Sequence record: OQ174501.1
Direction: 5' to 3' (one strand)
Length of the DNA stretch: 64,000 nt
DNA from: Escherichia phage REP2
Shown here: piece by piece, positions 1 to 64,000 of the stretch
Position numbering within the stretch: the stretch's first letter is position 1
Layout: each line of letters opens with the position of its first letter
Program-made: the position numbers and the translations under genes
Notes under the pieces: model-generated
What the model saw: only the letters and a program-made list of their open reading frames with translations
What the model was told of the DNA's origin: nothing
Databases searched by the model: none

Positions 1-531
1 GCAGGACTAAGTACTATTATGGAAGGTCTGGAACGTTCTCCAGCGTTCATTCCTATTAAAGAAAAAGGAATTCCATACGAGTATTATCGTCTTCATCAAG
101 TAGACCAAATTAAAATTGCTCCTAATTTGCCAACGCAAATTCTTGACCGTTATGTAAATAGCGAAATGCTTGAACGCATGAGTAAATCCGGATTTGGTTA
201 TCAGCTGAGTAAGTTGGACAAAAAATATCTACAACGTTCTTTAGAATATACTCATCTCGAGCTTGGTGCATGTGGAACAATTCCGGTATTTTGGAAATCT
301 ACTGGCGAAAATTTAAAATTCCGTGTTGATAATACTCCTTTGACCTCGCATGATAGCGGTATCATTTGGTTTGATGAAAATGACATGGAATCAACATTTG
401 AGCGTATTAAAGAACTGTCATCTGACCGAACTCTTTATGACCGTGAACGCGAAAAAGCTTATGAATTTTTGTATCAGCATCAAGATTCAAGCTTCTGCTT
501 TAAAGAACAGTTTGACATTATTACAAAATAA
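1..531 (+). CDS. 3' part of a GT-B glycosyltransferase, by position probably the DNA alpha-glucosyltransferase; 5' end lies upstream of the window
   Basis: Frame open from nt 1 to stop at 529-531; LELGACGTIPVFW resembles the sugar-nucleotide binding region of retaining GT-B enzymes; lies upstream of gene 47 as a-gt does in T4. Confidence 0.5.
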   Translation, partial: AGLSTIMEGLERSPAFIPIKEKGIPYEYYRLHQVDQIKIAPNLPTQILDRYVNSEMLERMSKSGFGYQLSKLDKKYLQRSLEYTHLELGACGTIPVFWKSTGENLKFRVDNTPLTSHDSGIIWFDENDMESTFERIKELSSDRTLYDREREKAYEFLYQHQDSSFCFKEQFDIITK

Positions 532-548
532 AGGGCTTCGGCCCTTTA
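532..548 (+). terminator. rho-independent terminator-like hairpin (GGGC-UUCG-GCCC) with short U tract
   Basis: agggcttcggcccttt immediately after the stop codon; UUCG tetraloop hairpin. Confidence 0.45.
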
Positions 549-707
549 GCTTTATACGGAGTTTGATATAATGATATTTCTTGGATATGTGATACTTTTT
601 CTCGCATTTTATCTATTCGCTAGAGCATGTTGGATTGGGTTCTTTAGCACTCCAGATGGATTTATTTCAATAATTTTATTTTGCATTTCAATGACGGTTC
701 TTGATAT

Positions 708-1331
708 ATGAAAAAATATATAACTTATTTAACAATATATAGTGGAGATAAACTTCCTCCTTTTTATATTGGATCTACGTCTTTAGATAGGCATTTAGCT
801 GGATATCATGGTTCAGTTTTATCTAAAAAGTATAAGAAAATTTATAATAAAGAGCTTTCAGATAATCCTCACTTATTTGATTCATGTATTTTAGCTGAAT
901 TTGATACGCGTGAAGAAGCTATTAAATGCGAGTTATATTATCAACGATTGCATGATGCAGTTAAAAATCCATTATTCTTTAATATGTCATATGCTGCTCC
1001 AAAAGGTTCATTTGGAAGAGATAATAAAGGACAAAATCATCCATTATATGGTTCTCATAATTGTAAAGGAAATATACATTCACATGATCCATTAACAGGA
1101 AAATCTGCCTTTTTGCCTTATATTCCAGAAGGTTATGTAAAAGGAAGGTCAAATAAATTTAAAGCTTCATCACATAATAAAGGTAAAAAATGGTATAATA
1201 ACGGAGTTAAGCAAATGTTATGTCATGAACCTCCTGGTCCTGAATGGACAAAAGGAAAAATTAAAGAACTGGTTTCAAAAGCAGCTAAATTAGGATGGAA
1301 AAGACACCATGAAAATACTAAACTTGGGTGA
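708..1331 (+). CDS. putative free-standing GIY-YIG family homing endonuclease-like protein (seg-like)
   Basis: 207 aa; N-terminal YITYLTIY...FYIGST (GIY/YIG-like), downstream conserved R, E and N positions, C-terminal NUMOD-like G-x-NHPLYG and KGKKWYNNG motifs. Confidence 0.45.
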   Translation: MKKYITYLTIYSGDKLPPFYIGSTSLDRHLAGYHGSVLSKKYKKIYNKELSDNPHLFDSCILAEFDTREEAIKCELYYQRLHDAVKNPLFFNMSYAAPKGSFGRDNKGQNHPLYGSHNCKGNIHSHDPLTGKSAFLPYIPEGYVKGRSNKFKASSHNKGKKWYNNGVKQMLCHEPPGPEWTKGKIKELVSKAAKLGWKRHHENTKLG

Positions 1332-2328
1332 TTGGCATTTAGGCGTTAAAGCTGATGATGAGTGGATTCGCGGTATTCAAATTGATGGAATTAAGCAAGC
1401 GATAGAATATTCTAAGAAAAATGGAATTACTGTATGGATTCAATATGGTGATATTTTTGATGTGCGAAAAGCAATCACACATAAAACTATGGAGTTTGCC
1501 CGTGAAATAGTTCAAATGCTTGATGACGCTGGAATCACATTACATACTATTGTAGGAAATCACGATCTCCACTACAAAAATGTAATGCATCCAAATGCCT
1601 CTACTGAGCTTTTGGCTAAATATCCTAATGTTAAAGTATATGATAAGCCTACTACAGTAGATTTTGACGGATGTTTAATTGATTTAATTCCTTGGATGTG
1701 TGAAGAAAATACTGGTGAAATTCTTGAACACATCAAAACTTCATCTGCTTCTTTTTGTGTTGGTCACTGGGAGCTGAATGGATTTTATTTTTATAAAGGA
1801 ATGAAATCTCATGGTCTTGAACCTGATTTCCTTAAGACTTATAAAGAGGTGTGGTCTGGTCACTTCCATACTATCTCTGAGGCTGCTAACGTCAGATATA
1901 TTGGGACACCATGGACACTAACTGCAGGTGACGAGAATGACCCTCGTGGGTTCTGGATGTTTGATACAGAAACAGAACGAATGGAATTTATTCCAAACAA
2001 TACTACCTGGCATCGTAGAATTCATTATCCATTTAAAGGAAAAATTGACTATAAAGATTTTACAAATTTATCAGTACGTGTTATAGTAACTGAAGTAGAC
2101 AAAAATCTGACGAAGTTCGAATCTGAACTAGAAAAAGTTGTGCATTCATTACGAGTTGTGTCAAAGATTGATAACTCTGTCGAGTCAGATGATAGTGAAG
2201 AAGTTGAAGTTCAATCTCTTCAGACGTTGATGGAAGAATACATTAATGCAATTCCAGACATCACTGATTCTGACCGCGAAGCACTTATTCAATATGCAAA
2301 TCAGTTATATGTAGAGGCAACACAATGA
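1309..2328 (+). CDS. 47: recombination endonuclease subunit gp47 (Mre11-like phosphoesterase)
   Basis: 339 aa; LGDWHLG, YGDIFD and GNHD phosphoesterase motifs; directly upstream of the Rad50-like gene 46. Confidence 0.9.
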   Translation: MKILNLGDWHLGVKADDEWIRGIQIDGIKQAIEYSKKNGITVWIQYGDIFDVRKAITHKTMEFAREIVQMLDDAGITLHTIVGNHDLHYKNVMHPNASTELLAKYPNVKVYDKPTTVDFDGCLIDLIPWMCEENTGEILEHIKTSSASFCVGHWELNGFYFYKGMKSHGLEPDFLKTYKEVWSGHFHTISEAANVRYIGTPWTLTAGDENDPRGFWMFDTETERMEFIPNNTTWHRRIHYPFKGKIDYKDFTNLSVRVIVTEVDKNLTKFESELEKVVHSLRVVSKIDNSVESDDSEEVEVQSLQTLMEEYINAIPDITDSDREALIQYANQLYVEATQ

Positions 2329-2588
2329 CTTTTGATGAATTTAAAAATGTTATGATGAGTCAGCATTTTGAATGCGAAGTAAAAGATGATATTGGGCATA
2401 AAGAAATTATTGAATATTGGTTTGAACCGCTAGAGGTTGAAGATAATTGTATTAAAAAGGTTACAGTCTGCACTGACTGGGCTGTATCTTTTAACTTCAA
2501 CATTTTAGATAATGACACACCTAAATCATTACGAGATATGGCTGTATCTTGTATTAAGGATGCATACTGTGAAGTTTTCGACATTTGA
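2325..2588 (+). CDS. hypothetical small protein, N-terminal part of an ORF apparently split by a frameshift
   Basis: 87 aa ORF, ATGA overlap with gene 47 stop; continues in another frame after a 7-bp tandem repeat at 2580-2593. Confidence 0.4.
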   Translation: MTFDEFKNVMMSQHFECEVKDDIGHKEIIEYWFEPLEVEDNCIKKVTVCTDWAVSFNFNILDNDTPKSLRDMAVSCIKDAYCEVFDI

Positions 2589-2775
2589 CATTAATGATGA
2601 ATTCATAGCAAACATTGATTATACCGAAGAAGATTCTAGATATGTTGGAATAATTTATATTACATCAAAAACAGCACAAGGTGTTGTTTGCATGGCTGAA
2701 TTTGATGAATACTTTTTAGATTATGATGATATGATAGAATGGTCTAAAAGATACATTAAAAGGAATCTTTTGTGA
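2512..2775 (+). CDS. hypothetical small protein, C-terminal part of the split ORF or an independent overlapping gene
   Basis: 87 aa ORF overlapping the previous ORF by 77 nt in a different frame. Confidence 0.35.
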   Translation: MTHLNHYEIWLYLVLRMHTVKFSTFDINDEFIANIDYTEEDSRYVGIIYITSKTAQGVVCMAEFDEYFLDYDDMIEWSKRYIKRNLL

Positions 2776-4460
2776 AGAATTTTAAACTAAACCGAGTTAG
2801 GTATCAAAATATAATGTCAGTAGGTGGAAATCCTATTGACATTCAATTAGATAAGGTTCAAAAAACTCTTATTACTGGACGAAATGGCGGTGGTAAGTCT
2901 ACTATGTTAGAAGCCATCACATTTGGGCTTTTTGGCAAGCCATTTCGTGATGTAAAGAAAGGTCAATTAATAAACAGCACAAATAAGAAAGAACTTTTAG
3001 TTGAACTGTGGATGGAATATGATGAGAAAAAGTACTATATCAAAAGAGGACAAAAACCAAACGTTTTCGAAATCACCGTTAACGGTACACGTCTTAATGA
3101 ATCTGCCAGCAGTAAAGATTTCCAAGCAGAATTTGAACAGCTTATCGGAATGTCATATGCCAGTTTCAAGCAGATTGTTGTCCTTGGTACAGCAGGGTAT
3201 ACCCCTTTCATGGGTTTGTCGACCCCTGCGCGAAGAAAGCTTGTGGAAGACCTGCTTGAGGTAGGAACATTAGCTGAAATGGATAAGCTTAATAAAGCAC
3301 TAATACGTGAATTAAATTCGCAGAACCAAGTGCTTGATGTTAAAAAAGATAGTATTATCCAACAAATTAAAATATATAATGATAACGTTGAACGCCAGAA
3401 AAAATTAACGGGTGACAACCTTACACGTCTACAAAATATGTATGATGATTTGGCAAAAGAAGCTAGAACGCTAAAATCGGAAATAGAAGAAGCTAACGAA
3501 AGATTAGTTAATATTGTTTTGGATGAAGACCCGACTGATGCATTTAATAAAATCGGTCAAGAAGCAGTTTTAATTAAATCAAAAATTGACTCGTATAATA
3601 AAGTCATTAATATGTATCACGAAGGTGGATTATGTCCAACCTGTTTGTCACAATTAAGTTCCGGTGATAAAGTTGTTTCTAAAATTAAAGATAAAGTTTC
3701 TGAATGTACGCATTCGTTTGAACAGCTTTCAACACACCGTGATAATTTAAAAGTTCTTGTTGATGAATACCGAGATAATATTAAAACTCAGCAGTCGTTG
3801 GCAAATGATATTCGCAATAAAAAGCAATCTCTAATCACGACGGTAGATAAAGCTAAAAAAGTTAAAGCAGCTATAGAAAAAGCATCTTCTGAGTTTATTG
3901 ACCATGCTGATGAAATAGCACTGCTTCAAGAAGAACTTGATAAAATTGTTAAGACAAAAACTAATTTAGTAATGGAAAAATACCACCGAGGAATTTTGAC
4001 TGATATGCTCAAAGATTCTGGTATTAAAGGTGCTATTATTAAAAAGTACATTCCATTATTTAATAAGCAGATTAACCATTATCTTAAAATAATGGAAGCG
4101 GATTATGTGTTTACATTAGATGAAGAATTTAATGAGACAATTAAATCCCGTGGTCGTGAAGATTTTAGTTATGCTTCATTCAGTCAAGGTGAAAAAGCAC
4201 GAATTGATATTGCTCTTTTATTTACTTGGCGTGATATTGCTGAAAAAGTTTCAGGTGTTAAAATAAGTTGTTTATTTCTTGATGAAGTGTATGACGGTGC
4301 ATTTGATGCTGAAGGCATTAAAAATGTAGCTAAAATTTTAGATGGTTTGAAGGATACCAACTTCTTCATAATTTCGCATAAAGACCATGATCCGCAGGAT
4401 TATGGACAGCATATTAAAATGGAAAAAGTTGGTAGATTTAGTGTTGCCACTATTAATTAA
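2772..4460 (+). CDS. 46: recombination endonuclease subunit gp46 (Rad50/SbcC-like ATPase)
   Basis: 562 aa; Walker A GRNGGGKST, long central coiled-coil, zinc-hook-like CPTC, C-terminal LFLDEV signature region; apparent GTG start. Confidence 0.9.
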   Translation: MKNFKLNRVRYQNIMSVGGNPIDIQLDKVQKTLITGRNGGGKSTMLEAITFGLFGKPFRDVKKGQLINSTNKKELLVELWMEYDEKKYYIKRGQKPNVFEITVNGTRLNESASSKDFQAEFEQLIGMSYASFKQIVVLGTAGYTPFMGLSTPARRKLVEDLLEVGTLAEMDKLNKALIRELNSQNQVLDVKKDSIIQQIKIYNDNVERQKKLTGDNLTRLQNMYDDLAKEARTLKSEIEEANERLVNIVLDEDPTDAFNKIGQEAVLIKSKIDSYNKVINMYHEGGLCPTCLSQLSSGDKVVSKIKDKVSECTHSFEQLSTHRDNLKVLVDEYRDNIKTQQSLANDIRNKKQSLITTVDKAKKVKAAIEKASSEFIDHADEIALLQEELDKIVKTKTNLVMEKYHRGILTDMLKDSGIKGAIIKKYIPLFNKQINHYLKIMEADYVFTLDEEFNETIKSRGREDFSYASFSQGEKARIDIALLFTWRDIAEKVSGVKISCLFLDEVYDGAFDAEGIKNVAKILDGLKDTNFFIISHKDHDPQDYGQHIKMEKVGRFSVATIN

Positions 4461-5170
4461 TGTTTGTGCTTACAGTTATCATTATGCCACCTTGATAAAT
4501 TTCCGAAAGTGGTAACTTTACCGCAATGGACGCAAGTACCAGTCTTTTCAGTTTTCTTGCGTCCATTTGGATTTTTCTTGCAGAAATTTCTATGCGCTGC
4601 GATAACGCATTTCTTGCCTATCATTCCGCAGAATTCGCAGGATGTTTCTTCAAGAACGATTGCTTTAAGCCCGTTTGAGATATTATTTCTGTGTTCTTTA
4701 GACATTGGTGGTCTAACTTTAGGATTAGGGTGATTTGGGCAGTTATCAAAATGCCAACGATTCATATTCCCGCTTAATCCAGACTTACCGCAATGAGGAC
4801 AAGTTAGTCTTGCTTTATTAGCTACTGCATCAGACATTTTCTTTCGTGTCTCTTGGGAGAATTCTTTGTTCTTTTCTATTTCCCAGAGTTTACGACGAAT
4901 CCAACCGAAAGTTTTATTGTTGCGTTTAGCGTATTTCGTAGAAACTGTCATCATGTTAGCAGCATAGACTAATTTTGGTTCAGAAGGATAAATTTTTACT
5001 AAAAGTTGATGAGCTACATAGTGCTCTTCTGGTGTTAAATCTACTAAGTTTGAAGCATCATCACTTCCATTTAAACAGCGCGGTATAATGTGATGAGATT
5101 CAGTATAACAATCAAGTTTTCGAGATTTAGCATTAGAGATTAACTTTTCATAAATTAGTTTATAATTCAT
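4457..5170 (-). CDS. free-standing HNH family homing endonuclease with three C-terminal CxxC zinc-finger repeats
   Basis: 237 aa on the opposite strand to all neighbours; HNH motif SHHIIPRCLNGSDDASNLVDLTPEEHYVAH; repeats CPHCG..RWHFDNC; SD AAGGAT upstream of the ATG. Confidence 0.7.
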   Translation of the reverse strand: MNYKLIYEKLISNAKSRKLDCYTESHHIIPRCLNGSDDASNLVDLTPEEHYVAHQLLVKIYPSEPKLVYAANMMTVSTKYAKRNNKTFGWIRRKLWEIEKNKEFSQETRKKMSDAVANKARLTCPHCGKSGLSGNMNRWHFDNCPNHPNPKVRPPMSKEHRNNISNGLKAIVLEETSCEFCGMIGKKCVIAAHRNFCKKNPNGRKKTEKTGTCVHCGKVTTFGNLSRWHNDNCKHKH

Positions 5171-5221
5171 AATATATCCTTTTGATACAGCGAGTGATAA
5201 ACATATTTATACGGAGGAACT

Positions 5222-5413
5222 GTGGCAGAATATTCAACTGGACAGCATCTATTAACTATTCCTGAAATAAAACGATATATTCTGAGAAATAATTTTTCTA
5301 ATGAAGAGCATATAGTTACTGAATCTATGCTTAGGAATGCATTTAAAGCAGAATATACAAAAATAATGTCCAATAGAAATGAAGCTTGGACTGTTACTGA
5401 TTATTATGACTAA
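5222..5413 (+). CDS. hypothetical small early protein
   Basis: 63 aa ORF with GGAGGA SD and GTG start. Confidence 0.4.
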   Translation: MAEYSTGQHLLTIPEIKRYILRNNFSNEEHIVTESMLRNAFKAEYTKIMSNRNEAWTVTDYYD

Positions 5414-5422
5414 AGGTGTATT

Positions 5423-5812
5423 ATGACTAAAATTACTGTGAATTATACTGTTGATGTAAAAGATATTCAGCCAAAACACGTGCGTTCTGACTCAAATCCG
5501 CAAAACCAAAATAAAATTCGTCGAGCATGGGTTTTGTCTCTTTCTGATAACGCAATGGAAGTTATTCAGAATAAAATTAAATCTGCACCTGCTCGTCATG
5601 CGTATTATGAAGCTATCGATCGTGAAGTAAGTAATAAATGGATTGAACTAATGCGCAAACATACTACAGAATCCCTAAACGCCGGTGCTAAATTTATTAT
5701 GACTTCATGTGGTGAACGCCTTGAAGATGAATATTGCGGTAATGCAGATGAACGTCTAATTGTTGCTGCTCAAATTGTTGCCGAAACAATCGCAGCTGAT
5801 TTTAATCGTTAA
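5423..5812 (+). CDS. rpbA: RNA polymerase binding protein RpbA
   Basis: 129 aa ORF between genes 46 and 45, same size and position as T4 rpbA. Confidence 0.55.
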
Positions 5813-5838
5813 TTGCTTTATTTAATTAGTTATAAAAT
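5811..5838 (+). promoter_or_regulatory. middle-mode promoter for gene 45 (MotA box plus -10)
   Basis: aaTTGCTTTA MotA-box match at 5811-5820 followed about 11 nt later by TATAAA. Confidence 0.45.
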
Positions 5839-5867
5839 TAAATCTCATTTGAATTGAAGGAAATTAC

Positions 5868-6554
5868 ATGAAACTGTCTAAAGATACTACTGCTCTGCTG
5901 AAAAATTTCGCTACTATTAACTCTGGTATTATGCTTAAATCCGGTCAATTTATTATGACTCGTGCGGTTAATGGTACAACTTATGCAGAAGCGAATATTT
6001 CTGACGTTATTGATTTTGATGTAGCAATTTACGATTTGAACGGTTTTCTCGGTATTCTGTCTCTAGTTAATGATGATGCAGAAATTTCCCAGTCAGAAGA
6101 TGGTAATATTAAAATTGCTGATGCTCGTTCAACAATTTTTTGGCCAGCAGCCGATCCGAGTACAGTAGTTGCTCCTAATAAACCAATTCCATTCCCGGTA
6201 GCATCTGTTGTTACTGAAATTAAAGCTGAAGACCTTCAACAACTGTTGCGTGTATCTCGTGGTCTGCAAATTGATACAATTGCTATCACGGTAAAAGAAG
6301 GTAAAATCGTAATTAACGGTTTTAATAAAGTAGAAGATTCTGCTCTGACCCGTGTTAAATATTCTTTGACTCTTGGTGATTATGATGGTGAAAATACATT
6401 TAATTTTATTATCAATATGGCAAATATGAAAATGCAACCAGGAAATTATAAACTTCTGCTCTGGGCAAAAGGTAAACAAGGTGCTGCTAAATTTGAAGGT
6501 GAACACGCGAATTATGTAGTAGCTCTTGAAGCTGATTCTACCCACGATTTTTAA
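5868..6554 (+). CDS. 45: sliding clamp gp45
   Basis: 228 aa; position upstream of 44/62; matches T4 gp45 size. Confidence 0.9.
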   Translation: MKLSKDTTALLKNFATINSGIMLKSGQFIMTRAVNGTTYAEANISDVIDFDVAIYDLNGFLGILSLVNDDAEISQSEDGNIKIADARSTIFWPAADPSTVVAPNKPIPFPVASVVTEIKAEDLQQLLRVSRGLQIDTIAITVKEGKIVINGFNKVEDSALTRVKYSLTLGDYDGENTFNFIINMANMKMQPGNYKLLLWAKGKQGAAKFEGEHANYVVALEADSTHDF

Positions 6555-6556
6555 TA

Positions 6557-6574
6557 GAGGGCTTCGGCCCTTTA
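6557..6574 (+). terminator. rho-independent terminator (GGGC-UUCG-GCCC hairpin plus UUU)
   Basis: agggcttcggcccttt directly after the gene 45 stop. Confidence 0.55.
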
Positions 6575-6605
6575 TAATTTACACTAAAACTTGAATGAGG
6601 AAATT

Positions 6606-7565
6606 ATGATTACCGTAAATGAAAAAGAACACATTCTTGAACAGAAATATCGTCCATCTACTATCGATGAATGTATTCTTCCCGCCTTTGATAAAGAAAC
6701 CTTTAAATCTATTACAAGTAAAGGTAAGATTCCACATATTATTCTTCATTCTCCTTCTCCAGGAACAGGTAAAACAACTGTAGCAAAAGCATTGTGTCAT
6801 GATGTAAATGCTGATATGATGTTTGTGAATGGGTCAGATTGTAAAATTGATTTCGTTCGCGGTCCTTTGACTAATTTTGCCAGCGCAGCTTCATTTGATG
6901 GTCGTCAAAAAGTAATCGTTATTGATGAATTTGACCGTTCAGGGCTAGCAGAGTCTCAGCGACATCTTCGTTCCTTTATGGAAGCTTATAGTTCAAACTG
7001 TAGTATTATTATTACTGCTAACAATATTGATGGTATTATTAAACCACTTCAGTCACGCTGCCGAGTTATTACATTCGGTCAACCGACCGATGAAGATAAA
7101 ATTGAAATGATGAAGCAGATGATTCGTCGATTGACTGAAATCTGCAAGCATGAAGGAATTGCTATAGCTGATATGAAAGTTGTAGCAGCTTTGGTTAAAA
7201 AGAATTTTCCTGATTTTCGTAAAACTATTGGCGAGCTCGATAGTTATTCATCTAAAGGTGTTTTGGATGCTGGTATTTTATCACTGGTTACTAACGATCG
7301 TGGTGCTATTGATGATGTTCTTGAGTCTCTCAAAAATAAAGATGTTAAACAGCTCAGAGCTTTAGCACCAAAATATGCAGCTGATTATTCGTGGTTCGTA
7401 GGTAAACTTGCCGAAGAAATCTATACACGCGTAACTCCGCAAAGTATTATTCGTATGTATGAAATTGTTGGTGAAAATAACCAGTATCATGGAATTGCGG
7501 CTAATACTGAATTACATTTAGCATATCTTTTCATTCAATTGGCATGTGAAATGCAGTGGAAGTGA
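6606..7565 (+). CDS. 44: clamp loader large subunit gp44 (AAA+ ATPase)
   Basis: 319 aa from the ATG at 6606 (GAGG SD); Walker [15 protein letters not shown] Walker B, SRC motif. Confidence 0.9.
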
Positions 7566-7566
7566 T

Positions 7567-8130
7567 ATGAGCTTATTTGAAGATGATATTCAATTAAACG
7601 AGCATCAAGTTGCTTGGTATTCAAAAGATTGGACAGCTGTCCAATCCGCTGCTGATTCTTTTAAAGAAAAAGCTGAAAATGAGTTTTTTGAAATAATTGG
7701 AGCTATTAATAATAAAACTAAATGCTCTATTGCTCAAAAAGATTATTCAAAATTCATGGTTGAAAATGCATTATCACAATTTCCAGAGTGCATGCCAGCT
7801 GTATATGCTATGAATTTAATTGGATCAGGCTTAAGTGATGAAGCCCATTTTAATTATCTAATGGCTGCAGTTCCTCGTGGTAAAAGATATGGTAAATGGG
7901 CAAAACTGGTTGAAGATTCTACCGAAGTATTGATTATTAAGTTACTTGCTAAACAGTATCAAGTTAATACAAATGATGCAATTAACTATAAATCAATTCT
8001 TACTAAAAATGGAAAACTACCTTTAGTATTAAAAGAACTTAAAGGATTAGTCACGGATGATTTTTTGAAAGAAGTGACTAAGAACGTAAAAGAACAGAAA
8101 CAACTCAAAAAACTAGCATTGGAATGGTAA
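7567..8130 (+). CDS. 62: clamp loader small subunit gp62
   Basis: 187 aa from the ATG at 7567; overlaps end of gene 44; T4 synteny. Confidence 0.8.
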
Positions 8131-8131
8131 A

Positions 8132-8500
8132 ATGATTGAAATTACTATTAAAAAACCTGAAGATTTTCTGAAAGTAAAAGAAACTTTGACTCGTATGGGA
8201 ATTGCTAATAATAAAGATAAAGTTCTGTATCAGTCCTGTCATATTCTTCAGAAAAAAGGACTATACTATATCGTTCATTTTAAAGAAATGCTTCGTATGG
8301 ATGGCCGTCAAGTTGAAATGACAGAAGAAGATGAAGTTCGTCGTGATTCGATTGCATGGCTGTTAGAAGATTGGGGACTGATTGAAATCGTTCCTGGACA
8401 AAGAACTTTTATGAAAGATTTAACTAATAACTTCCGAGTTATTTCTTTTAAACAAAAACATGAATGGAAACTCGTTCCTAAATATACGATTGGTAATTAA
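8132..8500 (+). CDS. regA: translational repressor RegA
   Basis: 122 aa; follows gene 62 and precedes gene 43 as in T4. Confidence 0.8.
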   Translation: MIEITIKKPEDFLKVKETLTRMGIANNKDKVLYQSCHILQKKGLYYIVHFKEMLRMDGRQVEMTEEDEVRRDSIAWLLEDWGLIEIVPGQRTFMKDLTNNFRVISFKQKHEWKLVPKYTIGN

Positions 8501-8502
8501 GC

Positions 8503-8526
8503 AAGGGGCTTCGGCCCCTTATTTGG
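8503..8526 (+). terminator. terminator-like hairpin (GGGGC-UUCG-GCCCC) with U-rich tail
   Basis: aaggggcttcggccccttatttgg after the regA stop. Confidence 0.45.
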
Positions 8527-8542
8527 AGTATAATATATCAAG

Positions 8543-8560
8543 AGCCTAATAACTCGGGCT
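8543..8560 (+). promoter_or_regulatory. gene 43 translational operator RNA hairpin (5-bp stem AGCCU/GGGCU, 8-nt loop AAUAACUC)
   Basis: agcct-aataactc-gggct about 20 nt upstream of the gene 43 ATG, next to the SD; matches the known autoregulatory gp43 binding hairpin. Confidence 0.7.
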
Positions 8561-8578
8561 ATAAACTAAGGAATATCT

Positions 8579-11275
8579 ATGAAAGAATTTTATATCTCTA
8601 TCGAAACAGTCGGAAATAACATTGTTGAACGTTATATTGATGAAAATGGAAAGGAACGTACTCGCGAAGTAGAATATCTTCCAACTATGTTTAGACATTG
8701 TAAGGAAGAGTCAAAGTACAAAGACATCTATGGTAAAAATTGCGCTCCTCAAAAATTTCCATCAATGAAAGATGCTCGAGATTGGATGAAGCGAATGGAA
8801 GACATCGGTCTCGAAGCTCTCGGTATGAACGATTTTAAACTCGCTTATATCAGTGATACGTATGGTTCAGAAATTGTTTATGACCGAAAATTTGTTCGTG
8901 TAGCTAACTGTGACATTGAGGTTACTGGTGATAAATTTCCTGACCCAATGAAAGCTGAATATGAAATTGATGCTATCACTCATTACGATTCAATTGATGA
9001 TCGTTTTTATGTTTTCGACCTTTTGAATTCAATGTACGGTTCAGTATCAAAATGGGATGCAAAGTTAGCTGCTAAGCTTGACTGTGAAGGTGGTGATGAA
9101 GTTCCTCAAGAAATTCTTGACCGAGTAATTTATATGCCATTTGATAATGAGCGTGATATGCTCATGGAATATATTAATCTCTGGGAACAGAAACGACCTG
9201 CTATTTTTACCGGTTGGAATATTGAGGGATTTGACGTTCCGTATATCATGAATCGTGTTAAAATGGTTCTCGGTGAACGTAGTATGAAACGCTTCTCTCC
9301 AATCGGTCGAGTAAAATCTAAACTAATTCAAAATATGTATGGTAGCAAAGAAATTTATTCTATTGATGGCGTATCTATTCTTGATTATTTAGATTTGTAC
9401 AAGAAATTCGCTTTTACTAATTTGCCGTCATTCTCTTTGGAATCAGTTGCTCAACATGAAACCAAAAAAGGTAAATTACCGTATGATGGTCCTATTAATA
9501 AACTTCGTGAGACTAATCATCAACGATACATTAGTTATAACATCATTGACGTAGAATCAGTTCAAGCAATTGATAAAATTCGCGGGTTTATCGATCTAGT
9601 TTTAAGTATGTCTTATTATGCTAAAATGCCTTTTTCCGGTGTAATGAGTCCTATTAAAACCTGGGATGCCATTATTTTTAACTCATTGAAAGGTGAACAT
9701 AAGGTTATTCCTCAACAAGGTTCGCATGTTAAACAGAGTTTTCCGGGTGCATTTGTGTTTGAACCTAAACCAATTGCTCGTCGATATATTATGAGTTTTG
9801 ACTTGACGTCTCTGTATCCGAGCATTATTCGTCAGGTTAACATTAGTCCTGAGACTATTCGTGGTCAGTTTAAAGTTCATCCAATTCATGAATATATCGC
9901 AGGAACAGCTCCTAAACCAAGTGATGAATATTCTTGTTCTCCGAATGGATGGATGTATGATAAGCATCAAGAAGGTATCATTCCAAAGGAAATCGCTAAA
10001 GTATTTTTCCAGCGTAAAGATTGGAAAAAGAAAATGTTCGCTGAAGAAATGAATGCCGAAGCTATTAAAAAGATTATTATGAAAGGCGCAGGGTCTTGTT
10101 CAACTAAACCTGAAGTTGAACGATATGTTAAGTTCAGTGATGATTTCTTAAATGAATTATCGAATTACACTGAATCTGTTCTTAATAGTCTGATCGAAGA
10201 ATGTGAAAAAGCAGCTACACTTGCTAACACAAATCAGCTGAACCGTAAAATTCTTATTAACAGTCTTTATGGTGCTCTTGGTAATATTCATTTCCGTTAC
10301 TATGATTTGCGAAATGCTACTGCTATCACAATTTTCGGCCAAGTTGGTATTCAGTGGATTGCTCGTAAAATTAATGAATATCTGAATAAAGTATGCGGAA
10401 CTAATGGCGAAGATTTCATTGCAGCAGGTGATACTGATTCGGTATATGTTTGTGTAGATAAAGTTATTGAAAAAGTTGGTCTTGACCGATTCAAAGAGCA
10501 GAACGATTTAGTTGAATTCATGAATCAGTTCGGTAAGAAAAAGATGGAACCTATGATTGATGTTGCATATCGTGAGTTATGTGATTATATGAATAACCGC
10601 GAGCATCTGATGCATATGGACCGTGAAGCTATTTCTTGCCCTCCACTTGGTTCAAAGGGCGTTGGTGGATTTTGGAAAGCGAAAAAGCGTTATGCTCTGA
10701 ACGTTTATGATATGGAAGATAAGCGTTTTGCTGAACCACATCTAAAAATCATGGGTATGGAAACTCAGCAGAGTTCAACGCCTAAAGCGGTCCAAGAAGC
10801 TCTCGAAGAAAGTATTCGTCGTATTCTTCAGGAAGGTGAAGAGTCTGTCCAAGAATATTACAAGAACTTCGAGAAAGAATATCGTCAACTTGACTATAAA
10901 GTTATTGCTGAAGTAAAAACTGCGAACGATATAGCGAAATATGATGATAAAGGTTGGCCAGGATTTAAATGTCCGTTCCATATTCGTGGTGTGCTAACTT
11001 ATCGTCGAGCTGTTAGCGGTTTAGGTGTAGCTCCAATTTTGGATGGAAATAAAGTAATGGTTCTTCCATTGCGTGAAGGAAATCCATTTGGTGACAAATG
11101 CATTGCTTGGCCGTCGGGTACAGAACTTCCAAAAGAAATTCGTTCTGACGTACTGTCTTGGATTGACTACTCAACTTTGTTCCAAAAATCGTTTGTTAAA
11201 CCGCTTGCGGGTATGTGTGAATCGGCTGGCATGGACTATGAAGAAAAAGCTTCGTTAGACTTCCTGTTTGGCTGA
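8579..11275 (+). CDS. 43: DNA polymerase gp43 (family B, with 3'-5' exonuclease)
   Basis: 898 aa; exo motifs (FDIE-like, YNIIDVESV), polymerase motifs DLTSLYPS, KILINSLYG, GDTDS. Confidence 0.95.
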   Translation: MKEFYISIETVGNNIVERYIDENGKERTREVEYLPTMFRHCKEESKYKDIYGKNCAPQKFPSMKDARDWMKRMEDIGLEALGMNDFKLAYISDTYGSEIVYDRKFVRVANCDIEVTGDKFPDPMKAEYEIDAITHYDSIDDRFYVFDLLNSMYGSVSKWDAKLAAKLDCEGGDEVPQEILDRVIYMPFDNERDMLMEYINLWEQKRPAIFTGWNIEGFDVPYIMNRVKMVLGERSMKRFSPIGRVKSKLIQNMYGSKEIYSIDGVSILDYLDLYKKFAFTNLPSFSLESVAQHETKKGKLPYDGPINKLRETNHQRYISYNIIDVESVQAIDKIRGFIDLVLSMSYYAKMPFSGVMSPIKTWDAIIFNSLKGEHKVIPQQGSHVKQSFPGAFVFEPKPIARRYIMSFDLTSLYPSIIRQVNISPETIRGQFKVHPIHEYIAGTAPKPSDEYSCSPNGWMYDKHQEGIIPKEIAKVFFQRKDWKKKMFAEEMNAEAIKKIIMKGAGSCSTKPEVERYVKFSDDFLNELSNYTESVLNSLIEECEKAATLANTNQLNRKILINSLYGALGNIHFRYYDLRNATAITIFGQVGIQWIARKINEYLNKVCGTNGEDFIAAGDTDSVYVCVDKVIEKVGLDRFKEQNDLVEFMNQFGKKKMEPMIDVAYRELCDYMNNREHLMHMDREAISCPPLGSKGVGGFWKAKKRYALNVYDMEDKRFAEPHLKIMGMETQQSSTPKAVQEALEESIRRILQEGEESVQEYYKNFEKEYRQLDYKVIAEVKTANDIAKYDDKGWPGFKCPFHIRGVLTYRRAVSGLGVAPILDGNKVMVLPLREGNPFGDKCIAWPSGTELPKEIRSDVLSWIDYSTLFQKSFVKPLAGMCESAGMDYEEKASLDFLFG

Positions 11276-11288
11276 TAGAATAAATCTA

Positions 11289-11309
11289 GGGACCTCCGGG
11301 TCCCTTTTT
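11289..11309 (+). terminator. rho-independent terminator (GGGACC-UCCG-GGUCCC plus U5)
   Basis: gggacctccgggtcccttttt after the gene 43 stop. Confidence 0.7.
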
Positions 11310-11391
11310 CATACAAGTAATATAAATCTATACTTATGAAAAACAGATGATTCTGGACCTTTAGAATTCCCTAAAAAATTTTCACAAAACT

Positions 11392-11421
11392 GTTTACAAG
11401 ACTGTTCTTCCATGGTACTAT
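11392..11421 (+). promoter_or_regulatory. T4-type early promoter (GTTTAC -35, 18-bp spacer, TACTAT -10)
   Basis: gtttac 11392-11397 and tactat 11416-11421; part of a roughly 85-bp cassette repeated at 38521-38607. Confidence 0.5.
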
Positions 11422-11455
11422 ACAACTATCAACTAATACGGATTTGGAGAATAAA

Positions 11456-11692
11456 ATGAAAATTATTATGGGATGCTTAGCAGTTTGTTTAGTTGCATTA
11501 GCAGCAGTTCCATTTGTTAGTGTTGAAAATGATACTCAACCTGTGATTGAATCTAGCACCGTTATTCACACTAATGGTAAAATATCAGTTAAAATTGATG
11601 ATAATCTTCATGTGAATACAAATGGATCTTTAGGTGTGCAAATGGGTAATACCTGCATAAGCACTACTGGAGTAATTACTACTTGCATTTGA
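11456..11692 (+). CDS. hypothetical secreted small protein (signal-peptide-like N-terminus)
   Basis: 78 aa from the ATG at 11456 with GGAG SD; hydrophobic N-terminus MKIIMGCLAVCLVALAAVPF. Confidence 0.5.
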   Translation: MKIIMGCLAVCLVALAAVPFVSVENDTQPVIESSTVIHTNGKISVKIDDNLHVNTNGSLGVQMGNTCISTTGVITTCI

Positions 11693-11702
11693 GGAAATTA
11701 TT

Positions 11703-12083
11703 ATGAAAATCGCTATTTTGGTTATTGCATTAGGTCTTACTGGTTGTGTAGCTCAAGGACCGGTAGTAAATCAGTCTGATGTAGGAAAAATTGTAAATTG
11801 TTCAAGCAAATTTTATAATCCTAATGTCAAGTGTTATAAAGAAGCTCCAAAACAGACAGTAGAACAAATGCAGGCGAATTTTGACGAAGCTATTCGTCCA
11901 GATGAATCTGCTCAAGCATATCGTAATTCTGATGTAATTACACGCGAAGAAAAAATTGAAAACTACTGCGCCGAAATTTGGGCTAATTGGGCTAATAATT
12001 ACCAATGGCGTACCGGTAAAAATGCTCCGATGGAGTATGTAGTGAATTCTTATAATTCATGTGTAAAAAATTTGACTAAGTGA
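11703..12083 (+). CDS. hypothetical lipoprotein
   Basis: 126 aa; lipobox-like LTGC after a hydrophobic signal (MKIAILVIALGLTGC). Confidence 0.55.
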   Translation: MKIAILVIALGLTGCVAQGPVVNQSDVGKIVNCSSKFYNPNVKCYKEAPKQTVEQMQANFDEAIRPDESAQAYRNSDVITREEKIENYCAEIWANWANNYQWRTGKNAPMEYVVNSYNSCVKNLTK

Positions 12084-12090
12084 GGAAAAC

Positions 12091-12342
12091 ATGGAAACTT
12101 TAGTAGCAGGTTCAATTTTTATGGTTTTAGTTTCAGGTGTGTTGGCTATTATTATATACATGCTTCCATGGTTTATCGCCTTGATGCGTGGGTCAAAATC
12201 GACAGTAGGAATCTTTTTCACATCTTTACTGTTTAACTGGTCAATTATTGGTTGGTTTATTACATTTATTTGGTCAATTGCGGGTGAAACTAAAAAGTCT
12301 GCACAACCAAATCAGGTAATTATCATCAGAGAGAAGGAATGA
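12091..12342 (+). CDS. imm: superinfection immunity membrane protein Imm
   Basis: 83 aa, two hydrophobic segments, located between genes 43 and 42 as T4 imm. Confidence 0.7.
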   Translation: METLVAGSIFMVLVSGVLAIIIYMLPWFIALMRGSKSTVGIFFTSLLFNWSIIGWFITFIWSIAGETKKSAQPNQVIIIREKE

Positions 12343-12488
12343 AAAGCAAAATTATAGCAGTGTTGCTTTTAATCTTGATGATTATAATAAGTATATACTA
12401 TAGTGTAACGGTTCCTCTTATGATTCCAACTATTATTTTAGGCTGGGGTTTATTACTGTTACAAGTTAAATATGAATGTATCAATTGA
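12339..12488 (+). CDS. hypothetical small membrane protein
   Basis: 49 aa hydrophobic ORF, ATGA-coupled to the imm stop. Confidence 0.35.
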   Translation: MKSKIIAVLLLILMIIISIYYSVTVPLMIPTIILGWGLLLLQVKYECIN

Positions 12489-12495
12489 GGTTTAA

Positions 12496-13236
12496 ATGAT
12501 TAGTGACTCTATGACAGTTGAAGAAATCCGTCTTCATTTGGGGCTTGCATTAAAAGAAAAAGATTTCGTAGTTGATAAAACTGGCGTTAAAACTATTGAA
12601 ATTATTGGCGCATCATTTATAGCAGATGAACCGTTTATTTTTGGCGCTCTTAATGATGAATACATTCAGCGTGAACTTGAATGGTATAAATCTAAGAGCT
12701 TGTTCGTTAAAGATATTCCGGGTGAAACACCGAAGATTTGGCAACAAGTAGCATCTTCTAAAGGTGAAATTAACTCGAATTATGGCTGGGCTATCTGGTC
12801 AGAAGATAACTATGCCCAGTATGATATGTGTTTAGCTGAACTTGGTCAAAATCCTGATTCTCGACGTGGTATCATGATTTATACTCGTCCATCCATGCAA
12901 TTTGACTACAATAAAGATGGTATGTCAGATTTCATGTGTACTAATACAGTACAGTACCTGATTCGTGATAAGAAAGTCAATGCGGTTGTTAGCATGAGAA
13001 GCAATGATTGCTGGGCAGGCTATCGTAATGATTATGCTTGGCAAAAATACGTACTAGATAAATTAGTATCTGATTTGAATGCAGGCGACCCATCGCGGCA
13101 ATATAAAGCAGGTTCTATTATATGGAACGTTGGAAGTCTTCATGTGTACGAAAATCAGTTTTATTTAGTTGACCATTGGTGGAACACCGGTGAGACTCAT
13201 ATTGCTAAAAAGGATTATACTGGAAAATGGAAGTAA
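12496..13236 (+). CDS. 42: dCMP hydroxymethylase gp42
   Basis: 246 aa; thymidylate-synthase-like fold signatures; T4 synteny and size. Confidence 0.9.
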   Translation: MISDSMTVEEIRLHLGLALKEKDFVVDKTGVKTIEIIGASFIADEPFIFGALNDEYIQRELEWYKSKSLFVKDIPGETPKIWQQVASSKGEINSNYGWAIWSEDNYAQYDMCLAELGQNPDSRRGIMIYTRPSMQFDYNKDGMSDFMCTNTVQYLIRDKKVNAVVSMRSNDCWAGYRNDYAWQKYVLDKLVSDLNAGDPSRQYKAGSIIWNVGSLHVYENQFYLVDHWWNTGETHIAKKDYTGKWK

Positions 13237-13867
13237 ATGTGCCACATGTTTATAAGTATAAACATCCTAAAACTAAAAAGTGGTATATAGGAAGTCATGA
13301 TGGTCACAACCCGAATTATGATGGTTCGGGTGTAGTTTGGCAACATGCTAAAAAGAAATATGGAATAAAATCCTTTAATAAAGAAATATTATATGAAGGA
13401 CCAATGTTTAGACAGGTTGAAGAAATTATTTTAACTTGTTTAGATGCTGCTAATTGTCCGGATTCATATAATTTAAAGAATGAAGCATGGGGAGGAAGTT
13501 TTCCAGGCAAATTAAATGGAATGTACGGTAAAAACTATCTCCAGAAGAAAGATATAAGTGCGGAAATGCCTTTCGTGGAATCAAGCGTCCTGATCATTCT
13601 AAAAGAATGAAAGGCGAAGGTAATCCAATGTATGGTAAAAATGAGCAGGCATATGGAATTATAAATCGAGCCAAGGAAAATTCTGGTAAAACTTATGAAG
13701 AAATTTTTGGCGTAGAAAAAGCTAAAATAATTAAAGAAACGATGTCTAAAAATCGTAAAGGAAAACCTCATAATTTGATAGAAAAAATATGTCCGCATTG
13801 CGGACTAAAAGGACGTGGGCCAAATATGACAAGATACCATTTTGACAAATGTAAGGCACTTAAATGA
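13227..13867 (+). pseudogene. GIY-YIG homing endonuclease (seg-like) interrupted by a frameshift (frame 0 13227-13610, frame +2 13532-13867)
   Basis: N-terminal VYKYKHPKTKKWYIGS GIY-YIG motif; NUMOD-like GMYGKN / GNPMYGKN repeats continue across a frame change at the A5 run 13530-13534; C-terminal CPHCG..RYHFDKC zinc finger. Confidence 0.6.
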
Positions 13868-14706
13868 TTCAATTCGTAATTCCAAGTTATCAGCGTGTAG
13901 GGGCAGTTTCTGCCCTTAATATGTTTCCGACTGATTATGAACCCCATATTGTAGTGCGTGAACACGAAGAAAAAGCTTATTATGATGCTTATGGGTCTAG
14001 AGCTAAAATTATAACTATTCCTGATGATGTAAACGGAATTGCCGGTACTCGTAAAGCAATTACTGATATGTATGCAGGCCAACGAATCTGGATGATTGAC
14101 GATGATACTACTATTCGTATGAGTTCAATGCGAAAAAGAGATGACCGTCGTTGCGTGGATAAAGTCAATCAATTGACTCATGAACAGTTCTATGAATTGA
14201 TTCAATACGTCGAAGATGCCATGGATTGCGGGTATTATCACGGTCATGCTCGCCTACCAATTTTTAAAATTACTTCATCTTGGGGTAATTATCGTGAAAA
14301 TTCATATGGATTCACGAATACATGGTATGACCTTGGAAAACTTACGACAGAACAAATTGGGTATGGAAAAATTGATTTGTGCGAAGATATGTATGCATTT
14401 CTTAATTTAATTAATCAAGGTTATCCGCATTTGGCCTTGTTCAAATATCTGGTTGTATCTGGAAAAGCGCAAGCTCCTGGTGGGTGTAGTTCAATTCGTA
14501 GTAATTCTAAACATAATAGAGCGCTTGAGCAAATCAATAGAGAGTTTCCAGAGCAAGCTCGTTGGAAAACTTCTAATATCGAAAAACGAAAATCGTTGGG
14601 TGAAGAAGACGAGCCATTAAAGGTTCTTCGCATGTGTGTTTCGCGTAAAGAAAAATCAGAAGCATTTCATAAGTTTAATGCTATTCATCCAATAGCAGTT
14701 GATTAA
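13864..14706 (+). CDS. putative GT-A fold (GT2-like) glycosyltransferase, candidate DNA hydroxymethylcytosine sugar transferase
   Basis: 280 aa; N-terminal FVIPSYQR, acidic IITIPDD and DXD-type WMIDDDT motifs; occupies the slot between gene 42 and uvsX where T4 has beta-gt. Confidence 0.55.
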   Translation: MIQFVIPSYQRVGAVSALNMFPTDYEPHIVVREHEEKAYYDAYGSRAKIITIPDDVNGIAGTRKAITDMYAGQRIWMIDDDTTIRMSSMRKRDDRRCVDKVNQLTHEQFYELIQYVEDAMDCGYYHGHARLPIFKITSSWGNYRENSYGFTNTWYDLGKLTTEQIGYGKIDLCEDMYAFLNLINQGYPHLALFKYLVVSGKAQAPGGCSSIRSNSKHNRALEQINREFPEQARWKTSNIEKRKSLGEEDEPLKVLRMCVSRKEKSEAFHKFNAIHPIAVD

Positions 14707-14783
14707 TGCCTAAATTTATTGTGTTATAATTACTCTATCTTTAACCAGTGAGGAAAATATAATGATGCCTATGGAAAAAATGA

Positions 14784-15965
14784 ATGTCTATTGCAGATTT
14801 AAAATCCCGTTTGATTAAAGCTTCCACTTCTAAAATGACTGCTGAACTGACTACATCTAAATTCTTTAATGAAAAGGATGTAATTCGTACAAAAATTCCA
14901 ATGCTTAATATTGCTATTTCTGGTGCAATTGATGGCGGTATGCAGTCTGGTTTAACTATTTTCGCAGGGCCTTCTAAACACTTTAAATCAAATATGTCTT
15001 TGACTATGGTTGCGGCATATTTGAACAAATATCCTGACGCGGTTTGTCTATTCTATGATAGCGAATTTGGTATTACTCCAGCTTATTTGCGATCCATGGG
15101 AGTTGACCCGGAACGTGTAATTCATACGCCAATTCAGTCAGTTGAACAACTGAAAATTGATATGGTGAACCAGCTTGAAGCTATTGAGCGTGGTGAAAAG
15201 GTTATTGTATTCATCGACTCAATCGGTAATATGGCTTCTAAGAAAGAAACGGAAGATGCCTTGAATGAAAAATCTGTGGCAGATATGACTCGTGCTAAAT
15301 CACTGAAGTCATTATTCCGTATTGTTACTCCTTACTTTAGCATTAAAAATATTCCATGTGTTGCGGTTAACCATACAATTGAAACAATTGAAATGTTTAG
15401 TAAAACCGTGATGACAGGTGGTACAGGCGTAATGTATTCGGCTGATACTGTATTCATTATCGGTAAGCGTCAGATTAAAGATGGTTCTGATCTTCAGGGG
15501 TATCAATTTGTTCTAAATGTAGAAAAATCTCGTACCGTTAAAGAAAAAAGTAAATTCTTTATTGATGTTAAATTTGACGGTGGTATCGATCCTTATTCTG
15601 GATTGTTAGATATGGCTCTAGAATTAGGATTTGTAGTAAAACCTAAGAATGGTTGGTATGCTCGTGAATTTCTTGACGAAGAAACCGGCGAGATGATTCG
15701 CGAAGAAAAATCTTGGCGTGCAAAAGATACCAACTGCACTACATTCTGGGGTCCTTTATTTAAGCATCAACCATTCCGAGATGCTATTAAACGCGCTTAT
15801 CAGTTAGGTGCTATTGATAGTAATGAAATTGTTGAAGCTGAAGTTGATGAATTGATTAACTCAAAGGTTGAAAAATTTAAATCTCCAGAAAGTAAAAGTA
15901 AACCAGCAGCTGATTTAGAAACTGACCTCGAGCAGTTAAGTGATATGGAAGAATTTAATGAATAA
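14784..15965 (+). CDS. uvsX: recombinase UvsX (RecA/Rad51 family)
   Basis: 393 aa; Walker A GPSKHFKS, RecA-like core, acidic C-terminus. Confidence 0.9.
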   Translation: MSIADLKSRLIKASTSKMTAELTTSKFFNEKDVIRTKIPMLNIAISGAIDGGMQSGLTIFAGPSKHFKSNMSLTMVAAYLNKYPDAVCLFYDSEFGITPAYLRSMGVDPERVIHTPIQSVEQLKIDMVNQLEAIERGEKVIVFIDSIGNMASKKETEDALNEKSVADMTRAKSLKSLFRIVTPYFSIKNIPCVAVNHTIETIEMFSKTVMTGGTGVMYSADTVFIIGKRQIKDGSDLQGYQFVLNVEKSRTVKEKSKFFIDVKFDGGIDPYSGLLDMALELGFVVKPKNGWYAREFLDEETGEMIREEKSWRAKDTNCTTFWGPLFKHQPFRDAIKRAYQLGAIDSNEIVEAEVDELINSKVEKFKSPESKSKPAADLETDLEQLSDMEEFNE

Positions 15966-16302
15966 AGATGATTTAGATTTAGATCTAGAAATTATCGATG
16001 AATCCCCCTCTTCGGAGGGGGAAGAAGAAAGAAAAGAACGTCTTTTTAATGAATCTCTTAAGATAATTAAATCTGCCATGGAAAATGTTATCCAGGAGAT
16101 TGTCATTAAACTAGAAGATGGTTCTACACACATTGTGTATGTGACAAAATTAGATTGGGTTGATGGAAAGGTTGTAATGGACTTTGCTGTTCTTGACCAA
16201 GAAAGAAAAGCTGAGTTAGCTCCTCATGTAGAAAAATGTATTACAATGCAACTACAAGATGCATTTAATAAAAGGTCAAAGAAAAAATTTAAATTCTTTT
16301 AA
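15958..16302 (+). CDS. 40: gp40 head vertex assembly protein (small early protein between uvsX and 41)
   Basis: 114 aa from the ATG at 15958, overlapping the uvsX stop; T4 synteny. Confidence 0.5.
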   Translation: MNKDDLDLDLEIIDESPSSEGEEERKERLFNESLKIIKSAMENVIQEIVIKLEDGSTHIVYVTKLDWVDGKVVMDFAVLDQERKAELAPHVEKCITMQLQDAFNKRSKKKFKFF

Positions 16303-16311
16303 GGAGTAAGT

Positions 16312-17739
16312 GTGGTAGAAATTATTCTTTCTCATCTTATATTTGATCAAGCTTATTTTTCAAAAGTTTGGCCATATATGGATTCAGAATATTTTGAAAG
16401 TGGTCCAGCTAAAAATACATTCAAATTAATTAAATCTCATGTTAATGAGTACCATAGCGTTCCATCTATTAATGCGCTAAATGTTGCATTAGAAAATAGT
16501 TCATTTACTGAAACAGAATATTCTGGTGTAAAAACACTTATTTCAAAACTGGCTGATTCTCCAGAAGACCACAGCTGGTTAATAAAAGAAACAGAAAAAT
16601 ATGTTCAGCAAAGGGCGATGTTTAATGCTACGTCTAAAATAATCGAAATTCAAACCAATGCTGAGCTTCCTCCAGAAAAACGAAATAAGAAAATGCCAGA
16701 TGTAGGTGCTATTCCTGACATCATGCGCCAAGCATTATCAATTTCATTTGATAGCTACGTTGGCCATGATTGGATGGATGACTATGAAGCACGTTGGCTA
16801 TCTTATATGAATAAAGCTCGTAAGGTTCCATTTAGACTCAAAATTCTAAATAAAATTACAAAAGGCGGAGCTGAAACAGGAACACTGAACGTTTTAATGG
16901 CTGGCGTTAACGTTGGTAAATCATTAGGACTTTGTTCATTAGCAGCAGATTATTTGCAGCTTGGTCATAACGTTCTTTATATCTCCATGGAAATGGCAGA
17001 AGAAGTCTGTGCTAAACGTATTGATGCTAATATGCTTGATGTTTCTCTTGATGACATTGATGATGGACATATTTCTTACGCTGAGTATAAAGGAAAAATG
17101 GAAAAATGGCGTGAGAAATCTACTCTCGGTCGTTTAATCGTTAAGCAATATCCTACTGGTGGAGCAGACGCTAATACATTTCGATCACTTTTAAATGAAT
17201 TGAAGCTCAAAAAGAATTTTGTTCCAACAATCATTATTGTCGACTATCTAGGTATTTGTAAATCTTGCCGCATCAGAGTTTATTCAGAAAATAGTTACAC
17301 AACTGTTAAAGCTATTGCAGAGGAATTACGTGCTCTGGCTGTTGAAACAGAAACTGTTCTTTGGACTGCAGCACAGGTTGGTAAACAAGCTTGGGACTCT
17401 TCTGATGTTAACATGAGTGATATCGCAGAATCTGCTGGTCTTCCAGCAACAGCTGATTTTATGCTTGCAGTCATTGAAACCGAGGAGCTAGCAGCTGCTG
17501 AACAACAACTCATTAAGCAAATCAAATCACGATATGGTGATAAGAATAAGTGGAATAAGTTTTTGATGGGTGTTCAAAAAGGAAATCAAAAATGGGTAGA
17601 AATTGAACAAGATTCTACTCCAACAGAAGTGAGTGAAGTAGCGGGTTCACAACAGATTCAGGCTGAACAGAATCGCTATCAAAGAAACGAATCAGCTCGA
17701 GCTCAGTTAGATGCTTTGGCAAATGAATTAAAATTTTAG
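16312..17739 (+). CDS. 41: replicative DNA helicase gp41 (DnaB family)
   Basis: 475 aa; Walker A GVNVGKS; GTG start preceded by AAGGAG. Confidence 0.9.
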   Translation: MVEIILSHLIFDQAYFSKVWPYMDSEYFESGPAKNTFKLIKSHVNEYHSVPSINALNVALENSSFTETEYSGVKTLISKLADSPEDHSWLIKETEKYVQQRAMFNATSKIIEIQTNAELPPEKRNKKMPDVGAIPDIMRQALSISFDSYVGHDWMDDYEARWLSYMNKARKVPFRLKILNKITKGGAETGTLNVLMAGVNVGKSLGLCSLAADYLQLGHNVLYISMEMAEEVCAKRIDANMLDVSLDDIDDGHISYAEYKGKMEKWREKSTLGRLIVKQYPTGGADANTFRSLLNELKLKKNFVPTIIIVDYLGICKSCRIRVYSENSYTTVKAIAEELRALAVETETVLWTAAQVGKQAWDSSDVNMSDIAESAGLPATADFMLAVIETEELAAAEQQLIKQIKSRYGDKNKWNKFLMGVQKGNQKWVEIEQDSTPTEVSEVAGSQQIQAEQNRYQRNESARAQLDALANELKF

Positions 17740-17768
17740 TTTACAAGCTGACAAGACTATGGTATAGT
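17739..17768 (+). promoter_or_regulatory. T4-type early promoter embedded in an inverted repeat (PeSL-like)
   Basis: gtttac 17739-17744, tatagt 17763-17768; caagacta/tagtcttg inverted repeat flanks the -10. Confidence 0.5.
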
Positions 17769-17797
17769 AGTCTTGTTGGTTAAATGAGGAGATTGTT

Positions 17798-17980
17798 ATG
17801 GAATTGGTAAAGGTAGTTTTTATGGGGTGGTTTAAGAATGAAAGCATGTTTACTAAAGAAACCACAATGATGAAAGATGACGTTCAATGGGCTACTACTC
17901 AATATGCTGAAGTTAATAAAGCATTAGTTAAAGCTTTCATTGATGACAAGAAAGTATGTGAAGTAGATTGCCGAGGATAA
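17798..17980 (+). CDS. dmd: Dmd-like protein (antitoxin against host RnlA/LsoA, T4 gene 61.5 position)
   Basis: 60 aa ORF immediately downstream of gene 41, same size and position as T4 dmd. Confidence 0.55.
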   Translation: MELVKVVFMGWFKNESMFTKETTMMKDDVQWATTQYAEVNKALVKAFIDDKKVCEVDCRG

Positions 17981-17981
17981 T

Positions 17982-18239
17982 ATGCATATTGTTTTATTTA
18001 AACCTACTCCATATAACGTCAGGAAAAATACGCAATTCAAAGCACTTATTGCAGATACATGGGAATTGGTGCTAGATATTCCAGCAGAAGAAAGTCCTCC
18101 ATTTGGTCGAGTGGAATTTATTAAGTTTGCTGTACGTCCTACGAAGAGGCAGATTCGTCAATGCAAAAGATATTTTCGTAAGATCGTTAAGTTAGAGAAA
18201 CAGTTTGTAACATGTGATTATGCAGAAGTTTTAAAATAA
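17982..18239 (+). CDS. hypothetical protein (61.4-like position)
   Basis: 85 aa ORF. Confidence 0.4.
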   Translation: MHIVLFKPTPYNVRKNTQFKALIADTWELVLDIPAEESPPFGRVEFIKFAVRPTKRQIRQCKRYFRKIVKLEKQFVTCDYAEVLK

Positions 18240-18241
18240 CT

Positions 18242-18271
18242 ATTTACTTTTGTTGGAAATTGAGATACTAT
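18242..18271 (+). promoter_or_regulatory. T4-type early promoter
   Basis: atttac, 18-bp spacer, tactat, upstream of the sp-like gene. Confidence 0.45.
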
Positions 18272-18299
18272 ATAAACATAAACTACTGAGGAGATTATC

Positions 18300-18593
18300 A
18301 TGAAAAAATTTATTTTTGCTACAATTTTTGCTTTAGCTTCTTGTGCTGCTCAGCCTGCTATGGCAGGTTATGATAAAGATTTGTGTGAATGGTCTATGAC
18401 TGCGGATCAGACTGAAGTTGAAACTCAAATTGAAGCAGATATTATGAATATCGTTGAGCGCGATCGCCCTGAAATGAAAGCTGAAGTGCAAAAACAGCTT
18501 AAGTCTGGCGGTATCATGCAGTACAATTATGTTTTGTATTGCGATAAAAACTTCAATAATAAAAATATCGTAACCGAAATCACAGGTGAATAA
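18300..18593 (+). CDS. sp: spackle-like periplasmic protein Sp
   Basis: 97 aa with N-terminal signal peptide (MKKFIFATIFALASCAAQPAMAG); same size and position as T4 sp. Confidence 0.6.
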   Translation: MKKFIFATIFALASCAAQPAMAGYDKDLCEWSMTADQTEVETQIEADIMNIVERDRPEMKAEVQKQLKSGGIMQYNYVLYCDKNFNNKNIVTEITGE

Positions 18594-18594
18594 T

Positions 18595-19230
18595 ATGATT
18601 TATTATATGCACAAAAATCCACCGTTTAAATACGGTAAATTTCCTGATGCACAATGTTATAATATAACGCCGAATGAAAATAATAACGGATATCATATTG
18701 GTGTAATTTTTGTAATTGTTAAAGATAACGAAATCGTTGCCTGGGCAGATTTTAAAGGTACAACATATGATGTTAATCCTGTGCCTTTCACATATTACAA
18801 TATAATGGATTTGGCATATGATTATAATTGGTTTAATCATGACGCGTTGGCTCATATTGAAGGTGTAGGATTTGACATCTCTTATTCTAGCTATTCATTA
18901 TGTCCTATGAGCCGAGCTCACGGTAAAGATGTATCATATCTTTCAATTCGGAAACGTGTAATCTTCAAACGTAGTACAGAGTATGTTGGCGGGCTCTTTG
19001 TTAAAGATAATAAAATAACCCGCATTAGTTATCCTTTAAGTGTAGATCAAAAAGATGTTGATGTTGATTTAGACTTAACTGAAAATAACATTAATCGTAT
19101 TGCTTCTGTGTATTTTGATATCGATGAAAAAATTGTAGTGTGTGGATACGAATTACCAGCAGAAAAACAGTCTAAAGTAAATGTTTCTATTGATGACCAA
19201 ATTTTTAATGCTTTTATGAATAGAGGTTAA
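18595..19230 (+). CDS. hypothetical protein (61.2-like position)
   Basis: 211 aa from the ATG at 18595. Confidence 0.5.
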   Translation: MIYYMHKNPPFKYGKFPDAQCYNITPNENNNGYHIGVIFVIVKDNEIVAWADFKGTTYDVNPVPFTYYNIMDLAYDYNWFNHDALAHIEGVGFDISYSSYSLCPMSRAHGKDVSYLSIRKRVIFKRSTEYVGGLFVKDNKITRISYPLSVDQKDVDVDLDLTENNINRIASVYFDIDEKIVVCGYELPAEKQSKVNVSIDDQIFNAFMNRG

Positions 19231-19231
19231 T

Positions 19232-19396
19232 ATGAAAACATATAAAGAATTTATTAAAGAAGATATGGTTGCTGGAGATTCAGGTGGTAATCTTGAAAAT
19301 ATCTCTACTGGAACAACATCAGGTGCTGTAGTAAATAAAGGTCCTGAACAAATTCCTAAAAAGAAAAAAGAGGAATCTAAAGAAAAAGAAGAGTAA
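19232..19396 (+). CDS. hypothetical small protein with lysine/glutamate-rich tail
   Basis: 54 aa ORF filling the gap before gene 61. Confidence 0.35.
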   Translation: MKTYKEFIKEDMVAGDSGGNLENISTGTTSGAVVNKGPEQIPKKKKEESKEKEE

Positions 19397-19398
19397 AA

Positions 19399-20427
19399 AT
19401 GTCATCAATACCTTGGATTGATAATGAGTTTGCATACCGTGCATTAGCTCATTTACCTAAATTCACACAAGTAAATAATAGTTCAACTTTTAAATTGCGG
19501 TTTAGATGCCCTGTTTGTGGAGATTCAAAAACCGACCAAAATAAAGCTCGTGGATGGTATTATGGTGATAATAATGAAGGAAATATTCATTGTTATAACT
19601 GTAACTATCATGCACCAATCGGAATATATTTAAAGGAGTTTGAACCCGATTTATATCGTGAGTATATCTTTGAAATAAGAAAAGAAAAAGGTAAAAGTCG
19701 TCCAGTAGAAAAACCTAAAGAACTTCCTAAACAACCTGAGAAGAAAATAATTAAATCTCTTCCGTCATGTGTTAGATTAGATAAACTGGCGGAAGACCAT
19801 CCAATTATAAAATACGTAAAAGCTCGTTGTATTCCAAAGGATAAATGGAAATATCTTTGGTTTACAACCGAATGGCCTAAATTAGTTAATAGCATAGCAC
19901 CAGGAACATACAAAAAGGAAATTTCTGAGCCTCGTCTTGTTATTCCAATTTATAATGCTAATGGAAAAGCTGAGTCTTTTCAAGGGCGTGCATTAAAGAA
20001 AGATGCTCCTCAAAAATATATCACCATTAAAGCTTATCCTGAGGCAACAAAAATATATGGAGTCGAACGAGTTAAAGATGGTGATGTATATGTTCTAGAA
20101 GGACCTATAGATTCACTTTTTATTGAAAATGGTATAGCTATTACGGGTGGTCAATTAGACCTAGAAGTTGTTCCATTTAAAGATAGACGAGTGTGGGTTT
20201 TAGATAATGAACCTCGTCACCCTGACACTATCAAGCGAATGACTAAATTAGTTGATGCAGGAGAAAGGGTTATGTTTTGGGATAAATCTCCCTGGAAATC
20301 AAAAGATGTCAATGATATGATTAGAAAGGAAGGTGCAACCCCTGAACAAATTATGGAATATATGAAAAATAATATTGCCCAGGGGTTGATGGCTAAAATG
20401 CGGCTATCTAAATATGCTAAGATTTAA
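19399..20427 (+). CDS. 61: DNA primase gp61
   Basis: 342 aa; zinc ribbon CPVCGDS...HCYNCNYH followed by a Toprim-like core. Confidence 0.9.
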   Translation: MSSIPWIDNEFAYRALAHLPKFTQVNNSSTFKLRFRCPVCGDSKTDQNKARGWYYGDNNEGNIHCYNCNYHAPIGIYLKEFEPDLYREYIFEIRKEKGKSRPVEKPKELPKQPEKKIIKSLPSCVRLDKLAEDHPIIKYVKARCIPKDKWKYLWFTTEWPKLVNSIAPGTYKKEISEPRLVIPIYNANGKAESFQGRALKKDAPQKYITIKAYPEATKIYGVERVKDGDVYVLEGPIDSLFIENGIAITGGQLDLEVVPFKDRRVWVLDNEPRHPDTIKRMTKLVDAGERVMFWDKSPWKSKDVNDMIRKEGATPEQIMEYMKNNIAQGLMAKMRLSKYAKI

Positions 20428-20624
20428 ATTAACCCAACTAAAGCAAATGCTAAATCTACAAATGTATCAAGAGTAACTACTGGAATATTAACACCATGCG
20501 CAATTGCAATTGGTGATAAAATAAAGTTCCAGAGTAAAATTCCTACCATAGCAGAAATAGTAAAAGCTATACGTTTCTTATTACCTTTGATGGCATTAAC
20601 AAGTGCCATTAATTTTTGTACCAT
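20424..20624 (-). CDS. hypothetical small membrane protein encoded antisense to the early genes
   Basis: 66 aa, two hydrophobic segments; strong SD AGGAGG 4 nt upstream of the ATG on the minus strand. Confidence 0.5.
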   Translation of the reverse strand: MVQKLMALVNAIKGNKKRIAFTISAMVGILLWNFILSPIAIAHGVNIPVVTLDTFVDLAFALVGLI

Positions 20625-20695
20625 ATGTCCTCCTTATTGCTTTATATATTTATTGTATAATTAATCTACTAACCCATGAATTGAAAGGAAAAATA

Positions 20696-21214
20696 ATGGC
20701 TTACTTTAACGAATGTAGTCAACTGATTGAAGGCGCTGATAAAGCTCAAAATGAATATTGGGATATTCTCGGTGATGAAAAAGACCCGCTACAGGTTATG
20801 CTTGATATGCAGAAATCTTTACAGATTCGTTTAGCTAAAGATAAACCTGAATATAATCGTCATCCTGATGATTTGGCTACTGCCGGTGAAGTTGTTGATT
20901 GGTTGCGTAATCAGAAAGATTATATTGATGATGAATTCCGTGAACTTCTGACTTCTCTTGGTGGTATGAGTAATGGTGAAAAAGACGCATCTGCTGTATG
21001 GAAACCTTGGAAGTCGCAGCATGGTGAACGTCGTGAAACTCTGATTACTGATTTGTCTCCGCAAGACCAACTGGAAATTAAGTTTGAAATGATTGATATT
21101 CTCCATTTCGTTCTGAACATGTTCCAAGGTCTTGGTCTTACAGCAGAAGAAATCTTTAAACTTTATTACCTGAAAAATGCTGAAAATTTCGCACGTCAAG
21201 ACCGAGGTTATTAA
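20696..21214 (+). CDS. 56: dCTP pyrophosphatase gp56 (MazG-like)
   Basis: 172 aa from the ATG at 20696; MazG-like EExxE-type helices; T4 synteny. Confidence 0.8.
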   Translation: MAYFNECSQLIEGADKAQNEYWDILGDEKDPLQVMLDMQKSLQIRLAKDKPEYNRHPDDLATAGEVVDWLRNQKDYIDDEFRELLTSLGGMSNGEKDASAVWKPWKSQHGERRETLITDLSPQDQLEIKFEMIDILHFVLNMFQGLGLTAEEIFKLYYLKNAENFARQDRGY

Positions 21215-21244
21215 CAGCTCGTCTTAAAAGCCGCGAGAATTTAT

Positions 21245-21252
21245 TATAAATA
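21245..21252 (+). promoter_or_regulatory. late promoter (TATAAATA) for soc
   Basis: exact TATAAATA 31 nt upstream of the soc ATG. Confidence 0.6.
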
Positions 21253-21282
21253 ATCATGTAATTTAAATAAAAGGAGAATTAC

Positions 21283-21540
21283 ATGGCTAGTACTCGCGGT
21301 TATGTTAATATTAAAACATTTGATCAAACAGTTGATGGTGGTACAATTCAGGGTAAAGAAATTTCTGTAGCTTTCCCTCTTTATTCTGATGTTCACAAAA
21401 TTTCTGGTGCTCATTATCAGACATTCCCTTCTGAAAAAGCAGCATATTCTACAGTATATGAAGAAAATCAGCGTACTGAATGGATCACTGCTAATGAAGG
21501 TCTTTGGACTGTTACACCTACACCAGGTGTAGGTGGTTAA
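21283..21540 (+). CDS. soc: small outer capsid protein Soc
   Basis: 85 aa; MASTRGYVNIKTF...SVAFPLYSDVHKISGAHYQTFPSEKAAYSTVYEENQRTEW matches Soc. Confidence 0.85.
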   Translation: MASTRGYVNIKTFDQTVDGGTIQGKEISVAFPLYSDVHKISGAHYQTFPSEKAAYSTVYEENQRTEWITANEGLWTVTPTPGVGG

Positions 21541-21547
21541 ATAATTT

Positions 21548-21574
21548 AAGGAATCCTTCGGGATTCCTTTTTTC
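21548..21574 (+). terminator. rho-independent terminator (GGAAUCC-UUCG-GGAUUCC plus U6)
   Basis: aaggaatccttcgggattccttttttc after soc. Confidence 0.7.
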
Positions 21575-21582
21575 ATTTTATG

Positions 21583-21612
21583 GTTTACATGTCAAAATGA
21601 GTGTGGTATAAT
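21583..21612 (+). promoter_or_regulatory. T4-type early promoter
   Basis: gtttac, 18-bp spacer, tataat. Confidence 0.5.
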
Positions 21613-21638
21613 AAAAATATCTTATAGAGGAGAACACT

Positions 21639-21851
21639 ATGTTAAATCGTTGGATTAAACCAAATGAAGACCTTCAGAAGGTTCTTGATAAAGCTATCTC
21701 TGATAAATGGGGTATGAAAAGCTGGGATTGTGATGTCGTCACGCATTCATTCATGATGCATGTGGATGGTTCAGTCGAGTTCAATGCTGAAATGCGATAT
21801 ACTGACTGGGATGGATTTCAAAGAGTCGAATTTCAAAGAGGATTTTTGTGA
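21639..21851 (+). CDS. hypothetical protein
   Basis: 70 aa ORF with GGAG SD. Confidence 0.45.
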   Translation: MLNRWIKPNEDLQKVLDKAISDKWGMKSWDCDVVTHSFMMHVDGSVEFNAEMRYTDWDGFQRVEFQRGFL

Positions 21852-22192
21852 TGTTTATCTTTAAATGGTTTAAAAATTTCTTTACGGATTTTTTCTCTAC
21901 GACTCCTGGAGAAGGTGTAGTTCCTATTTCAAATGACTATCTTCCTTTAACTGTAGTTGAGTATGTTTATATGGGAGATGGAACAGTAGAAGCAGTTACT
22001 ATGACTTATGAAGAAGCCCAAGAATATTATAAAAATCCTTGGCGCTGGTCAGTACCTACTACATCATCTAATGCACAGAATACACAGTCTAGTTCTGATT
22101 TATATGATACTAATGTTCCTGTTCATGTATGGACGGGCGATTCATGTGGAAGTTCTTGTGATTCTAGTTGTTCATCTACATCTTGTGATTGA
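21848..22192 (+). CDS. hypothetical protein with Cys/Ser-rich C-terminal tail
   Basis: 114 aa; C-terminus [17 protein letters not shown]. Confidence 0.45.
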
Positions 22193-22200
22193 GGAAAATT

Positions 22201-22695
22201 ATGGAAGCAATTTTGTTTGAAATGTTTATCAATAGTATTAGTACGGTGTTTGTCAAGGATGTTCCAATTACTGTAGCAGTAATGATTGACAAAAGATATG
22301 ACAATAGCATGTATCTAGTAGAAGATTTTATTTCAATGCCAGTTCCAGAAGATGTTGAAATAAAACTTAAAAAGATCGGAATTATTGAAACTGTACAAAA
22401 TTCTCCGTTTACGTCAATTCAAGCATTTACTAAATCTAACTATATTGATGCTGGTGAAGCATTTTATAACAATAAACCGTTGTCCTTCTATTCATATGAT
22501 TCAGTACATGACTGGAAAATAGATAAGGGAGATAAGGGAAATAAATTCATAATTGCGGAAGAAATTGCGCTATCATATTTTATTACTTCTTTATGGAATA
22601 AATTAACTCCAAATTTGCTAAAAATTCATAAATTTGACGATGCTCCTACTGTTGTTTTAGGTAAAACAAATGAAAGCTCTGAAGAAGATGCTTGA
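22201..22695 (+). CDS. hypothetical protein
   Basis: 164 aa from the ATG at 22201 with GAGGA SD. Confidence 0.5.
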
Positions 22696-22873
22696 ATGGT
22701 TCAATAGACCAAACTCAATGTATATTGATGATGGTTGGGTTGAACAGGCAAATAAAGAAATGCAGAACGAATCAGAAGAATGGATGAAATCAATGATTAG
22801 TGCTGAGAAAGAAAAGAAATTAGAACGCTCAGCGCTTAAATTAATGAGAGACATCTATGGGGATAAATCGTGA
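22670..22873 (+). CDS. hypothetical small protein
   Basis: 67 aa ORF. Confidence 0.35.
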
Positions 22874-23026
22874 ACAGAGATATGATATTAGAAGAGGCTA
22901 AAGCTAAAGCAAATGAAGCAATGGATTTGCTTCTTAAAATTGGCAGTAAAATGATGGAAGAAAATGAGAAATATATCCAGGAAAACAAAATTCCTGACGG
23001 TCCATTAGTAGGCAAGAGGAAATCGC

Positions 23027-23497
23027 ATGATTGAAGTAGCAAAACATTATTCAATAGAATTTATGTCTAAAGAAGGTAAATCAGTAAATGCACTTGATAA
23101 AAAATGCTCATTAATTATTCCTTTAGCAGAAAATCCGGATCTTTTAATTAAAGATATAAAAGAAAGAAAATATCCAGAAAATGTTATTCTAATTATAAAG
23201 CATACTGAAGATATTTTACAGAATACTGATTCACCGTTTTCTTCTTCTGAAGCTTTAACTATTAAAGGCTATAAAAGAGCCCATGAATATGGTCTTTTTG
23301 ACCTGTTTGAAGACGATAAAGTTAAATTAGCGAGTCAACCTTCTAAAAGTAAATCATTCATTATTGAAGATATTAAAGATATAAATGCATTTGTTAAGAT
23401 GGTCTGGGCTCATTTTGATGTTGGACTACGCTGGAGAATGTCTGAAGAAGAAAGAAAGATTATTGAAGCTAATCGTTATTTTGGTTTTTATCGCTAG
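23027..23497 (+). CDS. hypothetical protein (mrh-region ORF)
   Basis: 156 aa ORF. Confidence 0.45.
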
Positions 23498-23505
23498 GAA
23501 TTAAT

Positions 23506-23688
23506 ATGGATTTATTTGAGATGTTAGAAGATAATCATTCTACGAATATCCAGAATGATTCTAGTGATTATAAGAAAGAGTACCGTATAGTATTACAGAA
23601 TTATGGAATTGAAGCCCCAGATGCTCTTCTAGAAGAACTAGCTTCATACCATCTTGACCCTCCGCCTTGGGCTCCCTGGGCAAAATAA
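23506..23688 (+). CDS. hypothetical small acidic protein
   Basis: 60 aa ORF. Confidence 0.35.
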   Translation: MDLFEMLEDNHSTNIQNDSSDYKKEYRIVLQNYGIEAPDALLEELASYHLDPPPWAPWAK

Positions 23689-23699
23689 TTCAAAAAGTT

Positions 23700-23729
23700 G
23701 TTTACTTTCCTTCCTAACAATGATATGAT
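23700..23729 (+). promoter_or_regulatory. T4-type early promoter
   Basis: gtttac, 18-bp spacer, tatgat. Confidence 0.45.
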
Positions 23730-23755
23730 AGCTTCTGAAGTATATGGAGGCTATC

Positions 23756-24379
23756 ATGATTATTAATCTCACAGATGTTGAACAGTTATCTATAAAAGCT
23801 GAAAGTGTCGATTTTCAATATGATATGTACAAAAAGGTCTGTGAAAAATTTACTGACTTTGAACAGTCAGTTCTTTGGCAGTGTATGGAAGCCAAAAAGA
23901 ATGAAGCTCTTCATCGGCAGTTGAATAAAATCGTTAAAAAGCATTTAACTAAATCGCCTTATCAGCTATATCGTGGTATATCAAAATCGACAAAAGAACT
24001 CATTAAAGATTTACAAGTTGGAGAAGTGTTTTCAACGAACAGAGTAGATTCATTTACTACTAGTTTGCACATAGCATGTGGTTTTTCTTATGTTGAGTAT
24101 TTCACTGAAATAATATTTCGCTTAAAAACTGATAAAGCTTTTAATTATTCTGACCATATCAGCGATATTATACTTTCTTCTCCTAATACTGAATTTAAGT
24201 ATACATATGAAGATACTGATGGATTAGATTCAGAACGTACTGATAACTTAATGATGATTGTACGTGAACAAGAATGGATGATTCCAATTGGAAAGTATAA
24301 AATAACTTCTATTTCAAAAGAAAAATTACACGATTCATTTGGAACATTTAAAGTGTATGATATTGAGGTAGTTGAATGA
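23756..24379 (+). CDS. modB: ADP-ribosyltransferase ModB
   Basis: 207 aa from the ATG at 23756 (GGAGG SD); R-S-E ART motifs (YRGIS, STN, EQEWMIP). Confidence 0.7.
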   Translation: MIINLTDVEQLSIKAESVDFQYDMYKKVCEKFTDFEQSVLWQCMEAKKNEALHRQLNKIVKKHLTKSPYQLYRGISKSTKELIKDLQVGEVFSTNRVDSFTTSLHIACGFSYVEYFTEIIFRLKTDKAFNYSDHISDIILSSPNTEFKYTYEDTDGLDSERTDNLMMIVREQEWMIPIGKYKITSISKEKLHDSFGTFKVYDIEVVE

Positions 24380-24978
24380 AATACTCAGTAATGCAACTAA
24401 AAGATTTTAAAATAAAATCAATGGATGCATCGGTGCGTGCTTCTATTCGTGAAGAATTACTTTCCGAAGGATTTAATTTATCTGAAATTGAACTTTTAAT
24501 TCATTGTATTACTAATAAACCAGACGATCATTCTTGGTTAAATGAAATAGTCAAATCTCGTTTGGTTCCAAACGATAAACCTCTTTGGAGAGGTGTTCCA
24601 GTTGAGACTAAACAGGTGTTAAATCAAGGAATTGATATTATTACATTTGATAAAGTAGTATCAGCTTCATATGATAAAAATATAGCTCTACATTTTGCTT
24701 CTGGATTAGAATACAACACACAAGTTATTTTTGAATTCAAAGCTCCTATGGTGTTTAATTTCCAGGAGTATGCTATAAAAGCTTTACGTTGTAAAGAATA
24801 TAGTCCGAGTTTTAAGTTTCCGGATAGCCATCGCTATCGTAATATGGAATTAGTTTCAGATGAACAAGAAGTAATGATACCAGCTGGAAGTGTATTTAGA
24901 ATTGCGGATAGATACGAGTATAAAAAGTATTCAACATACACTATCTATACTCTTGATTTTGAAGGATTTAATCTATAA
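24376..24978 (+). CDS. modA: ADP-ribosyltransferase ModA
   Basis: 200 aa; R-S-E ART motifs (LWRGVP, SAS, EQEVMIP); tandem paralog of modB. Confidence 0.7.
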   Translation: MKYSVMQLKDFKIKSMDASVRASIREELLSEGFNLSEIELLIHCITNKPDDHSWLNEIVKSRLVPNDKPLWRGVPVETKQVLNQGIDIITFDKVVSASYDKNIALHFASGLEYNTQVIFEFKAPMVFNFQEYAIKALRCKEYSPSFKFPDSHRYRNMELVSDEQEVMIPAGSVFRIADRYEYKKYSTYTIYTLDFEGFNL

Positions 24979-25032
24979 TGGAAGGACTTAGATTCATTAT
25001 ACCATGAAAGTTTTAAAGCATTTTTCATAAAG

Positions 25033-25062
25033 TTGTTTACAAGCTGAAGTAAAAATGTTATA
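25033..25062 (+). promoter_or_regulatory. T4-type early promoter
   Basis: gtttac, 18-bp spacer, tatagt. Confidence 0.5.
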
Positions 25063-25094
25063 GTATAAGTAGTTAACCCGTCCGTGAGAAAAAT

Positions 25095-25841
25095 ATGAAA
25101 CTGTCTAAAAATCAAATTCGTAAAATTACACGTCGTCTAGAGCACACTCAGGCATCTGCTAAAAGACGTTCTAAAGATTTTAACTTAGACTTCAATTACA
25201 TTAAGAACATTTTAGATCAGAAAGTTTGCGCTTACTCAGGAGAACCTTTTGATAATCGTATTGAAGGAGAGAAATTATCATTAGAACGTTTTGATAATAA
25301 CGTTGGATACATTAAAGGGAATGTTATTGCAGTAAAGAAAAAGTACAATACATTTCGTTCTGATTATACTTTAGAAGAGTTGATTGAAAAGCGTGATTTA
25401 TTTGCTTTGCGAATTGGTCGTTCATCTGCGAAAAAAGTTTATAAACTAAATTTAGATGAAAAGAAATGGGCTAAAATCAAAAAGACTTATAATCAAATTA
25501 AAGCTATACAGAAAAAACGTGAAAACCGAATTGAGCACATTTCTCAGCTTTCTAAATCAAAACAGACCTCTGACGTTAAGCTAACGATTGTAGCACTCAA
25601 AGCTCGTATTGATGGTTCTCGTATAGCAGAAGGAACTGAAGTTGTTAAATTGAACGTTCTTCTTAAAGGCTCGGATTGGAAAACTGTGAAAAAGTTGTCA
25701 GAAGCAGAAATGCAATATGATATGTGTGATAAAATTATTCAAGGTGTAGAGCGGTATCAAAACTTGTCTTTTATTGATAAACTTAAACTGAAAAGAGGAT
25801 ACCCGCTAAATTGTTCAATTTTTAAACTTATCCGAGGATAA
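25095..25841 (+). CDS. srd: Srd-like protein (position of T4 srd)
   Basis: 248 aa basic protein between modA and dda. Confidence 0.4.
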   Translation: MKLSKNQIRKITRRLEHTQASAKRRSKDFNLDFNYIKNILDQKVCAYSGEPFDNRIEGEKLSLERFDNNVGYIKGNVIAVKKKYNTFRSDYTLEELIEKRDLFALRIGRSSAKKVYKLNLDEKKWAKIKKTYNQIKAIQKKRENRIEHISQLSKSKQTSDVKLTIVALKARIDGSRIAEGTEVVKLNVLLKGSDWKTVKKLSEAEMQYDMCDKIIQGVERYQNLSFIDKLKLKRGYPLNCSIFKLIRG

Positions 25842-25842
25842 T

Positions 25843-26154
25843 ATGGTTTATGTATATGCGATAGTTTACCGAGACAAAGACGGATTTACGGCGCCAGTTC
25901 CACTTGATGAACATCGTCCTGCTGTATTTTTTGAAAGGGAGATTGCTGATAAAGTATTTACTACTCTTAAAGAGCAGTATCGACTAGCTTTAGGTATGGG
26001 AATTCCGAGATTAGTTGAGACTCCACGCAAGTTTTGGTTTAATAAAATAGAAGTTAAACATGTTAAGCCTGATGTAGACACACAAAGATTATATCGGCGA
26101 ATTTTAGATACTGGGCGTATTGTTAGTATACCAATTGCAGGGAATTTACGATGA
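25843..26154 (+). CDS. hypothetical protein (dda.1-like position)
   Basis: 103 aa ORF. Confidence 0.45.
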   Translation: MVYVYAIVYRDKDGFTAPVPLDEHRPAVFFEREIADKVFTTLKEQYRLALGMGIPRLVETPRKFWFNKIEVKHVKPDVDTQRLYRRILDTGRIVSIPIAGNLR

Positions 26155-27470
26155 CATTTGATGATTTGACCGAAGGTCAGAAAAATGCCTTTAACATTGT
26201 TATGAGGGCTATCAAAGAAAAGAAACATCATGTGACTATTAATGGACCTGCCGGTACTGGTAAGACTACTCTTACCAAGTTCATCATTGAAGCCTTAATA
26301 TCTACAGGCGAAACTGGCATTATTTTAGCAGCTCCTACACATGCAGCTAAAAAGATTCTTTCAAAACTATCAGGGAAAGAAGCGAGTACTATTCACAGTA
26401 TTCTTAAAATTAACCCAGTAACATATGAAGAAAACGTTCTTTTTGAACAAAAAGAAGTACCGGATTTAGCTAAATGCAGAGTATTAATCTGCGACGAAGT
26501 GTCAATGTATGATAGAAAGCTATTCAAAATTCTACTTTCAACTATCCCGCCATGGTGTACTATAATTGGAATAGGGGATAATAAGCAAATTAGACCTGTT
26601 GACCCAGGAGAAAACACTGCTTATATCAGTCCATTCTTTACACATAAAGATTTTTATCAGTGTGAACTCACTGAAGTTAAACGCAGTAATGCTCCTATTA
26701 TTGATGTAGCTACTGATGTTCGCAACGGTAAGTGGATTTATGATAAAGTTGTTGACGGCCATGGAGTACGTGGATTTACTGGTGATACCGCTTTACGCGA
26801 TTTTATGGTAAATTATTTTTCAATCGTAAAATCACTAGACGATTTGTTTGAAAATCGCGTAATGGCATTTACAAATAAATCTGTTGATAAGTTAAATAGC
26901 ATTATTCGCAAAAAGATTTTTGAAACTGATAAAGATTTTATCGTTGGTGAAATTATTGTAATGCAGGAACCATTAATTAAAACATATAAAATTGATGGAA
27001 AGCCTGTGTCAGAAATTATTTTTAATAACGGACAATTAGTTCGTATTATAGAAGCAGAGTATACATCAACATTTGTTAAAGCTCGCGGTGTTTCTGGAGA
27101 ATATCTAATTCGTCATTGGGATTTAACAGTAGAAACTTACGGCGATGATGAATATTATCGTGAAAAGATTAAAATAATTTCATCTGATGAAGAGCTGTAT
27201 AAGTTTAACTTATTTTTAGGTAAAACGGCAGAAACTTATAAAAATTGGAATAAAGGTGGAAAAGCTCCGTGGAGTGATTTTTGGGATGCTAAATCACAGT
27301 TTAGTAAAGTGAAAGCACTTCCCGCATCAACATTCCACAAAGCTCAGGGCATGTCTGTAGACCGTGCTTTCATTTATACGCCTTGTATTCATTATGCAGA
27401 CGCTGAACTAGCTCAGCAGCTTCTTTATGTTGGTGTTACTCGTGGTCGTTATGATGTGTTTTATGTGTGA
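26151..27470 (+). CDS. dda: SF1B DNA helicase Dda
   Basis: 439 aa; Walker A GPAGTGKTT, Walker B LICDEVSM. Confidence 0.9.
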   Translation: MTFDDLTEGQKNAFNIVMRAIKEKKHHVTINGPAGTGKTTLTKFIIEALISTGETGIILAAPTHAAKKILSKLSGKEASTIHSILKINPVTYEENVLFEQKEVPDLAKCRVLICDEVSMYDRKLFKILLSTIPPWCTIIGIGDNKQIRPVDPGENTAYISPFFTHKDFYQCELTEVKRSNAPIIDVATDVRNGKWIYDKVVDGHGVRGFTGDTALRDFMVNYFSIVKSLDDLFENRVMAFTNKSVDKLNSIIRKKIFETDKDFIVGEIIVMQEPLIKTYKIDGKPVSEIIFNNGQLVRIIEAEYTSTFVKARGVSGEYLIRHWDLTVETYGDDEYYREKIKIISSDEELYKFNLFLGKTAETYKNWNKGGKAPWSDFWDAKSQFSKVKALPASTFHKAQGMSVDRAFIYTPCIHYADAELAQQLLYVGVTRGRYDVFYV

Positions 27471-27476
27471 GGATAT

Positions 27477-27737
27477 ATGATTAACATCAATTCAAAATAT
27501 TTAAATCGTCTAATAGATGGTATAAAGAAGCATACTGATAAGCAAGATAACCTCAGTGTTATGGTAACAGGAGCTGAGCTCCTTTATAAACTTAATCTTA
27601 TAAGTGATACTATACTAGCAATTAAACGAATTGAAAAACAATCATATCATAGTAATACAGACACGGTAATTACATTAGATGAAAGTGTCTGTAAGCTGCT
27701 GATTAAATTTGAGGAAGCTATTCGTGGAAATAACTAA
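27477..27737 (+). CDS. hypothetical small protein (first of three tandem paralogs)
   Basis: 86 aa ORF. Confidence 0.4.
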   Translation: MININSKYLNRLIDGIKKHTDKQDNLSVMVTGAELLYKLNLISDTILAIKRIEKQSYHSNTDTVITLDESVCKLLIKFEEAIRGNN

Positions 27738-27969
27738 AGACCAGTTTTATCTGCTTCAAGATAAAGTGAGCGAAATTTATGAAATTGCTTATAGCAAAAA
27801 TCGTGAAACTGTAAAAATAGAATCTAGTAAGTTGAGGCTTCAATTAGAAGAAATTGAACGAGATTTAATTGCGTTAGAATTCTTTTGTGGTGAAGTGAAA
27901 ACTGTTACAATCAATGATTATATTTTAGGCGAAATTAGCTATCTTTATAAGGCGATTATTAATGATTGA
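27709..27969 (+). CDS. hypothetical small protein (second tandem paralog)
   Basis: 86 aa; shares LEEIxxDL...DYxLGEI pattern with the next ORF. Confidence 0.4.
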   Translation: MRKLFVEITKDQFYLLQDKVSEIYEIAYSKNRETVKIESSKLRLQLEEIERDLIALEFFCGEVKTVTINDYILGEISYLYKAIIND

Positions 27970-28204
27970 ATTGAGTTGGTACCAGTTTAAATCTCTTATG
28001 ACAAATGTTAAAGCTGTCATTGAAGAAAATCCGGGTCCTGAAAATATTACTATTCGCGAAAAAGCTTCAAAGATAGTATACAGTCTTGAAGAGATACAAA
28101 AAGACATTGAATCTATGGCAAAATTTATTGATGAGCCTATTAATAAAGTTTATATTCAAGACTATACTGTAGGTCAAATTCGCGATTTAGCAAGGAAAAT
28201 TTAA
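27962..28204 (+). CDS. hypothetical small protein (third tandem paralog)
   Basis: 80 aa ORF. Confidence 0.4.
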   Translation: MIELSWYQFKSLMTNVKAVIEENPGPENITIREKASKIVYSLEEIQKDIESMAKFIDEPINKVYIQDYTVGQIRDLARKI

Positions 28205-28887
28205 TGTTTGATTTTATTATAGATTTTGAAACAATGGGAAGCGGCGAAAAGGCAGCTGTTATTGATTTAGCTGTAATTGCTTTTGACCCTAATCCAGAAG
28301 TCGTTGAAACATTTGATGAATTAGTTTCACGTGGCATTAAAATCAAGTTTGATTTAAAAAGCCAAAAAGGACATCGTCTTTTTACTAAAAGTACTATCGA
28401 ATGGTGGAAGAATCAATCCCCTGAAGCTCGAAAAAATATTGCACCATCAGATGAAGATGTAAGCACCATCGATGGTATTGCAAAATTTAATGATTACATC
28501 AATGCACATAATATCGATCCTTGGAAATCTCAAGGCTGGTGCCGTGGAATGTCGTTTGATTTTCCAATTTTAGTCGATCTCATTCGTGATATTCAACGTC
28601 TTAATGGTGTTTCTGAGAATGAGCTTGACACATTTAAGTTAGAACCGTGTAAATTCTGGAATCAGCGTGATATTCGTACCAGAATTGAAGCACTTCTGCT
28701 TGTTCGTGATATGACCACATGTCCTCTTCCAAAGGGAACTTTAGATGGATTCGTTGCACATGATTCTATTCATGACTGTGCGAAAGACATCCTGATGATG
28801 AAGTATGCTTTGCGATATGCTATGGGTCTTGAAGATGCTCCGTCAGAGGAAGAGTGCGATCCTCTGTCTCTTCCAACAAAACGATAA
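28204..28887 (+). CDS. dexA: exonuclease A DexA (DEDD family)
   Basis: 227 aa; N-terminal FIIDFETMG DEDD exonuclease motif. Confidence 0.8.
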   Translation: MFDFIIDFETMGSGEKAAVIDLAVIAFDPNPEVVETFDELVSRGIKIKFDLKSQKGHRLFTKSTIEWWKNQSPEARKNIAPSDEDVSTIDGIAKFNDYINAHNIDPWKSQGWCRGMSFDFPILVDLIRDIQRLNGVSENELDTFKLEPCKFWNQRDIRTRIEALLLVRDMTTCPLPKGTLDGFVAHDSIHDCAKDILMMKYALRYAMGLEDAPSEEECDPLSLPTKR

Positions 28888-28893
28888 AAAGTT

Positions 28894-28923
28894 GTTTACT
28901 TCCTCGGTTAGTTGTGGTATTAT
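28894..28923 (+). promoter_or_regulatory. T4-type early promoter
   Basis: gtttac, 18-bp spacer, tattat. Confidence 0.45.
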
Positions 28924-28950
28924 AACACCATAGCTACTGAGGATAATAAA

Positions 28951-29451
28951 ATGAAAATTTATCGTGTTGAATCATCGTTTAGTATTCTTGATTATGAAGA
29001 TGCTATAACAATACGTCGAAATCTTTGTGTTCAAATAACGCCGTACAGGAGTATAATAGATTCATGGAGCGAAGAGTGGCTATTACACGTAGGTTATGAC
29101 AGACCTAATTTTATGCATCATAGCGATAATAATAAAAGAATTCCTTTACCACACGAAGATAAACTATTAGTTAAAAACGCTAATATAGTAATTAATACTA
29201 AGTTCAAGAAAGATTATGTTGGAGTAGAATATCATATTCCCGGATGGTTTATAGCTCTTTATCATTTTGCTTTTGCTAGCGAATATGATATGATGAGATG
29301 GTTCACACGAGAAGAGCGTGAAGAATTATCTTCGAAAGGATTTTATCTTGCTGTATACGAAGTACCAGATGACCAAGTTATCGTTGGCGGGCATCAAGTA
29401 ATGTTCCGCAAATCTCATGCCGAACTAAAAGGCTTTATTACCTTAGATTAA
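28951..29451 (+). CDS. MotB-like early protein (position of T4 motB)
   Basis: 166 aa from the ATG at 28951 with GAGGA SD. Confidence 0.45.
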   Translation: MKIYRVESSFSILDYEDAITIRRNLCVQITPYRSIIDSWSEEWLLHVGYDRPNFMHHSDNNKRIPLPHEDKLLVKNANIVINTKFKKDYVGVEYHIPGWFIALYHFAFASEYDMMRWFTREEREELSSKGFYLAVYEVPDDQVIVGGHQVMFRKSHAELKGFITLD

Positions 29452-29461
29452 AGAGAAAATT

Positions 29462-29965
29462 ATGATTAAAAATAATGCTGTTTATCAATTGAAAAAATTT
29501 GATGAAATTAAGAATTTTCCGGTACTGTCTAATACAGCTCATAATAAGTTTTGTGAACTTCTTGCTTTAACTGGCGGATATCCTTTTACTGTTATTAGTG
29601 TTAATAGCGGAATTCTTATCGGCATGATGTATATTGAAATTAGAAACTATTATGGAATGGTGTCATCGCTTATTATTTATGAAAAAGATTTTAGTCTATT
29701 GACAGAAATTGAAAAAGAAGAACAGGAAAAATCCCATATTGATATGGATTTAGTTTCTATGTATGTGGCACCAGTTGAAAAAATTGAAGACCCGACTGAT
29801 TTGTTGTGTAAGGCAGTTTACATTCGTCGTCCATTCGCGAATCCGGTCGGTGGTTGGGTAACTGACCAGTGGATTGAAGATGGCGTTGAACTTCTGAACG
29901 TAGTTCATGCTGGAGAATACTCTGTAGTTCCTCGTAGCGCAGTGATTAATGTTCGTGTAAGCTAG
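29462..29965 (+). CDS. hypothetical protein, paralog A with conserved C-terminal TDQW(I/V)EDGV module
   Basis: 167 aa ORF. Confidence 0.5.
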   Translation: MIKNNAVYQLKKFDEIKNFPVLSNTAHNKFCELLALTGGYPFTVISVNSGILIGMMYIEIRNYYGMVSSLIIYEKDFSLLTEIEKEEQEKSHIDMDLVSMYVAPVEKIEDPTDLLCKAVYIRRPFANPVGGWVTDQWIEDGVELLNVVHAGEYSVVPRSAVINVRVS

Positions 29966-29994
29966 TTTACAAACTCTTGGGACCAGAGTATAAT
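29965..29994 (+). promoter_or_regulatory. T4-type early promoter with inverted repeat around the -10 (PeSL-like)
   Basis: gtttac 29965-29970, tataat 29989-29994; gggacca/tggtcc inverted repeat flanks the -10. Confidence 0.55.
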
Positions 29995-30038
29995 GGTCCT
30001 GTGGAGTATAAAATCTTTTTAACAAGTGAGAGATAATT

Positions 30039-30530
30039 ATGAATATTAATATCGGCGAAATTGCTCGTGTATCTGATAAATCCCGTTCTAAAGCAGCAGG
30101 AAAATTGGTCGAAGTTGTAAGCATTCAGCTTAAACACGGTGTTAAAGATGAAGATTCTGAAGTAAAAGTACGTATCATTGCTAAAGATGGAATGTCTAAG
30201 CCCCAGTTTGGTTATGTTCGATGGAAATTTCTTGAGCCTGCGTTTTTGAAAGCTGTTCCTGCTAAAGGAATTGAAACGATTGATACTTCGCATGTAGGTG
30301 TAGACTTTAAGTGGAAACTTGGTCAAGCTATCAAGTTCATTGCTCCTTATGAGTTTGAATTTATCGAAGGTGGACAACCACTTCCTCGGCGTACTCGCGC
30401 TATGTGTGCATACATTACTGATCAATGGGTAGAAGATGGCGTTAAGTTATACAACGCGGTATTTTTAGGAACATACAAAGTCATTCCTGAAAGTTGGATT
30501 AAACACTATAGCAAAGCTCGCTATGCATAA
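30039..30530 (+). CDS. hypothetical protein, paralog B with conserved C-terminal TDQW(I/V)EDGV module
   Basis: 163 aa ORF. Confidence 0.5.
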   Translation: MNINIGEIARVSDKSRSKAAGKLVEVVSIQLKHGVKDEDSEVKVRIIAKDGMSKPQFGYVRWKFLEPAFLKAVPAKGIETIDTSHVGVDFKWKLGQAIKFIAPYEFEFIEGGQPLPRRTRAMCAYITDQWVEDGVKLYNAVFLGTYKVIPESWIKHYSKARYA

Positions 30531-30702
30531 AGTTTAAAATTTTTTCATAAAACTATATACATCAGTAGTTGATTATGGTACTATATCAATATCAACTACT
30601 GATATAGAAAATAATTTGGAGAATAAAATGGAAAATTTGCTAAAGGTGCTGCTACTCTTCTGAAACGCATCGCTCCAATGTTCAATTAACGAGGAAATTG
30701 TA

Positions 30703-30918
30703 ATGAAACGTAAAATTGTTCAGAACTGCACTAATGACGAATTTGAAGATGTGTTATTCGATCCAGATTTGGTAGTAGTTCAAAAGGAACACACTGCTAA
30801 GTTTACTCACTTGACTTCGGTTTATGTGTATGAAAAGGTTGGGGATAAACAACCAATTTACGGTGTATTTCGTGAAATCACTGAAGATGGTACAACTTAC
30901 TGGAAGGAAATTTATTAA
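30703..30918 (+). CDS. hypothetical small protein
   Basis: 71 aa ORF with GAGGA SD. Confidence 0.45.
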
Positions 30919-31337
30919 TGGCTATTAAATTTGAAGTTAATAAATGGTATCAATTTAAAAATAAACAAGCTCAAGAAAATTTTATTAAAGACCATACTGA
31001 TAACGGAATCTATGCGCGGCGTTTAGGTATGGAACCTTTTAAAGTTATAGATATTGACCATCTTGGTCGTCCTACTAAAATTGTGACATCTACTGGAAGA
31101 TTGGCGTTATCCTCCGGTAAAGATATTTTGGATGAAGATTTTATTTGGCTTTCAACGAGCGAAGCTGAGTTCTTTAATGAAGTGGAAAATCCATATCAGG
31201 CAGCTGAAGAACAAGAGCAGGAAGAGCAAGAACAAATAGAAGATTTCACAGAATTCCCGATCATGAAAGTTACTATTGAAAATAATGAACAAGCATGGTC
31301 CTTGTATCAGATGTTGAAAGCACACTTTAAGGAATAA
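30918..31337 (+). CDS. hypothetical acidic protein
   Basis: 139 aa; [10 protein letters not shown] acidic stretch. Confidence 0.45.
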
Positions 31338-31339
31338 TT

Positions 31340-31516
31340 ATGCCAATGTATGATTATAAATGCCAATCCGAAGATTGCGGGCATGAATATGAAAAAATTA
31401 AAAAGATTTCTGAACGAGAAAATGATGTTTGCCCTAAATGTCATCGTCTGTCTACTCGTCGGCCTTCTGCTCCTAAGCATGTGAATGGTGGATTTTACGA
31501 CTTACTTAAAGGGTAA
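31340..31516 (+). CDS. small zinc-ribbon protein
   Basis: 58 aa; YKCQSEDCGHEY and CPKCH CxxC pairs. Confidence 0.4.
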   Translation: MPMYDYKCQSEDCGHEYEKIKKISERENDVCPKCHRLSTRRPSAPKHVNGGFYDLLKG

Positions 31517-31518
31517 TT

Positions 31519-31890
31519 ATGTTTAAAATCGGTAAGAAATATCGCATTCGTGAAGGTGAAGAACAGAAATATCTACTTTCTGCTAGTAATAGGAATAGTT
31601 CTATTAATGCTGTAATATTGACTAGTGAATTTATCGTTGAAGATATGAAAGGTCATAATGTTACAATGATTAGTACAGCATCTGGAAATGATGGAAAAAT
31701 TCTTCACAGTTTTCAGAGTAATGTTCTAATATATGATGAAGAATTTGACCTATTCGAAGAAGTCCCCGAAGGTTTTGATTTTGAATGCACTATCACTATG
31801 AAATCTGGTGACCCTCTTTCATTTACGGTTAAAGATGAAAGAAGTCGCTTGAGAATTATTAGTCTCCTTCAAGCCATTAAATTTGAGTGA
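31519..31890 (+). CDS. hypothetical protein
   Basis: 123 aa ORF. Confidence 0.45.
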   Translation: MFKIGKKYRIREGEEQKYLLSASNRNSSINAVILTSEFIVEDMKGHNVTMISTASGNDGKILHSFQSNVLIYDEEFDLFEEVPEGFDFECTITMKSGDPLSFTVKDERSRLRIISLLQAIKFE

Positions 31891-31894
31891 AATT

Positions 31895-32155
31895 ATGAAA
31901 TATATTAATCGTTCTATCGCAGCATTAGTATTAGCAGTGTCTTTAGCAGGATGTACTGATACTGATAATGCAACCAAAATTTTGTCATCAAGCGGTTTTA
32001 CTAATATTGAAATCACTGGATACAACTGGTTCGGTTGCTCTGAAAATGATTTCCAACATACTGGATTTCGTGCTATTGGACCTACTGGGCAGAAAGTAGA
32101 AGGAACCGTGTGTTCTGGTCTATTCTTCAAGGATTCGACTATCCGTTTTAAATAA
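31895..32155 (+). CDS. hypothetical lipoprotein
   Basis: 86 aa from the ATG at 31895; signal plus lipobox LAGC. Confidence 0.45.
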   Translation: MKYINRSIAALVLAVSLAGCTDTDNATKILSSSGFTNIEITGYNWFGCSENDFQHTGFRAIGPTGQKVEGTVCSGLFFKDSTIRFK

Positions 32156-32175
32156 AAGGCCTTCGGGCCTTTAGC
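32156..32175 (+). terminator. terminator-like hairpin (GGCC-UUCG-GGCC) with U-rich tail
   Basis: aaggccttcgggcctttagcttt; same hairpin-ctttagcttt architecture as at 532-556. Confidence 0.4.
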
Positions 32176-32224
32176 TTTATGATTACCGGAGTATAATATT
32201 CCCGAAACCAAACGAGGATAAGTG

Positions 32225-34042
32225 ATGATTAAGAATGAAATTAAAATTCTGAGCGATATTGAACATATCAAAAAGCGTAGCGGCATGTATATTGGCTCTT
32301 CTGCTAATGAAATGCATGAGCGCTTTCTGTTTGGTAAATGGGAAAGTGTTCAGTATGTACCTGGTCTTGTTAAGCTTATTGATGAAATTATCGATAACTC
32401 AGTAGATGAAGGTATTCGTACTAAGTTTAAATTCGCAAATAAAATTAATGTTACTATTAAAAACAATCAAGTAACAGTTGAAGATAACGGTCGCGGTATT
32501 CCACAAGCGATGGTTAAAACACCTACCGGTGAAGAAATTCCTGGTCCTGTTGCTGCATGGACTATTCCAAAAGCAGGTGGTAACTTTGGTGATGATAAAG
32601 AACGCGTCACTGGCGGTATGAATGGTGTTGGTTCTAGTTTGACAAACATTTTTTCTGTGATGTTTGTCGGTGAAACTGGTGATGGTCAAAATAATATTGT
32701 AGTTCGTTGTTCAAATGGCATGGAAAATAAATCATGGGAAACTATTCCTGGAAAATGGAAAGGAACTCGTGTTACTTTCATTCCTGATTTTATGTCATTT
32801 GAAACTAATGAGCTGTCCCAAGTTTATCTTGACATTACACTAGATCGTCTCCAGACACTTGCAGTAGTTTATCCTGATATTCAATTTACCTTTAATGGTA
32901 AAAAGGTTCAGGGCAATTTTAAGAAATATGCACGCCAATATGATGAGCATGCTATTGTTCAAGAACAAGAAAATTGCTCTATTGCGGTTGGTCGTTCACC
33001 GGATGGTTTTCGTCAATTAACTTATGTGAATAACATTCACACTAAGAATGGTGGCCATCACATTGACTGTGTTATGGATGATATTTGTGAAGACCTTATT
33101 CCACAAATCAAACGTAAGTTCAAAATTGATGTGACTAAAGCACGCGTTAAAGAATGTTTGACTATCGTTATGTTTGTTCGTGATATGAAAAACATGCGAT
33201 TTGATTCTCAAACTAAAGAGCGTTTGACTTCTCCATTTGGTGAAATCCGTAGTCATATTCAGCTTGATGCTAAAAAGATTTCACGTGCTATTTTGAATAA
33301 TGAAGCAATTCTGATGCCAATTATTGAAGCTGCACTAGCTCGTAAATTGGCGGCGGAAAAGGCAGCAGAAACTAAAGCAGCTAAAAAGGCTTCTAAAGCT
33401 AAGGTTCATAAACATATTAAAGCGAATCTTTGTGGTAAAGATGCTGACACTACTCTTTTCTTGACTGAGGGTGATTCGGCTATCGGATATCTTATTGATG
33501 TTCGTGATAAAGAACTTCACGGTGGTTATCCATTGCGCGGTAAAGTTCTCAACAGTTGGGGTATGTCTTATGCAGATATGCTTAAAAACAAAGAACTATT
33601 TGATATTTGCGCAATCACTGGATTAGTTCTCGGTGAAAAAGCTGAAAACTTGAATTATCATAATATTGCTATTATGACTGATGCTGACCATGATGGTCTA
33701 GGAAGCATTTATCCTTCTCTGCTCGGATTTTTTAGTAATTGGCCAGAATTGTTTGAGCAAGGACGAATTCGCTTTGTCAAAACTCCTGTAATCATCGCTC
33801 AGGTCGGTAAAAAACAAGAATGGTTTTATACAGTCGCTGAATATGAGAGTGCCAAAGATGCTCTACCTAAACATAGCATCCGTTATATTAAAGGACTTGG
33901 CTCTTTGGAAAAATCTGAATATCGTGAGATGATTCAAAATCCAGTATATGATGTTGTTAAACTTCCTGAGAACTGGAAAGAGCTTTTTGAAATGCTCATG
34001 GGAGATAATGCTGACCTTCGTAAAGAATGGATGAGCCAGTAG
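32225..34042 (+). CDS. 39: DNA topoisomerase II large subunit, uninterrupted gene 39 plus 60 (GyrB-like ATPase and Toprim)
   Basis: 605 aa; GHKL ATPase region, Toprim TEGDSA and DADHDG; the residues around the T4 gene 60 bypass site (DADHDG-LGSIYPSL) are encoded contiguously. Confidence 0.85.
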   Translation: MIKNEIKILSDIEHIKKRSGMYIGSSANEMHERFLFGKWESVQYVPGLVKLIDEIIDNSVDEGIRTKFKFANKINVTIKNNQVTVEDNGRGIPQAMVKTPTGEEIPGPVAAWTIPKAGGNFGDDKERVTGGMNGVGSSLTNIFSVMFVGETGDGQNNIVVRCSNGMENKSWETIPGKWKGTRVTFIPDFMSFETNELSQVYLDITLDRLQTLAVVYPDIQFTFNGKKVQGNFKKYARQYDEHAIVQEQENCSIAVGRSPDGFRQLTYVNNIHTKNGGHHIDCVMDDICEDLIPQIKRKFKIDVTKARVKECLTIVMFVRDMKNMRFDSQTKERLTSPFGEIRSHIQLDAKKISRAILNNEAILMPIIEAALARKLAAEKAAETKAAKKASKAKVHKHIKANLCGKDADTTLFLTEGDSAIGYLIDVRDKELHGGYPLRGKVLNSWGMSYADMLKNKELFDICAITGLVLGEKAENLNYHNIAIMTDADHDGLGSIYPSLLGFFSNWPELFEQGRIRFVKTPVIIAQVGKKQEWFYTVAEYESAKDALPKHSIRYIKGLGSLEKSEYREMIQNPVYDVVKLPENWKELFEMLMGDNADLRKEWMSQ

Positions 34043-34071
34043 TTTACTTTACTACAAGGATGTGGTATAAT
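34042..34071 (+). promoter_or_regulatory. T4-type early promoter
   Basis: gtttac, 18-bp spacer, tataat. Confidence 0.5.
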
Positions 34072-34096
34072 TAATTGGGCAAATGAGGATATTGAA

Positions 34097-34300
34097 ATGA
34101 AATCATATAAAGTAAATTTAGAACTTTTTGATAAAGCAGTTCATCGAGAATATAGAATCATTCAACGCTTTTTCGATATGGGAGAAGCCGAAGAATTTAA
34201 AAACCGCTTTAAGGATATTAGAGATAAAATTCAATCCGACACTGCAACTAAAGATGAACTACTAGAAGTTGCTGAAGTTATTAAACGCAATATGAATTAA
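34097..34300 (+). CDS. hypothetical small protein (rIIA.1-like position)
   Basis: 67 aa ORF. Confidence 0.4.
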
Positions 34301-34310
34301 TGAGGAAATT

Positions 34311-36488
34311 ATGATTATCACCACTGAAAAAGAAACAATTCTTGGCAATGGTTCTAAATCAAAAGCATTTAGCATCACAGCATCTCCTAAAGTATTTAAA
34401 ATTCTGTCATCTGATTTGTATACAAACAAGATTCGTGCAGTAGTCCGTGAATTAATTACTAATATGATTGATGCCCATGCACTTAATGGAAATCCTGAAA
34501 AATTTATCATACAAGTTCCAGGACGATTAGATCCGCGATTTGTTTGTCGAGATTTTGGTCCGGGTATGAGTGATTTTGATATTCAGGGTGATGATAATTC
34601 TCCTGGGTTATATAATTCATACTTCAGTTCATCTAAGGCTGAATCTAATGACTTTATTGGCGGGTTTGGTTTAGGTTCTAAATCTCCGTTTAGTTATACT
34701 GATACATTTAGTATTACTTCGTATCATAAAGGTGAAATTCGTGGTTATGTAGCTTACATGGATGGTGATGGTCCACAGATTAAACCTACATTCGTAAAAG
34801 AAATGGGTCCAGATGATAAAACTGGTATTGAAATCGTAGTTCCAGTTGAAGAAAAAGACTTTAGAAACTTTGCTTATGAAGTTTCTTATATCATGCGACC
34901 ATTCAAAGATTTGGCTATCATTAATGGTCTTGACCGCGAAATTGATTATTTTCCGGATTTTGATGACTATTACGGTGTAAATCCAGAAAGATACTGGCCT
35001 GATCGTGGTGGATTATATGCTATCTATGGCGGTATTGTTTATCCTATCGATGGTGTTATTAGAGACCGTAACTGGCTAAGCATTCGCAATGAAGTGAATT
35101 ACATTAAGTTTCCAATGGGTTCACTTGATATTGCTCCATCTCGCGAGGCTCTTTCACTGGATGATCGTACTCGTAAAAATATTATTGAACGAGTTAAAGA
35201 ACTCAGTGAGAAAGCATTTAATGAAGATGTAAAACGATTTAAAGAATCCACATCTCCCCGTCATACATATCGTGAATTGATGAAGATGGGGTATTCTGCT
35301 CGAGATTATATGATTAGTAATTCAGTCAAATTTACGACTAAAAATCTGTCATATAAGAAGATGCAAAGCATGTTTGAACCTGATAGTAAGTTATGCAATG
35401 CAGGAGTTGTGTATGAAGTAAATCTTGACCCTCGACTGAAGCGCATTAAGCAAAGTCATGAAACTTCAGCCGTTGCATCAAGTTATCGTCTGTTTGGTAT
35501 TAATGCAACAAAAATTAATATCGTTATTGATAATATTAAAAATCGTGTTAATATTGTCCGTGGATTAGCACATGCGTTAGATGATAGTGAATTTAATAAC
35601 ACTTTGAATATTCATCACAACGAACGCCTTCTGTTTATTAATCCAGAAGTAGAATCGCAGATTGATTTGCTTCCTGATATTATGGCGATGTTTGAAAGTG
35701 ATGAAGTTAACATTCATTATTTGTCAGAAATTGAAGCTTTAGTTAAAAGCTATATTCCAAAGGTAGTTAAAAGTAAAGCTCCTCGTCCTAAAGCTGCTAC
35801 AGCATTTAAGTTTGAAATTAAAGACGGGCGCTGGGAAAAAGAGGAATTATTTACGCTCACATCAGAAGCAGATGAAATTACTGGGTATGTAGCGTATATG
35901 CATCGTTCTGATATTTTCTCTATGGATGGTACTACATCTCTTTGTCATCCATCTATGAATATTTTGATTCGTATGGCTAATCTTATTGGCATTAATGAGT
36001 TTTATGTTATTCGTCCGCTTTTGCAGAAAAAGGTAAAAGAACTCGGTCAGTGCCAATGTATTTTTGAAACTCTGCGTGATTTATATGTAGATGCTTTTGA
36101 TGATGTAGATTATGATAAGTACGTAGGTTATTCAAGTTCAGCTCAACGATATATTGATAAAATTATCAAGTATCCTGAACTAGATTTTATGATGAAGTAC
36201 TTCAGTACAGATGAAGTTTCTGAAGAATATACACGACTCGCTAATATAGTTAGTTCATTGCGCGGTGTATATTTTAATGGTGGAAAAGATACCATCGGTC
36301 ATGACATCTGGACAGTAACTAATCTTTTTGATGTATTATCAAATAATGCTTCAAAAAACAGTGATAAAATGGTTGCTGAGTTTACCAAGAAATTCCGTAT
36401 TGTTTCCGACTTCATCGGATATCGCAACTCTTTAAGTGATGATGAAGTTTCTCAAATCGCTAAAACTATGAAGGCCCTTGCGGCCTAA
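34311..36488 (+). CDS. rIIA: rIIA protein
   Basis: 725 aa; size and position match T4 rIIA, upstream of rIIB. Confidence 0.85.
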
Positions 36489-36499
36489 TAAGGAAAATT

Positions 36500-37438
36500 A
36501 TGTACAATATTAAATGCCTGACCAAAAACGAACAAGCTGAAATTGTTAAGCTGTATTCAAGTGGTAATTACACCCAACAGGAATTGGCTGATTGGCAAGG
36601 TGTATCGGTTGACACAATCCGTCGTGTTTTGAAAAATGCTGAAGAAGCTAAACGCTCTAAAGTTACTATTAGCGGTGACATTACAGTTAAAGTTAATAGC
36701 GATGCAGTTATTGCTCCAGTTGCTAAATCTGACATTATTTGGAATGCATCTAAAAAATTCATTTCAATTACTGTTGACGGTGTAACTTATAACGCAACTC
36801 CTAATACTCATTCAAACTTCCAGGAAATTCTTAATCTGCTCGTAGCAGATAAGTTAGAAGAAGCGGCACAAAAAATTAATGTTCGTCGCGCTGTTGAAAA
36901 ATATATTTCCGGCGATGTTCGAATTGAAGGCGGAAGCTTGTTCTATCAAAATATCGAATTACGGTCTGGTTTAGTTGATCGTATTCTCGATTCGATGGAA
37001 AAAGGCGAAAACTTTGAATTTTATTTTCCATTCTTGGAAAATTTGTTGGAAAACCCAAGCCAAAAAGCGGTATCTCGACTCTTTGATTTCTTGGTAGCAA
37101 ATGATATTGAAATTACAGAAGATGGTTACTTCTATGCTTGGAAAGTAGTTCGCAGCAATTACTTTGACTGTCATTCAAATACTTTTGATAACAGTCCTGG
37201 TAAAGTAGTTAAAATGCCACGTACTCGTGTGAATGACGATGATACACAAACTTGTTCTCGTGGTCTGCATGTGTGTTCTAAATCTTATATTCGTCACTTT
37301 GGCAGTTCAACCAGCCGAGTTGTAAAAGTTAAAGTACATCCGCGTGATGTAGTATCAATTCCGATTGATTACAACGATGCTAAAATGCGTACCTGTCAAT
37401 ACGAAGTAGTTGAAGACGTTACTGAACAATTTAAATAA
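36500..37438 (+). CDS. rIIB: rIIB protein
   Basis: 312 aa; size and position match T4 rIIB. Confidence 0.85.
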   Translation: MYNIKCLTKNEQAEIVKLYSSGNYTQQELADWQGVSVDTIRRVLKNAEEAKRSKVTISGDITVKVNSDAVIAPVAKSDIIWNASKKFISITVDGVTYNATPNTHSNFQEILNLLVADKLEEAAQKINVRRAVEKYISGDVRIEGGSLFYQNIELRSGLVDRILDSMEKGENFEFYFPFLENLLENPSQKAVSRLFDFLVANDIEITEDGYFYAWKVVRSNYFDCHSNTFDNSPGKVVKMPRTRVNDDDTQTCSRGLHVCSKSYIRHFGSSTSRVVKVKVHPRDVVSIPIDYNDAKMRTCQYEVVEDVTEQFK

Positions 37439-37450
37439 GGGCTTCGGCCC
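37439..37450 (+). other. GGGC-UUCG-GCCC stem-loop after rIIB (possible terminator or RNA stability element, weak U tract)
   Basis: gggcttcggccc directly after the rIIB stop. Confidence 0.35.
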
Positions 37451-37466
37451 TTAACTAAGGAAAATT

Positions 37467-37661
37467 ATGTTAGGTTATCAAGCACGAGTAAAAGAAGAAT
37501 ACGATCAATTAATGCTCAAAATTAATGCACTGAGCAAATTTTTAGAAAGCGCAAAGTTTCTAACAGTTAGTGCAGTTGAGCAAGAACTGTTACTTTCGCA
37601 GTTTATCTCAATGAAATCTTATGCTGACTGTTTAGAGAAAAGAATTGAACAATTCAAATAA
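37467..37661 (+). CDS. hypothetical small protein
   Basis: 64 aa ORF. Confidence 0.4.
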   Translation: MLGYQARVKEEYDQLMLKINALSKFLESAKFLTVSAVEQELLLSQFISMKSYADCLEKRIEQFK

Positions 37662-37671
37662 ATAAATAAAT

Positions 37672-37695
37672 AAGGGCTTCGGCCCTTTTGTTTTA
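37672..37695 (+). terminator. rho-independent terminator (GGGC-UUCG-GCCC plus UUUUGUUUU)
   Basis: aagggcttcggcccttttgtttt. Confidence 0.6.
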
Positions 37696-37704
37696 AGGTA
37701 AATT

Positions 37705-38034
37705 ATGATTTATTGTATGAATATCGGTGACACCGACATAAAAGAAATTTCTCTACATGGTAATCATTACGCTAATATTGTGTACTGCAATAAATTCGAG
37801 TTTGGGCATGAAAAACTTGGAGTTCTTTACTGCAATGATGTTATAGTCATGGACAAAAAGAATCTCGATGAACTTGATCGTAATTCTTTAGATGAAAATG
37901 ATCGAATTTACTATGGTACTCTTAAAGTGTATAACGCTTATCTTAGTGGTAAAAAGGAAAGTTTAAATGCAGAAAACGAATCCGGGGTTACAGAGACTAT
38001 TTCAGATTCCGACATTTACCCTATCGAACAGTGA
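37705..38034 (+). CDS. hypothetical protein
   Basis: 109 aa ORF; overlaps the next ORF by 68 nt. Confidence 0.4.
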   Translation: MIYCMNIGDTDIKEISLHGNHYANIVYCNKFEFGHEKLGVLYCNDVIVMDKKNLDELDRNSLDENDRIYYGTLKVYNAYLSGKKESLNAENESGVTETISDSDIYPIEQ

Positions 38035-38524
38035 CTTGACTAGTGAAATGAAGGTCAAAATTGCTGATACAGCAAGATACTCTTTAAAACAAAACCCGAA
38101 CCAGGATAAAGCAGAAGTTATTGAAAGATGTCGTATCGCGGTGTACGCAGAGTTTTTTGTAGCAGATTGGCTAAACGGGTATGTTAACAAAGGACAAGAG
38201 GATGTTAATGACCCGTATACATACGCATGGGATGTATTGGCGCATCCAAGATACTGCGGGCTTCGTGTAGAAGTTAAGACACATCAAACTGACTCGCGTT
38301 GGATTTCTGTAACAACAGGATGCAGCGGAGAGTATCCATACGGTTCTGGAATAAATCTAGGGCCCATTCTGAATCATCAGGTCGCTGACTGTATAATTAT
38401 ATTCAACACTAAAGAAATTCACCCAGGTGTCATCCAGTACACTCCGAAGTTCATCGGTGATAGAGAAGACCTTCGTAAGGTTGTAAGAAAAAGCAACTAC
38501 AACGGATGGTATCTTTCCATTTAA
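37967..38524 (+). CDS. denB: endonuclease IV DenB-like
   Basis: 185 aa, matching T4 denB size and position downstream of rIIB. Confidence 0.5.
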   Translation: MQKTNPGLQRLFQIPTFTLSNSDLTSEMKVKIADTARYSLKQNPNQDKAEVIERCRIAVYAEFFVADWLNGYVNKGQEDVNDPYTYAWDVLAHPRYCGLRVEVKTHQTDSRWISVTTGCSGEYPYGSGINLGPILNHQVADCIIIFNTKEIHPGVIQYTPKFIGDREDLRKVVRKSNYNGWYLSI

Positions 38525-38540
38525 AAATTTTCACAAAACG

Positions 38541-38570
38541 GTTTACATACCACAAGGACCGTGGTACTAT
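38541..38570 (+). promoter_or_regulatory. T4-type early promoter (cassette copy)
   Basis: gtttac, 18-bp spacer, tactat; roughly 85-bp similarity to 11372-11458. Confidence 0.5.
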
Positions 38571-38604
38571 ACAACTATCAACTGATACGGATTTGGAGAG
38601 TAAA

Positions 38605-38868
38605 ATGAAATTTAAATTTTATTATGCTAAGCATAAAATAACTGATGAGTTTGTGTCAGTTGAATATTCTAGCGATGATGAAGGCATGATTTATACTCGC
38701 TTAGGATTATCGCATTGGGAGTCCGATCAGCCTTATTTTTCAACTCCTGAAGAAATTACACGCTTAGTTAATGGTCATATGAATGACCACTGGAATGTAA
38801 TTCTTTCAGATAGTCTTAAAGCGGCTATTAATAGTAATGAAATGAAAATCGCTGAGATTGAACTATGA
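38605..38868 (+). CDS. hypothetical protein
   Basis: 87 aa from the ATG at 38605 with GGAG SD. Confidence 0.45.
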   Translation: MKFKFYYAKHKITDEFVSVEYSSDDEGMIYTRLGLSHWESDQPYFSTPEEITRLVNGHMNDHWNVILSDSLKAAINSNEMKIAEIEL

Positions 38869-38951
38869 GTTCACTATGGTGGTGTTTTGTTTGGTTAATT
38901 AGTATTCCAGTAATTTGTTTAACATTTACTTTTGTGATGAGGTTATTATGA
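38865..38951 (+). CDS. tiny hydrophobic peptide (28 aa)
   Basis: ATGA-coupled to the upstream stop; MSSLWWCFVWLISIPVICLTFTFVMRLL. Confidence 0.3.
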   Translation: MSSLWWCFVWLISIPVICLTFTFVMRLL

Positions 38952-39046
38952 AAATTTTTAATTCTGTACTTATTGCTTGTGCGTGGTGGGTTGCACAAGT
39001 TTCGGCAGTAGTGATTGGTATTCACATTTATTACGAATATTTTTAA
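38948..39046 (+). CDS. tiny hydrophobic peptide (32 aa)
   Basis: ATGA-coupled; MKIFNSVLIACAWWVAQVSAVVIGIHIYYEYF. Confidence 0.3.
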   Translation: MKIFNSVLIACAWWVAQVSAVVIGIHIYYEYF

Positions 39047-39053
39047 AAAAGTT

Positions 39054-39083
39054 GTTTACAAGACTGTTCTTCCGTGGTACTAT
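39054..39083 (+). promoter_or_regulatory. T4-type early promoter
   Basis: gtttacaagactgttcttccgtggtactat, a 30-bp near-identical copy of 11392-11421. Confidence 0.5.
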
Positions 39084-39111
39084 TACCCTATCAACTACGG
39101 AGGAACAGAAA

Positions 39112-39225
39112 ATGAAAAAGATTGTTAAAGCTATATGGAATGTAGTTATAATACTAATAGTTTTGAGTATATTCCCAATCGTTTTAATGATTGATGTATT
39201 AAACGCTTACTTTGGATTTATGTGA
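39112..39225 (+). CDS. tiny hydrophobic membrane peptide (37 aa)
   Basis: GGAGG SD; MKKIVKAIWNVVIILIVLSIFPIVLMIDVLNAYFGFM. Confidence 0.4.
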   Translation: MKKIVKAIWNVVIILIVLSIFPIVLMIDVLNAYFGFM

Positions 39226-39232
39226 GGAAAAT

Positions 39233-39430
39233 ATGAAGCGTAAAAGCACTGCGTTTACATTTATTGAATGGTTTTTCGATAATATTTTTCCGGCTTTATT
39301 CATTTTCATGCTGATTTTTGCCTTAGGTTCAGTTGTAGTTGGAATCTATTTGATGGCGGTAGTTGGAATGGACATTCATCAAAATGGTTTAAAATCCGTG
39401 GTTGAAACAATTTGGAATGGTGTAAAATGA
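39233..39430 (+). CDS. small membrane protein (65 aa)
   Basis: GAGGA SD; one long hydrophobic segment. Confidence 0.45.
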   Translation: MKRKSTAFTFIEWFFDNIFPALFIFMLIFALGSVVVGIYLMAVVGMDIHQNGLKSVVETIWNGVK

Positions 39431-39537
39431 TGAATTTGCTGAGCGGTTGGTTTTATATTCTTATGTTTTACATTGGCGCAAATTTCCCATATTGGATGGG
39501 ATGGTCAACAACTGCGTTTGGATTTTATACTCCTTGA
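39427..39537 (+). CDS. tiny hydrophobic peptide (36 aa)
   Basis: ATGA-coupled; MMNLLSGWFYILMFYIGANFPYWMGWSTTAFGFYTP. Confidence 0.3.
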   Translation: MMNLLSGWFYILMFYIGANFPYWMGWSTTAFGFYTP

Positions 39538-39545
39538 GGTGAATT

Positions 39546-39761
39546 ATGAAAATCTTTAAAGATGTAAAAGTTGGTGAAATTTTTTGTTTAGATAATGGTG
39601 ATCAGTTAATTCGTATTTCACCTCTTAAGAGCACTAGCGAGAAACCGACAGTTAATGCTACTTTAGCAAATAACAGTAATGAACGTTTCTGTATTGAAAA
39701 TGATACTGAAACTTATACTGTAGAAGAGTTTTGGGAATTGAGCGTCGACTGCGACGATTAA
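39546..39761 (+). CDS. hypothetical small protein
   Basis: 71 aa ORF with GAGG SD. Confidence 0.45.
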
Positions 39762-39819
39762 TTTAATGGCCGCGTATTCATGCGGCCTTGGAGTAGAAAA
39801 TAATTTAGAGGAAATTAAT

Positions 39820-40278
39820 ATGAAATACATGACTGTTACTGATCTGAACAACGCAGGCGCTACTGTTATTGGTACAATCAAGGGTGGTGAGTGGTTTTTA
39901 GGAACTCCGCATAAAGATATTTTATCTAAACCTGGATTTTACTTTTTAGTAAGTAAATTAGATGGTCGTCCATTTAGTAATCCATGTGTGTCTGCACGAT
40001 TTTATGTAGGTAATCAGCGTTCTAAGCAAGGATTCAGTACAGTTCTAAGTCATATTCGTCAACGTCGGTCTCAGCTTGCACGTACTATTGCAAATAACAA
40101 TATGGTATACACAGTATTTTATCTGCCTGCTTCTAAGATGAAACCTCTGACGACAGGATTTGGTAAAGGTCAGTTAGCTTTGGCGTTTACCCGTAATCAT
40201 CATTCCGAGTATCAAACACTTGAAGAAATGAACCGTATGTTGGCTGATAACTTTAAATTCGTTTTGCAGGCATATTAA
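39820..40278 (+). CDS. ndd: Ndd-like protein (nucleoid disruption; assigned by size and position immediately upstream of stp)
   Basis: 152 aa from the ATG at 39820 with GAGGA SD. Confidence 0.4.
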
Positions 40279-40358
40279 TGAGTAATTTCCACAACGAACA
40301 CGTGATGCAGTTCTATCGTAATAATCTTAAAACTAAAGGCGTCTTCGGACGCCAGTGA
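40278..40358 (+). CDS. stp: Stp peptide (26 aa activator/modulator of the host PrrC anticodon nuclease system)
   Basis: 26-codon [32 protein letters not shown] overlapping the upstream stop; matches the size and position of T4 stp. Confidence 0.65.
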
Positions 40359-40365
40359 GGAAAAT

Positions 40366-40524
40366 ATGAATATTGCAAAATTATTAGGAGTTATTTCATT
40401 TATTTGTTGGATAGTAGCATGTGTTTTAACTATCTGTATTGATGCCAGCAGTGTGTTTTCGCAAGCTTTAGCTCAGGGTATGTGTGCATATTTAACATTT
40501 GTGTTGTTATCTACTAATGATTAA
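40366..40524 (+). CDS. ac: Ac-like small membrane protein (acridine sensitivity locus position)
   Basis: 52 aa hydrophobic ORF between stp and gene 52. Confidence 0.4.
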   Translation: MNIAKLLGVISFICWIVACVLTICIDASSVFSQALAQGMCAYLTFVLLSTND

Positions 40525-40657
40525 GAAAATCTTGGGCTATTCATTAGCCCTTGCTATTTTATTGATAGCATTATATTACGGAATAATGTTCGGATTAATT
40601 CAAGTCGTGCTTTTCATTTCTGATGTTATTATGGCACTACATTCACTAGTATGGTAA
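40517..40657 (+). CDS. tiny hydrophobic membrane peptide (46 aa)
   Basis: ATG overlaps the previous stop; MIKKILGYSLALAILLIALYYGIMFGLIQVVLFISDVIMALHSLVW. Confidence 0.35.
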   Translation: MIKKILGYSLALAILLIALYYGIMFGLIQVVLFISDVIMALHSLVW

Positions 40658-40661
40658 ATTT

Positions 40662-41990
40662 ATGCAACTGAATAATCGTGATTTAAAAAGTATCATTGAT
40701 AATGAAGCATTGGCTTATGCTATGTACACGGTTGAAAATCGTGCTATCCCAAATATGATTGATGGATTTAAGCCAGTTCAACGATTTGTTATTGCTCGAG
40801 CTCTTGATTTGGCACGAGGAAATAAAGATAAGTTTCACAAACTCGCTTCTATTGCAGGTGGTGTAGCAGACCTTGGATATCATCATGGTGAAAACTCTGC
40901 ACAAGACGCAGGTGCTTTGATGGCTAATACTTGGAATAATAACTTTCCTCTGTTAGATGGTCAAGGAAACTTTGGTTCTCGTACCGTTCAAAAAGCAGCG
41001 GCAAGTCGTTATATTTTTGCTCGTGTAAGTAAAAATTTCTATAGCGTATATAAAGATACTGAATATGCTCCGGTACATCAAGATAAAGAACACATTCCGC
41101 CTGCTTTCTATTTGCCTATTATTCCTACTGTTCTTCTTAATGGTGTTTCCGGTATTGCAACTGGTTATGCAACTTATATTCTTCCTCATAGTGTTTCTTC
41201 TGTCAAGAAAGCTGTATTGCAAGCTCTTCAAGGAAAGAAAGTAACTAAACCGAAGGTAGAATTTCCAGAATTTCGCGGTGAAGTCGTTGAAATTGACGGT
41301 CAATATGAAATTCGTGGAACGTACAAGTTTACTTCACGAACTCAAATGCATATCACTGAGATTCCGTATAAGTATGATCGTGAAACTTACGTGAGCAAAA
41401 TTTTAGACCCGCTTGAAGATAAAGGCTTTATTACGTGGGATGATGCTTGCGGTGAGCATGGGTTTGGCTTTAAAGTTAAATTCCGTAAAGAATACTCTTT
41501 GAGCGATAACGAAGAAGAACGCCATGCAAAAATTATGAAAGACTTCGGGTTGATTGAGCGTCGTTCCCAGAATATTACCGTCATTAATGAGAAAGGAAAG
41601 CTGCAAGTTTACGATAATGTAGTTGATTTAATCAAAGACTTCGTTGAAGTTCGTAAAACTTATGTCCAAAAACGAATTGATAACAAAATCAAAGAAACTG
41701 AATCAGCATTTCGTTTAGCCTTTGCCAAGGCGCATTTCATTAAGAAAGTAATTTCAGGTGAAATTGTTGTGCAGGGTAAAACTCGCAAAGAACTGACCGA
41801 AGAACTTTCTAAAATTGATATGTATTCTTCTTATGTTGATAAACTAGTCGGAATGAATATTTTTCATATGACTTCCGACGAAGCAAAGAAACTTGCTGAA
41901 GAAGCTAAAGCTAAGAAAGAAGAAAACGAATATTGGAAAACTACTGATGTAGTTACCGAATACACTAAAGATTTAGAGGAAATCAAATGA
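40662..41990 (+). CDS. 52: DNA topoisomerase II medium subunit gp52 (GyrA-like)
   Basis: 442 aa; GyrA-type breakage-reunion domain. Confidence 0.9.
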   Translation: MQLNNRDLKSIIDNEALAYAMYTVENRAIPNMIDGFKPVQRFVIARALDLARGNKDKFHKLASIAGGVADLGYHHGENSAQDAGALMANTWNNNFPLLDGQGNFGSRTVQKAAASRYIFARVSKNFYSVYKDTEYAPVHQDKEHIPPAFYLPIIPTVLLNGVSGIATGYATYILPHSVSSVKKAVLQALQGKKVTKPKVEFPEFRGEVVEIDGQYEIRGTYKFTSRTQMHITEIPYKYDRETYVSKILDPLEDKGFITWDDACGEHGFGFKVKFRKEYSLSDNEEERHAKIMKDFGLIERRSQNITVINEKGKLQVYDNVVDLIKDFVEVRKTYVQKRIDNKIKETESAFRLAFAKAHFIKKVISGEIVVQGKTRKELTEELSKIDMYSSYVDKLVGMNIFHMTSDEAKKLAEEAKAKKEENEYWKTTDVVTEYTKDLEEIK

Positions 41991-42136
41991 GTCCATTCAT
42001 AGGTATTACAAGCGCTGCATTAGTATCTGGTGGCATTTTACTGGCGGGTTTAGGTGTTGTTCCTGCCGTAGCAGGAGGTCTTCTTGCGTTCGGAATTCAA
42101 CGTGTTATCATGATAGTTATCACAGTCATGCAGTAA
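41987..42136 (+). CDS. tiny hydrophobic membrane peptide (49 aa)
   Basis: ATGA-coupled to the gene 52 stop; glycine-zipper-like GGILLAGLGVVPAVAGGLLAFG. Confidence 0.35.
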   Translation: MSPFIGITSAALVSGGILLAGLGVVPAVAGGLLAFGIQRVIMIVITVMQ

Positions 42137-42140
42137 TTTT

Positions 42141-42167
42141 AGGGAGAGCCTCGGCTCTCCCTTTTTT
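42141..42167 (+). terminator. rho-independent terminator (GGGAGAGCC...GGCUCUCCC plus U6)
   Basis: agggagagcctcggctctccctttttt. Confidence 0.75.
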
Positions 42168-42191
42168 ATTTTAAAATTTTTTCACAAAACG

Positions 42192-42221
42192 GTTTACAAC
42201 CAAAGCATACTGTGGTACTAT
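42192..42221 (+). promoter_or_regulatory. T4-type early promoter (cassette copy)
   Basis: gtttac, 18-bp spacer, tactat; leader ctatcaaataaatgaactgaaac repeated at 42567-42590. Confidence 0.5.
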
Positions 42222-42270
42222 ACAACTATCAAATAAATGAACTGAAACAAACAACCCGGAGATACAAAAA

Positions 42271-42498
42271 ATGAAATTTAAAATCGAAAACGAAATCGTT
42301 AAAGCTAAAAATGCTCTGACTGCTAACAAACTGGTTGTAGATGGTATTGAATATGATATCTGTGGAGTTCGTGAAGAAAAACCTGGTGTTCTGACTTTCT
42401 TCACAATGATTTTTAAATTTAAAGGTGACACAGAATTCAAACAGTTTGATTTTGCCCATGAAGACGAAATCGAAGTTCGTAATCTGAACATTAAGTAA
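42271..42498 (+). CDS. hypothetical small protein (motA.1-like position)
   Basis: 75 aa ORF. Confidence 0.45.
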   Translation: MKFKIENEIVKAKNALTANKLVVDGIEYDICGVREEKPGVLTFFTMIFKFKGDTEFKQFDFAHEDEIEVRNLNIK

Positions 42499-42537
42499 GT
42501 ACTTTATTAGAGCTCTTGAAAAAGAGTGCAAAAAAGT

Positions 42538-42566
42538 GTTTACTTCTGCTTTAAACATGATACTAT
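42538..42566 (+). promoter_or_regulatory. T4-type early promoter for motA
   Basis: gtttac, 17-bp spacer, tactat. Confidence 0.5.
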
Positions 42567-42603
42567 AGACCTATCAAATAAATGAACTGAAACGGAGATT
42601 AAA

Positions 42604-43239
42604 ATGTCTAAAGTAACTTACATCATCAAAGCTTCTAACGATGTTCTGAATGAAAAAACTGCTGCGATTTTAATTACCATTGCTAAGAAAGATTTCATTA
42701 CAGCCGCAGAAGTTCGTGAGGTGCATCCAGATTTAGGTAATGCAGTAGTTAATAGTAATATTGGGGTATTGATTAAAAAAGGCCTGGTGGAGAAATCTGG
42801 TGATGGATTAATCATTACTGGTGAAGCTCAGGATATTATTTCAAATGCAGCAACTTTATACGCACAGGAAAACGCTCCGGAACTGCTGAAAAAACGAGCA
42901 ACTCGTAAAGCTCGCGAAATTACTTCTGATATGGAAGAAGATAAAGACTTCATGTTAAAACTTTTAGATGAAAATGGATTTGTTCTTAAAAAGGTTGAAA
43001 CTTACCGCAGTAACTATCTCGCTATTTTAGAAAAACGCACTCACGGAATTCGTAATTTTGAAATTAACAACAATGGAAATATGCGAATTTTTGGATACAA
43101 AATGATGGAACATCATATTCAGAAATTTACTGATATCGGAATGTCATGTAAAATCGCTAAAAACGGTAATGTGTATCTTGACATTAAACGCTCGGTAGAA
43201 AACATTGAAGCTGTAATCACTGTAGCATCTGAACTGTGA
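42604..43239 (+). CDS. motA: middle transcription activator MotA
   Basis: 211 aa; size and position match T4 motA. Confidence 0.8.
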   Translation: MSKVTYIIKASNDVLNEKTAAILITIAKKDFITAAEVREVHPDLGNAVVNSNIGVLIKKGLVEKSGDGLIITGEAQDIISNAATLYAQENAPELLKKRATRKAREITSDMEEDKDFMLKLLDENGFVLKKVETYRSNYLAILEKRTHGIRNFEINNNGNMRIFGYKMMEHHIQKFTDIGMSCKIAKNGNVYLDIKRSVENIEAVITVASEL

Positions 43240-43249
43240 GGAATAAATA

Positions 43250-43579
43250 ATGAACAAGTTAGAAATTGTCAATGAACTTCGTCGTTGTGCAGAACCCACT
43301 CAAGAGGGGTGGGACATCTGGTACCATGGAGCTTATCTTGGAACTATCGTAAAGATTAAGACTGGTAAATACATGATTATTCGTGAAAGTAAAGATGCTC
43401 CAGTAGGTATTCGCAATAATTTTATGGCAGCGATAAGTTCATTTACGGATGCAGCTTACGAAATTTACCTTGCTGATTATAAAGAATTCCAGGAATCTCA
43501 ACCAGTTATTCGTTCAATTGGTGTTAACAAAGCTCAACAGAAAACTTTGTGGCAGCGTATTAAAGGATGGTTTAAATGA
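43250..43579 (+). CDS. hypothetical protein
   Basis: 109 aa ORF. Confidence 0.45.
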
Positions 43580-44040
43580 AAACATTTGAAGAAAGACTTG
43601 AAATGCTAAACGTTGCATTATCTCGTGAGACTCCAGAGAGTTTAGCCGAAAAATTTAAATCAGCAGGTTATACTAATTATACGGAAGAAGATGTTCTGAA
43701 AGAAGTTCCTGAAATCTGTTGGCAGCCTGCATACTGGGATGAAAACCAAAAGTATCAACGACGAATTGTATGTGCTGCTAATCGGTTTAAATTAAAGGAT
43801 GGTGGAACTCTTGTTATTCCTGGTGCTCGTCATTATTCTAAAGATATGGCAGCAGTTTTAGATGTAGTTAAACCTCAATTAGTTACTCAACAAGTTTGTG
43901 ATGATGACCAAGGGTTTATTGACCAATATAGTAATTATTGGACACGTGAAGAAGCAATGATTATTGCAACTTACGCTGGACAAGTACGTATTGAACGTGG
44001 TGGTAGTGAAAAAGAACTTTACTCTGAGGACCTTTACTAA
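43576..44040 (+). CDS. hypothetical protein
   Basis: 154 aa ORF. Confidence 0.5.
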
Positions 44041-44336
44041 TGAATATTAAAAAGTTTCAAATTGATGGAATTATGAATCAAATCCAGGCGCTGGAATATG
44101 CCAATAAAATGATGTCAACTAATTGGGGAATTTATACCAATGAACCGGGATTTAAATTCTGTGATATGGAATTAACTAAAAAGCTCGTAGGAAAAGATTA
44201 TGTATGTCCATTTAGTTCTCCAGTAAATGGAATGTTAAAACCTGCTTTACGCGATCTTTATATTGCGATGAACGAAGAAATGATAAAAGAATTAAAACGT
44301 CAACTGAAGGTGATTCAATTTGGCCAGGGAAATTAA
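44040..44336 (+). CDS. hypothetical protein
   Basis: 98 aa ORF. Confidence 0.45.
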   Translation: MNIKKFQIDGIMNQIQALEYANKMMSTNWGIYTNEPGFKFCDMELTKKLVGKDYVCPFSSPVNGMLKPALRDLYIAMNEEMIKELKRQLKVIQFGQGN

Positions 44337-44538
44337 TTCAAAATCTGACTATTTTAATTCTCTCAATGATAAAGATAAAAATCTAATACGGCATTTTATT
44401 GTTGAGATGGGATATATTGATACACGTGATTTAAGAGAACATATATTTGAATGTGGTGTAGCTAAAAAGTTTTCATTCACATGCAAATGTTTGAGAGAGG
44501 TAATTCAGCACTATGAACAATTTAGTCGCAAAACATAA
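44320..44538 (+). CDS. hypothetical small protein
   Basis: 72 aa ORF. Confidence 0.35.
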   Translation: MAREINSKSDYFNSLNDKDKNLIRHFIVEMGYIDTRDLREHIFECGVAKKFSFTCKCLREVIQHYEQFSRKT

Positions 44539-44621
44539 TTTTAATAAAGCTTCTGTTCATAAGGATAAGAAGAAAGCGTTTAAAGAATCTAATCGCAAAC
44601 AGAAACATAAGGGGAAGGTCT

Positions 44622-44900
44622 ATGATTATTGATTCTCAATCTGTGGTTCAATACACAATCAAAATTGATATTCTAGAAAAGCTATATAAGTTTCTACCAA
44701 ATTTATACCACTCAATTGTTAATGAATTAATTGAAGAACTACATCTTGAGAATAATGATTTCTTGATTGGAACTTATAAAGACCTCTCAAAAGCAGGATA
44801 TTTTTACGTAATTCCAGCTCCAGGAAAAAGTATTGATGATGTATTAAAAACTATAATGATTTATGTCCATGATTATGAAATTGAAGATTATTTCGAATGA
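44622..44900 (+). CDS. arn: Arn-like acidic protein (anti-restriction DNA mimic position)
   Basis: 92 aa acidic ORF adjacent to asiA. Confidence 0.5.
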   Translation: MIIDSQSVVQYTIKIDILEKLYKFLPNLYHSIVNELIEELHLENNDFLIGTYKDLSKAGYFYVIPAPGKSIDDVLKTIMIYVHDYEIEDYFE

Positions 44901-45049
44901 GTCATAATCTTGAAAAAGTAATCGAGCATAATGTAGCTCAGGAACGCGAGTCGTTCAAGGAATTCGTAGAAAAAATTTTTGAAGAAAATAACACAGACCA
45001 GTTTACAAATCAAGCGTCTGATGATATTATAATAAAGTCAACTAATTGA
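44897..45049 (+). CDS. hypothetical small acidic protein
   Basis: 50 aa ORF, ATGA-coupled to the arn stop. Confidence 0.3.
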   Translation: MSHNLEKVIEHNVAQERESFKEFVEKIFEENNTDQFTNQASDDIIIKSTN

Positions 45050-45061
45050 GTGGTATAGTTA

Positions 45062-45334
45062 ATGAATAAAAACATTGATACAGTTCGTGAAATTATTACT
45101 GTTGCGTCTATTTTGATTAAATTTTCCAGAGAAGATATTGTTGAAAATCGTGCTAATTTTATTGCATTTCTGAATGAGATTGGAGTAACGCATGAAGGTA
45201 GAAAGTTAAATCAGAATTCATTCCGTAAAATTGTTTCTGAATTAACCCAAGAAGATAAGAAAACCCTCATCGACGAATTCAACGAGGGTTTTGAGGGTGT
45301 ATATCGATATCTAGAGATGTATACAAACAAATAA
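45062..45334 (+). CDS. asiA: anti-sigma70 factor AsiA
   Basis: 90 aa; size and position match T4 asiA. Confidence 0.8.
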   Translation: MNKNIDTVREIITVASILIKFSREDIVENRANFIAFLNEIGVTHEGRKLNQNSFRKIVSELTQEDKKTLIDEFNEGFEGVYRYLEMYTNK

Positions 45335-45991
45335 TTATTTAGCCCTTCCTAATATTCTGGCCGCCTGAGAACATATTGATTCAAGGCGGTCATTACTTAT
45401 ATGATCATTTCTATACCAGTACATGGTTATTGTTCCAGCATAGATATTATCCAAATTGAAATATGGACAACTGTACATGTAATTTATTTCGGGAGTAGGC
45501 TTTTTAGTTGGTAAAAAAGCAAATTTTGAGTCGGAATAATAATGACGTCCATTTAAATGAACTGCATATTCATCCATAGTTTTATCAACAGGATATCCTC
45601 CAAGTGATTTTTCGCTTATTGTTGAAGGTAATTTTCCTTCGTATGCTATAATATCAACAAAATAGTTTAAGTTTTTAGGGCGGAAAGAATATACCGCACT
45701 AAAGTCTGCCTCAGATGATATATGAACTATCTGGAGTTGTTCCAGGGCGACAGATTCAAAGCGTGCATTTCTTTCCTTTTCAATAATTTCGCTGTATGTT
45801 TCATACTTTGATTGCTTATAGTACTCAAAGAAACTATCTCCCCTATACCAAACAATCGCCATTATAAACAAAAGAATTACGACAGCTACCCGGGAAGCAA
45901 GAACTTTCCCGGTAGCATTATCTTTGAACAAGCGATCTAGAACACCAAATAGAATATCAGAGGGCGAAAATGATATTCTAGGTGCTGCCAT
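45335..45991 (-). CDS. t: holin T
   Basis: 218 aa; single N-terminal TM segment and large periplasmic domain; adjacent to gene 38. Confidence 0.85.
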   Translation of the reverse strand: MAAPRISFSPSDILFGVLDRLFKDNATGKVLASRVAVVILLFIMAIVWYRGDSFFEYYKQSKYETYSEIIEKERNARFESVALEQLQIVHISSEADFSAVYSFRPKNLNYFVDIIAYEGKLPSTISEKSLGGYPVDKTMDEYAVHLNGRHYYSDSKFAFLPTKKPTPEINYMYSCPYFNLDNIYAGTITMYWYRNDHISNDRLESICSQAARILGRAK

Positions 45992-46021
45992 AGACCCTCC
46001 TTTTAAGGGTATTTATTCACA

Positions 46022-46804
46022 TTATACTCTTGGACCATATATTGCTCCAACATTTTGCCATGTTGGAGCGGACCCTATGACAGCATAACCAGCAGCACCG
46101 CCATCATATTCAGATCCTTGACCGCGAATATTGCATCTACCTCCCGCGGAACCTACTTCACCACCGTTTCCGCCATTATAGATACCATTCACGGATCCTG
46201 AGCCAGGTGCAGAAATAGTACCACCAGTCGCGCCTGATTGCATATCAATAGATCCGCCTGGCGCACCAAAAGGACGACCGCCACCGCCGCCAAAGGTCAA
46301 TCTCATTTGTGAAAAAGGAGAATAATATCCGCCGCCACCGCCACCGCCGCCGCCTGCAATAGCTCCGCCATTATTAATTCTTAGTCTCCCACCAATATCG
46401 TTTTGAATACAATGACCCCCAGCTGAGCCAGGACTATTGCTACCACCATTACCTCCACGACCATACATCGTTACGCCATGTATATTTAACTGAACATATT
46501 CATTTGGTGTATCTCCGTACATGAAGAATAAAGGAACATCTTTAGAATATGATACTAAATCACCTGTAATATTAAACACTATAGGTGCACTACCGGCCTC
46601 AAAACATCTATCTCGGAACCATTGACCATTGAAGTTATGGTCTGCTCCAAGTGTATGAATAATTTCTCGTGAGCGACCTGCAAATTGACTCATCCAGCAA
46701 GGAACACCCAATCTTAATTGACCAGCCGCTTGACTCATCCATCGTTGCCCTGTTTCATTTGCGGCTGAACTTCCAATCCAACCAGGAACACCAACTACTG
46801 CCAT
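46022..46804 (-). CDS. 38: gp38 long-tail-fibre tip adhesin, T2/T6 type with glycine-rich motifs
   Basis: 260 aa; poly-Gly runs (GGGGGGGGG, GGGGG) separating variable segments; downstream of gene 37. Confidence 0.8.
46085..46459 (-). repeat. glycine-rich motif region of gp38 (GGN-type low-complexity coding repeats)
   Basis: runs such as ccgccaccgccaccgccgccgcc on the plus strand encode poly-Gly. Confidence 0.6.
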
Positions 46805-46839
46805 AATTTATCTCCAAAGGGGGCGTTGCCCCCTTGTTG

Positions 46840-49785
46840 TTAGAATTTAAAATATTTACTAATTTTGCGAGCAATTTTAGTAAAGAAAGGAGTTTTCAAT
46901 TCTTTAATTTCTTCACTCATTTCCTGAATAGCCTTAATTAAAAGAGCATTCACAGCAGAGTTAGAAATTGTCAGAACATCAGATCCATCAACTTCAACTT
47001 TAGATACAGCTTCCGGTAATTCCTTTTCAAGGTCCTGAGCAATAATACCAACTTCACGTTTAATAACGCTACGGTCTTTAATAGACTTAACTTTATCGTA
47101 AATATAAACTTTCAGTCGGCATACTTTTTCGACTGCTCCATATTCTAATTCTTCTTTATTAATCTTGAGACGGGAGTCAGAACGAATATACACATCGCTA
47201 AAGCTACCATTTCCTGGTGTATAAAAGAATCCATCATGATGGAATTCAAACACAGCTTGTGGGTGTCCAGCATCAGGAGAAGCCTCCGTGGATCCGACAC
47301 GAATGATTGCTTGCCCCCACTGTGATGGAATACGACGCATACCAAAGTCAACAGCGGTGCTATATCCTTGATTGGTTATAACGCTTCTTGCTTTAAGAAT
47401 AGGATAATAACAATCCTGTGAAACATAACCATGATCAACGAATAATGGAGCTTCTACTCGCCATTGGTTGCCCCAATCACCCGGTTGTCTAGCAATCCAT
47501 CCAGAACCGTTAATGTGTACACGGTCGCGGTTAACGTTAACCATTGCGGTATTTTGCGGGTTTAACGCAATCTCACCATTGTTTGTGATATGTACTGCCG
47601 CCTGAGAAGCATAGCTATAAAATGCTAGCGAATTATCAGCACCACCCTTGCCAATATACCAGTTACCAGTCCCGTCTATGTCACCGCGAATATGCAAAGA
47701 ATTACTAGCAGTTGTTGATAATACAATAGAATCATTAGGTGCATTGATTGTTAACCGACCTGTCATCGTATCACCGCCTTTACCTACGCGAGTATTCAAG
47801 GCAGCATCTAAATTTGTCGCATTGTTATATTTCTTCCAGATTGAACCGGCAATATTACCATCTGTATTAAGGAACGCATCACCGACATATACACGTCCTG
47901 GAGATTTAAAATAACCTGACGGCATGAAAGTCCATTGTTTTAACCCATCTGCTGTTCCATTAGCGGATAAATCACCCTGAGCAATGATCTTATATTCGGA
48001 TGTACCTATAGCCATACCAGTGGCAAAGGTGATATTACTTACAGTATTTTTCTGTTTAACAATTGGCGCAAACTGGTTTTTATTTGAATCGTCAATAGCC
48101 TGATATAATGGCGCAATGGTAGTATTCTGATTTGCGTAAGTATTAGAACCAGAACCGCTAGCAGGGGCTTGAATATATGCTCCTGGAGCAAGTGAAATTT
48201 TCTGATTAGCACCAAGATTAACAGCAGCAGTGATATTCAGCAATCCCCTAAAGTTTTGTTGAGCAGTCCAAGTATGTGATCCGTCTTCAAGAACAACACG
48301 GCGACAAGTATTAGTCCTACTTCCTGGATTACCAGCGATACGAACAACGAAATAACGGTAGTTTGTCTGGGATACAGTACCGCGCCAAACCTGAACAGTA
48401 CGCCCTGTGCCAGTGTGTTCGCTAGGACCAACGGAAAACATAACCAAGTTTCCGTCAATCGTCCCCCAATCCATATTTGCTGGCATGTTCTTTATTTTGT
48501 TCAAAGGAACGCTAAACATACTACCAGGAACAAAATCAAAGGTTTGCCAATCTAACTCCGCTAATTGAGCTTTAATACCACCCATACCCAAAGTAATTGG
48601 CAGAGAGTAAGATGTATATACTTCGTTCCATGCACCCCACGCACCACCAGTATATGCACGCTCAAAAATACGTCCGCGAGTAGTTGCGCCTGTTCCGGCA
48701 GTAGTAAATTTTTGGAAAATAGCACCACCAGAAGCACGCTGTTTAACTTCCAGCAAACCAACAATAACAGGCGGCAAACCTTCACCTGTAGGGCAGTTAA
48801 TAACGGCATCGGTGCCTAAAATATTATATAACCCAGGAGTTTTAAAATCATTAAGGTCACCATCATAGAAAGTCGCTGGTGTGCCATGACCAACCTGCTT
48901 CCATTCCTCCCACTTAGGTGCACTAGCATCCCATGCAGCAGCGAGACAACGAGTATAAACCATACCCATGCGGGTAGTATAACGCTGAGTTCTCGTGTAT
49001 AAACCACCTTCAAATATTTCTAAAAATCCTTGTGCGGCTGATCCTTCTTCTGGATAATGGCGATCAAATGATGCGATTGCGCTTGAACTGTTTCGCCATA
49101 AGCCACAATGTTCTAATTCTCCCAAGCTATCAAGGTCAATCGTTTGTGAAAGTGGACGAGTTGACGCTTGAACATTACGCCACACACCCCATGGACCATC
49201 GACGCCATTCCATTTAGCAGATAAGGAACGAATATAGACGTTACCAGATCTTACAGTATAACGCTGAGTGCCAGCAAATTGGCCGGCCACAAACACTTCT
49301 AGTACACCTACGGCATTTTCTTCTGGGAATTTATTTGCTGGTTGCGCATTTGTTGAAGTAGATTTCGACCAAACACCAAGATATTCTTCAATGGGCCCAT
49401 ACGTATCTAAATTAGCATCAGTAGGTAATTCGCCATTATTTTTTATAAATGTTGTGCTATTGACATTTATGTCAGATGGAGTTAAGGTAATGTCTTTTGA
49501 CCCATCAAAAGATATACCATTAATTTTCCTAGGTGTTTGCAATTTAGTAGCTGTGCTAGAATTTCCAATTAAAGTTCCAGTTATATTTTCTGTAACCTCT
49601 AAAGACCCATTTATAGTTCCTCCATATTTTAAACCTAATTCTATAACACTACCTGAGTCATCTTTTGTGAAAATTGTTTTATCTTTTAAGTTTATAGCCA
49701 ATTCACCTTCGGCTAATACTGAAGCAGCAGGACGTTGACCTGCAGTTTTGCTTCTTTTAAATTGTATTTGTTTTAAAGTAGCCAT
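46840..49785 (-). CDS. 37: long tail fibre distal subunit gp37
   Basis: 981 aa fibrous protein between genes 36 and 38. Confidence 0.85.
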
Positions 49786-49793
49786 AAGTCCTC

Positions 49794-50444
49794 TTAATAA
49801 TAGCCGAAATCTTGAACAGAATCCTTAATTACGATTTGGTCAAATCGTGGAACGTGTGAAGGTTGAGATGCAGGATTCTGTGAAAAAAGGTTTGGCGCAG
49901 TTAAATTTCCTGTCATAGTGTCTCCAGAGCGTAATACCCTAGAGTTTGCATTTGTTGTAACAGTATTTATTGCTCCATCAACATAATCTTTACGAGTAAC
50001 ATCAGATGCTGCGGAAGGAGTAGATGTAACAGTTACAGATGGAGCCGTTACAGCCCTGGTAAATGTTGTCAAACCTTCTGGTGTAATAGTAATTTGTCCA
50101 GTAGTGATTTCACTACCTGCAGGTCTAAAACTAATACCGCCGGAAGAGCCACCAACTACAAGAGTATTACCGGTACCGCCACCAGAACGAATTCGAATGG
50201 GGGTTTCATTATTACTTAATTGAAGATAACTATTTACCCCGTAATTAATAGTAATTGGACCGGTGTAAGTACCACCATTAGCTTTAGAAACGAAATCGTT
50301 ATCAGCTGCCTGCGGTTTATTATATTCTGAATATATTTTAAATGATTTGTAGAGTACATCGTCACCGGCTGAATTCAATGGAAAATTTCCTTGATGCCAA
50401 ATGACAGATCCACCTACAGTTGAACCTACTTTTAAATCAGCCAT
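49794..50444 (-). CDS. 36: long tail fibre subunit gp36
   Basis: 216 aa; position between genes 35 and 37. Confidence 0.8.
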
Positions 50445-50467
50445 TATATGCCCCTTTATTTTAATAT

Positions 50468-50475
50468 TATTTATA
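50468..50475 (-). promoter_or_regulatory. late promoter (TATAAATA on minus strand) for genes 36-37-38
   Basis: plus-strand tatttata; 23 nt upstream of the gene 36 ATG. Confidence 0.55.
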
Positions 50476-50482
50476 AAGAAAA

Positions 50483-50501
50483 AGGGAACCCGAAGGCTCC
50501 C
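50483..50501 (-). terminator. rho-independent terminator after gene 35 (minus strand GGGAGCC-UUCG-GGUUCCC plus U-run)
   Basis: plus-strand gggaacccgaaggctccc preceded by aaaaag. Confidence 0.55.
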
Positions 50502-50506
50502 TCAGT

Positions 50507-51622
50507 TTAAACTTCTCTAAATTCTTGCCCAAACACTTTGCCAGTTTTAGAAGAGGCTTGTGTAGGAAGTACCATTATATCTGGAGGTGAAGCCGATTCG
50601 CAGACATAATTAACGCGAATACCGTTGACGCCAAATTCGGCAGGTTTTGAAATGCCGCCATTTCTTGATACTTCAGAAAAGCTTAAATTTCTCATGCCGC
50701 CTTGACCTGCTTGGGCAGTTCTTTGTGCATATATCGTAAATCCTACTGCATTTTCAGGAACAACTACATAATCTTCTTTTAATTCCCAAGACCCAGCTTG
50801 CCCAGTAAACTCAGCTTGGGTCGAGGAAATATATCCATTTGATGCATCATAAAAACGAATAGATATATTTGTAGTTCCAAGATCAAGTAAATCAGCATCA
50901 GCATATAGTTGTGCTTTAAGATAAAGAACATCACCAGGAATTAAATTGTAGTCAGAAAGTTTACTTATAGCAGCTGAAGTTGGCAATCGCGCAATTTCAT
51001 TATTAGTTCCTCCAACCGCAGACATAAATTGCTCAACGCTTTCGTATGTTCTTTTAGGAAATCCTGTAGCTCCGACGTCTTCTAAACTATCAAATACAAC
51101 ATCTAAAATAGTTTGATAATCATCTGTGCTTTTTCTATTACTTAGTTTAACATGCTCTAATGCAATAGCTCTTTTAGAAGAAGTATAAAAAGCAGCATAT
51201 GACACGTCAAATCTTGACAATACTGAATCTGATGGAAAAACTGAAGTTCCTGCTCCCCTTAACCAAGATACCACTTCAGGAGGAAAATTAACCTTTCCGC
51301 TAGTTAATATAGCAACAAGTCTATTGTTTGACAAAGAATTCATGAAACTGACAAAAGCGGCAGATGTTGTATTGTTTGAAGCAGAAAAAGCATATGACTT
51401 GCTATCAACTAATGCTCCCGTAGAAGGGTCAAAAACTCTTAAATGAAGACCTGCACTAAATGTTTGATTTCCAACGGGATTATCCTGAAATTTAACATAT
51501 GGTCCCGCAGTAGAAAGCGGGCAAGAACCCGCTATGCTTATTTTATATCTTACTGAATTGCTTTCCGATAAAAATGGCGTTTGGACATATCCTTGTCCAA
51601 ACTCTGCCATAAATTTTTCCAT
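50507..51622 (-). CDS. 35: long tail fibre hinge protein gp35
   Basis: 371 aa; position between genes 34 and 36. Confidence 0.8.
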   Translation of the reverse strand: MEKFMAEFGQGYVQTPFLSESNSVRYKISIAGSCPLSTAGPYVKFQDNPVGNQTFSAGLHLRVFDPSTGALVDSKSYAFSASNNTTSAAFVSFMNSLSNNRLVAILTSGKVNFPPEVVSWLRGAGTSVFPSDSVLSRFDVSYAAFYTSSKRAIALEHVKLSNRKSTDDYQTILDVVFDSLEDVGATGFPKRTYESVEQFMSAVGGTNNEIARLPTSAAISKLSDYNLIPGDVLYLKAQLYADADLLDLGTTNISIRFYDASNGYISSTQAEFTGQAGSWELKEDYVVVPENAVGFTIYAQRTAQAGQGGMRNLSFSEVSRNGGISKPAEFGVNGIRVNYVCESASPPDIMVLPTQASSKTGKVFGQEFREV

Positions 51623-51630
51623 AATACCTC

Positions 51631-54600
51631 TTATTCAATCCACTCAAATTTAACAGTTTTATTCACTGGGTCAGGAATAATGCGAACATTACCAATTCGC
51701 AAGAAATCGCGAATAGTAAGATTACCTATTATTCCATTATCAGATGGGATCGCTCCTATATCTGAAGGTTGAGGAGGGTTACCTCCGTCAAATACCTGAA
51801 CAAAACTTGACCAAGAGTTTTTGGTTTTCTGCCATGTACGTGTCCAGCGAGTGGTACGTGCTTCTGGGGTCGTTGGATAAGTAATCCAATCTTGGTAAAG
51901 TGAATCAAGTGTGTTACCAAACTGAGTCAATGTACCAGGAGATTTAACTTCTTCACCACGTTCTAAGTATGGAAGTCCAGTCACTTCATTAGTTTTTTCA
52001 ACCATTTTAAAATAACCCGGGAACTGGTTATAAGTGGCTGAATCATTAATATCGATTGACCAGAATCCTACTGTATCAGATGTTGGCGCACGGGTATATA
52101 AATCAGAGGTTTTAGTACCCTGAGAACGAATTCTCGAGTTAACAGTCAAACCACCCGAACTTATAGTAGCACCTTTTGCAATGATTAAGCTTTCACCAAT
52201 CGTTACTTGGCCAGATGCATTATTAATAGCTAAAGGACGCAATCCATTAAATCCGCCAGTCTGATCACCCGATGCAGTAAGCATAAAATTCGTTACTGAC
52301 CCGTCATTGCGAACAATGAAACCATAATTTCCGCTAATAGCACGGAAAGCATTTGCGCTTCGAGAAATAATTTCACCAGTTGCAGTGACTGAATTACCAA
52401 ATGTTGCTACACCATTTGCATTCAATGTTCCTGAAGCATTAACATTTATCGGTGTTACTGTACCGTTGATATTAAATGTTATATTTCCAGCTTTATTACG
52501 CTGAGAATAAAAATGACTAGACGTTTCATCACTAACTTCAAATACGGTAGAACGTGTTGTGTCTGATTCCCCACTAAATTGATTTCCCCACACTCTGACT
52601 GTCATCGTTTGAGCTGGGTTTGTTCCAGTTTGAGGTCCTTTCTCAAAAATCAGACGAGTTGCCGTTCCAGTATTAGAAATAGTTAATGTACTATTTGCTG
52701 AAACTGATCCACCGAATGTAGCAGTACTAGATGATACAAGAGGGGCACTCAGATTCGTTTGTTGGGTTAAGGTTAGTGAACCATTAACTGTTTGTGCAAT
52801 ATCCCTACGAATGAACTGGAGCGAATCTAGACCATCTAATAAATTACTATCTACAGCTTTTGCTTTTAATGGCAAATAATTTGCTAATACGCGATTTAAT
52901 TCATATGGTGATACTGCATAACCATTTTTCTCATATGATTCTAATGGCTGTGTTGAACCTACCGTATCATTACCAACGAATGTAATTGAACCAGATGAAG
53001 TTTTAACAAAACCTCTTATCGCAGTAGTCGCTGCCCAAGTAGGTTCACTCTGCACAATCCATTTTAAATTTTTTGGAGATACAGCAGTATTTGCTGACGT
53101 TCCAGCTACAGTTTCAGACCGAGTTGCAACTTTAATAACGCCTTCCTGTGCTTCAGTAGATTTAGTACCTAAAAGCTTTTTAGGAGTTATTAGAACATTA
53201 TCTAATGTTCCTGCAGCAGCTTCAACTTGTGTAGCTACACGAAGTGTACCACGCTGTGTCTCATTTGCTTCAAGAATATTAAGGGTATAATGGTCCCAGA
53301 GAGTTCCTGATTCAACTAATCCAGATAGAGCAACAACAGAAGTACGATCAGTACTATTAAATCTGGTTTTAATTTTTAATGGTGTAGAGATACGAGTATC
53401 GTCGACGCCTGCGTCGAATTCAACCTGTGTAGCAATTTCAGCTATACCACTTAAACTTTCAGTTGCTCTACGGTCATTTAAAGTTTTAGGAGTGACTGCA
53501 CGAGTATAATCAGTTCCTGTATTAACTTCACTTTGTGTAGCAATTTCAATTAAACCAATTCTTGCATCAGTTGATGTCTTTTTATGTAACGTTTCTGGCG
53601 TTACAACCGCATTTGCCCATCCTTCTTGGCTTTGTCCAGCAATTACTTCACTTTCAACTGCTAAAATTACTGCGCCTTGTTGCGTTGGAGTAGCTTTATA
53701 CTGATCCAAAGCTTTAGGTGAAACAACTAAATTATTAGTGTTTTTATTATAAACATTCGTACCATTTAATTCACGACTAGAAGCTGGAGTAGCTCCTGCG
53801 GTAGATACAAAAGTTACAATACCAGATAATGATTCAGAACCTTGACGAGCTTGAAGCTTTTTAGGAGTGATGATTGTAGTATCATCAGTACCTGTATTAG
53901 TTTCCTGCTGCGTAGCAATTTCAGCGACACCTCTACGAGTTTCTGTAGCAGTTCTTTCATTCAGCTTTTTAGGAGTGATGATAAGGTCATCTGCAAAAGA
54001 GAATGTAGTGTTCTGATTTACTTGAGCAGTAGTTGCTATTCTTGCAATACCTCTGCGAGTTTCAGTAGCAGTACGATTAGCTAACGTTTCTGGAGTAATT
54101 GCCAATTCTTTTTGCGGAGAATTTTCTAAATCAGCATTTGCTTGAGCTTGTGTAGCTAAAGCAATTACGCCTAATCTTGCTCTAGTAGAATTATTTAAAG
54201 AATCGACTCTTTCAACTGTTGGAACGTTTTGCTGTACAACCCAGTATTTTCCATCAGAATCTTCTATATAAGCAAGTTGCAAAACTGGTACATAATTAGT
54301 TTCACCATTAAAAACTAATTCTTGAACTGTTACCCATTCAGCTTCAGGCGGATATTCTGAACGTTTTGGAAATTGCAGCAATTGAACTGAAGAAGCAATT
54401 TTATCTTCACCGGCAGCTTTGATTTTAACTGTTTGTCCTTTTCTCATATAATTCATGGAAATCTTAACAGTATCACCGATAGAAATATCAGTTGGAAGCT
54501 GAAGTTCAATCGTTTGAGTTGTTCCATTATTCGCGCCAAATACCATGACTTCTTCATTTGGACGAATATTAGAATTAGTCGTTATAATGCGTAAACGTGC

Positions 54601-55500
54601 TTTACTATCCCCGTCAAACAATCTCCACAATTTCTCATTATCATCAAACATCAAGAAACCATCAATAGATGTACGACCTTCAATGGAATGAGTTCCAACT
54701 TCTTGTACAGAAGTAGTTTCATCGTATGTAGTAACGATAGTATGATATAACGGATTTAATTTATCTAAATCAACGAAATTAATGATATCTCCATGATTGG
54801 CAAATCTTGGAAGTTTAACATTAATCGGTGCGGCAGAAGTAAATCTACGTACGATAAAATCATTAGATTGTGCTTGATATGCAGTCGATGGAGTAACAAT
54901 TGCAGCTTCTCTGCTATAATCAGCAATATACATTTGCCACAAACGGTTATTAAAAATGAATACCATCTGTGACTTTGGATGAGTCATTAAAACTGAACGT
55001 ACTTGTTCACCTCTAAAATTGACAATACTCTGATTTGAAGAATTTATTTTAACCTGATTTATGCCAGGTTTTCCACCGATATCTTGAATTATTACGGTTT
55101 CTCCATCAAGCGGAGAAGGTGGTAAAGTAAACTCAATGTCATTGCCAACTGATGTATCTACTGAAATTGCTTCTCCAGATTTTAATTGATATGGTCCAGA
55201 TGATACAGTTGTATATACAGCATCAGTACGTAATGCTTTCCAACGAATTCTATTAAAATTTCCAGCAGGTTTTGGAATATTATCCGTTGCTGCCCAAAAA
55301 CGATTATTATAAATGATTACAAAATCTTTTAAATATCCACGAGTTGGATCATATTGCTGAACTGTGTTTTCTTGAATTAAGTAATCAACGTTAACACCGT
55401 CAGTTCCTACGGTACGATCAGCTAAAGCTACGTTGATTATTTTATCGCCACCTGCGTCCAGACCATCTTCTGCTCTGAACTTTCTTTTAATCTCGGCCAT
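51631..55500 (-). CDS. 34: long tail fibre proximal subunit gp34
   Basis: 1289 aa fibrous protein with internal tandem repeats. Confidence 0.85.
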   Translation of the reverse strand: MAEIKRKFRAEDGLDAGGDKIINVALADRTVGTDGVNVDYLIQENTVQQYDPTRGYLKDFVIIYNNRFWAATDNIPKPAGNFNRIRWKALRTDAVYTTVSSGPYQLKSGEAISVDTSVGNDIEFTLPPSPLDGETVIIQDIGGKPGINQVKINSSNQSIVNFRGEQVRSVLMTHPKSQMVFIFNNRLWQMYIADYSREAAIVTPSTAYQAQSNDFIVRRFTSAAPINVKLPRFANHGDIINFVDLDKLNPLYHTIVTTYDETTSVQEVGTHSIEGRTSIDGFLMFDDNEKLWRLFDGDSKARLRIITTNSNIRPNEEVMVFGANNGTTQTIELQLPTDISIGDTVKISMNYMRKGQTVKIKAAGEDKIASSVQLLQFPKRSEYPPEAEWVTVQELVFNGETNYVPVLQLAYIEDSDGKYWVVQQNVPTVERVDSLNNSTRARLGVIALATQAQANADLENSPQKELAITPETLANRTATETRRGIARIATTAQVNQNTTFSFADDLIITPKKLNERTATETRRGVAEIATQQETNTGTDDTTIITPKKLQARQGSESLSGIVTFVSTAGATPASSRELNGTNVYNKNTNNLVVSPKALDQYKATPTQQGAVILAVESEVIAGQSQEGWANAVVTPETLHKKTSTDARIGLIEIATQSEVNTGTDYTRAVTPKTLNDRRATESLSGIAEIATQVEFDAGVDDTRISTPLKIKTRFNSTDRTSVVALSGLVESGTLWDHYTLNILEANETQRGTLRVATQVEAAAGTLDNVLITPKKLLGTKSTEAQEGVIKVATRSETVAGTSANTAVSPKNLKWIVQSEPTWAATTAIRGFVKTSSGSITFVGNDTVGSTQPLESYEKNGYAVSPYELNRVLANYLPLKAKAVDSNLLDGLDSLQFIRRDIAQTVNGSLTLTQQTNLSAPLVSSSTATFGGSVSANSTLTISNTGTATRLIFEKGPQTGTNPAQTMTVRVWGNQFSGESDTTRSTVFEVSDETSSHFYSQRNKAGNITFNINGTVTPINVNASGTLNANGVATFGNSVTATGEIISRSANAFRAISGNYGFIVRNDGSVTNFMLTASGDQTGGFNGLRPLAINNASGQVTIGESLIIAKGATISSGGLTVNSRIRSQGTKTSDLYTRAPTSDTVGFWSIDINDSATYNQFPGYFKMVEKTNEVTGLPYLERGEEVKSPGTLTQFGNTLDSLYQDWITYPTTPEARTTRWTRTWQKTKNSWSSFVQVFDGGNPPQPSDIGAIPSDNGIIGNLTIRDFLRIGNVRIIPDPVNKTVKFEWIE
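53056..54189 (-). repeat. intragenic tandem repeats of about 30-40 aa in gp34 (ITPKKL...TETRRG...IATQ units)
   Basis: at least seven degenerate copies between about aa 438 and 815. Confidence 0.55.
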
Positions 55501-55534
55501 TCTCCCGGGCTCCTATTGTGTTTTCAATAATAAG

Positions 55535-55542
55535 TATTTATA
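55535..55542 (-). promoter_or_regulatory. late promoter (TATAAATA on minus strand) for gene 34
   Basis: plus-strand tatttata, 35-42 nt upstream of the gene 34 ATG. Confidence 0.55.
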
Positions 55543-55545
55543 CCT

Positions 55546-55575
55546 GTTTACTTTAAGATTTAGATAGTATATAAT
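55546..55575 (+). promoter_or_regulatory. T4-type early promoter for rnh
   Basis: gtttac, 18-bp spacer, tataat. Confidence 0.5.
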
Positions 55576-55604
55576 AGAAATCTCACTAATTGAACGAGGT
55601 TCAT

Positions 55605-56522
55605 ATGGATTTAGAAATGATGCTGGATGAAGATTACAAAGAAGGAATTTGCTTTATTGACTTTAGTCAAATTGCTCTTTCAACTGCTCTGGTAAACTTC
55701 CCAGATAAAGAAAAAATTAATTTATCGATGGTTCGTCATTTGATATTGAACTCAATTAAGTTTAATGTCAAAAAAGCAAAAACGCTTGGATACACTAAAA
55801 TTGTACTGTGTATTGATAACGCGAAATCTGGATATTGGCGTCGTGATTTCGCTTATTATTATAAGAAAAACCGTGGAAAAGCACGAGAAGAATCTACTTG
55901 GGACTGGGAAGGTTATTTTGAATCCAGTCATAAAGTTATAGATGAATTGAAAGCTTATATGCCATACATTGTTATGGATATTGATAAGTATGAAGCAGAT
56001 GACCACATTGCTGTTCTTGTTAAAAAGTTCTCTTTAGAAGGACACAAGATTTTAATCATTTCATCGGATGGTGACTTTACTCAACTTCACAAATATCCAA
56101 ATGTTAAGCAATGGTCACCGATGCACAAGAAATGGGTTAAAATTAAAAGCGGTTCTGCTGAAATTGACTGTATGACTAAAATCCTTAAGGGCGACAAAAA
56201 GGATAACGTTGCTTCGGTTAAAGTACGATCTGATTTTTGGTTTACCAGAGTTGAAGGTGAACGAACTCCTTCAATGAAAACTTCAATAGTTGAAGCTATT
56301 GCTAATGACCGTGAGCAAGCTAAGGTGCTTCTCTCAGAATCTGAGTATAATCGTTATAAAGAAAATTTAGTTCTAATTGATTTTGATTATATTCCTGATA
56401 ATATTGCTTCAAACATTGTGAATTACTATAATTCATATAAATTACCACCGCGTGGCAAAATTTATTCATATTTTGTAAAAGCGGGTCTTTCTAAATTAAC
56501 TAATAGCATTAATGAATTTTGA
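55605..56522 (+). CDS. rnh: RNase H (5'-3' exonuclease, FEN family)
   Basis: 305 aa from the ATG at 55605; FEN-type acidic clusters (CIDNAK, DDHIAV, SSDGD). Confidence 0.9.
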   Translation: MDLEMMLDEDYKEGICFIDFSQIALSTALVNFPDKEKINLSMVRHLILNSIKFNVKKAKTLGYTKIVLCIDNAKSGYWRRDFAYYYKKNRGKAREESTWDWEGYFESSHKVIDELKAYMPYIVMDIDKYEADDHIAVLVKKFSLEGHKILIISSDGDFTQLHKYPNVKQWSPMHKKWVKIKSGSAEIDCMTKILKGDKKDNVASVKVRSDFWFTRVEGERTPSMKTSIVEAIANDREQAKVLLSESEYNRYKENLVLIDFDYIPDNIASNIVNYYNSYKLPPRGKIYSYFVKAGLSKLTNSINEF

Positions 56523-56530
56523 GGTGAATA

Positions 56531-56800
56531 ATGGCTAAAAAAGAAATGGTTGAATTTGATGAAGCTATCCATGGCGAAGACTTGGCTAAATTTATTAAAG
56601 AAGCATCTGATCATAAACTGAAAATTTCCGGTTATAATGAACTGATTAAAGATATTCGAATTCGTGCCAAAGATGAACTTGGCGTTGATGGTAAGATGTT
56701 TAATCGTCTATTAGCTTTGTATCATAAAGATAACCGTGATGTGTTTGAAGCTGAAACTGAAGAGGTAGTTGAACTTTATGACACAGTTTTCTCTAAATGA
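56531..56800 (+). CDS. dsbA: DsbA (double-stranded DNA binding protein)
   Basis: 89 aa; position between rnh and gene 33. Confidence 0.6.
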   Translation: MAKKEMVEFDEAIHGEDLAKFIKEASDHKLKISGYNELIKDIRIRAKDELGVDGKMFNRLLALYHKDNRDVFEAETEEVVELYDTVFSK

Positions 56801-57116
56801 TATTCGTCCGGTCGATGAGACCGGTCTTTCAGAAAAAGAACTTTCAATTAAGAAAGAAAAGGATGAAATTGCAAAGCTTCTTGACCGTCAAGAAAACGGA
56901 TTTATTATTGAAAAAATGGTAGAAGAGTTTGGAATGAGTTATCTTGAAGCTACGACAGCATTCTTGGAAGAAAACTCTATTCCTGAAACTCAATTTGCTA
57001 AATTTATTCCTTCGGGGATAATTGAAAAAATCCAGTCAGAAGCTATTGACGAAAATCTTTTACGTCCTTCTGTTGTTCGTTGTGAAAAAACTAATACATT
57101 AGATTTTCTACTATGA
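56778..57116 (+). CDS. 33: late transcription co-activator gp33
   Basis: 112 aa from the ATG at 56778; position upstream of gene 59. Confidence 0.7.
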   Translation: MTQFSLNDIRPVDETGLSEKELSIKKEKDEIAKLLDRQENGFIIEKMVEEFGMSYLEATTAFLEENSIPETQFAKFIPSGIIEKIQSEAIDENLLRPSVVRCEKTNTLDFLL

Positions 57117-57766
57117 TTAAACTCCGCATGCCTGCTGGTGGTGAAAGATATATTGATGGTAAATCAGTTTATAAATTATACTTAATGATAAAACAACATA
57201 TGAATGGAAAGTATGATGTAATTAAGTATAATTGGTGCATGCGGGTGTCTGATGCCGCTTATCAAAAGCGAAGGGATAAGTATTTTTTCCAGAAGTTATC
57301 AGAAAAATATAAATTAAAGGAACTTGCTTTAATCTTTATAAGCAATCTGGTTGCTAACCAAGATGCTTGGATTGGTGACATCTCTGACGCTGATGCACTT
57401 GTGTTTTATCGTGAATATATCGGACGCTTAAAGCAAATTAAATTTAAGTTTGAAGAAGATATTCGCAACATTTATTATTTTAGTAAAAAAGTTGAAGTTT
57501 CTGCTTTTAAAGAAATCTTTGAGTATAATCCAAAAGTTCAGTCGAGTTATATTTTTAAACTACTTCAATCGAATATAATTTCGTTTGAGACGTTTATCTT
57601 GCTTGATTCGTTTTTAAATATAATCGATAAACATGATGAACAGACTGATAATTTAGTTTGGAACAATTATTCTATAAAGTTAAAAGCTTATAGAAAAATT
57701 TTAAATATTGATTCACAGAAAGCTAAAAATGTTTTCATTGAAACTGTGAAATCTTGCAAGTATTAA
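57113..57766 (+). CDS. 59: helicase loader gp59
   Basis: 217 aa; immediately upstream of gene 32. Confidence 0.85.
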   Translation: MIKLRMPAGGERYIDGKSVYKLYLMIKQHMNGKYDVIKYNWCMRVSDAAYQKRRDKYFFQKLSEKYKLKELALIFISNLVANQDAWIGDISDADALVFYREYIGRLKQIKFKFEEDIRNIYYFSKKVEVSAFKEIFEYNPKVQSSYIFKLLQSNIISFETFILLDSFLNIIDKHDEQTDNLVWNNYSIKLKAYRKILNIDSQKAKNVFIETVKSCKY

Positions 57767-57791
57767 TTGCTTATTATAAATAGATTATAAT
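57765..57791 (+). promoter_or_regulatory. middle-mode promoter-like element for gene 32 (MotA-box-like TTGCTTA plus TATAAT)
   Basis: ttgctta at 57767-57773 and tataat at 57786-57791. Confidence 0.35.
57775..57782 (+). promoter_or_regulatory. late promoter (TATAAATA) upstream of gene 32
   Basis: exact TATAAATA. Confidence 0.5.
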
Positions 57792-57799
57792 TATCTCAC

Positions 57800-57865
57800 T
57801 GACCAGCTATGAGGTCATACATCGTCATAGCACCAACTGTTAATTAAATTAAAAAGGAAATAAAA
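57800..57865 (+). promoter_or_regulatory. gene 32 autoregulatory translational operator: H-type RNA pseudoknot followed by unstructured AU-rich leader
   Basis: stem1 TGACC/GGTCA (57800-04 / 57813-17) interleaved with stem2 GCTATG/CATAGC (57806-11 / 57826-31), then ttaattaaattaaaaaggaaataaaa before the ATG. Confidence 0.7.
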
Positions 57866-58774
57866 ATGTTTAAACGTAAATCTACTGCTGAACTCGCTGC
57901 ACAAATGGCTAAACTGGCTGGAAATAAAGGTGGTTTTTCTTCTGAAGATAAAGGCGAGTGGAAACTGAAACTCGATAATGCGGGTAACGGTCAAGCAGTA
58001 ATTCGTTTTCTTCCGTCTAAAAATGATGAACAAGCACCATTCGCAATTCTTGTAAATCACGGTTTCAAGAAAAACGGTAAATGGTATATCGAAAATTGCT
58101 CATCTACCCACGGTGATTACGATTCTTGCCCAGTATGTCAGTACATCAGTAAAAATGATCTGTACAACACTGACAATAAAGAGTACAGTCTTGTTAAACG
58201 TAAAACTTCTTACTGGGCTAACATTCTTGTTGTAAAAGACCCAGCTGCTCCAGAAAACGAAGGTAAAGTATTTAAATATCGTTTCGGTAAGAAAATCTGG
58301 GATAAAATCAATGCAATGATTGCAGTTGATGTTGAAATGGGTGAAACTCCGGTTGATGTAACTTGCCCGTGGGAAGGTGCTAACTTTGTACTGAAAGTTA
58401 AACAAGTTTCTGGTTTTAGTAACTACGACGAATCTAAATTCCTGAATCAATCTGCGATTCCAAACATTGACGATGAATCTTTCCAGAAAGAACTGTTCGA
58501 ACAAATGGTTGACCTTTCTGAAATGACTTCTAAAGATAAATTCAAATCATTTGAAGAACTGAGCACTAAATTCAGTCAAGTTATGGGAACTGCTGCAATG
58601 GGTGGTGCCGCTGCAACTGCCGCTAAGAAAGCTGATAAAGTTGCTGATGATTTGGATGCATTCAATGTTGATGACTTCAATACAAAAACTGAAGATGATT
58701 TTATGAGCTCAAGCTCTGGCAGTTCATCTAGTGCTGATGACACAGACCTGGATGACCTTTTGAATGACCTTTAA
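57866..58774 (+). CDS. 32: single-stranded DNA binding protein gp32
   Basis: 302 aa; basic N-terminus, zinc-binding core, acidic Ser/Asp-rich C-terminus. Confidence 0.9.
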
Positions 58775-58796
58775 TAGATTATATTACTAATTAATT

Positions 58797-58821
58797 GGGG
58801 ACCCTAGAGGTCCCCTTTTTT
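58797..58821 (+). terminator. rho-independent terminator (GGGGACC...GGUCCCC plus U6)
   Basis: ggggaccctagaggtccccttttttatttc after gene 32. Confidence 0.75.
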
Positions 58822-58845
58822 ATTTCAAAAATTTTTCATAAAACG

Positions 58846-58875
58846 GTTTACATCCTTGTCCTTCCATGGTACTAT
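58846..58875 (+). promoter_or_regulatory. T4-type early promoter (cassette copy)
   Basis: gtttac, 18-bp spacer, tactat; shares ccatggtactatacaactatca with 11411-11432. Confidence 0.5.
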
Positions 58876-58918
58876 ACAACTATCAGCAATACTGCTGATA
58901 ATTAAAGAGGAAAATAAT

Positions 58919-59149
58919 ATGGCTAAAGTTGATATTGACATCGTTGATTTTGAATATATTGAAGAAATTATTCGTAATCGTTATCCTGAACTTAGTATCA
59001 CAAGTATTCACGATGATCCCAATTATTGCAATTTTTCTATTGTCATTGAAGGTCCTCTTGAAGACCTCACCCGCTTTATGGCTAATGAATATTGTGATGG
59101 TATGGATTCTGAAGACGCAGAATTTTACATGGGATTGATTGAACAATAA
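58919..59149 (+). CDS. hypothetical small acidic protein
   Basis: 76 aa from the ATG at 58919 with GAGGA SD. Confidence 0.45.
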
Positions 59150-59195
59150 TTATCAAGGGGGCTATTACAAGCCCCGTTAAAATGAGGAAAACGTA

Positions 59196-59561
59196 ATGTA
59201 TATTGGCAAAAAGTATGAGCTTGTTCCAAGACTTATTGATACATTTATTAATTATCGCCCACGTTCTAATTCATCAATAGTTAAAATTATTCAAGAAAAT
59301 GGTGGATGGTTTGAAGTTAAAGAAGCTTTCTTTGTTGATGGATTTAGAGTAATAAAACACATTGAATGCGCAAATGGAAAGCATTTTTACTTTAACGTTT
59401 GTGAAGACGAATTTCATTGTTTCCGCGAATATAAAGAACCTACTTCTGAAGAGGATGAAGTTAAAGACAAGGTTTCTGGCGTAACAAAAATTCACTGCAT
59501 TGTTGACGAAAATAATGTAGATGAAATCATTGAACTTTTGCGAAAAACTTTCAAAAAGTAG
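59196..59561 (+). CDS. hypothetical protein
   Basis: 121 aa ORF. Confidence 0.5.
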   Translation: MYIGKKYELVPRLIDTFINYRPRSNSSIVKIIQENGGWFEVKEAFFVDGFRVIKHIECANGKHFYFNVCEDEFHCFREYKEPTSEEDEVKDKVSGVTKIHCIVDENNVDEIIELLRKTFKK

Positions 59562-59590
59562 TTTACAACAGGGTAGTAGTGTGATACTAT
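59561..59590 (+). promoter_or_regulatory. T4-type early promoter within an imperfect inverted repeat (PeSL-like)
   Basis: gtttac, 18-bp spacer, tactat; gggtagtag/ctattaccc arms. Confidence 0.45.
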
Positions 59591-59620
59591 TACCCTATCA
59601 AAACTAATGGAGAAAAGAAA

Positions 59621-59689
59621 ATGTTCGCACCTTATATTATGGCAGCAGTTATGTTGGTCTGTTTATATCTTTTGATTAAAGCTTGCTAA
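59621..59689 (+). CDS. tiny hydrophobic peptide (22 aa)
   Basis: GGAG SD; MFAPYIMAAVMLVCLYLLIKAC. Confidence 0.3.
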   Translation: MFAPYIMAAVMLVCLYLLIKAC

Positions 59690-59699
59690 GGAGAATAAA

Positions 59700-59942
59700 A
59701 TGAGATTACAACGCCAGAGCATCAAAGATTCGGAAGTTAGAGGTAAATGGTATTTTAATATCATCGGTAAAGATTCTGAACTCATTGAAAAAGCTGAACA
59801 TCTTTTACGTGATATGGGATGGGAAGATGAATGCGATGGATGTCCTCTTTATGAAGATGGAGAAAGCGCAGGATTCTGGATTTACCATTCTGATGTTGAT
59901 CAGTTTAAAGCTGATTGGAAAACTGTGAAAAAGTCTATTTGA
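59700..59942 (+). CDS. hypothetical small protein
   Basis: 80 aa ORF with GGAG SD. Confidence 0.45.
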   Translation: MRLQRQSIKDSEVRGKWYFNIIGKDSELIEKAEHLLRDMGWEDECDGCPLYEDGESAGFWIYHSDVDQFKADWKTVKKSI

Positions 59943-59952
59943 GGAAAATATT

Positions 59953-60296
59953 ATGTCTGACATTCATGTAACTGGAATTTCTCAAGTAAAAATTCGTTGC
60001 CAACTTAAAACCGCGCCTGGGACGGCTTTTATTAATTTATCACACGACATAGATTCCCGTGAAAGCCAGTTAATGGGTGTAATTACATTTTACGCTGGAT
60101 TTGGCGGAAACAAATTTACTGTAGGGGAAATTGTCGGCCGTAAATTAAAAGTTCAGAAGAACGTGTTAGAACTTTTTAATGATCTTTACGATGATAGTGA
60201 TGAAGTTTTTGATGAAATCGCACAAGCAGTTAACAGAGGAATGGTAACTTTAGTTAAAATGATTGACGCTAGCGGATATGCTCATGACTCTTTTCA

Positions 60297-60312
<16 letters not shown>
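59953..60312 (+). CDS. hypothetical protein
   Basis: 119 aa ORF. Confidence 0.5.
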
Positions 60313-61138
<826 letters not shown>

Positions 61139-61157
61139 AATAACACGTGGCGGAAAT

Positions 61158-61505
61158 ATGAATTTTAATTATTACCCTATTCTATTAGAAAAAGACGAGA
61201 AACAGCCAAAGTGGCAGGGTCCTCAGTTTATTAAAGGTGTCTATCAATTAGTAGTTCCTAAAGACAAGATTTATAGCAGTTGTTTCACTGAATCCGCTTG
61301 CAGTATTTTCGGTAATAGTTCTCCATATTGGAATTTTGACATAAAGCTGGATAGAAATATCGATATTTGGTTGAAAGCTATGGATATTGGTAATATCACG
61401 TTTGATGAGAATAATTATCATATTATTGGTCGCTTTTCCAAACGCGGTAAAGAATTATATTTCACGCCTGAAATTGAGAGAAAATTTGATGCTAAACCGT
61501 ATTGA
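61158..61505 (+). CDS. hypothetical protein between frd and td
   Basis: 115 aa ORF. Confidence 0.45.
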   Translation: MNFNYYPILLEKDEKQPKWQGPQFIKGVYQLVVPKDKIYSSCFTESACSIFGNSSPYWNFDIKLDRNIDIWLKAMDIGNITFDENNYHIIGRFSKRGKELYFTPEIERKFDAKPY

Positions 61506-61550
61506 TTATTTAGCTTCATAAAATGTATTATAATTTATATAAGGTACTAA

Positions 61551-62411
61551 ATGAAACAATACCAAGATTTAATTAAAGACATTTTTGAAAATGGCTATGA
61601 AACCGATGACCGAACGGGCACAGGAACAATTGCTCTGTTCGGTACTAAATTGCGTTGGGATTTAACTAAAGGCTTTCCTGCAGTAACAACTAAAAAGCTC
61701 GCCTGGAATGCATGCATTGCTGAGCTAATATGGTTTTTATCAGGAAGCACAAATGTCAATGATTTACGATTAATTCAACATGATTCATTAATTCAAGGCA
61801 AAACAGTCTGGGATGAAAATTACGAAAATCAAGCAAAAGATTTAGGATACCATAGTGGTGAACTTGGTCCAATTTATGGAAAACAGTGGCGTGATTTTGG
61901 CGGTGTAGACCAAATTATAGAAGTTATTGATCGTATTAAAAAACTGCCAAATGATAGGCGTCAAATTGTTTCTGCATGGAATCCAGCTGAACTTAAATAT
62001 ATGGCATTACCGCCTTGTCATATGTTCTATCAGTTTAATGTGCGTAATGGCTATTTGGATTTGCAGTGGTATCAACGTTCGGTAGATGTTTTCCTCGGTC
62101 TTCCATTTAATATTGCATCATATGCTACGTTAGTTCATATTGTAGCTAAAATGTGTAATCTTATTCCTGGAGATTTGATATTTTCTGGTGGTAATACTCA
62201 TATCTATATGAATCACGTAGAACAATGTAAAGAAATTTTACGTCGTGAACCTATGGATTTATGCGAATTACAATTAAAATTTCCAGATGAATTTGATGAA
62301 TGGGACACAGAATCGCAGGTATTTTGGTTGAGTCAATTTGCAAAGCCTCATAATTTTGTTCTTAACAACTATGAATCACATCCTCCTATTAAAGGAAAGA
62401 TGGCGGTGTAA
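61551..62411 (+). CDS. td: thymidylate synthase Td, uninterrupted (no group I intron)
   Basis: 286 aa continuous ORF; catalytic LPPCH motif. Confidence 0.9.
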
Positions 62412-62419
62412 TTTTATTA

Positions 62420-62695
62420 TTGCGAGGATATATGATTTTACGATTTAAAGATACTTCTGGTGTAGTTCTTTTTACACTTCCTAACCCAAGCGAGTTAGAA
62501 GTTCCAGGACCAAATCAGCCTATTATCATTTATGGCAAAAAATATTATACTCATAAAATGACCCGTGAGTATTTTGATAATAAAATTTCCACAGTTAAAA
62601 CTTCTTCTGACTGTTACTACGATATTACTGTTTTAACGGAAGAACAATATGAACACTTACAACCGCGCAGGCCGTATATGCCGAGTAGTGAATAA
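62420..62695 (+). CDS. hypothetical small protein
   Basis: 91 aa ORF. Confidence 0.4.
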
Positions 62696-62975
62696 ATACA
62701 AATCCGACTTTGATGTTAATATTCACCGCGGTACATTTTGGGGAAATTACGTCGGTAAAGATGCTGGCAGCCGAGAGGCTGCCATTGAATTATTCAAAAA
62801 AGATTTTATACGTCGAATTAAATCCGGAGAAATAACTAAAGCACATTTAGAGCCTTTACGTGGAATGAGGCTAGGATGCACATGTAAACCAAAGCCGTGT
62901 CATGGTGATATAATAGCTCATATAGTTAACCGATTGTTTAAAGACGATTTTCAAGTTGAGGACTTATGCAATTAA
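62649..62975 (+). CDS. hypothetical protein
   Basis: 108 aa ORF ending at the nrdA start. Confidence 0.4.
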
Positions 62976-64000
62976 TTAATGTTATCAAAAGTAGTGGTGT
63001 TTCTCAGAGCTTTGACCCGCAAAAAATTATTAAAGTTTTATCTTGGGCAGCTGAAGGAACATCTGTAGATCCTTATGAATTATATGAAAATATTAAATCA
63101 TATCTCCGTGATGGAATGACCACTGATGACATTCAGACTATTGTCATTAAGGCTGCTGCGAATTCTATTTCAGTTGAAGAGCCTGATTATCAATACGTAG
63201 CTGCACGCTGTTTAATGTTTGCTCTTCGTAAGCATGTTTACGGGCAATATGAACCACGTTCATTTATTGACCATATTTCTTACTGTGTAAATGAAGGTAA
63301 ATATGACCCCGAATTATTGTCAAAATATTCAGCAGAAGAAATTACATTTTTAGAATCAAAAATTAAGCACGAACGGGATATGGAATTTACTTATTCCGGG
63401 GCGATGCAATTAAAAGAAAAATATCTAGTTAAAGATAAAACCACTGGTCAAATTTATGAAACTCCACAGTTTGCATTTATGACTATTGGAATGGCATTGC
63501 ATCAAGATGAACCTGTTGATAGATTAAAACATGTTATTCGTTTTTATGAAGCAGTATCTACTCGACAGATTTCACTGCCAACTCCTATTATGGCTGGTTG
63601 CCGTACTCCGACTCGACAGTTCAGTTCATGCGTTGTTATTGAGGCAGGAGATTCATTGAAGTCTATCAATAAGGCTTCCGCTTCGATTGTTGAATATATC
63701 TCTAAACGCGCTGGAATTGGTATTAACGTTGGTATGATTCGTGCTGAAGGTTCTAAGATTGGCATGGGTGAAGTACGCCATACTGGTGTTATTCCTTTTT
63801 GGAAACATTTTCAGACTGCAGTTAAATCATGTTCACAGGGTGGAATTCGTGGCGGCGCTGCTACTGCTTATTATCCTATTTGGCATTTGGAAGTTGAAAA
63901 TCTTCTTGTTTTGAAAAATAACAAAGGCGTAGAAGAAAACCGCATTCGTCATATGGATTATGGTGTTCAACTGAATGATTTGATGATGGAACGTTTTGGA
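62966..64000 (+). CDS. nrdA: ribonucleotide reductase large subunit NrdA, 5' part (continues beyond window)
   Basis: ATG at 62966, frame open to the window end (345 codons); N-terminal ATP-cone and class I RNR core; downstream of frd-td as in T4. Confidence 0.85.
   Translation, partial: MQLINVIKSSGVSQSFDPQKIIKVLSWAAEGTSVDPYELYENIKSYLRDGMTTDDIQTIVIKAAANSISVEEPDYQYVAARCLMFALRKHVYGQYEPRSFIDHISYCVNEGKYDPELLSKYSAEEITFLESKIKHERDMEFTYSGAMQLKEKYLVKDKTTGQIYETPQFAFMTIGMALHQDEPVDRLKHVIRFYEAVSTRQISLPTPIMAGCRTPTRQFSSCVVIEAGDSLKSINKASASIVEYISKRAGIGINVGMIRAEGSKIGMGEVRHTGVIPFWKHFQTAVKSCSQGGIRGGAATAYYPIWHLEVENLLVLKNNKGVEENRIRHMDYGVQLNDLMMERFG

Follow-up and report, generated by a model that had tools for sequence, protein, structure and literature searches.

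Results

Gene content of the a-gt/47 junction

The window, that is, the whole 64,000-nucleotide stretch of the Escherichia phage REP2 record (OQ174501.1) analyzed here, matches Escherichia phage REP3, a member of Tequatrovirus, with 100% identity across the first 2.4 kb. An earlier reading of the window, made from the sequence alone, placed an ORF at 708–1331, and these coordinates proved exact: the ORF lies on the plus strand, starts with the ATG at 708, ends with a TGA at 1331, and is intact, encoding 207 amino acids. That sequence-only reading also counted three homing-endonuclease-like genes within the first 14 kb, and the other two were indeed located at 4457..5170 (−) and 13227..13610 (+). 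The features of the locus were as follows.

19..531, 3' end of a-gt (Pfam AGT, 1e-83)
529..548, UUCG-loop hairpin after a-gt
571..711 (+), gene 47.1, 46 aa, the upstream neighbor (phrog_6693 at 6e-31; T4 and RB14 annotation)
708..1331 (+), Seg-type (SegE-like) GIY-YIG homing endonuclease gene, 207 aa (ORF, Pfam, PHROG, predicted fold, BLASTP)
708..714 (+), ATGAAAA, left member of the 7-nt direct-repeat pair that bounds the insert (T4, RB14, and T6 alignment)
708..1000 (+), catalytic GIY-YIG domain, residues 1 to ~97 (pLDDT, conserved columns, Seg/I-TevI alignment, N-domain profile)
1001..1061 (+), low-confidence linker with the NUMOD3-like half motif GQNHPLYG (pLDDT of 56 for residues 101–120)
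1062..1265 (+), two beta-hairpin repeats, KGNIHSHDPLTGKSAFLPYIPEGYVKGR and KGKKWYNNGVKQMLCHEPPGPEWTKGK, presumed to bind DNA (model, SegE alignment)
1263..1331 (+), C-terminal helix and tail (helix 186–203 in the model)
1309..1315 (+), right copy of ATGAAAA, the present gene 47 start (alignment)
1309..2328 (+), gene 47, Mre11/SbcD-like recombination nuclease subunit (Pfam Metallophos; REP3 and T4 annotation)
1317..1326 (+), four silent substitutions in gene 47 codons 3–6 (ATA CTA AAC TTG in REP3 versus ATT TTA AAT TTA in T4)

The stop codon of 47.1 overlaps the start of the endonuclease gene at one end, and at the other end the start codon and ribosome-binding region of gene 47, the probable target gene of the endonuclease, lie inside the endonuclease ORF.

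Insertion anatomy and expression

Alignment with T4, RB14, and T6 showed that the gene is carried by a cassette corresponding to a single clean 601-bp insertion/deletion at the overlap between the 47.1 stop and the gene 47 start. In T4, this stop and start overlap as ATGA, and in REP3 that same ATG (708) is the start codon of the endonuclease. Because the cassette ends in a second ATGAAAA (1309), the insert is bounded by a 7-nt direct repeat. The last 23 nt of the ORF (1309..1331) are read twice, once as the first codons of gene 47 in another frame; the last eight codons of the endonuclease (HENTKLG and the stop) are thus an out-of-frame reading from the gene 47 start. The G+C content of the cassette is ~28–30%, versus ~35–37% in its flanks.

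A scan for sigma-70-like promoters returned matches at the level expected by chance, none of them specific to the cassette, and no T4 late-promoter box (TATAAATA) was found near the gene. The only notable element in the promoter and terminator scans was the UUCG-loop hairpin after a-gt. In view of these scans, the endonuclease gene is presumably co-transcribed with 47.1–47. No clear ribosome-binding site of its own precedes the gene, and the RNA structures predicted around both start codons were no more stable than those of shuffled sequence (z = +0.7 to +1.5), so there was no sign that a ribosome-binding site is sequestered. The endonuclease uses the start codon that belongs to gene 47 in T4, together with its upstream context, and is therefore probably translationally coupled to 47.1. 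Both co-transcription and translational coupling have been described for several free-standing endonucleases of T4, for which start/stop overlap with the upstream gene and embedded signals of host genes are typical (PMC2988022).

A divergent GIY-YIG catalytic domain

The GIY/YIG signature that had been read at the N-terminus is real but divergent. A profile search with the Pfam GIY-YIG model (PF01541) matched residues 4–84 with E = 3.1e-4, and the tyrosines of the motif are conserved, although the score of 21.4 bits falls 1.2 bits short of the curated gathering score of 22.6. Such a borderline value is normal for the Seg branch, because T4 SegE, which is listed among the active GIY-YIG homing endonucleases (Edgell et al. 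2010 review, PMC2988022), obtained only 21.6 bits with the same model. A search of a large protein collection yielded 170 relatives at E ≤ 1e-5, many with NUMOD3 repeats, and PF01541 was matched at E ≤ 0.01 by 14 of the 41 relatives that were aligned. In this alignment, Y33, G35, S39, L56, F57, A71, E75, and N92 were invariant, and Y7, T9, Y11, Y20, I21, G22, S23, K40, and R68 were nearly so. The catalytic set, namely the GIY tyrosines Y7 and Y11, Y20-I21-G22, the glutamate E75, and the asparagine N92, is thus invariant or nearly so across the 41 relatives. N92 aligns with N90 of I-TevI, and E75 falls at most one column from E75 of I-TevI.

The AlphaFold model built from the 41-relative alignment had a mean pLDDT of 85, rising to 93–98 across residues 1–90, and predicted the GIY-YIG alpha/beta fold, a three-stranded sheet flanked by helices. 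The elements of the modeled catalytic domain follow in the order strand–strand–helix, helix, strand, helix, and its motif residues are Y7/Y11, Y20-I21-G22, G32-Y33-x-G35-S36, E75, and N92. When the model was compared with solved structures in Foldseek, two entries of the I-TevI catalytic domain, 1LN0 and 1MK0, ranked highest (probability 0.99), ahead of Slx1 and UvrC. This link to I-TevI came only from the comparison of predicted folds: sequence searches of the solved structures, with both the single protein and the 41-sequence profile, gave nothing meaningful, and the sole match in an hhalign comparison of the family with I-TevI was a NUMOD3-like stretch, at 13% probability. The search of NCBIfam returned no relevant family for the ORF product.

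One canonical residue lacks an equivalent. R28 is present in the ORF product, and its column is occupied by R, K, Q, or E among the 41 relatives, whereas neither this family nor T4 SegA–E contains an equivalent of the I-TevI segment that bears R27. The missing conserved equivalent of R27 is compatible with membership in the Seg branch because active T4 Seg enzymes also lack it. The ORF product is assigned to the GIY-YIG class as a divergent member, and what settles this assignment is the predicted fold together with the sequence comparison with SegE described below.

Hairpin repeats in the C-terminal half

The C-terminal half had been read as carrying NUMOD-like motifs, of which one fragment stood. 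The search with the C-terminal half alone against Pfam NUMOD3 (PF07460) gave a match of 10 residues (NKGQNHPLYG; E = 0.87, 10 bits), and the whole protein had no match to this model at E ≤ 1. The GQNHPLYG stretch aligns with genuine NUMOD3 repeats of relatives, such repeats being present in 19 of the 41. The remainder of the C-terminal half consists instead of SegE-like hairpin repeats and a helix: in the model, the hairpin strands are formed by residues 123–126/133–136 and 161–164/169–172, and KGNIHSHDPLTGKSAFLPYIPEGYVKGR and KGKKWYNNGVKQMLCHEPPGPEWTKGK align with the SegE repeats CYTNG...PEGFVKG and FWVNNG...PDGFIKGR, respectively. C-terminal profile matches to MobD and SegA were also obtained, but they lie in an extension of longer relatives and were not used as evidence for this ORF because the extension is absent from the 207-aa protein.

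Relationship to SegE and other known endonucleases

To place the protein among its T4 relatives, the ten GIY-YIG proteins of T4 (NC_000866) were searched with a profile of the N-terminal 100 residues of the family. SegE scored highest (26 bits), followed by SegG (20), SegB (17), SegD (14), SegA (12), and SegC (9.5), and the scores of I-TevI, I-TevII, SegF, and DenA were approximately zero. The ranking was the same against a background of 815 ORFs from T4 and the window (SegE, 1.3e-6; SegG, 1.9e-5; SegB, 1.1e-4; SegD, 1.6e-3; SegA, 5.7e-3). BLASTP against T4 SegE produced one collinear alignment with 28% identity over 193 aa (E = 2e-5), which covered the nuclease domain and both C-terminal repeats. 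A G-Y-x-G-S element after the YIG motif is a hallmark common to these proteins, reading DGYMGSG in SegA–E and AGYHGSV in the ORF product. Judged by these sequence comparisons, SegE is the closest T4 relative across both domains, and it was the best T4 match for the N-domain and the C-domain alike.

The two proteins share the same two-part architecture at nearly the same length (205 aa in SegE and 207 aa here), in which a Seg-type GIY-YIG domain is followed by two hairpin repeats of the form (W/C)Y(N/T)NG...P(E/D)G(F/Y/W)xKG(R/K), and their scores with the Pfam GIY-YIG model are equally borderline. Both genes are free-standing, lie on the same strand as their neighbors, and are located directly 5' of a conserved DNA-metabolism gene. 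They differ in insertion site, which for the free-standing T4 SegE lies between inh and uvsW (Kadyrov et al. 1997, via PMC2988022), and presumably in target, uvsW for SegE and gene 47 here. Furthermore, the Pfam SegE_GIY-YIG model (PF19835) scores SegE at 6e-9, whereas the ORF product had no match to it at E ≤ 1, and a segment at approximately residues 37–47 (SKKYKKIY) is absent from SegA–E. With SegA, SegB, SegC, SegD, and SegG, the ORF product shares a related catalytic domain, and the gene shares with theirs an intergenic position beside conserved genes, a patchy occurrence among T-even phages, and overlaps with neighboring ORFs (PMC2988022); their C-terminal modules, however, are unlike its own.

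I-TevI is the intron-encoded GIY-YIG endonuclease of the T4 td intron. Its catalytic domain is the best solved-structure match, with E75 and N90 of I-TevI corresponding to E75 and N92, but the two catalytic domains have no detectable sequence-profile similarity, and the ORF product is not intron-encoded and lacks a zinc finger, a helix-turn-helix, and an aligned counterpart of R27. The classification of the ORF as a GIY-YIG gene of the homing-endonuclease type, proposed from the sequence alone, is therefore borne out by the predicted fold and the sequence relationship with the Seg family.

Distribution of the cassette within Tequatrovirus

Comparison of the a-gt/47 junction across phage records revealed an insertion/deletion polymorphism with exact boundaries. 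The cassette was present in 68 of the 521 records matching the junction (approximately one in eight), and the rest had the 800-bp insert-free form; a tblastn search likewise found the protein at ≥90% identity in 68 records. T4, T2, T6, and RB14 lack the cassette, and the alignment shows that T4, RB14, and T6 pass directly from 47.1 to 47, which agrees with the earlier expectation that T4 has no counterpart at this site. A scan of IMG/VR with a conserved gene 47 word recovered only six loci, all insert-free and too few for statistics.

The cassettes of five Tequatrovirus carriers diverged by up to 4% in nucleotide sequence. A very recent sweep was considered and rejected, the insert being no more conserved than its flanks among Tequatrovirus carriers.

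Silent changes linked to the cassette

Genomes bearing the insert have three to four silent changes in gene 47 codons 3–6. Against ZN18 and an IMG/VR contig, the insert-free sequences closest to it, REP3 showed 14 differences over 783 flanking positions. Four of these 14 fell within the 10 nt directly after the cassette, where ~0.18 would be expected per 10 nt; codons 3–6 of these insert-free relatives read ATT TTA AAT TTA, as in T4. Among the carriers read, A9, C15, and G18 were present in five of five, and P922 keeps T at position 10. Counts made with short diagnostic megablast queries against the phage collection gave 76 records with the REP3 form of codons 3–6 and 476 with the T4 form. Nine records had the REP3 form without the cassette (SHFML-26 in two accessions, UGKSEcP1, UGKSEcP2, BCPEco_001, BCPSen_003, PBM-1, Ec_YwIITB1, and EPIMAM01), and in SHFML-26 and UGKSEcP1 the absence of the cassette was confirmed by reading the sequence. 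A similar pattern was seen in Dhakavirus, in which QL01, with the cassette, is set apart from JS98 and FB, without it, by five silent differences within these four codons; the next 24 bases are identical. The Dhakavirus background is more diverged overall than that of the REP3 comparison.

Self-protection of the carrier from its own enzyme and co-conversion of a piece of donor sequence are both candidate explanations of the changes in codons 3–6. It is also possible that the changes are merely linked to the insert, or that they were selected through the overlapping tail of the endonuclease, in whose frame all four are non-synonymous. Tight physical linkage would by itself be enough to hold these changes together with the insert. 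As for the nine records without the cassette, they could derive from exact loss through the ATGAAAA repeats, or they could carry a resistant allele that existed beforehand.

Discussion

Predicted homing at gene 47

The ORF at 708..1331 is most probably a free-standing GIY-YIG homing endonuclease gene of the T4 Seg family, carried in a 601-bp cassette at the 47.1/47 junction, and is predicted to spread by homing. It is an ordinary mobile gene of a known kind and not a new kind of element. Among the Seg proteins, site-specific endonuclease activity is known for SegA, B, C, E, F, and G, which target the conserved gene next to their own; their spread occurs by intronless homing, in the course of which flanking markers are co-converted (Belle et al. 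2002 and Liu et al. 2003, via PMC2988022). By analogy, in a mixed infection with an insert-free relative, the enzyme would cut the genome of that relative in or near the 5' end of gene 47, and the break would be repaired by phage recombination with the insert-bearing genome as the template. The cassette and nearby markers would then be over-inherited, that is, intronless homing with localized marker exclusion would result. Indirect support for such cleavage and biased inheritance comes only from the cluster of silent changes linked to the insert. The carrier itself may be protected by the interrupted 47.1/47 junction, by the silent changes in codons 3–6, or by both. With the gene 47 start embedded in it, the cassette could be lost without harm only by an exact excision, which would favor its retention. 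The gp46/47 nuclease, whose Mre11-like subunit is the product of gene 47, is named in a review among the possible participants in break processing during homing, which is a curiosity here and not evidence. Our literature search found no paper naming or testing the gene.

A more specific version of these events, which we regard as unlikely although worth stating, is that the endonuclease recognizes its own junction (the 47.1 stop/47 start together with codons 1–6), that the wobble changes in codons 3–6 confer immunity and also circulate as insert-free "resistant" alleles, and that the cassette is retained partly as an expression element of gene 47. On such a reading, the cassette would provide the translation start of the Mre11-like nuclease that processes the very breaks that homing needs. 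The only insert-linked mark here lies within 18 nt of the cassette, whereas the characterized free-standing endonucleases, including the Seg enzymes, usually cut hundreds of base pairs from their own genes (PMC2988022), and for this reason the junction should not be assumed to be the cleavage site.

Decay and selection

Returning to the preferred reading of a Seg-family homing endonuclease, some copies of the gene have decayed. In GEP001, the codon of G183 has become a stop codon; KNP1 and KNP5 share a 124-nt internal deletion; and the copies of ESh36 and ZCEC15 match in two pieces and, to judge from this, are probably frameshifted. Such broken or probably broken copies would be expected if the ORF were an inactive relic, a former homing endonuclease that is decaying and is kept only because the start of gene 47 is embedded in it, an arrangement that would select against imprecise loss. 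The non-conserved canonical arginine of I-TevI and the lack of a promoter or a clear ribosome-binding site of its own point in the same direction. Nevertheless, the REP3 copy is full length and retains all the residues that are invariant in the family, the active Seg enzymes of T4 likewise have no arginine at the aligned position, and the protein is ≥99% identical in 50 records. Moreover, synonymous codon differences between alleles outnumbered non-synonymous ones (19:5, 20:6, and 15:3), indicating purifying selection on the ORF, and this excess of 3–4 to 1 extends over the whole ORF and is not restricted to its 3' end. We therefore consider it improbable that the gene is a relic.

Orthologues and paralogues beyond Tequatrovirus

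A further five Straboviridae lineages carry an orthologue (approximately 50–71% amino acid identity) directly in front of gene 47; they are represented by QL01 (Dhakavirus), SmallBear (a Klebsiella T4-like phage), LC53 (Winklervirus), FBB1 (Roskildevirus), and L9-6 (Biquartavirus). In four of these cases the orthologue overlaps the start of gene 47, and the upstream neighbor varies among the five. In Dhakavirus, the cassette replaces 47.1 and is patchy, occurring in 8 of 109 records. Identities between genera ranged over 47–71% for the endonuclease and 48–72% for gp47, and because the two divergences track each other, the association of the endonuclease with gene 47 appears to be old and widespread. 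The sequence-only reading had taken the gene for a lineage-specific mobile insertion. Its mobility is consistent with the insertion/deletion polymorphism at exact boundaries, but the orthologues and their divergence contradict the restriction to one lineage, and the gene was not a recent acquisition of a single lineage. Paralogues with the same nuclease domain and NUMOD3 C-termini were found immediately 5' of gene 39 (Bp7 and TG1), which is the pattern expected if a change of the DNA-binding module alters the target.

An old association with gene 47 would also be compatible with an ancestral resident gene that benefits its phage, by regulating or assisting gp46/gp47 or by excluding competitors, and that has been lost repeatedly, including from T4. 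Consistent with this, the gene occupies the same position in six Straboviridae lineages with a divergence that follows gp47, the insert is as diverged as its flanks within Tequatrovirus, and its translation feeds into gene 47. However, its presence is patchy within single genera and its boundaries are clean; it replaces 47.1 in Dhakavirus and lies beside it in Tequatrovirus; all of its relatives are of the homing-endonuclease type, with paralogues at another site; most T4-like phages do without it; and PADLOC defense-system models gave no match. Taken together, these observations make a resident gene of this kind very improbable, and a mobile Seg-family endonuclease that has long been associated with gene 47 remains the preferred reading.

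Annotation and significance

The ORF product is labeled an HNH endonuclease in the RefSeq records of REP3 and many relatives, and the best PHROG match, phrog_10820 (1e-94), bears the same label, whereas phrog_314 (5e-18) is a "homing endonuclease"; longer members of the family share a C-terminal extension with the T4 HNH enzyme MobD, by which route the label may have spread, but that similarity is confined to the extension that the 207-aa protein lacks, no HNH Pfam model matched at E ≤ 1, no HNH structure appeared among the fold matches, and both the predicted fold and the sequence are those of a GIY-YIG protein, so that the profile and fold results refute the HNH class. This corrects the widespread naming, as "HNH endonuclease" or "hypothetical protein", of a gene that dozens of genomes of therapeutic-candidate coliphages carry. 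Some GenBank submitters already use "putative homing endonuclease" for this ORF.

An uncharacterized member of the Seg family now has an exact insertion site and a probable target gene, gene 47. Besides the corrected class name, two by-products of the analysis are a SegE-like gene that is tied to gene 47 across genera and a testable candidate immunity polymorphism. The SegE-like hairpin module at this site and the NUMOD3 repeats in the gene 39 paralogues constitute a small natural case of retargeting by domain exchange. Should the enzyme prove active, markers around genes 47 and 46 would be expected to undergo localized exclusion during mixed Tequatrovirus infections, which bears on recombination within phage cocktails.

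Other endonuclease-like genes and the a-gt region

In addition to the SegE-like ORF at 708..1331, several features of the window relate to endonuclease or glucosyltransferase genes:

529..548: hairpin immediately past the a-gt stop, AAAGGGCUUCGGCCCUUU; perfect 8-bp stem, UUCG tetraloop
4457..5170 (-): 237-aa ORF; phrog_655 'homing endonuclease' (1.5e-68) and Pfam HNH (E=0.007)
13227..13610 (+): 127-aa ORF; phrog_314 'homing endonuclease' (3.9e-20)
13864..14706 (+): 280-aa ORF; Pfam TAGT (TET-associated glycosyltransferase; 5e-10)

The 237-aa ORF, whose HNH match is weak, lies immediately past gene 46 on the opposite strand. It gives the window a second free-standing endonuclease gene. No gene occupies this spot in T4, where gene 46 is followed by 45.2. 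The 127-aa ORF, which overlaps the end of gene 42, had no match in the Pfam search; it matched the same region of phrog_314 as the ORF at 708..1331 and is probably a truncated seg-like gene. The TAGT-domain ORF occupies the region that codes for beta-glucosyltransferase in T4, and the second glucosyltransferase of REP3 appears to differ from that of T4. These phages also have different endonuclease genes flanking a-gt: mobB of T4 (T4 locus L019, 37885..38679) is located between a-gt.2/a-gt.3 and a-gt, whereas none was present there in REP3 (REP3 locus L001, 2085..2329, upstream of a-gt). Conservation of the UUCG hairpin after a-gt extends to T4, RB14, and T6, and hairpins like it lie upstream of the endonuclease gene in LC53 (Winklervirus) and FBB1 (Roskildevirus).

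Paralogues, cassette boundaries, and the gene 47 haplotype

Paralogues were found immediately 5' of, and overlapping, gene 39, which encodes the topoisomerase II large subunit:

L030 (Bp7) 1504..2184: paralogue
L031 (TG1) 1498..2181: paralogue

Both have a Seg-type catalytic domain, as in the ORF at 708..1331, and a NUMOD3 C-terminus, and both are likewise labelled 'HNH endonuclease' in RefSeq.

Among the Dhakavirus phages, the endonuclease gene of QL01 stands in place of 47.1, whereas 47.1 is kept in JS98 and FB (L014 1458..1497 versus L022 817..1014); the cassette's left edge thus varies from genus to genus. The right boundary, at the start of gene 47, is constant between genera.

The gene 47 codon 3–6 haplotype, otherwise linked to the endonuclease gene, was also present, around position 1501, in the insert-free loci of SHFML-26 (L011) and UGKSEcP1 (L013), and seven more insert-free records carried it. 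Such phages either lost the insert by precise deletion between the two ATGAAAA repeats, or else carry a resistant or ancestral allele.

Follow-up and report, generated by a model that had tools for sequence, protein, structure and literature searches.

The open reading frame (ORF) that runs antisense to its neighbours at positions 4457–5170 of the window, i.e. the whole stretch of 64,000 nucleotides analyzed here, is best explained as a free-standing homing endonuclease gene (HEG) of the T4 Mob (HNH) family, carried on a cassette of ~0.78 kb at the Tequatrovirus 46/45.2 junction and propagated by the mechanism proposed below; we assign this reading a probability of roughly 78%. The gene itself is already known, as GenBank has called it a homing endonuclease since the RB32 genome (RB32ORF054w). 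One more Mob-type homing endonuclease has little significance beyond book-keeping; the modest added value lies in a clean natural data set for a Mob enzyme, with its boundaries, a linked allele and empty sites in several genera, together with a second, unrelated HEG at the junction and a conserved candidate late promoter for an antisense HEG. Such a data set would ease experimental testing of nicking, target choice and marker exclusion.

Position of the gene and architecture of its product

The ORF starts with ATG and encodes 237 amino acids, the stop codon being included in the coordinates; the other antisense ORFs in the first 12 kb are all 138 amino acids or shorter. Coding strands were taken from the annotation of REP3 (Tequatrovirus), to which the window is 100% identical, and there the HEG is the sole opposite-strand coding sequence from record position 100432 to beyond 125000, equivalent to window positions ~1–20400. 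The description of the ORF in the initial annotation as the only minus-strand gene in ~20 kb thus holds. The locus had also been labelled as the interval between gene 46 and rpbA, of which the gene 46 side is correct, but on the ATG side the neighbour is gene 45.2 (5222–5413; Pfam Gp45_2, E = 5e-36), and rpbA (5423–5812) lies one gene beyond it. The HEG is intergenic, between the stop codon of gene 46 and the start of 45.2, and its own stop codon overlaps that of gene 46 within the palindrome TTAA (4457–4460). A search of positions 3500–6500 against Rfam returned no intron and no other RNA family, the RAGATH-8 match at 4527–4565 being noise (21.5 bits against a cut-off of 86.7); judging from its sequence, the gene is not intron-borne. 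The gene and the predicted parts of its product are arranged as follows:

4457..5170, minus strand: free-standing Mob-like HNH homing endonuclease gene (PHROG 655 and GenBank annotations; WCA46101.1 in REP3; orthologue of RB32ORF054w)
4871..5170, minus strand: N-terminal HNH (beta-beta-alpha-metal) nuclease domain, residues 1–100, core residues 24–60
4739..4864, minus strand: NUMOD3-like helix (residues 103–117) and predicted zinc knuckle 1 (C124, C127, H140, C144), from invariant ligands and the AF2 model
4580..4708, minus strand: second NUMOD3-like helix (residues 155–169) and predicted zinc knuckle 2 (C178, C181, H193, C197), from invariant ligands and the AF2 model
4472..4543, minus strand: predicted zinc knuckle 3 (C213, C216, H229, C233), from invariant ligands, the AF2 model and homology to I-TevIII

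The HNH motif noted in the initial annotation, TESHHIIPRCLNGSDDASNLVDLTPEEHYVAHQ, is upheld by conservation, as residues H26, H27, N41, H50 and H54 are invariant in eight orthologues and also in 45 homologues with identities as low as 35%. Pfam HNH (PF01844) matches the protein under its gathering cut-off (17.0 against 21.4 bits, E = 0.0069), which reflects the limited sensitivity of so short a model and is not counter-evidence to the fold, and the HNH region of NCBIfam IscB matches with E = 3.7e-5, far under the whole-protein cut-off of that model. A single-sequence search against PDB chains gave best matches of only E = 0.17–0.29. The profile of the orthologue alignment reached the HNH domain of a group II intron maturase (6me0) with E = 0.005; the HNH domains of this maturase and of McrA (6ghc) can be aligned with the motif at every residue. 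The AF2 model, with an overall pLDDT of 91.6, combines a single beta-beta-alpha core in the HNH domain with three knuckles that are likewise beta-beta-alpha; the core is built from strands 24–27 and 42–45 and helix 47–60, with a pLDDT of ~96. Sequence and model together contain the elements that define the HNH superfamily: the general-base His, the structural Asn, the distal His/Asn metal ligand and, as predicted, the beta-beta-alpha fold.

The three CxxC-type zinc fingers reported earlier for the C-terminal region can be refined to knuckles of the form C-x2-C-x12-H-x3-C, on the basis of their invariant ligands. All 12 Cys/His residues are conserved in an orthologue alignment spanning five phage groups, and those of knuckle 3 do not change even across the 45 distant homologues. 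In the AF2 model, knuckle 1 forms a beta-beta-alpha unit at 121–140, the part around knuckle 2 comprises helix 158–169, strands 175–177 and 184–186 and helix 187–196, and knuckle 3 comprises strands 210–212 and 219–221 and helix 222–232. Pfam NUMOD3 (PF07460) matches residues 103–115 weakly (12.6 bits against a cut-off of 20.4, E = 0.13), and most homologues of 33–45% identity have a precomputed match to the same family. The sub-threshold scores of Pfam HNH and NUMOD3 count among the points against our preferred explanation. The tandem arrangement is that of a predicted zinc-knuckle module of the I-TevIII type: residues 174–234, which include the last two knuckles, are homologous to the C-terminus of I-TevIII (38% identity, E = 1e-8, BLASTP with the T4 remnant), and PHROGs 27406 and 12324 match residues 165–236. 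I-TevIII is encoded within the group I intron of nrdB, active in RB3 and truncated in T4, whereas the HEG is free-standing and has a third knuckle.

Affiliation with the Mob/HNH family, which the initial annotation put forward for checking, is borne out by matches to PHROG 655 (‘homing endonuclease’, E = 1.5e-68), to T4 MobB and to the mobE region. T4 MobB, encoded between a-gt and a-gt.2, is 44% identical over the N-terminal 126 residues (E = 7e-30), whereas the C-terminal halves are unrelated; homology restricted to the N-terminus fits the rule that MobA–E have the HNH domain in common and each a DNA-binding domain of its own (PMC2790892). A review lists no known activity or target for MobB (PMC2988022). 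T4 MobE is ~35% identical over the full length (mobE region) and resembles the HEG in its N-terminal HNH domain, C-terminal DNA-binding region, intergenic location and polymorphism in T-even phages. MobE is free-standing between nrdA and nrdB and makes an HNH-dependent, strand-specific nick in T2 nrdB, with homing and co-conversion of the flanks; mobE points the same way as the genes around it and, lacking a separate promoter, relies on upstream transcription (PMC2790892). In contrast, the HEG runs against its neighbours behind a candidate late promoter of its own, and it differs from mobE in insertion site and predicted target gene.

The closest relatives are RB32ORF054w, RB51ORF057 and the ‘homing endonuclease’ coding sequences of ~59 Tequatrovirus records, all of them versions of this gene at this site, with 99% identity of the protein and 97.5–98.9% identity over the 2-kb region. 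The RB32 annotation describes the gene as a ‘putative site-specific intron-like DNA endonuclease, similar to mobB’. REP3 and RB51 deviate slightly at the C-terminus of the HEG protein (..CKHKH-stop versus ..CKYKPS-stop) and also in the last five gp46 codons. In the literature we found no published experimental characterization of RB32ORF054w, RB51ORF057 or their orthologues.

Cassette boundaries and the linked allele of gene 46

Comparison with T4 and T2 delineates two adjoining elements, the cassette and the divergent stretch of gene 46 that accompanies it:

4445..5227, no strand: whole cassette relative to T4, 783 bp replacing 68 bp of T4
4267..4444, plus strand: HEG-linked divergent allele of the gene 46 3′ end (presumed co-converted flank), 20 fixed differences

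BLAST homology to T4 breaks sharply at 4444 and 5228, and the 68 bp of T4 that are replaced comprise the last codons of gene 46, a 55-bp spacer and the start of 45.2. With the cassette in place, gp46 ends in ...FSVATIN-stop, as against ...FTVMV-stop in T4, and 45.2 begins with GTG-GCA-GAA, as against ATG-GAA. In T4, T2, wV7, ECO4, CrRp10, EC121 and ime09 the site is empty and holds only the 46–45.2 spacer of 55–56 bp; the spacer is conserved and contains a predicted middle promoter, both of which the cassette replaces. Among the 590 matching records of the GenBank phage collection the insert is present in 59, and in ~450 Tequatrovirus records the site is shorter by 715 bp. The reading of the ORF as a mobile insertion, already advanced in the initial annotation, is sustained by these empty sites, the fraction of carriers and the sharp breakpoints; the gene is not universally present at this locus in Tequatrovirus, Mosigvirus or Slopekvirus. 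Scans of IMG/VR returned no close copy of the HEG (best match 64%) and only six 45.2 loci, so that the population analysis rests on the GenBank phage collection. At the left junction, TGCTTAC resembles the MotA box found in the spacer of empty sites, but the heptamer lies within the HEG coding sequence, and we treat the likeness as chance.

Upstream of the cassette, the part of gene 46 between 3900 and ~4140 shows 100% identity with both T4 and T2. The first differences appear at 4140–4180, and identity is only 58–85% in the interval 4260–4444, which gives a divergent tract of ~190 bp. The 20 fixed differences in the gene 46 3′ end separate five HEG+ from seven HEG– genomes. In the phage collection, the allele at 4267–4444 is found in 59 records with at least 92.8% identity, the next best match being 81% with no intermediates, and this record count equals that of the HEG. 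SYGD1 has the linked allele and no annotated HEG, yet there is a gap of 760 bp at the site. The linkage provides an indirect, sequence-level indication that the flank was co-converted with the cassette. Some of these differences may have nothing to do with the HEG, because the empty alleles of T4 type and T2 type are likewise distinct from one another in this part of gene 46. The HEG-linked tract also varies in extent, from ~190 bp in Tequatrovirus to ~80 nt in Slopekvirus and only ~40 nt in Mosigvirus, which makes the predicted target position uncertain and is a further point against our preferred explanation. Six fixed differences cluster at the Walker-B codons of gene 46 (~4265–4300); a target at these codons was downgraded, because gene 46 of HEG+ and HEG– Mosigvirus phages differs in the last ~40 nt only.

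Candidate expression signals and orthologues at the same junction

Two candidate signals precede the coding sequence of the HEG:

5204..5211, minus strand: candidate T4-type late promoter box TATAAATA, 33 nt upstream of the ATG, matching the T4 late-promoter consensus
5177..5181, minus strand: Shine-Dalgarno-like AAGGA, 6 nt before the ATG, read from the sequence

Counting both strands, the 64-kb window contains the exact late box only five times, the copy before the HEG included, and the box occupies the same position in RB32, RB51, MHG19, ST0 and the IMG/VR locus L004. At this position EBPL and KpCCP1 have CTAAATA/TTAAATA, and the box is degenerate in the Slopekvirus and Pseudotevenvirus orthologues. 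That the box would function as a late promoter is inferred from its match to the T4 consensus, and this reliance on a consensus match and the degeneracy both count against our preferred explanation. AAGGA is also present in the closer orthologues MHG19, ST0 and L004, and the distant EBPL, KpCCP1, L005 and L006 have only partial purine-rich variants, e.g. CAGGA or AAGAGA. The leader between the late box and the ATG is conserved and folds no better than shuffled sequences (z = –1.19). Inside the cassette, a replacement sigma-70 or middle promoter for 45.2 was not found, the number of sites not exceeding that in shuffled sequence. The antisense placement has a precedent in T4 segD (GIY-YIG, genes 23/24), the only T4 HEG that opposes its neighbours, for which no specific promoter was found (PMC2988022); segD belongs to another nuclease family, and the HEG, unlike segD, has a conserved candidate late-promoter box.

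Orthologues with 42–64% identity lie antisense at the 46/45.2 junction in Mosigvirus and Slopekvirus and are polymorphic there as well. The Mosigvirus junction carries the HEG in 14 cases and is empty in most others, and the Slopekvirus junction either has the HEG, is empty or is occupied by a different HEG. Further orthologues at this junction are found in Pseudotevenvirus (EBPL) and in phage MHG19. Phage Matisse has a different HNH HEG in the opposite orientation at the 46/45.2 junction, suggesting that the junction is a hot spot for insertion.

Proposed homing mechanism and competing explanations

In the mechanism we propose, the HEG would be transcribed against the surrounding early and middle genes from its own late promoter, so that the enzyme would be made late in infection, at a time when the genomes of co-infecting phages have already been replicated. 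By analogy with MobE and I-TevIII, the NUMOD3-like helices and the three CCHC knuckles would bind an extended DNA site in phages that lack the cassette, most probably the gene 46 end and the 46–45.2 spacer, which the cassette itself replaces, and the N-terminal HNH domain would then nick or cut near the bound site. Recombinational repair would copy the cassette together with the adjacent gene 46 3′ end and the first 45.2 codons from the HEG+ genome, a step whose footprint we see in the distinct allele of gene 46 that is completely linked to the HEG. In mixed infections, the 46/45.2 region of the HEG+ parent would be expected to be inherited preferentially, i.e. by localized marker exclusion.

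The alternative that fares best, although we consider it unlikely, is that the HEG is a decaying or inactive remnant that neither cuts nor homes and may be kept only because its neighbours now need sequence within the cassette: gene 46 for its end, and 45.2 for its start codon and ribosome-binding site. Defunct HEGs are numerous in phages, T4 I-TevIII among them, and retention of HEGs through embedded signals is described in a review (PMC2988022); as the cassette replaced the spacer with its predicted promoter and rewrote both flanking gene ends, its simple deletion could be harmful. However, the ORF is full length in HEG+ records, with 55 of the 59 closest tblastn matches at least 99% identical, and the catalytic residues and zinc ligands are invariant. 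Four comparisons among HEG+ phages gave 6:1, 18:3, 12:0 and 16:2 synonymous versus non-synonymous changes (52:6 in sum), so that, as far as the sequence can tell, the HEG looks functional. A site that is polymorphic in at least three genera also argues for continuing spread.

About half as probable, in our estimate, is that the HEG is kept mainly because it benefits the phage, by interference with relatives or by recombination or amplification near replication genes, with homing being secondary. In at least five phage groups the lineage of the HEG has kept to a single junction, and recent work has assigned such roles to phage HEGs: SegB is described as promoting the amplification of anti-defence loci (PMC13096335), and nuclease genes are described at the boundaries of inter-phage genetic exchange (PMC10055350). 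Yet carriers make up only ~10% of Tequatrovirus and Mosigvirus records, which is unexpected for a strongly beneficial gene, and at the locus PADLOC gives a generic ‘HEase’ match only, with nothing pointing to a partner or cargo gene. Least probable is an ancestral T-even gene deleted in most relatives, including T4, which the orthologues at one junction in five groups could suggest through ancient presence, but the empty sites share the conserved 55-bp spacer and its predicted middle promoter rather than ragged deletions, carriers are a minority in every genus examined, the protein family includes demonstrated mobile endonucleases and the different HEG of Matisse marks an insertion hot spot.

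For the mobile Mob-type HEG that we favor, a more tentative extension can be considered, to which we give perhaps one chance in a few. The 46/45.2 HEG may represent an old, site-faithful lineage across at least five T4-like groups, one that would always lie antisense behind a conserved late promoter and 5′ leader of its own and would recognize the end of gene 46 (Rad50-like); late antisense transcription and the lost middle promoter could also alter the expression of 46, 45.2 and rpbA in carriers. If so, the HEG would recognize the end of a gene whose product (gp46/47) resects the very breaks needed for homing.

The gene 46/45.2 junction and its cassette

The antisense homing endonuclease gene (HEG) lies in a region that is 100% identical, across the queried 2 kb (3900-5900), to Escherichia phage REP3 (OQ174502.1, Tequatrovirus). 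In window coordinates, the locus comprises the following features:

4457-5170, minus strand: HEG ORF, ATG start, 237 aa
2772-4460: gene 46, encoding a Rad50/SbcC-like recombination nuclease subunit, flanking HEG
5222-5413: gene 45.2, on the other flank of HEG (Pfam Gp45_2, E 5e-36)
5423-5812: rpbA, directly beyond gene 45.2
5204-5211, minus strand: exact copy of the T4 late-promoter box (TATAAATA); the HEG ATG follows 33 nt downstream

The initial annotation, which had read this ORF as an inserted HNH homing endonuclease, rested on a real observation and was essentially right. It had described a lone minus-strand ORF in a block of about 20 kb, and in the REP3 annotation HEG is indeed the sole opposite-strand CDS from record position 100432 to beyond 125000, corresponding to roughly the first 20 kb of the window. 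Its placement between gene 46 and rpbA holds on the gene 46 side, where the convergent stop codons of the two genes overlap in a TTAA palindrome (4457-4460); on the other side the neighbour is 45.2, with rpbA one gene further. The gene is already known, being annotated as 'homing endonuclease' in REP3 and dozens of relatives, back to RB32ORF054w of RB32 ('similar to mobB'), and is an ordinary representative of a well-known class.

Homology between the window and T4 ends at 4444 and restarts at 5228, so that 783 bp take the place of 68 bp in T4, where 46 and 45.2 are separated by a 55-bp spacer. A search with the 2-kb region matched 590 phage records, of which 59 have the insert; in about 450 Tequatrovirus records, including T4, T2, RB6, wV7 and AR1, the locus is 715 bp shorter. 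On this comparison, the HEG-bearing cassette (4445-5227) is an insertion. Alignment of the junction in five carriers and seven non-carriers of the cassette shows that it rewrites both adjoining gene ends: gp46 terminates in ...FSVATIN* (REP3/RB51) or ...FSLAKIS* (RB32 type) versus ...FTVMV* in non-carriers, and 45.2 begins with GTG-GCA-GAA in carriers versus ATG-GAA in non-carriers. A 1-nt indel in CrRp10 is the sole difference between the empty spacers of the seven non-carriers. The spacer contains TGCTTTA and, 12 nt further on, TATAAT, and a 'predicted middle promoter' is annotated here in the fPS-65 record. Carriers have lost this promoter to the cassette, in which a scan for a replacement gave no convincing substitute.

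REP3, T4 and T2 share the same gene 46 sequence (100% identity) between 3900 and about 4140. Scattered differences begin at 4140-4180 and become dense from about 4260, and the ~190-260 bp nearest to HEG are only 58-85% identical; 20 differences between carriers and non-carriers are fixed, at 4269-4441. Across the whole phage collection, the carrier gene 46 allele occurs at 92.8% identity or more in 59 records, the next best match being 81%, and this count equals that of records carrying HEG (one of them, SYGD1, lacks the annotation, yet has the 760-bp gap). On the right flank of the cassette, REP3 and T4 are 100% identical. Joint transfer of the cassette and the gene 46 end would leave such a pattern, with a linked allele on one side and an identical flank on the other. 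The gene 46 end is, however, variable for more than one reason, because the T4-type and T2-type alleles, both without HEG, also differ there: they are 60-82% identical in the last ~250 bp (window ~4180-4444), identical again over the last ~25 nt and through the spacer, and ~100% identical in the remainder of the gene. Past movements of HEGs, or selection favouring resistant sites, may have given rise to these two empty alleles.

Yersinia phage MHG19, Mosigvirus ST0, Pseudotevenvirus EBPL, Slopekvirus KpCCP1 and several IMG/VR contigs have orthologues (42-64% identity) at this junction, each antisense and either overlapping the gene 46 stop or adjoining it. In Mosigvirus 14 records have HEG and most others are empty; Slopekvirus junctions include carriers, empty sites (e.g. 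Miro) and a different gene, as in Klebsiella phage Matisse, where a 160-aa HNH HEG (locus L109, 1145-1627), also found in some other Slopekviruses, lies co-directional with its flanking genes at the 46/45.2-like junction. HEGs have thus inserted here independently, which marks the junction as a hot spot. Because the differences between carrier and empty gene 46 are confined to the terminal ~40 nt in Mosigvirus and ~80 nt in Slopekvirus, the target would most simply span the gene 46 end and the spacer replaced by the cassette. The same short tracts make a target at the Walker-B codons of gene 46 less likely.

Domain organization and family of the protein

The HNH motif named in the initial annotation is borne out by residues H26, H27, N41, H50 and H54, unchanged in all eight orthologues and all 45 homologues, although the Pfam HNH score is below cut-off (17.0 versus 21.4 bits). 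In a profile built from orthologues, the motif lines up with the HNH domains of McrA and of a group II intron maturase. Sequence evidence at the family level is much stronger than the Pfam score, comprising a match to PHROG 655 ('homing endonuclease', E 1.5e-68), 44% identity with T4 MobB over its N-terminal 126 residues (E 7e-30) and ~35% identity with the T4 mobE region over the full length. The last of these, a tblastn match, spans mobE and nrdB.1 as a single ~229-aa stretch, and the mobE annotation of the T4 reference (NC_000866; locus L105, 3717-4417), 141 aa followed by nrdB.1, thus appears to be split.

The three CxxC-type zinc fingers ascribed to the protein are present in its C-terminal half as C-x2-C-x12-H-x3-C units, whose Cys/His ligands are invariant in five phage groups:

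Residues 124/127/140/144: unit 1
Residues 178/181/193/197: unit 2
Residues 213/216/229/233: unit 3

A NUMOD3-type helix precedes each of units 1 and 2; Pfam NUMOD3 is weak on this protein and recorded in most homologues. Units 2 and 3 share homology with the I-TevIII C-terminus (E 1e-8), a relationship also seen in matches to PHROGs 27406 and 12324. Given 45 sequences, AlphaFold2 models the protein with confidence (mean pLDDT 91.6) and predicts a single HNH core of beta-beta-alpha type (strands 24-27 and 42-45, helix 47-60) with three beta-beta-alpha knuckles C-terminal of it. Whole-chain fold searches with the model returned nothing significant, and the compact local matches worth note were HNH domains and zinc-finger arrays only.

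Predicted expression and homing, and alternative readings

The late box, one of only five exact boxes on both strands of the 64-kb early-gene window, suggests late expression of HEG; an AAGGA lies 6 nt ahead of the start codon. The box lies at the same position in RB32, RB51, MHG19, ST0 and the IMG/VR locus L004 and is degraded to CTAAATA/TTAAATA in EBPL and KpCCP1. T4 HEGs are co-oriented with their neighbours except segD, whose promoter is not known (Edgell-Gibb-Belfort review, PMC2988022). Given this precedent, an antisense HEG with a candidate late promoter of its own is a small variation on a known arrangement. Between box and ATG, the leader (5171-5203, minus strand) holds a conserved block, TTTATC..GCTGTATCAAA..AGGA, kept in loci L100, L101, L004, L102 and L103 despite proteins only 42-64% identical; it folds no better than shuffled sequence (z = -1.19). 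The block could be a protein-binding site, e.g. for autoregulation, which is known for I-TevI, or a mere part of the cassette.

Synonymous changes outnumber non-synonymous ones among carriers (6:1, 18:3, 12:0 and 16:2), and 55 of the 59 closest tblastn matches have at least 99% protein identity, which reflects purifying selection, recent spread or both. We found no paper on the REP3 protein. In T2 nrdB, MobE nicks one specific strand in an HNH-dependent manner, and the flanks are co-converted (PMC2790892). By analogy, the most probable action of the HEG protein is to nick or cut the empty allele in a co-infecting phage, whereupon recombinational repair would copy HEG into that genome. If HEG homes in this way, the other parent's 46/45.2 markers would be locally excluded. 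That HEG is an inactive remnant, kept as the cassette supplies gene ends and signals to its neighbours, is disfavoured by its conservation pattern and by the polymorphism of the site in multiple genera. Recent studies offer precedents for a mainly beneficial role, for example in competition or in stimulating recombination, but such a role fits poorly with a carrier frequency of ~10%. Two observations contradict ancestral presence with repeated loss: the empty spacer is uniform and bears a predicted promoter, and a second, unrelated HEG lies at the same junction.

Other insertions and candidate insertions in the region

Gene 46 has HEG insertion sites on both flanks, since a ~0.85-kb insert lies between 46.1 and 46 in RB51 (L093, 1008-1872), T2 (L095, 1005-1857) and EC121 (L098, 1003-1857). 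It is annotated as a mob-like homing endonuclease in T2 (two split ORFs) and EC121 and is unannotated in RB51; neither REP3 nor T4 has it. The window has a second free-standing endonuclease-like ORF (708-1331, plus strand, 207 aa), also found in phage ECO4, which is located between a-gt and gene 47 and overlaps the gene 47 start. Its Pfam GIY-YIG score is just below cut-off (21.4 versus 22.6 bits), PHROG 10820 and GenBank list it as 'HNH endonuclease', and T4, whose homology is broken at 715-1308, has the small gene 47.1 at this position. Just past gene 42 (dCMP hydroxymethylase), a 127-aa CDS annotated 'homing endonuclease' (~13227-13610, plus strand; REP3 record 107245-107628) lies where T4 homology ends (13228), and downstream of it REP3 has a T2/T6-type beta-glucosyl-HMC-alpha-glucosyltransferase versus b-gt in T4. 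A 248-aa hypothetical ORF between rpbA and gene 45 in EC121 (L098, 4337-5083), not in REP3 or T4, may be another mobile insertion.

Follow-up and report, generated by a model that had tools for sequence, protein, structure and literature searches.

The stretch of DNA considered here (the window, 64,000 nucleotides of Escherichia phage REP2, record OQ174501.1) matches Escherichia phage REP3 (genus Tequatrovirus) at 100% identity and is oriented along the early-gene strand. In the REP3 record promoters are not annotated and a few small ORFs are missing, and Rfam covariance models gave no match at the gathering threshold across the whole window. Gene 43 is followed by an intrinsic-terminator hairpin and then by a block of about 85 bp ending at the start codon of ORF78. 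The initial annotation had described this block as recurring with high identity at 38521-38607, with shorter versions at 39045-39111, 42176-42240 and 58836-58920 and a degenerate one at 30541-30630. The recurrence is real and the coordinates are correct throughout. The gap-free alignment of positions 11374-11458 with 38523-38607 has 71 of 85 bases identical; the identity is indeed high (68/72) outside the core of the spacer separating the -35 box from the -10 box, but within this 13-nt core it falls to the random level (3/13). The copy at 30541-30630 is degenerate in its -35, which reads ATATAC. One further member, at 42509-42606 (-35 at 42538), had been left out of the list.

A repeat finder assembled a 62-nt family with copies at 11374, 30537, 38523, 39036, 42174, 44983, 58828 and 59543, of which 44983 (61% identity) was moved to the promoters that are alike in consensus only. 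The sub-family comprises eight sites on the + strand with the pattern GTTTAC-N17/18-TGRTACTAT-N4-(C/A)TATCA, most of them terminated by a GGAG Shine-Dalgarno sequence and an ATG (Table 1). All eight cassettes combine an early promoter, an AT-rich upstream region and the Shine-Dalgarno sequence and start codon of the next ORF, and every repeat occupies an intergenic gap 5' of a small early gene, co-oriented with early transcription. GTACTATACAACTATCAACT occurs five times when up to three mismatches are allowed, and TGRTACTATNNNNNNATMMA occurs seven times, against 0.01 expected in each case, whilst GTTTAC-N17/18-TAYWAT has 13 exact sites against 0.24 expected, all 13 on the + strand. A generic sigma-70 hexamer scan of 28-46 kb (65 sites, 74 expected) was uninformative for DNA of this AT content, and only the extended T4-type patterns discriminate. 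The window holds 17 early promoters, eight in the sub-family and nine others alike in consensus only. Mean pairwise identity within the sub-family is 63% in the UP region, 43% in the spacer and 57% over the first 20 transcribed bases, compared with 38%, 34% and 31% among the other nine. The objection that the similarity might be limited to the consensus hexamers therefore fails: the likeness reaches the UP region, the extended -10 and the initial 11-20 bases of the transcript; the Shine-Dalgarno sequence and ATG are included in three copies. The upstream part reads AAAATTTTTCAYAAAAC or AAAAAGT, the -10 is preceded by TGG or TGA in all eight copies, and the block TGRTACTAT-N4-(C/A)TATCA is unvarying in seven sites.

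Table 1. Promoter-leader cassettes, neighbouring modules and associated elements in the window
Feature	Position	Strand	Details
Intrinsic-terminator hairpin	11288..11310	+	AGGGACC/GGTCCCT + T-run; 3' of gene 43, ~85 nt before cassette 1 -35
Cassette 1 (gene 43 to ORF78/imm.1)	11374..11458	+	UP 11374-11391; -35 GTTTAC 11392-11397; TGG + -10 TACTAT 11413-11421; then leader; RegB-type Shine-Dalgarno GGAGAATAAAA 11446-11456; ATG 11456-11458
ORF78	11456..11692	+	variable module behind cassette 1
Consensus-only early promoter 5' of dmd	17739..17776	+	inverted repeat around -10 TATAGT
Consensus-only early promoter 5' of motB	29965..29999	+	inverted repeat around -10 TATAAT
Cassette 2, degenerate (motB to cef)	30537..30630	+	-35 ATATAC 30555-30560; -10 TACTAT 30579-30584; GGAGAATAAAA 30618-30628; ATG 30628 starts 11-codon remnant ORF
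Cassette 2 imperfect inverted repeat	30541-30580/30584-30623		40-nt arms; fold -24 kcal/mol, z -5.8
Cassette 3 (denB to ORF269c)	38523..38607	+	-35 38541-38546; -10 38565-38570; GGAGAGTAAAA 38595-38605; ATG 38605-38607
ORF269c-type module	38605..38868	+	behind cassette 3
Cassette 4 (ndd.5 to ndd.4)	39036..39114	+	-35 39054-39059; -10 39078-39083; ATG 39112-39114
Cassette 5 (motA.1 to ORF75)	42141..42273	+	terminator 42141-42162 + T-run; -35 42192-42197; -10 42216-42221; leader with AAATAAATG; ATG 42271-42273
ORF75	42271..42498	+	only module between two cassettes
Cassette 6 (ORF75 to motA)	42509..42606	+	weak stem 42512-42527; -35 42538-42543; -10 42561-42566; GGAGATTAAAA 42594-42604; ATG 42604-42606
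Cassette 7 (gene 32 to frd.3)	58797..58921	+	terminator 58797-58815 + T-run; -35 58846-58851; -10 58870-58875; leader hairpin 58878-58903; ATG 58919-58921
Cassette 8 (frd.2 to frd.1)	59543..59702	+	-35 59561-59566; -10 59585-59590; inverted repeat 59570-59580/59586-59596; first ribosome-binding site 59609-59623; unannotated 22-codon ORF 59621-59689; second ribosome-binding site GGAGAATAAAATG 59690-59702

Knowledge of the T4 early promoters and of their extended consensus dates back to the 1980s; they are reportedly covered in work by Liebig and Rueger from 1989, by Wilkens and Rueger from 1994 and 1996 and by Miller and colleagues from 2003. The T4 GenBank and RefSeq records contain no promoter features, and a DksA RNA-seq paper yielded no usable promoter list. 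T4 early promoters are of the sigma-70 type with the -35 sequence GTTTAC (Hinton 2010, PMC2988021; Nolan 2006, PMC1524935), and have been described as UP/-35/TGn/-10 promoters with additional consensus (Hinton 2010, PMC2988021). The cassettes resemble them in hexamers, spacing, TGn, A/T-rich upstream element, extra consensus, strand and gene positions. The spacing TTTACn-17 nt-TAnnnT is kept, cassette 2 being the exception in its -35. Seven cassette sites that were compared are collinear with T4, lying 5' of the same genes (imm.1, cef, ndd.6, ndd.4, motA, frd.3 and frd.1) at an identity of about 90-100%, and the T4 counterpart of cassette 1 directly precedes imm.1. REP3 differs from T4 by one extra copy, cassette 6 with ORF75, and by minor differences in the leaders; nothing essential separates the two. 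Separating a paralogous TACTAT/CTATCAA sub-family from consensus-only promoters is a description made in this analysis and not a published classification.

A second sequence signature lies at the downstream end of the cassettes. In T4 the endoribonuclease RegB targets GG*AGRAYARAA in early translation-initiation regions (Uzan and Miller 2010, PMC3014915). Three perfect copies of GGAGRAYARAA exist in the 64 kb, and all are cassette ribosome-binding sites (11446, 30618 and 59690), with one-mismatch forms at the cassette sites 38595, 42594 and 59609; across the window, 17 matches with at most one mismatch compare with 9.7 expected. The cassette end GGAGAATAAAATG is a perfect RegB consensus positioned as the Shine-Dalgarno sequence of early genes, and so is a predicted target. 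Cassette 7 has GAGG instead of the RegB-type GGAG. The ribosome-binding site of motA, a classical RegB target, is the one-mismatch form found in cassette 6.

The copies are related to one another as a mosaic. The spacer of cassette 1 is identical to that of cassette 4 at 16 of 17 positions, when none of 20,000 random 17-mer pairs reached 13/17, and its leader, between +1 and the Shine-Dalgarno sequence, is identical to that of cassette 3 at 19 of 20; cassette 1 combines the spacer of one with the leader of the other. The upstream part of cassette 5 matches cassette 7 at 22 of 25 positions, 42558-42593 in cassette 6 repeats 42213-42248 in cassette 5 (36 nt, 92%), and the terminator and promoter of cassette 7 are 76% identical to 42134-42231. 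Eight of the 17 early promoters are paralogues, not mere consensus matches, and segments are exchanged among the copies.

The reading that we favour, with a probability of roughly three in four, is that the repeats are T4-type sigma-70 early promoters, with leader and translation-initiation region, which act as portable homology, because 20-90 near-identical bases precede many small non-essential genes. Functional convergence appears an unlikely substitute. On that account the sites have been held independently to the same optimal promoter and RegB-sensitive ribosome-binding site, indels adjoin them merely as the cassettes fill longer gaps among dispensable ORFs, and no role in recombination is needed. 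It draws on the fact that the conserved positions are known functional elements (UP, -35, TGn/-10 and GGAGRAYARAA), and a random spacer in the best pair would follow if conservation were confined to functional positions. Spacers are not known recognition elements, however, yet those of cassettes 1 and 4 are nearly the same, and the leader shared by cassettes 1 and 3 differs from those of other equally good cassettes.

It appears far more improbable that TGRTACTAT-N4-(C/A)TATCA is an operator, that is, a site for a phage regulator of an early-promoter sub-class (for example in Alt-dependent stimulation or early shut-off), rather than a relic of common descent or a recombination site. The block is constant in seven sites at positions where RNA polymerase needs no sequence beyond the -10. 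An operator would also accord with the selectivity of Alt, which stimulates some T4 early promoters but not others although their core elements are identical, and with the still unknown mechanism of early shut-off in T4 (PMC2988021). However, related cassettes in Salmonella phage S16 (Gelderlandvirus) and Citrobacter phage NM4.3 (Moonvirus) are without the conserved part 3' of TACTAT, having CATACCAA and not CTATCAA there, and this analysis gave no pointer to a binding protein.

Comparing the flanking genes with those of T4, RB14 and T2 (plus slur03; three to four genomes in all), a check that the initial annotation had proposed, confirmed that they vary, six of the eight cassettes adjoining an ORF-sized insertion, deletion or replacement. 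The proposal in the initial annotation that these are repeated elements of the shuffling type holds to this extent, but the excess of breakpoints does not survive. Six of eight sub-family junctions are hit against 26 of 83 promoter-less ones (Fisher p = 0.02), but a null weighted by intergenic length expects 4.5 of eight (P(>=6) = 0.24), so the enrichment is weak and not significant once intergenic length is counted. Sub-family junctions make up 1018 of 3549 intergenic bases, and it is difficult to tell the link between cassettes and indels apart from the effect of this large share, which is what convergence would predict. The majority of breakpoints lie at the ribosome-binding and start-codon end of the cassette, not at the promoter; four of five junction sets fall at 8-11-nt repeats around start codons, and the clean nucleotide-level junctions comprise four ORF-sized indels between ribosome-binding-site repeats and one between two promoters. 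Convergence gains from this as well, and selection for intact ORFs combined with short-repeat deletion would produce the start-codon pattern without any special role of the promoter.

Individual modules illustrate these junctions. ORF78 is missing in T4 and RB14, whilst T2 has an unrelated 83-aa ORF instead, and the edges of ORF78 are the repeats ATGAAAAT and AAATTATTATG. Mobility of ORF78 was considered and rejected: in about 325 phage records it has one place per record, at the same locus where comparable. ORF78 is thus a presence/absence polymorphism, with movement not evidenced. T4 retains only an 8-codon in-frame remnant of the ORF269c-type module, and RB14 and T2 carry an extra ORF, ORF266c, ahead of that module. 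In RB14 ORF266c lies between two CGGATT..GAG..AAATG sites, of which the REP3 sequence is a clean hybrid. The 22-codon ORF of cassette 8 is placed between CTAA(T)GGAGAA repeats, and a metagenomic relative has a third gene, AAA-ATPase-like, directly behind this cassette. In T2 an 89-aa ORF begins at the ATG of cassette 2 (30628), and a 980-bp deletion ends exactly at the -35 of the 29965 promoter 5' of motB. The queried regions were matched by 504-710 phage records.

ORF75, between cassettes 5 and 6, is missing in T4, RB14, T2 and slur03, all of which have a single cassette at its locus. Phages of two other genera share with REP3 the arrangement of cassettes on both sides of this ORF, in one instance at another locus. 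The S16 homologue lies between nrdC.11-like and nrdC.10-like genes and is flanked by two promoter-leader copies with about three differences from -10 to ATG; that of NM4.3 is likewise promoter-flanked. The leader motif AAATAAATG is common to the S16 copies and is confined in the REP3 window to the two ORF75 cassettes. The presence of this private motif on both sides of ORF75 at two different loci argues against convergence. The spacer found 5' of the ORF75 homologue in NM4.3 is found 3' of ORF75 in REP3, an arrangement that a circular intermediate integrating at varying crossover points would produce. Derivation of the T4 arrangement by simple excision between cassettes 5 and 6 was rejected, the T4 motA leader (CTACTGATACAGAATTAC) being unlike the leader of REP3 cassette 6. 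A tract 100% identical between REP3 and YUEEL01 begins at cassette 5 and continues through motA; it does not lie between two cassettes and is no proof of a cassette-delimited transfer, nor does it exclude one.

The remaining candidates for a vehicle are that the cassettes are themselves MITE-like mobile elements or are carried by homing endonuclease genes of the region. Short, repeated and indel-associated sequences might suggest this, as might the three homing-endonuclease genes of the window (708-1331, 4457-5170 and 13227-13610). The copies have neither terminal inverted repeats nor target-site duplications, however, and all share one orientation, that of transcription; no sub-family cassette has any of the three endonuclease genes as its neighbour, and the endonuclease-associated indels lie elsewhere (714-1309, 4444-5228 and 13232-13862). 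Both explanations were rejected on these grounds and have almost no probability left.

Several promoters are embedded in inverted repeats, as had been noted for 17739-17768, 29965-29994 and 59561-59590, and in each the repeat spans the -10 box. The first is a perfect 9-bp repeat (17751-17759/17768-17776; folding z -5.4), the second a perfect 6-bp repeat (29980-29985/29994-29999; z -3.9) and the third an 11-nt repeat at 91% (cassette 8; z -3.0). Clear stem-loops accompany cassettes 1 (as the upstream terminator), 2, 5, 7 and 8 and the promoters at 17739 and 29965, and the stem of cassette 6 is weak (z -0.07). The inverted-repeat and folding check found no stem-loop in cassette 3 (z -0.6) and no convincing one of the terminator type in cassettes 3 and 4. 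A scan of metagenomes for counterparts of cassette 8 gave 14 loci, about half of them T4-like, and IMG/VR only two, too few variants for covariation of the -10-spanning stem to be assessable; an alternative, still self-complementary version of the stem was found in RB14 only.

In cassette 4 the spacer is complementary to the cassette's own Shine-Dalgarno region, giving a 12-bp stem (z -2.3) which could form solely in RNA arriving from upstream. In T4, hairpins mask the ribosome-binding sites of the lysozyme gene e, gene 49 and I-TevI in read-through early transcripts, and a promoter within the hairpin yields open transcripts. Cassette 4 is similar in that its -35/-10 spacer pairs with the downstream Shine-Dalgarno region, and a like effect may be predicted from the sequence; the internal promoter is late or middle in the T4 cases and early in cassette 4.

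The whole composite matches the PeSLs described in RB49/phi1 (Arbiol et al. 2010, PMC2839356) and in PST/T4 and nt-1/KVP40 (Comeau, Arbiol and Krisch 2014, PMC4122927), and as such is already known. The cassettes fit the PST/T4 consensus TTTACW-N17-TAYWAT, to which an AT-rich stretch on the upstream side, a Shine-Dalgarno sequence and a start codon belong (Comeau 2014, PMC4122927). One PeSL sub-class has its stem-loop over the -10 box, and PeSLs are further characterized experimentally by excision as mini-circles and by terminator and promoter activity in reporters (Arbiol 2010, PMC2839356). The cassettes share with PeSLs the composite of AT-rich region, early promoter, Shine-Dalgarno sequence and start codon. 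The stem-loop that PeSLs carry before or across the promoter is clear in cassettes 1, 2, 5, 7 and 8, weak in cassette 6 and without a clear counterpart in cassettes 3 and 4. Like PeSLs, the cassettes are found 5' of small ORFs in hyperplastic regions, in six of eight cases adjoin indels and replacements between close relatives (not significantly above the length-weighted expectation), and in one case enclose an ORF between two elements where relatives have a single element. The denB-ndd locus is the region of the example in Fig. 6A of Comeau 2014 (PMC4122927). The location of the crossovers differs: Arbiol 2010 suggests the AT-rich upstream part, whereas those deduced here fall mostly in the ribosome-binding and start-codon end or the -10/initial-transcribed block. 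With this point and the length-weighted null as its two qualifications, the earlier interpretation is supported.

Portable homology remains the preferred reading, built on the observed repeat family, its T4 collinearity and mosaicism, the junction sequences and the flanking of ORF75 in three genera; from these we infer that the promoters are active and that RegB cleaves, as well as what the hairpins do and how the modules recombine, with promoter use, start sites and cleavage read from the sequence and from T4. Host RNA polymerase would use the cassette promoters immediately after infection, recognizing the A/T-rich UP element, the -35 GTTTAC and TGn with the -10 (mostly TGGTACTAT). The leader ends in a GGAG Shine-Dalgarno sequence which often fits the RegB target, so that a cassette with both promoter and RegB-type leader would first yield a burst of expression and soon afterwards have its message inactivated. 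Only read-through RNA from upstream would form the hairpins that lie upstream of the promoter or span it, and these hairpins probably terminate, attenuate or mask that RNA. ORF-sized modules would be gained, lost or swapped at the cassettes, with crossovers most often in the ribosome-binding and start-codon end and sometimes in the -10/initial-transcribed block.

As a discovery this carries little weight, since promoter/stem-loop shuffling was published for these phages in 2010 and 2014. A further reading, tentative and less likely than not, is that the main joints of ORF shuffling in T-even phages are the near-identical translation-initiation ends (RegB-type GGAGAATAAAATG and its neighbours) and the -10/initial-transcribed block, not promoter cores or AT-rich upstream parts, and that units of the ORF75 type travel with a leader of their own from locus to locus and across the genera Tequatrovirus, Moonvirus and Gelderlandvirus. 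Extended to several hundred Tequatrovirus genomes, the nucleotide-level junctions would sharpen the PeSL model.

In two sampled 4-kb pieces the window matches the record of Escherichia phage REP3 (OQ174502.1; Straboviridae, Tequatrovirus), on its reverse strand, at 100% identity, and REP3 is the name used here for the sequence; hundreds of T4-like coliphages match these pieces at 95-99%. Early transcription follows the + strand, on which the gene order is alpha-gt, 47-46-45-44-62-regA-43-imm-42-uvsX-41-61-56-modAB-dda-dexA-motB-cef-39-rIIA-rIIB-denB-ndd-52-motA-arn-asiA. Late tail-fibre genes follow on the opposite strand, a block to which the reversal of GC skew is confined, and then rnh-33-59-32-frd to the window end. 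Three homing-endonuclease genes, which T4, RB14 and T2 either lack or carry in a different form, are the source of the largest indels of the initial 15 kb; they bear no relation to the promoter cassettes. Gene 39 is unsplit (no gene 60/mobA insertion) and, relative to T4, REP3 is without dam, segF and segG.

Against an expectation of 0.24, the window has 13 matches to the T4/PST pattern GTTTAC-N17/18-TAYWAT of the literature, all of them on the + strand. When the 17 early-promoter-like sites of that strand are aligned by their hexamers, they fall into two groups. In all eight sites of the first, which with their leaders constitute cassettes 1-8, four variable bases separate TG(G/A)TACTAT from (C/A)TATCA; AAAATTTTTCAYAAAAC(G/T) lies upstream in most of them, and 7/8 have a GGAG Shine-Dalgarno. 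The nine of the second have TATAAT-like -10 boxes and, in the same alignment, no common sequence downstream of them. Identity within the first group is 63% in the UP element (A/T-rich, upstream of the -35), 43% in the spacer and 57% in the first 20 transcribed bases; the second group gives 38%, 34% and 31%, and random window 17-mers a mean of 27%. Similarity is not limited to the hexamers, so the outcome that the initial annotation had named as its refutation does not occur. The sites display every sequence feature by which T4 early promoters are recognised, and by analogy with T4 the cassettes would be active promoters.

Coordinates of promoters, repeats, hairpins and ORFs in the window
Feature	Location	Position	Strand
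Cassette 1, -35	gene 43/ORF78/imm.1	11392	+
Cassette 2, -35	motB/cef	30555	+
Cassette 3, -35	denB/ORF269c	38541	+
Cassette 4, -35	ndd.5/ndd.4	39054	+
Cassette 5, -35	motA.1/ORF75	42192	+
Cassette 6, -35	ORF75/motA	42538	+
Cassette 7, -35	gene 32/frd.3	58846	+
Cassette 8, -35	frd.2/frd.1	59561	+
Second-group promoters		17739, 21583, 23700, 25035, 28894, 29965, 34042, 45001, 55546	+
62-nt repeat family		11374, 30537, 38523, 39036, 42174, 44983, 58828, 59543	
Cassette 4 stem	ndd.4 promoter	39067-39105	
UUCG hairpins	after early genes	527-548, 6553-6574, 8500-8521, 32152-32173, 37433-37454, 37668-37689	
ORF78	upstream of imm.1	11456-11692	
ndd.6 homologue		38865-38951	
ORF75 module		42236-42557	
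22-aa ORF	frd.2-frd.1	59621-59689	
Homing-endonuclease genes		708-1331, 4457-5170, 13227-13610	

A repeat finder recovered one 62-nt family and a second, of 56 nt, spanning the -10 to the start codon. A 20-mer of the -10 and initial transcribed region has five occurrences at up to three mismatches and the degenerate pattern TGRTACTATNNNNNNATMMA seven, each against 0.01 expected. The initial annotation, which had listed the repeated cassettes as the kind of element proposed to mediate modular shuffling, had passed over a family member at 42509-42606. The degenerate copy that it placed at 30541-30630 is real and is also a long imperfect palindrome, and all three promoters that it put in inverted repeats (17739, 29965 and 59561) do lie in them, each repeat enclosing the -10 box and folding as RNA far better than shuffles (z -5.4, -3.9, -3.0). 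The high identity that it reported for a block of ~85 bp holds outside the spacer core: 11374-11458 and 38523-38607 agree ungapped at 71/85 positions, 68/72 outside the 13-nt core and 3/13 within it.

Similarity between the copies is patchy. The spacer of cassette 1 matches that of cassette 4 at 16/17 bases, a level to be compared with 20000 random 17-mer pairs, none of which reached 13/17, while its leader matches that of cassette 3 at 19/20. Cassette 5 has 22/25 upstream bases and an upstream terminator in common with cassette 7, and its leader in common with cassette 6. The simplest reading is segment exchange between cassette copies, and the mosaic is old, since the same one is present in T4.

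T4 early promoters combine UP, -35, TGn and -10 elements with additional consensus regions (Hinton 2010, PMC2988021); GTTTAC occupies -36 to -31, and many of these promoters are followed by novel ORFs (Nolan 2006, PMC1524935). In promoter-early stem-loops (PeSLs) an early promoter is combined with a stem-loop, for which five positions are possible, and the element ends in a Shine-Dalgarno and ATG; PeSLs are enriched ahead of ORFans, lie next to indels and are conserved over ~100 bp (Arbiol 2010, PMC2839356). A later study added PST/T4 to the class, giving TTTACW-N17-TAYWAT as the consensus and illustrating it at the ndd locus (Comeau 2014, PMC4122927). The REP3 cassettes share the composite structure and the flanked-ORF topology, and the initial reading of them as PeSL-like is supported; no stem-loop was found in cassette 3, however, and only a weak stem in cassette 6. 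Repeated cassettes are an ordinary feature of T-even genomes and have been described before.

Cassettes 5 and 7 are directly preceded by intrinsic terminators with T-runs, and cassette 1 has one ~85 nt upstream; stems cross the -10 in cassettes 2 and 8 and at promoters 17739 and 29965, and cassette 7 has a leader hairpin. The spacer and leader of cassette 2 are complementary to each other, with 40-nt arms (70%) and a folding energy of -24 kcal/mol (z -5.8). In cassette 4 the spacer TTCTTCCGTGGT pairs over 12 bp with the downstream Shine-Dalgarno region ACTACGGAGGAA (z -2.3), and a U-to-C change in RB14 strengthens this stem by turning a G.U into a G-C pair. RB14 cassette 8 (~1781-1850 of the RB14 locus; counterpart 59561-59600) differs in both spacer and initial transcribed sequence, and its arms are complementary again, GGCTAT..ATAGCC instead of GGGTA..TACCC, so that the -10-spanning stem is kept by a double change; this is a hint of selection for the stem, from a single variant only. 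Since the 5' arms precede the presumed start site, the stems can form only in read-through RNA from upstream, which they would likely terminate, attenuate or mask. The ribosome-binding site of cassette 4, for instance, would be masked in such RNA only. These putative hairpin functions draw on T4 biology. A second recurrent regulatory motif beside the promoters is a family of six near-identical hairpins, GGGCTTCGGCCC, with a UUCG tetraloop; the terminator scan caught the last two, the other four lying outside the scanned region.

The cassette ends themselves are recurrent. GGAGAATAAAATG closes cassettes 1 and 2 and stands also just before frd.1, and near variants close cassettes 3, 6 and 8. In early translation-initiation regions, strong intergenic sites of RegB/S1 cleavage follow the consensus GG*AGRAYARAA (Uzan and Miller, PMC3014915). 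The three perfect GGAGRAYARAA matches in the 64-kb window are all GGAGAATAAAATG cassette ends, and the remaining ends account for three matches with one mismatch, so the leader end is explained by a known function. The motif predicts RegB cleavage, by which early messages would be quickly inactivated. Separately, the ribosome-binding sites and first codons of gene 44 (6594-6639) and rIIA (34299-34344) are 83% identical over 46 nt (AATGAGGAAATTATGATTA...GAAAAAGAA); as both are classical RegA-repressed messages, this likeness may represent a common operator.

The whole window was aligned to T4, RB14 and T2, and its second half only to slur03. Behind cassette 1, 11464-11702 is missing from T4 and RB14, so that the cassette there would drive imm.1 directly; REP3 has the 78-codon ORF78 between repeats ATGAAAAT and AAATTATTATG, and T2 has in that slot an unrelated 83-codon ORF, similar in size. 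ORF78, whose next neighbours downstream are imm.1 and imm (superinfection immunity), starts with MKIIMGCLAVCLVALAA, which resembles a signal peptide or lipoprotein box; the ORF occurs in ~325 phage records. At cassette 2 an 89-codon T2 ORF starts at the cassette ATG, with an 11-codon remnant in REP3, T4 and RB14. Cassette 3 is followed by ndd.6 in T4, ORF266c and ndd.6 in T2, ORF266c and ORF269c in RB14, and ORF269c in REP3. ORF266c is flanked by two CGGATT..GAG..AAATG copies, of which the REP3 junction is a clean hybrid. T4 (24015-24026 region; counterpart 38605-38868) has an in-frame ORF269c deletion between AAATGAAA repeats, and its 8-codon MKIAEIEL* upstream of ndd.6 is the remnant of the 87-codon ORF269c of REP3, RB14 and RB51. 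The 28-aa ndd.6 homologue of REP3 (MSSLWWCFVWLISIPVICLTFTFVMRLL) is unannotated in its record.

Cassettes 5 and 6, with 36 nt in common at 92%, flank the 75-codon ORF75, where T4, RB14, T2 and slur03 have a single cassette; the exchange point lies on the left within a 23-nt -10/initial-transcribed block and on the right at CGGAGATTA. At cassette 8, RB14 and T2 are without the 22-codon ORF that lies between CTAA(T)GGAGAA repeats; this ORF, whose 22-aa product MFAPYIMAAVMLVCLYLLIKAC is hydrophobic, is unannotated in REP3 and present in T4 and slur03. A third state of the frd.1 promoter slot is seen in a T4-like metagenome contig (OJKJ01001446.1, 8125-8804), where a gene with Walker A/B motifs (GAAGIGKT ... 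LLIDDVD), AAA-ATPase-like, lies directly behind the frd.1-type promoter. Cassettes 4 and 7 showed no breakpoint in the small sample compared (T4, RB14, T2, slur03).

By junction count, breakpoints fall at 6/8 cassette junctions, against 26/83 promoter-less junctions and 3/9 with a consensus-only promoter (Fisher p = 0.02). The eight cassette junctions, however, make up 1018/3549 intergenic bases, and a null that weights each junction by its length plus a 70-nt margin expects 4.5 hits (P(>=6) = 0.24); since cassettes make up so large a share of intergenic sequence, 3-4 genomes do not suffice to tell enrichment from this effect of length. It is on the junction sequences and ORF75 that a role in recombination, with a mechanism proposed from sequence and T4 biology, rests.

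The ORF75 module is found in 190 phage records, at an identity of at least 99% in 126. In YUEEL01 it is 100% identical and adjacent gene 52 93-98%; the perfect tract begins in the terminator/UP part of cassette 5 and runs past the cassettes through motA, so this comparison is not decisive for cassette-bounded transfer. The ORF75 homologue of Salmonella phage S16 (Gelderlandvirus) occupies another locus, in the interval from an nrdC.11-like to an nrdC.10-like gene, and has a promoter-leader copy on either side; the two copies have ~3 differences from -10 to ATG, and both end in TTGGAGAATAAAATG. Their leaders contain AAATAAATG, found in the REP3 window only at the two ORF75-flanking cassettes. 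In Citrobacter phage NM4.3 (Moonvirus) the homologue lies in the 52-motA interval and is likewise bracketed by two promoters; the one upstream has the spacer TTCTGCTTTAAGAT, and the matching REP3 spacer, TTCTGCTTTAAAC, is downstream of ORF75. Such an arrangement would result if a circular intermediate had integrated at different crossover points, although other histories are possible.

The sole addition to the published PeSL picture is the position of the junctions, which in 4/5 junction sets fall in the translation-initiation end and not in the AT-rich upstream part. A tentative reading, to which we give a probability of roughly 0.3, makes ribosome-binding-site repeats the principal joints for shuffling and ORF75 a promoter-flanked unit that moves between genera.

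Follow-up and report, generated by a model that had tools for sequence, protein, structure and literature searches.

Organization of the locus

In the 64-kb stretch of phage DNA analyzed here (the window), two open reading frames (ORFs) on the plus strand are situated between two host genes for DNA modification in a T4-like coliphage. The upstream neighbor is gene 42 (positions 12496 to 13236, plus strand), which encodes dCMP hydroxymethylase and is annotated in phages REP3, VEc20, and AV120. The downstream neighbor (13864 to 14706, plus strand; Pfam TAGT) encodes beta-glucosyl-HMC-alpha-glucosyltransferase. The first intervening ORF (13227 to 13610) codes for 127 amino acids and ends with TGA, and its start is overlapped by the last 10 nucleotides of gene 42. 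The second (13607 to 13867), which forms the tail of the endonuclease gene described below, codes for 86 amino acids in frame +2 relative to the first (13607 - 13227 = 380), and its stop codon overlaps the ATG of the glucosyltransferase gene (ATGA).

A GIY-YIG catalytic domain occupies approximately residues 6 to 95 of the 127-aa ORF (nucleotides 13242 to 13511, plus strand) and is followed by the start of a linker. The last 24 residues of this ORF are out of frame, beginning with residue 103, the N of GKN. The frame changes at a run of five A nucleotides (A5; 13530 to 13534, plus strand), which is the site of a 1-bp deletion: intact alleles carry six (A6) and phage PYps5T carries seven (A7). 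Directly 3' of a TAA at 13529 to 13531, frame +2 is open from position 13532, where its translation begins KLSPEERYKCGNAFRGIKRPDHSKRMKGEGNPMYGKN..., and it continues to 13867 on the plus strand as the orphaned C-terminal DNA-binding part (residues ~103 to 213 of the intact protein). This open tail frame extends 75 nucleotides upstream of its first ATG (13607), as far as the A run, and that ATG corresponds to Met128 of the intact protein. The motif NGMYGKN is found in frame 0 and GNPMYGKN in the tail. The gene has a single further A6 run (13782 to 13787, plus strand), which is intact in the window and is A7 in phage Shinka. An earlier note on this DNA, made from the letters alone, had reported an ORF pair with a frame change at the aaaaa run, and its coordinates, the +2 frame, and the presence of both motifs proved accurate.

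As read from the sequence, the stop codon of the 127-aa ORF and the ATG of the 86-aa ORF overlap as ATGA (13607 to 13610, plus strand). Reinitiation at this site is conceivable, but the overlap is probably a coincidence, and expression of the second ORF is putative.

We also observed a 9-bp G+C-rich hairpin (TAGGGGCAGTTTCTGCCCTTA; 13898 to 13918, plus strand) located 30 nucleotides inside the glucosyltransferase ORF. The endonuclease-free phages T6 and EO1 retain it, and the annotation of Yersinia phage fPS-2 labels it a "terminator."

The two ORFs are parts of a single gene in related phages

Over 25 kb, the window matches Escherichia phage REP3 (OQ174502.1) with 100% identity. REP3 is a T2/T6-like Tequatrovirus that has beta-glucosyl-HMC-alpha-glucosyltransferase. 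In the REP3 annotation, the two pieces are listed as a "homing endonuclease" (127 aa) and a "hypothetical protein" (86 aa). The gene of phage VEc20 differs from that of the window solely by one additional A (A6), and it forms a continuous 642-nucleotide ORF for a protein of 213 aa. When an 86-nucleotide probe spanning the A-run site was compared with GenBank phage records, 71 matches were found, two of which (REP3 and Tequatrovirus BCH953P2) match the probe perfectly and carry A5. The other 69 share 95 to 99% identity with the probe, and each of the 58 that were listed has one extra base. Every extra-base copy inspected has an A6 run (AAGAAA in one case) and a continuous 213-aa ORF.

At the protein level, PHROG 314 ("homing endonuclease") gives a single match to the fused protein that spans residues 1 to 211 (E 2.3e-31), and its match to the 127-aa ORF spans residues 1 to 100 (E 3.9e-20). 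A database search with the fused protein recovered 64 relatives, most of which are 208 to 230 aa long and align with 95 to 99% coverage and 45 to 71% identity. Furthermore, 31 aligned homologs (30 to 70% identity) run continuously through the junction, where the segment NGM[YF]GKKL..E..YKCG.AFRGKKRPDHS is conserved and uninterrupted. Because the PHROG 314 match is unbroken, the A6 allele of VEc20 is one ORF, and the 31 homologs are continuous, we regard the two parts as one gene. These sequence comparisons show that the 127-aa and 86-aa ORFs are its halves and that the window carries a derived 1-bp deletion. The same results bear out the proposal in the earlier note that a single endonuclease gene has been split in two: alignment to intact relatives, a check it had suggested, revealed single ORFs across the junction rather than two unrelated genes.

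Predicted domains and fold of the intact protein

Pfam searches of the window's own ORFs, for which the GIY-YIG profiles PF01541 and PF19835 were considered, yielded no GIY-YIG match at E<=1. NUMOD3 was found in the protein at E 0.0027, with a sub-threshold score of 18 bits against a cut-off of 20.4 bits; this match is the NUMOD3-like motif HSKRMKGEGNPMYG (13598 to 13639, plus strand; intact residues 125 to 138). Among 31 family members, Pfam recognizes NUMOD3 in 20 (best 4.5e-10), SegE_GIY-YIG in 11 (best 4.7e-08), and GIY-YIG in 6 (best 7.1e-08). Since Pfam misses GIY-YIG in the protein itself, the domain labels used here are based on the family members and the predicted fold.

A search of PDB sequences with a family profile aligned the GIY and YIG motifs in register with those of I-TevI (1LN0), at a marginal E value of 0.03. 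Matches to TatB and a kinase in this search were dismissed as noise. The motifs VYKY (residues 8 to 11) and WYIG (residues 19 to 22) align with IYQI and VYVG of I-TevI, and their spacing fits the approximately 10 to 11 residues typical of GIY-YIG. Y20 and G22 never vary across the 31 homologs, and Y9 varies hardly at all. Likewise, N82 is nearly invariant within a SYNLKN motif, and a Glu (E64/E65) is present in the expected helix (compare N90 and E75 of I-TevI). At the position of R27, a catalytic residue of I-TevI, the profile alignment shows a gap or loop in this family and no counterpart.

An AlphaFold2 model of the intact protein has a mean pLDDT of 85.9, with values of 91 to 97 over most of residues 11 to 80. 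The top three Foldseek matches to this model are chains of the I-TevI catalytic domain (probability 1.00; TM 0.63 to 0.66 on target; rmsd approximately 3 A), the best of which is 1MK0 (TM 0.66, rmsd 2.9 A). At the other end of the protein is a C-terminal C2HC zinc-finger-like module (CPHC...H...C; 13790 to 13852, plus strand), whose residues C189, C192, H205, and C209 are invariant among the 31 homologs. This module is modeled as a beta-hairpin plus a helix and weakly matches the UBZ finger of RAD18. Among T4 proteins, SegC comes closest to the endonuclease, with 35% identity over residues 7 to 138.

From its sequence and modeled fold, the intact protein is predicted to be a free-standing Seg-type GIY-YIG homing endonuclease. 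Our literature searches found no test of nuclease activity, target site, or mobility for this endonuclease family. The label "Seg-like GIY-YIG" given in the earlier note is right in kind. SegC is the nearest T4 protein, but the gene is not one of T4 segA-G and occupies another locus. One refinement applies to the note's domain assignments: the GIY-YIG domain is supported through homologs and fold and the zinc finger is conserved, whereas in the protein itself the Pfam GIY-YIG match is absent and NUMOD3 falls below threshold.

Two other ORFs in the window resemble nuclease genes. A 237-aa HNH-type ORF (4457 to 5170, minus strand) lies on the opposite strand adjoining the 3' end of the gene 46 homolog. 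The zinc-finger motif C-x2-C-G...GN[ML][NS]RWH[FN]DNC occurs twice in this ORF. The finger at the C-terminus of the GIY-YIG gene product (CPHCG...GPNMTRYHFDKC) is a clear relative of this motif, and one DNA-binding module appears, from these motifs, to be common to both nuclease families. The second is a 207-aa ORF with a GIY-YIG-like N-terminus (MKKYITYLTIYSGDKLPPFYIGSTS...; 708 to 1331, plus strand) that overlaps the start of the gene 47 homolog at position 1309. Because the region from 715 to 1308 has no counterpart in AV120, this ORF looks like another sporadic free-standing endonuclease gene.

Insertion site and distribution of the endonuclease gene

A 1.5-kb probe matched 502 phage records, 77 of which carry the endonuclease gene. 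In noncarriers such as T6, RB18, RB32, and EO1, the corresponding span is shorter by 631 nucleotides. At the empty site of T6 and EO1, the stop codon of gene 42 overlaps the ATG of the glucosyltransferase gene (AAATGATT). The endonuclease ORF of carriers begins within gene 42, 10 nucleotides before its end, and finishes with the same AAATGATT. The insertion is precise, because carriers and the empty-site phages share this sequence at the glucosyltransferase ATG. Flank identity is 97 to 99% for carriers and approximately 91 to 93% for noncarriers.

Comparison with endonuclease-free EO1 revealed that gene 42 ends in a hyperdivergent patch adjoining the insertion (13187 to 13236, plus strand). 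There are 14 mismatches in these last 50 nucleotides of gene 42, compared to 0 to 1 per 50 nucleotides over the 400 nucleotides upstream and 1 to 4 per 50 nucleotides on the glucosyltransferase side. Where Seg and Mob endonucleases have their targets, sharply bounded recoded patches are known to adjoin the insertions. Because the sharply bounded recoding here also adjoins the insertion, we infer that the patch is a candidate recognition or cleavage region of endonuclease-free phages that has been recoded in carriers. In T4, uvsX and beta-gt flank segA, and 5.1 and 5.3 flank segC (PMC2988022). The gene in the window is an unnamed member of the Seg kind at the gene 42/beta-alpha-glucosyltransferase locus, which is distinct from the T4 seg loci.

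Sequences related to the gene were noticed in Klebsiella phages. The genome of vB_KpnM_GF (MK421971.1, positions 10283 to 10372) retains 30 residues of the endonuclease C-terminus with 80% identity to residues 181 to 210, under a feature annotated as dCMP hydroxymethylase. In Roth77 (PQ657821.1, positions 19429 to 20045), the endonuclease ortholog matches in two pieces. Both sequences may represent additional steps in the decay of this locus among Klebsiella phages.

The A5 allele is found on 10 contigs and four haplotypes

The exact 127-aa product is present on 10 independent contigs from different projects, including REP3, its sibling REP2, BCH953P2, and a 167-kb contig from an E. coli isolate assembly (GCA_033877295.1). 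It is also present in Logan assemblies of three unrelated SRA runs. Gene content beside the A5 gene differs among contigs, and contig L087 has an extra SegA-like gene in the gap between the glucosyltransferase gene and uvsX. The A5 run occurs on four gene haplotypes, two of which equal a sampled A6 haplotype minus one A, and two of which have one further SNP relative to the closest sampled A6 haplotype. The haplotype of the window is the commonest intact allele minus one A, with no further decay. All four gametes are present for the A5 site paired with variable sites 217 nucleotides upstream and 142 nucleotides downstream. This pattern fits either of two histories, in which A5 may have arisen repeatedly or may have arisen once and been moved by recombination.

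Other frameshifts affect the same gene. Phage PYps5T has A7 at the same run, leading to products of 110 and 117 aa, and Shinka has A7 at the gene's other A6 run (13782 to 13787), which is a different frameshift. In our cluster table, the two main 213-aa variants are represented by 65 and 120 contigs and the 127-aa piece by 5; the frequency of the A5 allele is about 2 to 3%. A scan of IMG/VR produced one identical and a few full-length relatives (58 to 65%), and most other matches share the C-terminal zinc-finger motif alone, such that this resource was of little use for counting A5 versus A6. Literature searches on REP3, its accession, and BCH953P2 found nothing.

The earlier note had listed a homopolymer sequencing or assembly error among its explanations, in which case REP3 would truly have A6 and an intact gene. 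The difference is indeed a single base in a homopolymer, and the extra base is present in most GenBank records with this site (A5 in 2 of 71). However, an error of this type would have to account for the same truncated product on 10 contigs from differing sources, with four haplotypes and differing neighbor genes. Furthermore, when the 64-kb window was compared with AV120, no annotated gene other than the endonuclease gene proved to be split by a frameshift; homopolymer errors are therefore not widespread in the assembly, and runs of five or six bases should not be hard for short-read data. We therefore consider such an error very unlikely. From the recurrence of this sequence, the A5 allele is probably real.

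Two candidate frame changes relative to AV120, at approximately 46019 and 42172, were rejected because they affect stop-to-stop ORFs rather than annotated genes; one of these ORFs is antisense to the holin gene and the other is out of frame with an annotated CDS. Relative to AV120, two strongly diverged segments (20636 to 21228 and 46100 to 50270) are 68 to 80% identical or unaligned, in surroundings of 94 to 98% identity. The latter segment covers the distal tail-fiber/adhesin genes, and both are typical mosaic regions.

In some close relatives, contigs L087 (4485 to 5150) and L103 (4486 to 5151), a 221-aa SegA-like gene that Pfam assigns to GIY-YIG separates the glucosyltransferase gene from uvsX. 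This gene is absent from the window, where the corresponding intergenic region is 14707 to 14783. L087 also has A5.

Runs of six A nucleotides are classic frameshift hot spots in T4, as in the rII hot spots and the Streisinger slippage model. The AAAAAA sequence is kept in diverged homologs of the endonuclease, and one Tequatrovirus allele has AAGAAA. We rejected the idea that selection maintains a mutable A tract, given that AAA is the preferred Lys codon in these AT-rich genomes and that the AAGAAA allele exists.

It can also be proposed that the A6 tract is a reversible on/off switch (a contingency locus), whereby toggling among A5, A6, and A7 would silence a costly nuclease when endonuclease-free targets are lacking. 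If this were true, an undamaged gene would be kept and could revert at the hot spot, which would explain the presence of +/-1 lesions on four haplotypes without decay. We view a switch of this kind as very unlikely. In a variant of this reading, the defunct allele could be spread in trans by neighboring endonucleases, such as the SegA-like gene in L087.

Possible separate or recoded products of the split gene

The two ORFs might be expressed as separate polypeptides that have a function. For example, the 86-aa zinc-finger/NUMOD3 fragment could bind the target site and act in repression or protection, or the two fragments could assemble again. Consistent with this possibility, the stop codon of the first ORF overlaps the ATG of the second, both domains are undamaged, and the A5 allele persists in several lineages. 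However, neither the linker nor the first NUMOD3 repeat is included in the 86-aa ORF, its ATG is merely Met128, and a stop codon within approximately 25 codons is expected by chance in out-of-frame AT-rich sequence. No Shine-Dalgarno-like sequence is evident upstream of this ATG (aaaagaATG). Likewise, the A7 allele of PYps5T and the allele of Shinka break the gene differently, and thus no particular split is favored, and the frequency of the A5 allele is only about 2 to 3%. A functional split is therefore very unlikely in our estimation.

Full-length endonuclease could instead be restored from the A5 allele by programmed -1 ribosomal frameshifting or by transcriptional slippage at the A tract. 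Either a -1 shift or the gain of a single A in the mRNA would be required; A runs are suited to both kinds of slippage, and the frame downstream of the run is fully intact. Against this, the shift is not conserved, since A6 in-frame alleles are the rule and diverged homologs are single ORFs. The 0-frame sequence GGU AAA AAC does not form a canonical X XXY YYZ heptamer because U precedes AAA, and a UAA in the -1 frame at 13529 to 13531 leaves one possible slip position. RNA folding of the 90 nucleotides downstream gave a minimum free energy of -18.3 kcal/mol compared to a shuffle mean of -14.8 (z = -1.23), and 26 of 200 shuffles fold as well. A search of Rfam returned no match, and a promoter/terminator scan found promoter-like sites at numbers not above shuffle expectation. 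Runs of five A nucleotides cause very little polymerase slippage. Moreover, the A7 allele of PYps5T and the frameshift elsewhere in the gene in Shinka fit decay rather than recoding. Background slippage on A5 could produce traces of full-length protein, for which there is no known reason to matter. In the absence of a heptamer, significant downstream structure, and conservation of the shift, the slippery-site frameshift entertained in the earlier note is extremely unlikely.

Probable recent inactivation at a mutational hot spot

We find it likely that the locus holds a free-standing Seg-type endonuclease gene that has recently been inactivated by a real A6-to-A5 deletion at a recurrent hot spot. 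The intact 213-aa form would consist of an N-terminal GIY-YIG nuclease, a NUMOD3-containing linker, and, at the C-terminus, a DNA-binding zinc-finger module. If this enzyme behaves like SegA-G and I-TevI, it would cleave the endonuclease-free allele in a co-infecting relative, close to the junction of gene 42 and the glucosyltransferase gene, and the endonuclease gene would then be copied in by recombinational repair. Replication slippage from A6 to A5 would part the nuclease domain from the DNA-binding domain and create a very recent loss-of-function allele. With the A6 run acting as a mutational hot spot, the lesion may recur or pass by recombination among related phages.

The A6 allele encodes the nuclease and DNA-binding domains in one polypeptide of 213 aa, and the copy in the window does not, which makes it a pseudogene of the Seg-like homing endonuclease family. 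The 127-aa product would keep the nuclease fold and lose the linker repeats and zinc finger. The isolated catalytic domain of I-TevI has negligible specific activity. Of the possibilities put forward in the earlier note, a recently inactivated endonuclease agrees best with the data, in that the gene is identical to the commonest intact allele but for the missing A and displays no further decay. For phages, the life cycle of homing endonucleases has been discussed as including a phase of degeneration (PMC2988022), and a loss-of-function interpretation fits both this phase and the frameshifts reported for ICP1 phages (PMC10448857).

For annotation purposes, the two CDSs of REP3 are best combined into a single entry marked as a frameshifted pseudogene. 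Beyond annotation, the inactivation itself has little importance, and events of this kind are familiar; the one feature that stands out somewhat is that +/-1 changes recur at a single A6 tract on several haplotypes. The locus is a clean natural example of endonuclease decay by homopolymer slippage, in which one run occurs as A5, A6, or A7 and the other also as A7, and such decay is relevant to the cycling of selfish genes in phage populations. The intact gene is an uncharacterized Seg-like endonuclease at a locus outside T4 segA-G, with a 50-nucleotide candidate target patch.

Comparison with known systems

Like T4 SegA-SegG, the endonuclease is encoded by a free-standing gene that is located between conserved phage genes and is sporadic in close relatives. 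It also resembles the T4 Seg proteins in combining an N-terminal GIY-YIG domain with a C-terminal DNA-binding region, and in having a divergent flank at the insertion. In contrast, no similarity was detected between T4 SegC and the C-terminal half of the endonuclease, the locus is that of gene 42 and the beta-alpha-glucosyltransferase gene, the copy in the window is frameshifted, and cleavage and homing are predicted activities.

The predicted N-terminal domain superposes on the catalytic domain of I-TevI, which is encoded by the T4 td intron, and the two proteins share a modular nuclease/linker/DNA-binding layout, a zinc finger, and NUMOD3-type linker elements. Unlike I-TevI, the endonuclease is not intron encoded, and sequence identity is 19 to 20%. 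The R27-bearing helix of I-TevI is a short loop here, and the zinc finger is at the extreme C-terminus, whereas that of I-TevI is in the linker.

In ICP1 phages, frameshifts in homing endonuclease genes are frequent, are described as a characteristic mark of such genes, and include the gp115/gp116 split between the nuclease and DNA-binding domains of an HNH-AP2 protein (PMC10448857). As with gp115/gp116, the frameshift in the window leaves the nuclease and DNA-binding domains in adjacent ORFs. The endonuclease genes of ICP1 and T4 I-TevIII also vary in presence and integrity among near-identical isolates (PMC10448857; PMC2790892), and the gene examined here behaves similarly. These systems involve other nuclease families and phages, whereas the changes here are +/-1 events in one A6 run on several haplotypes.
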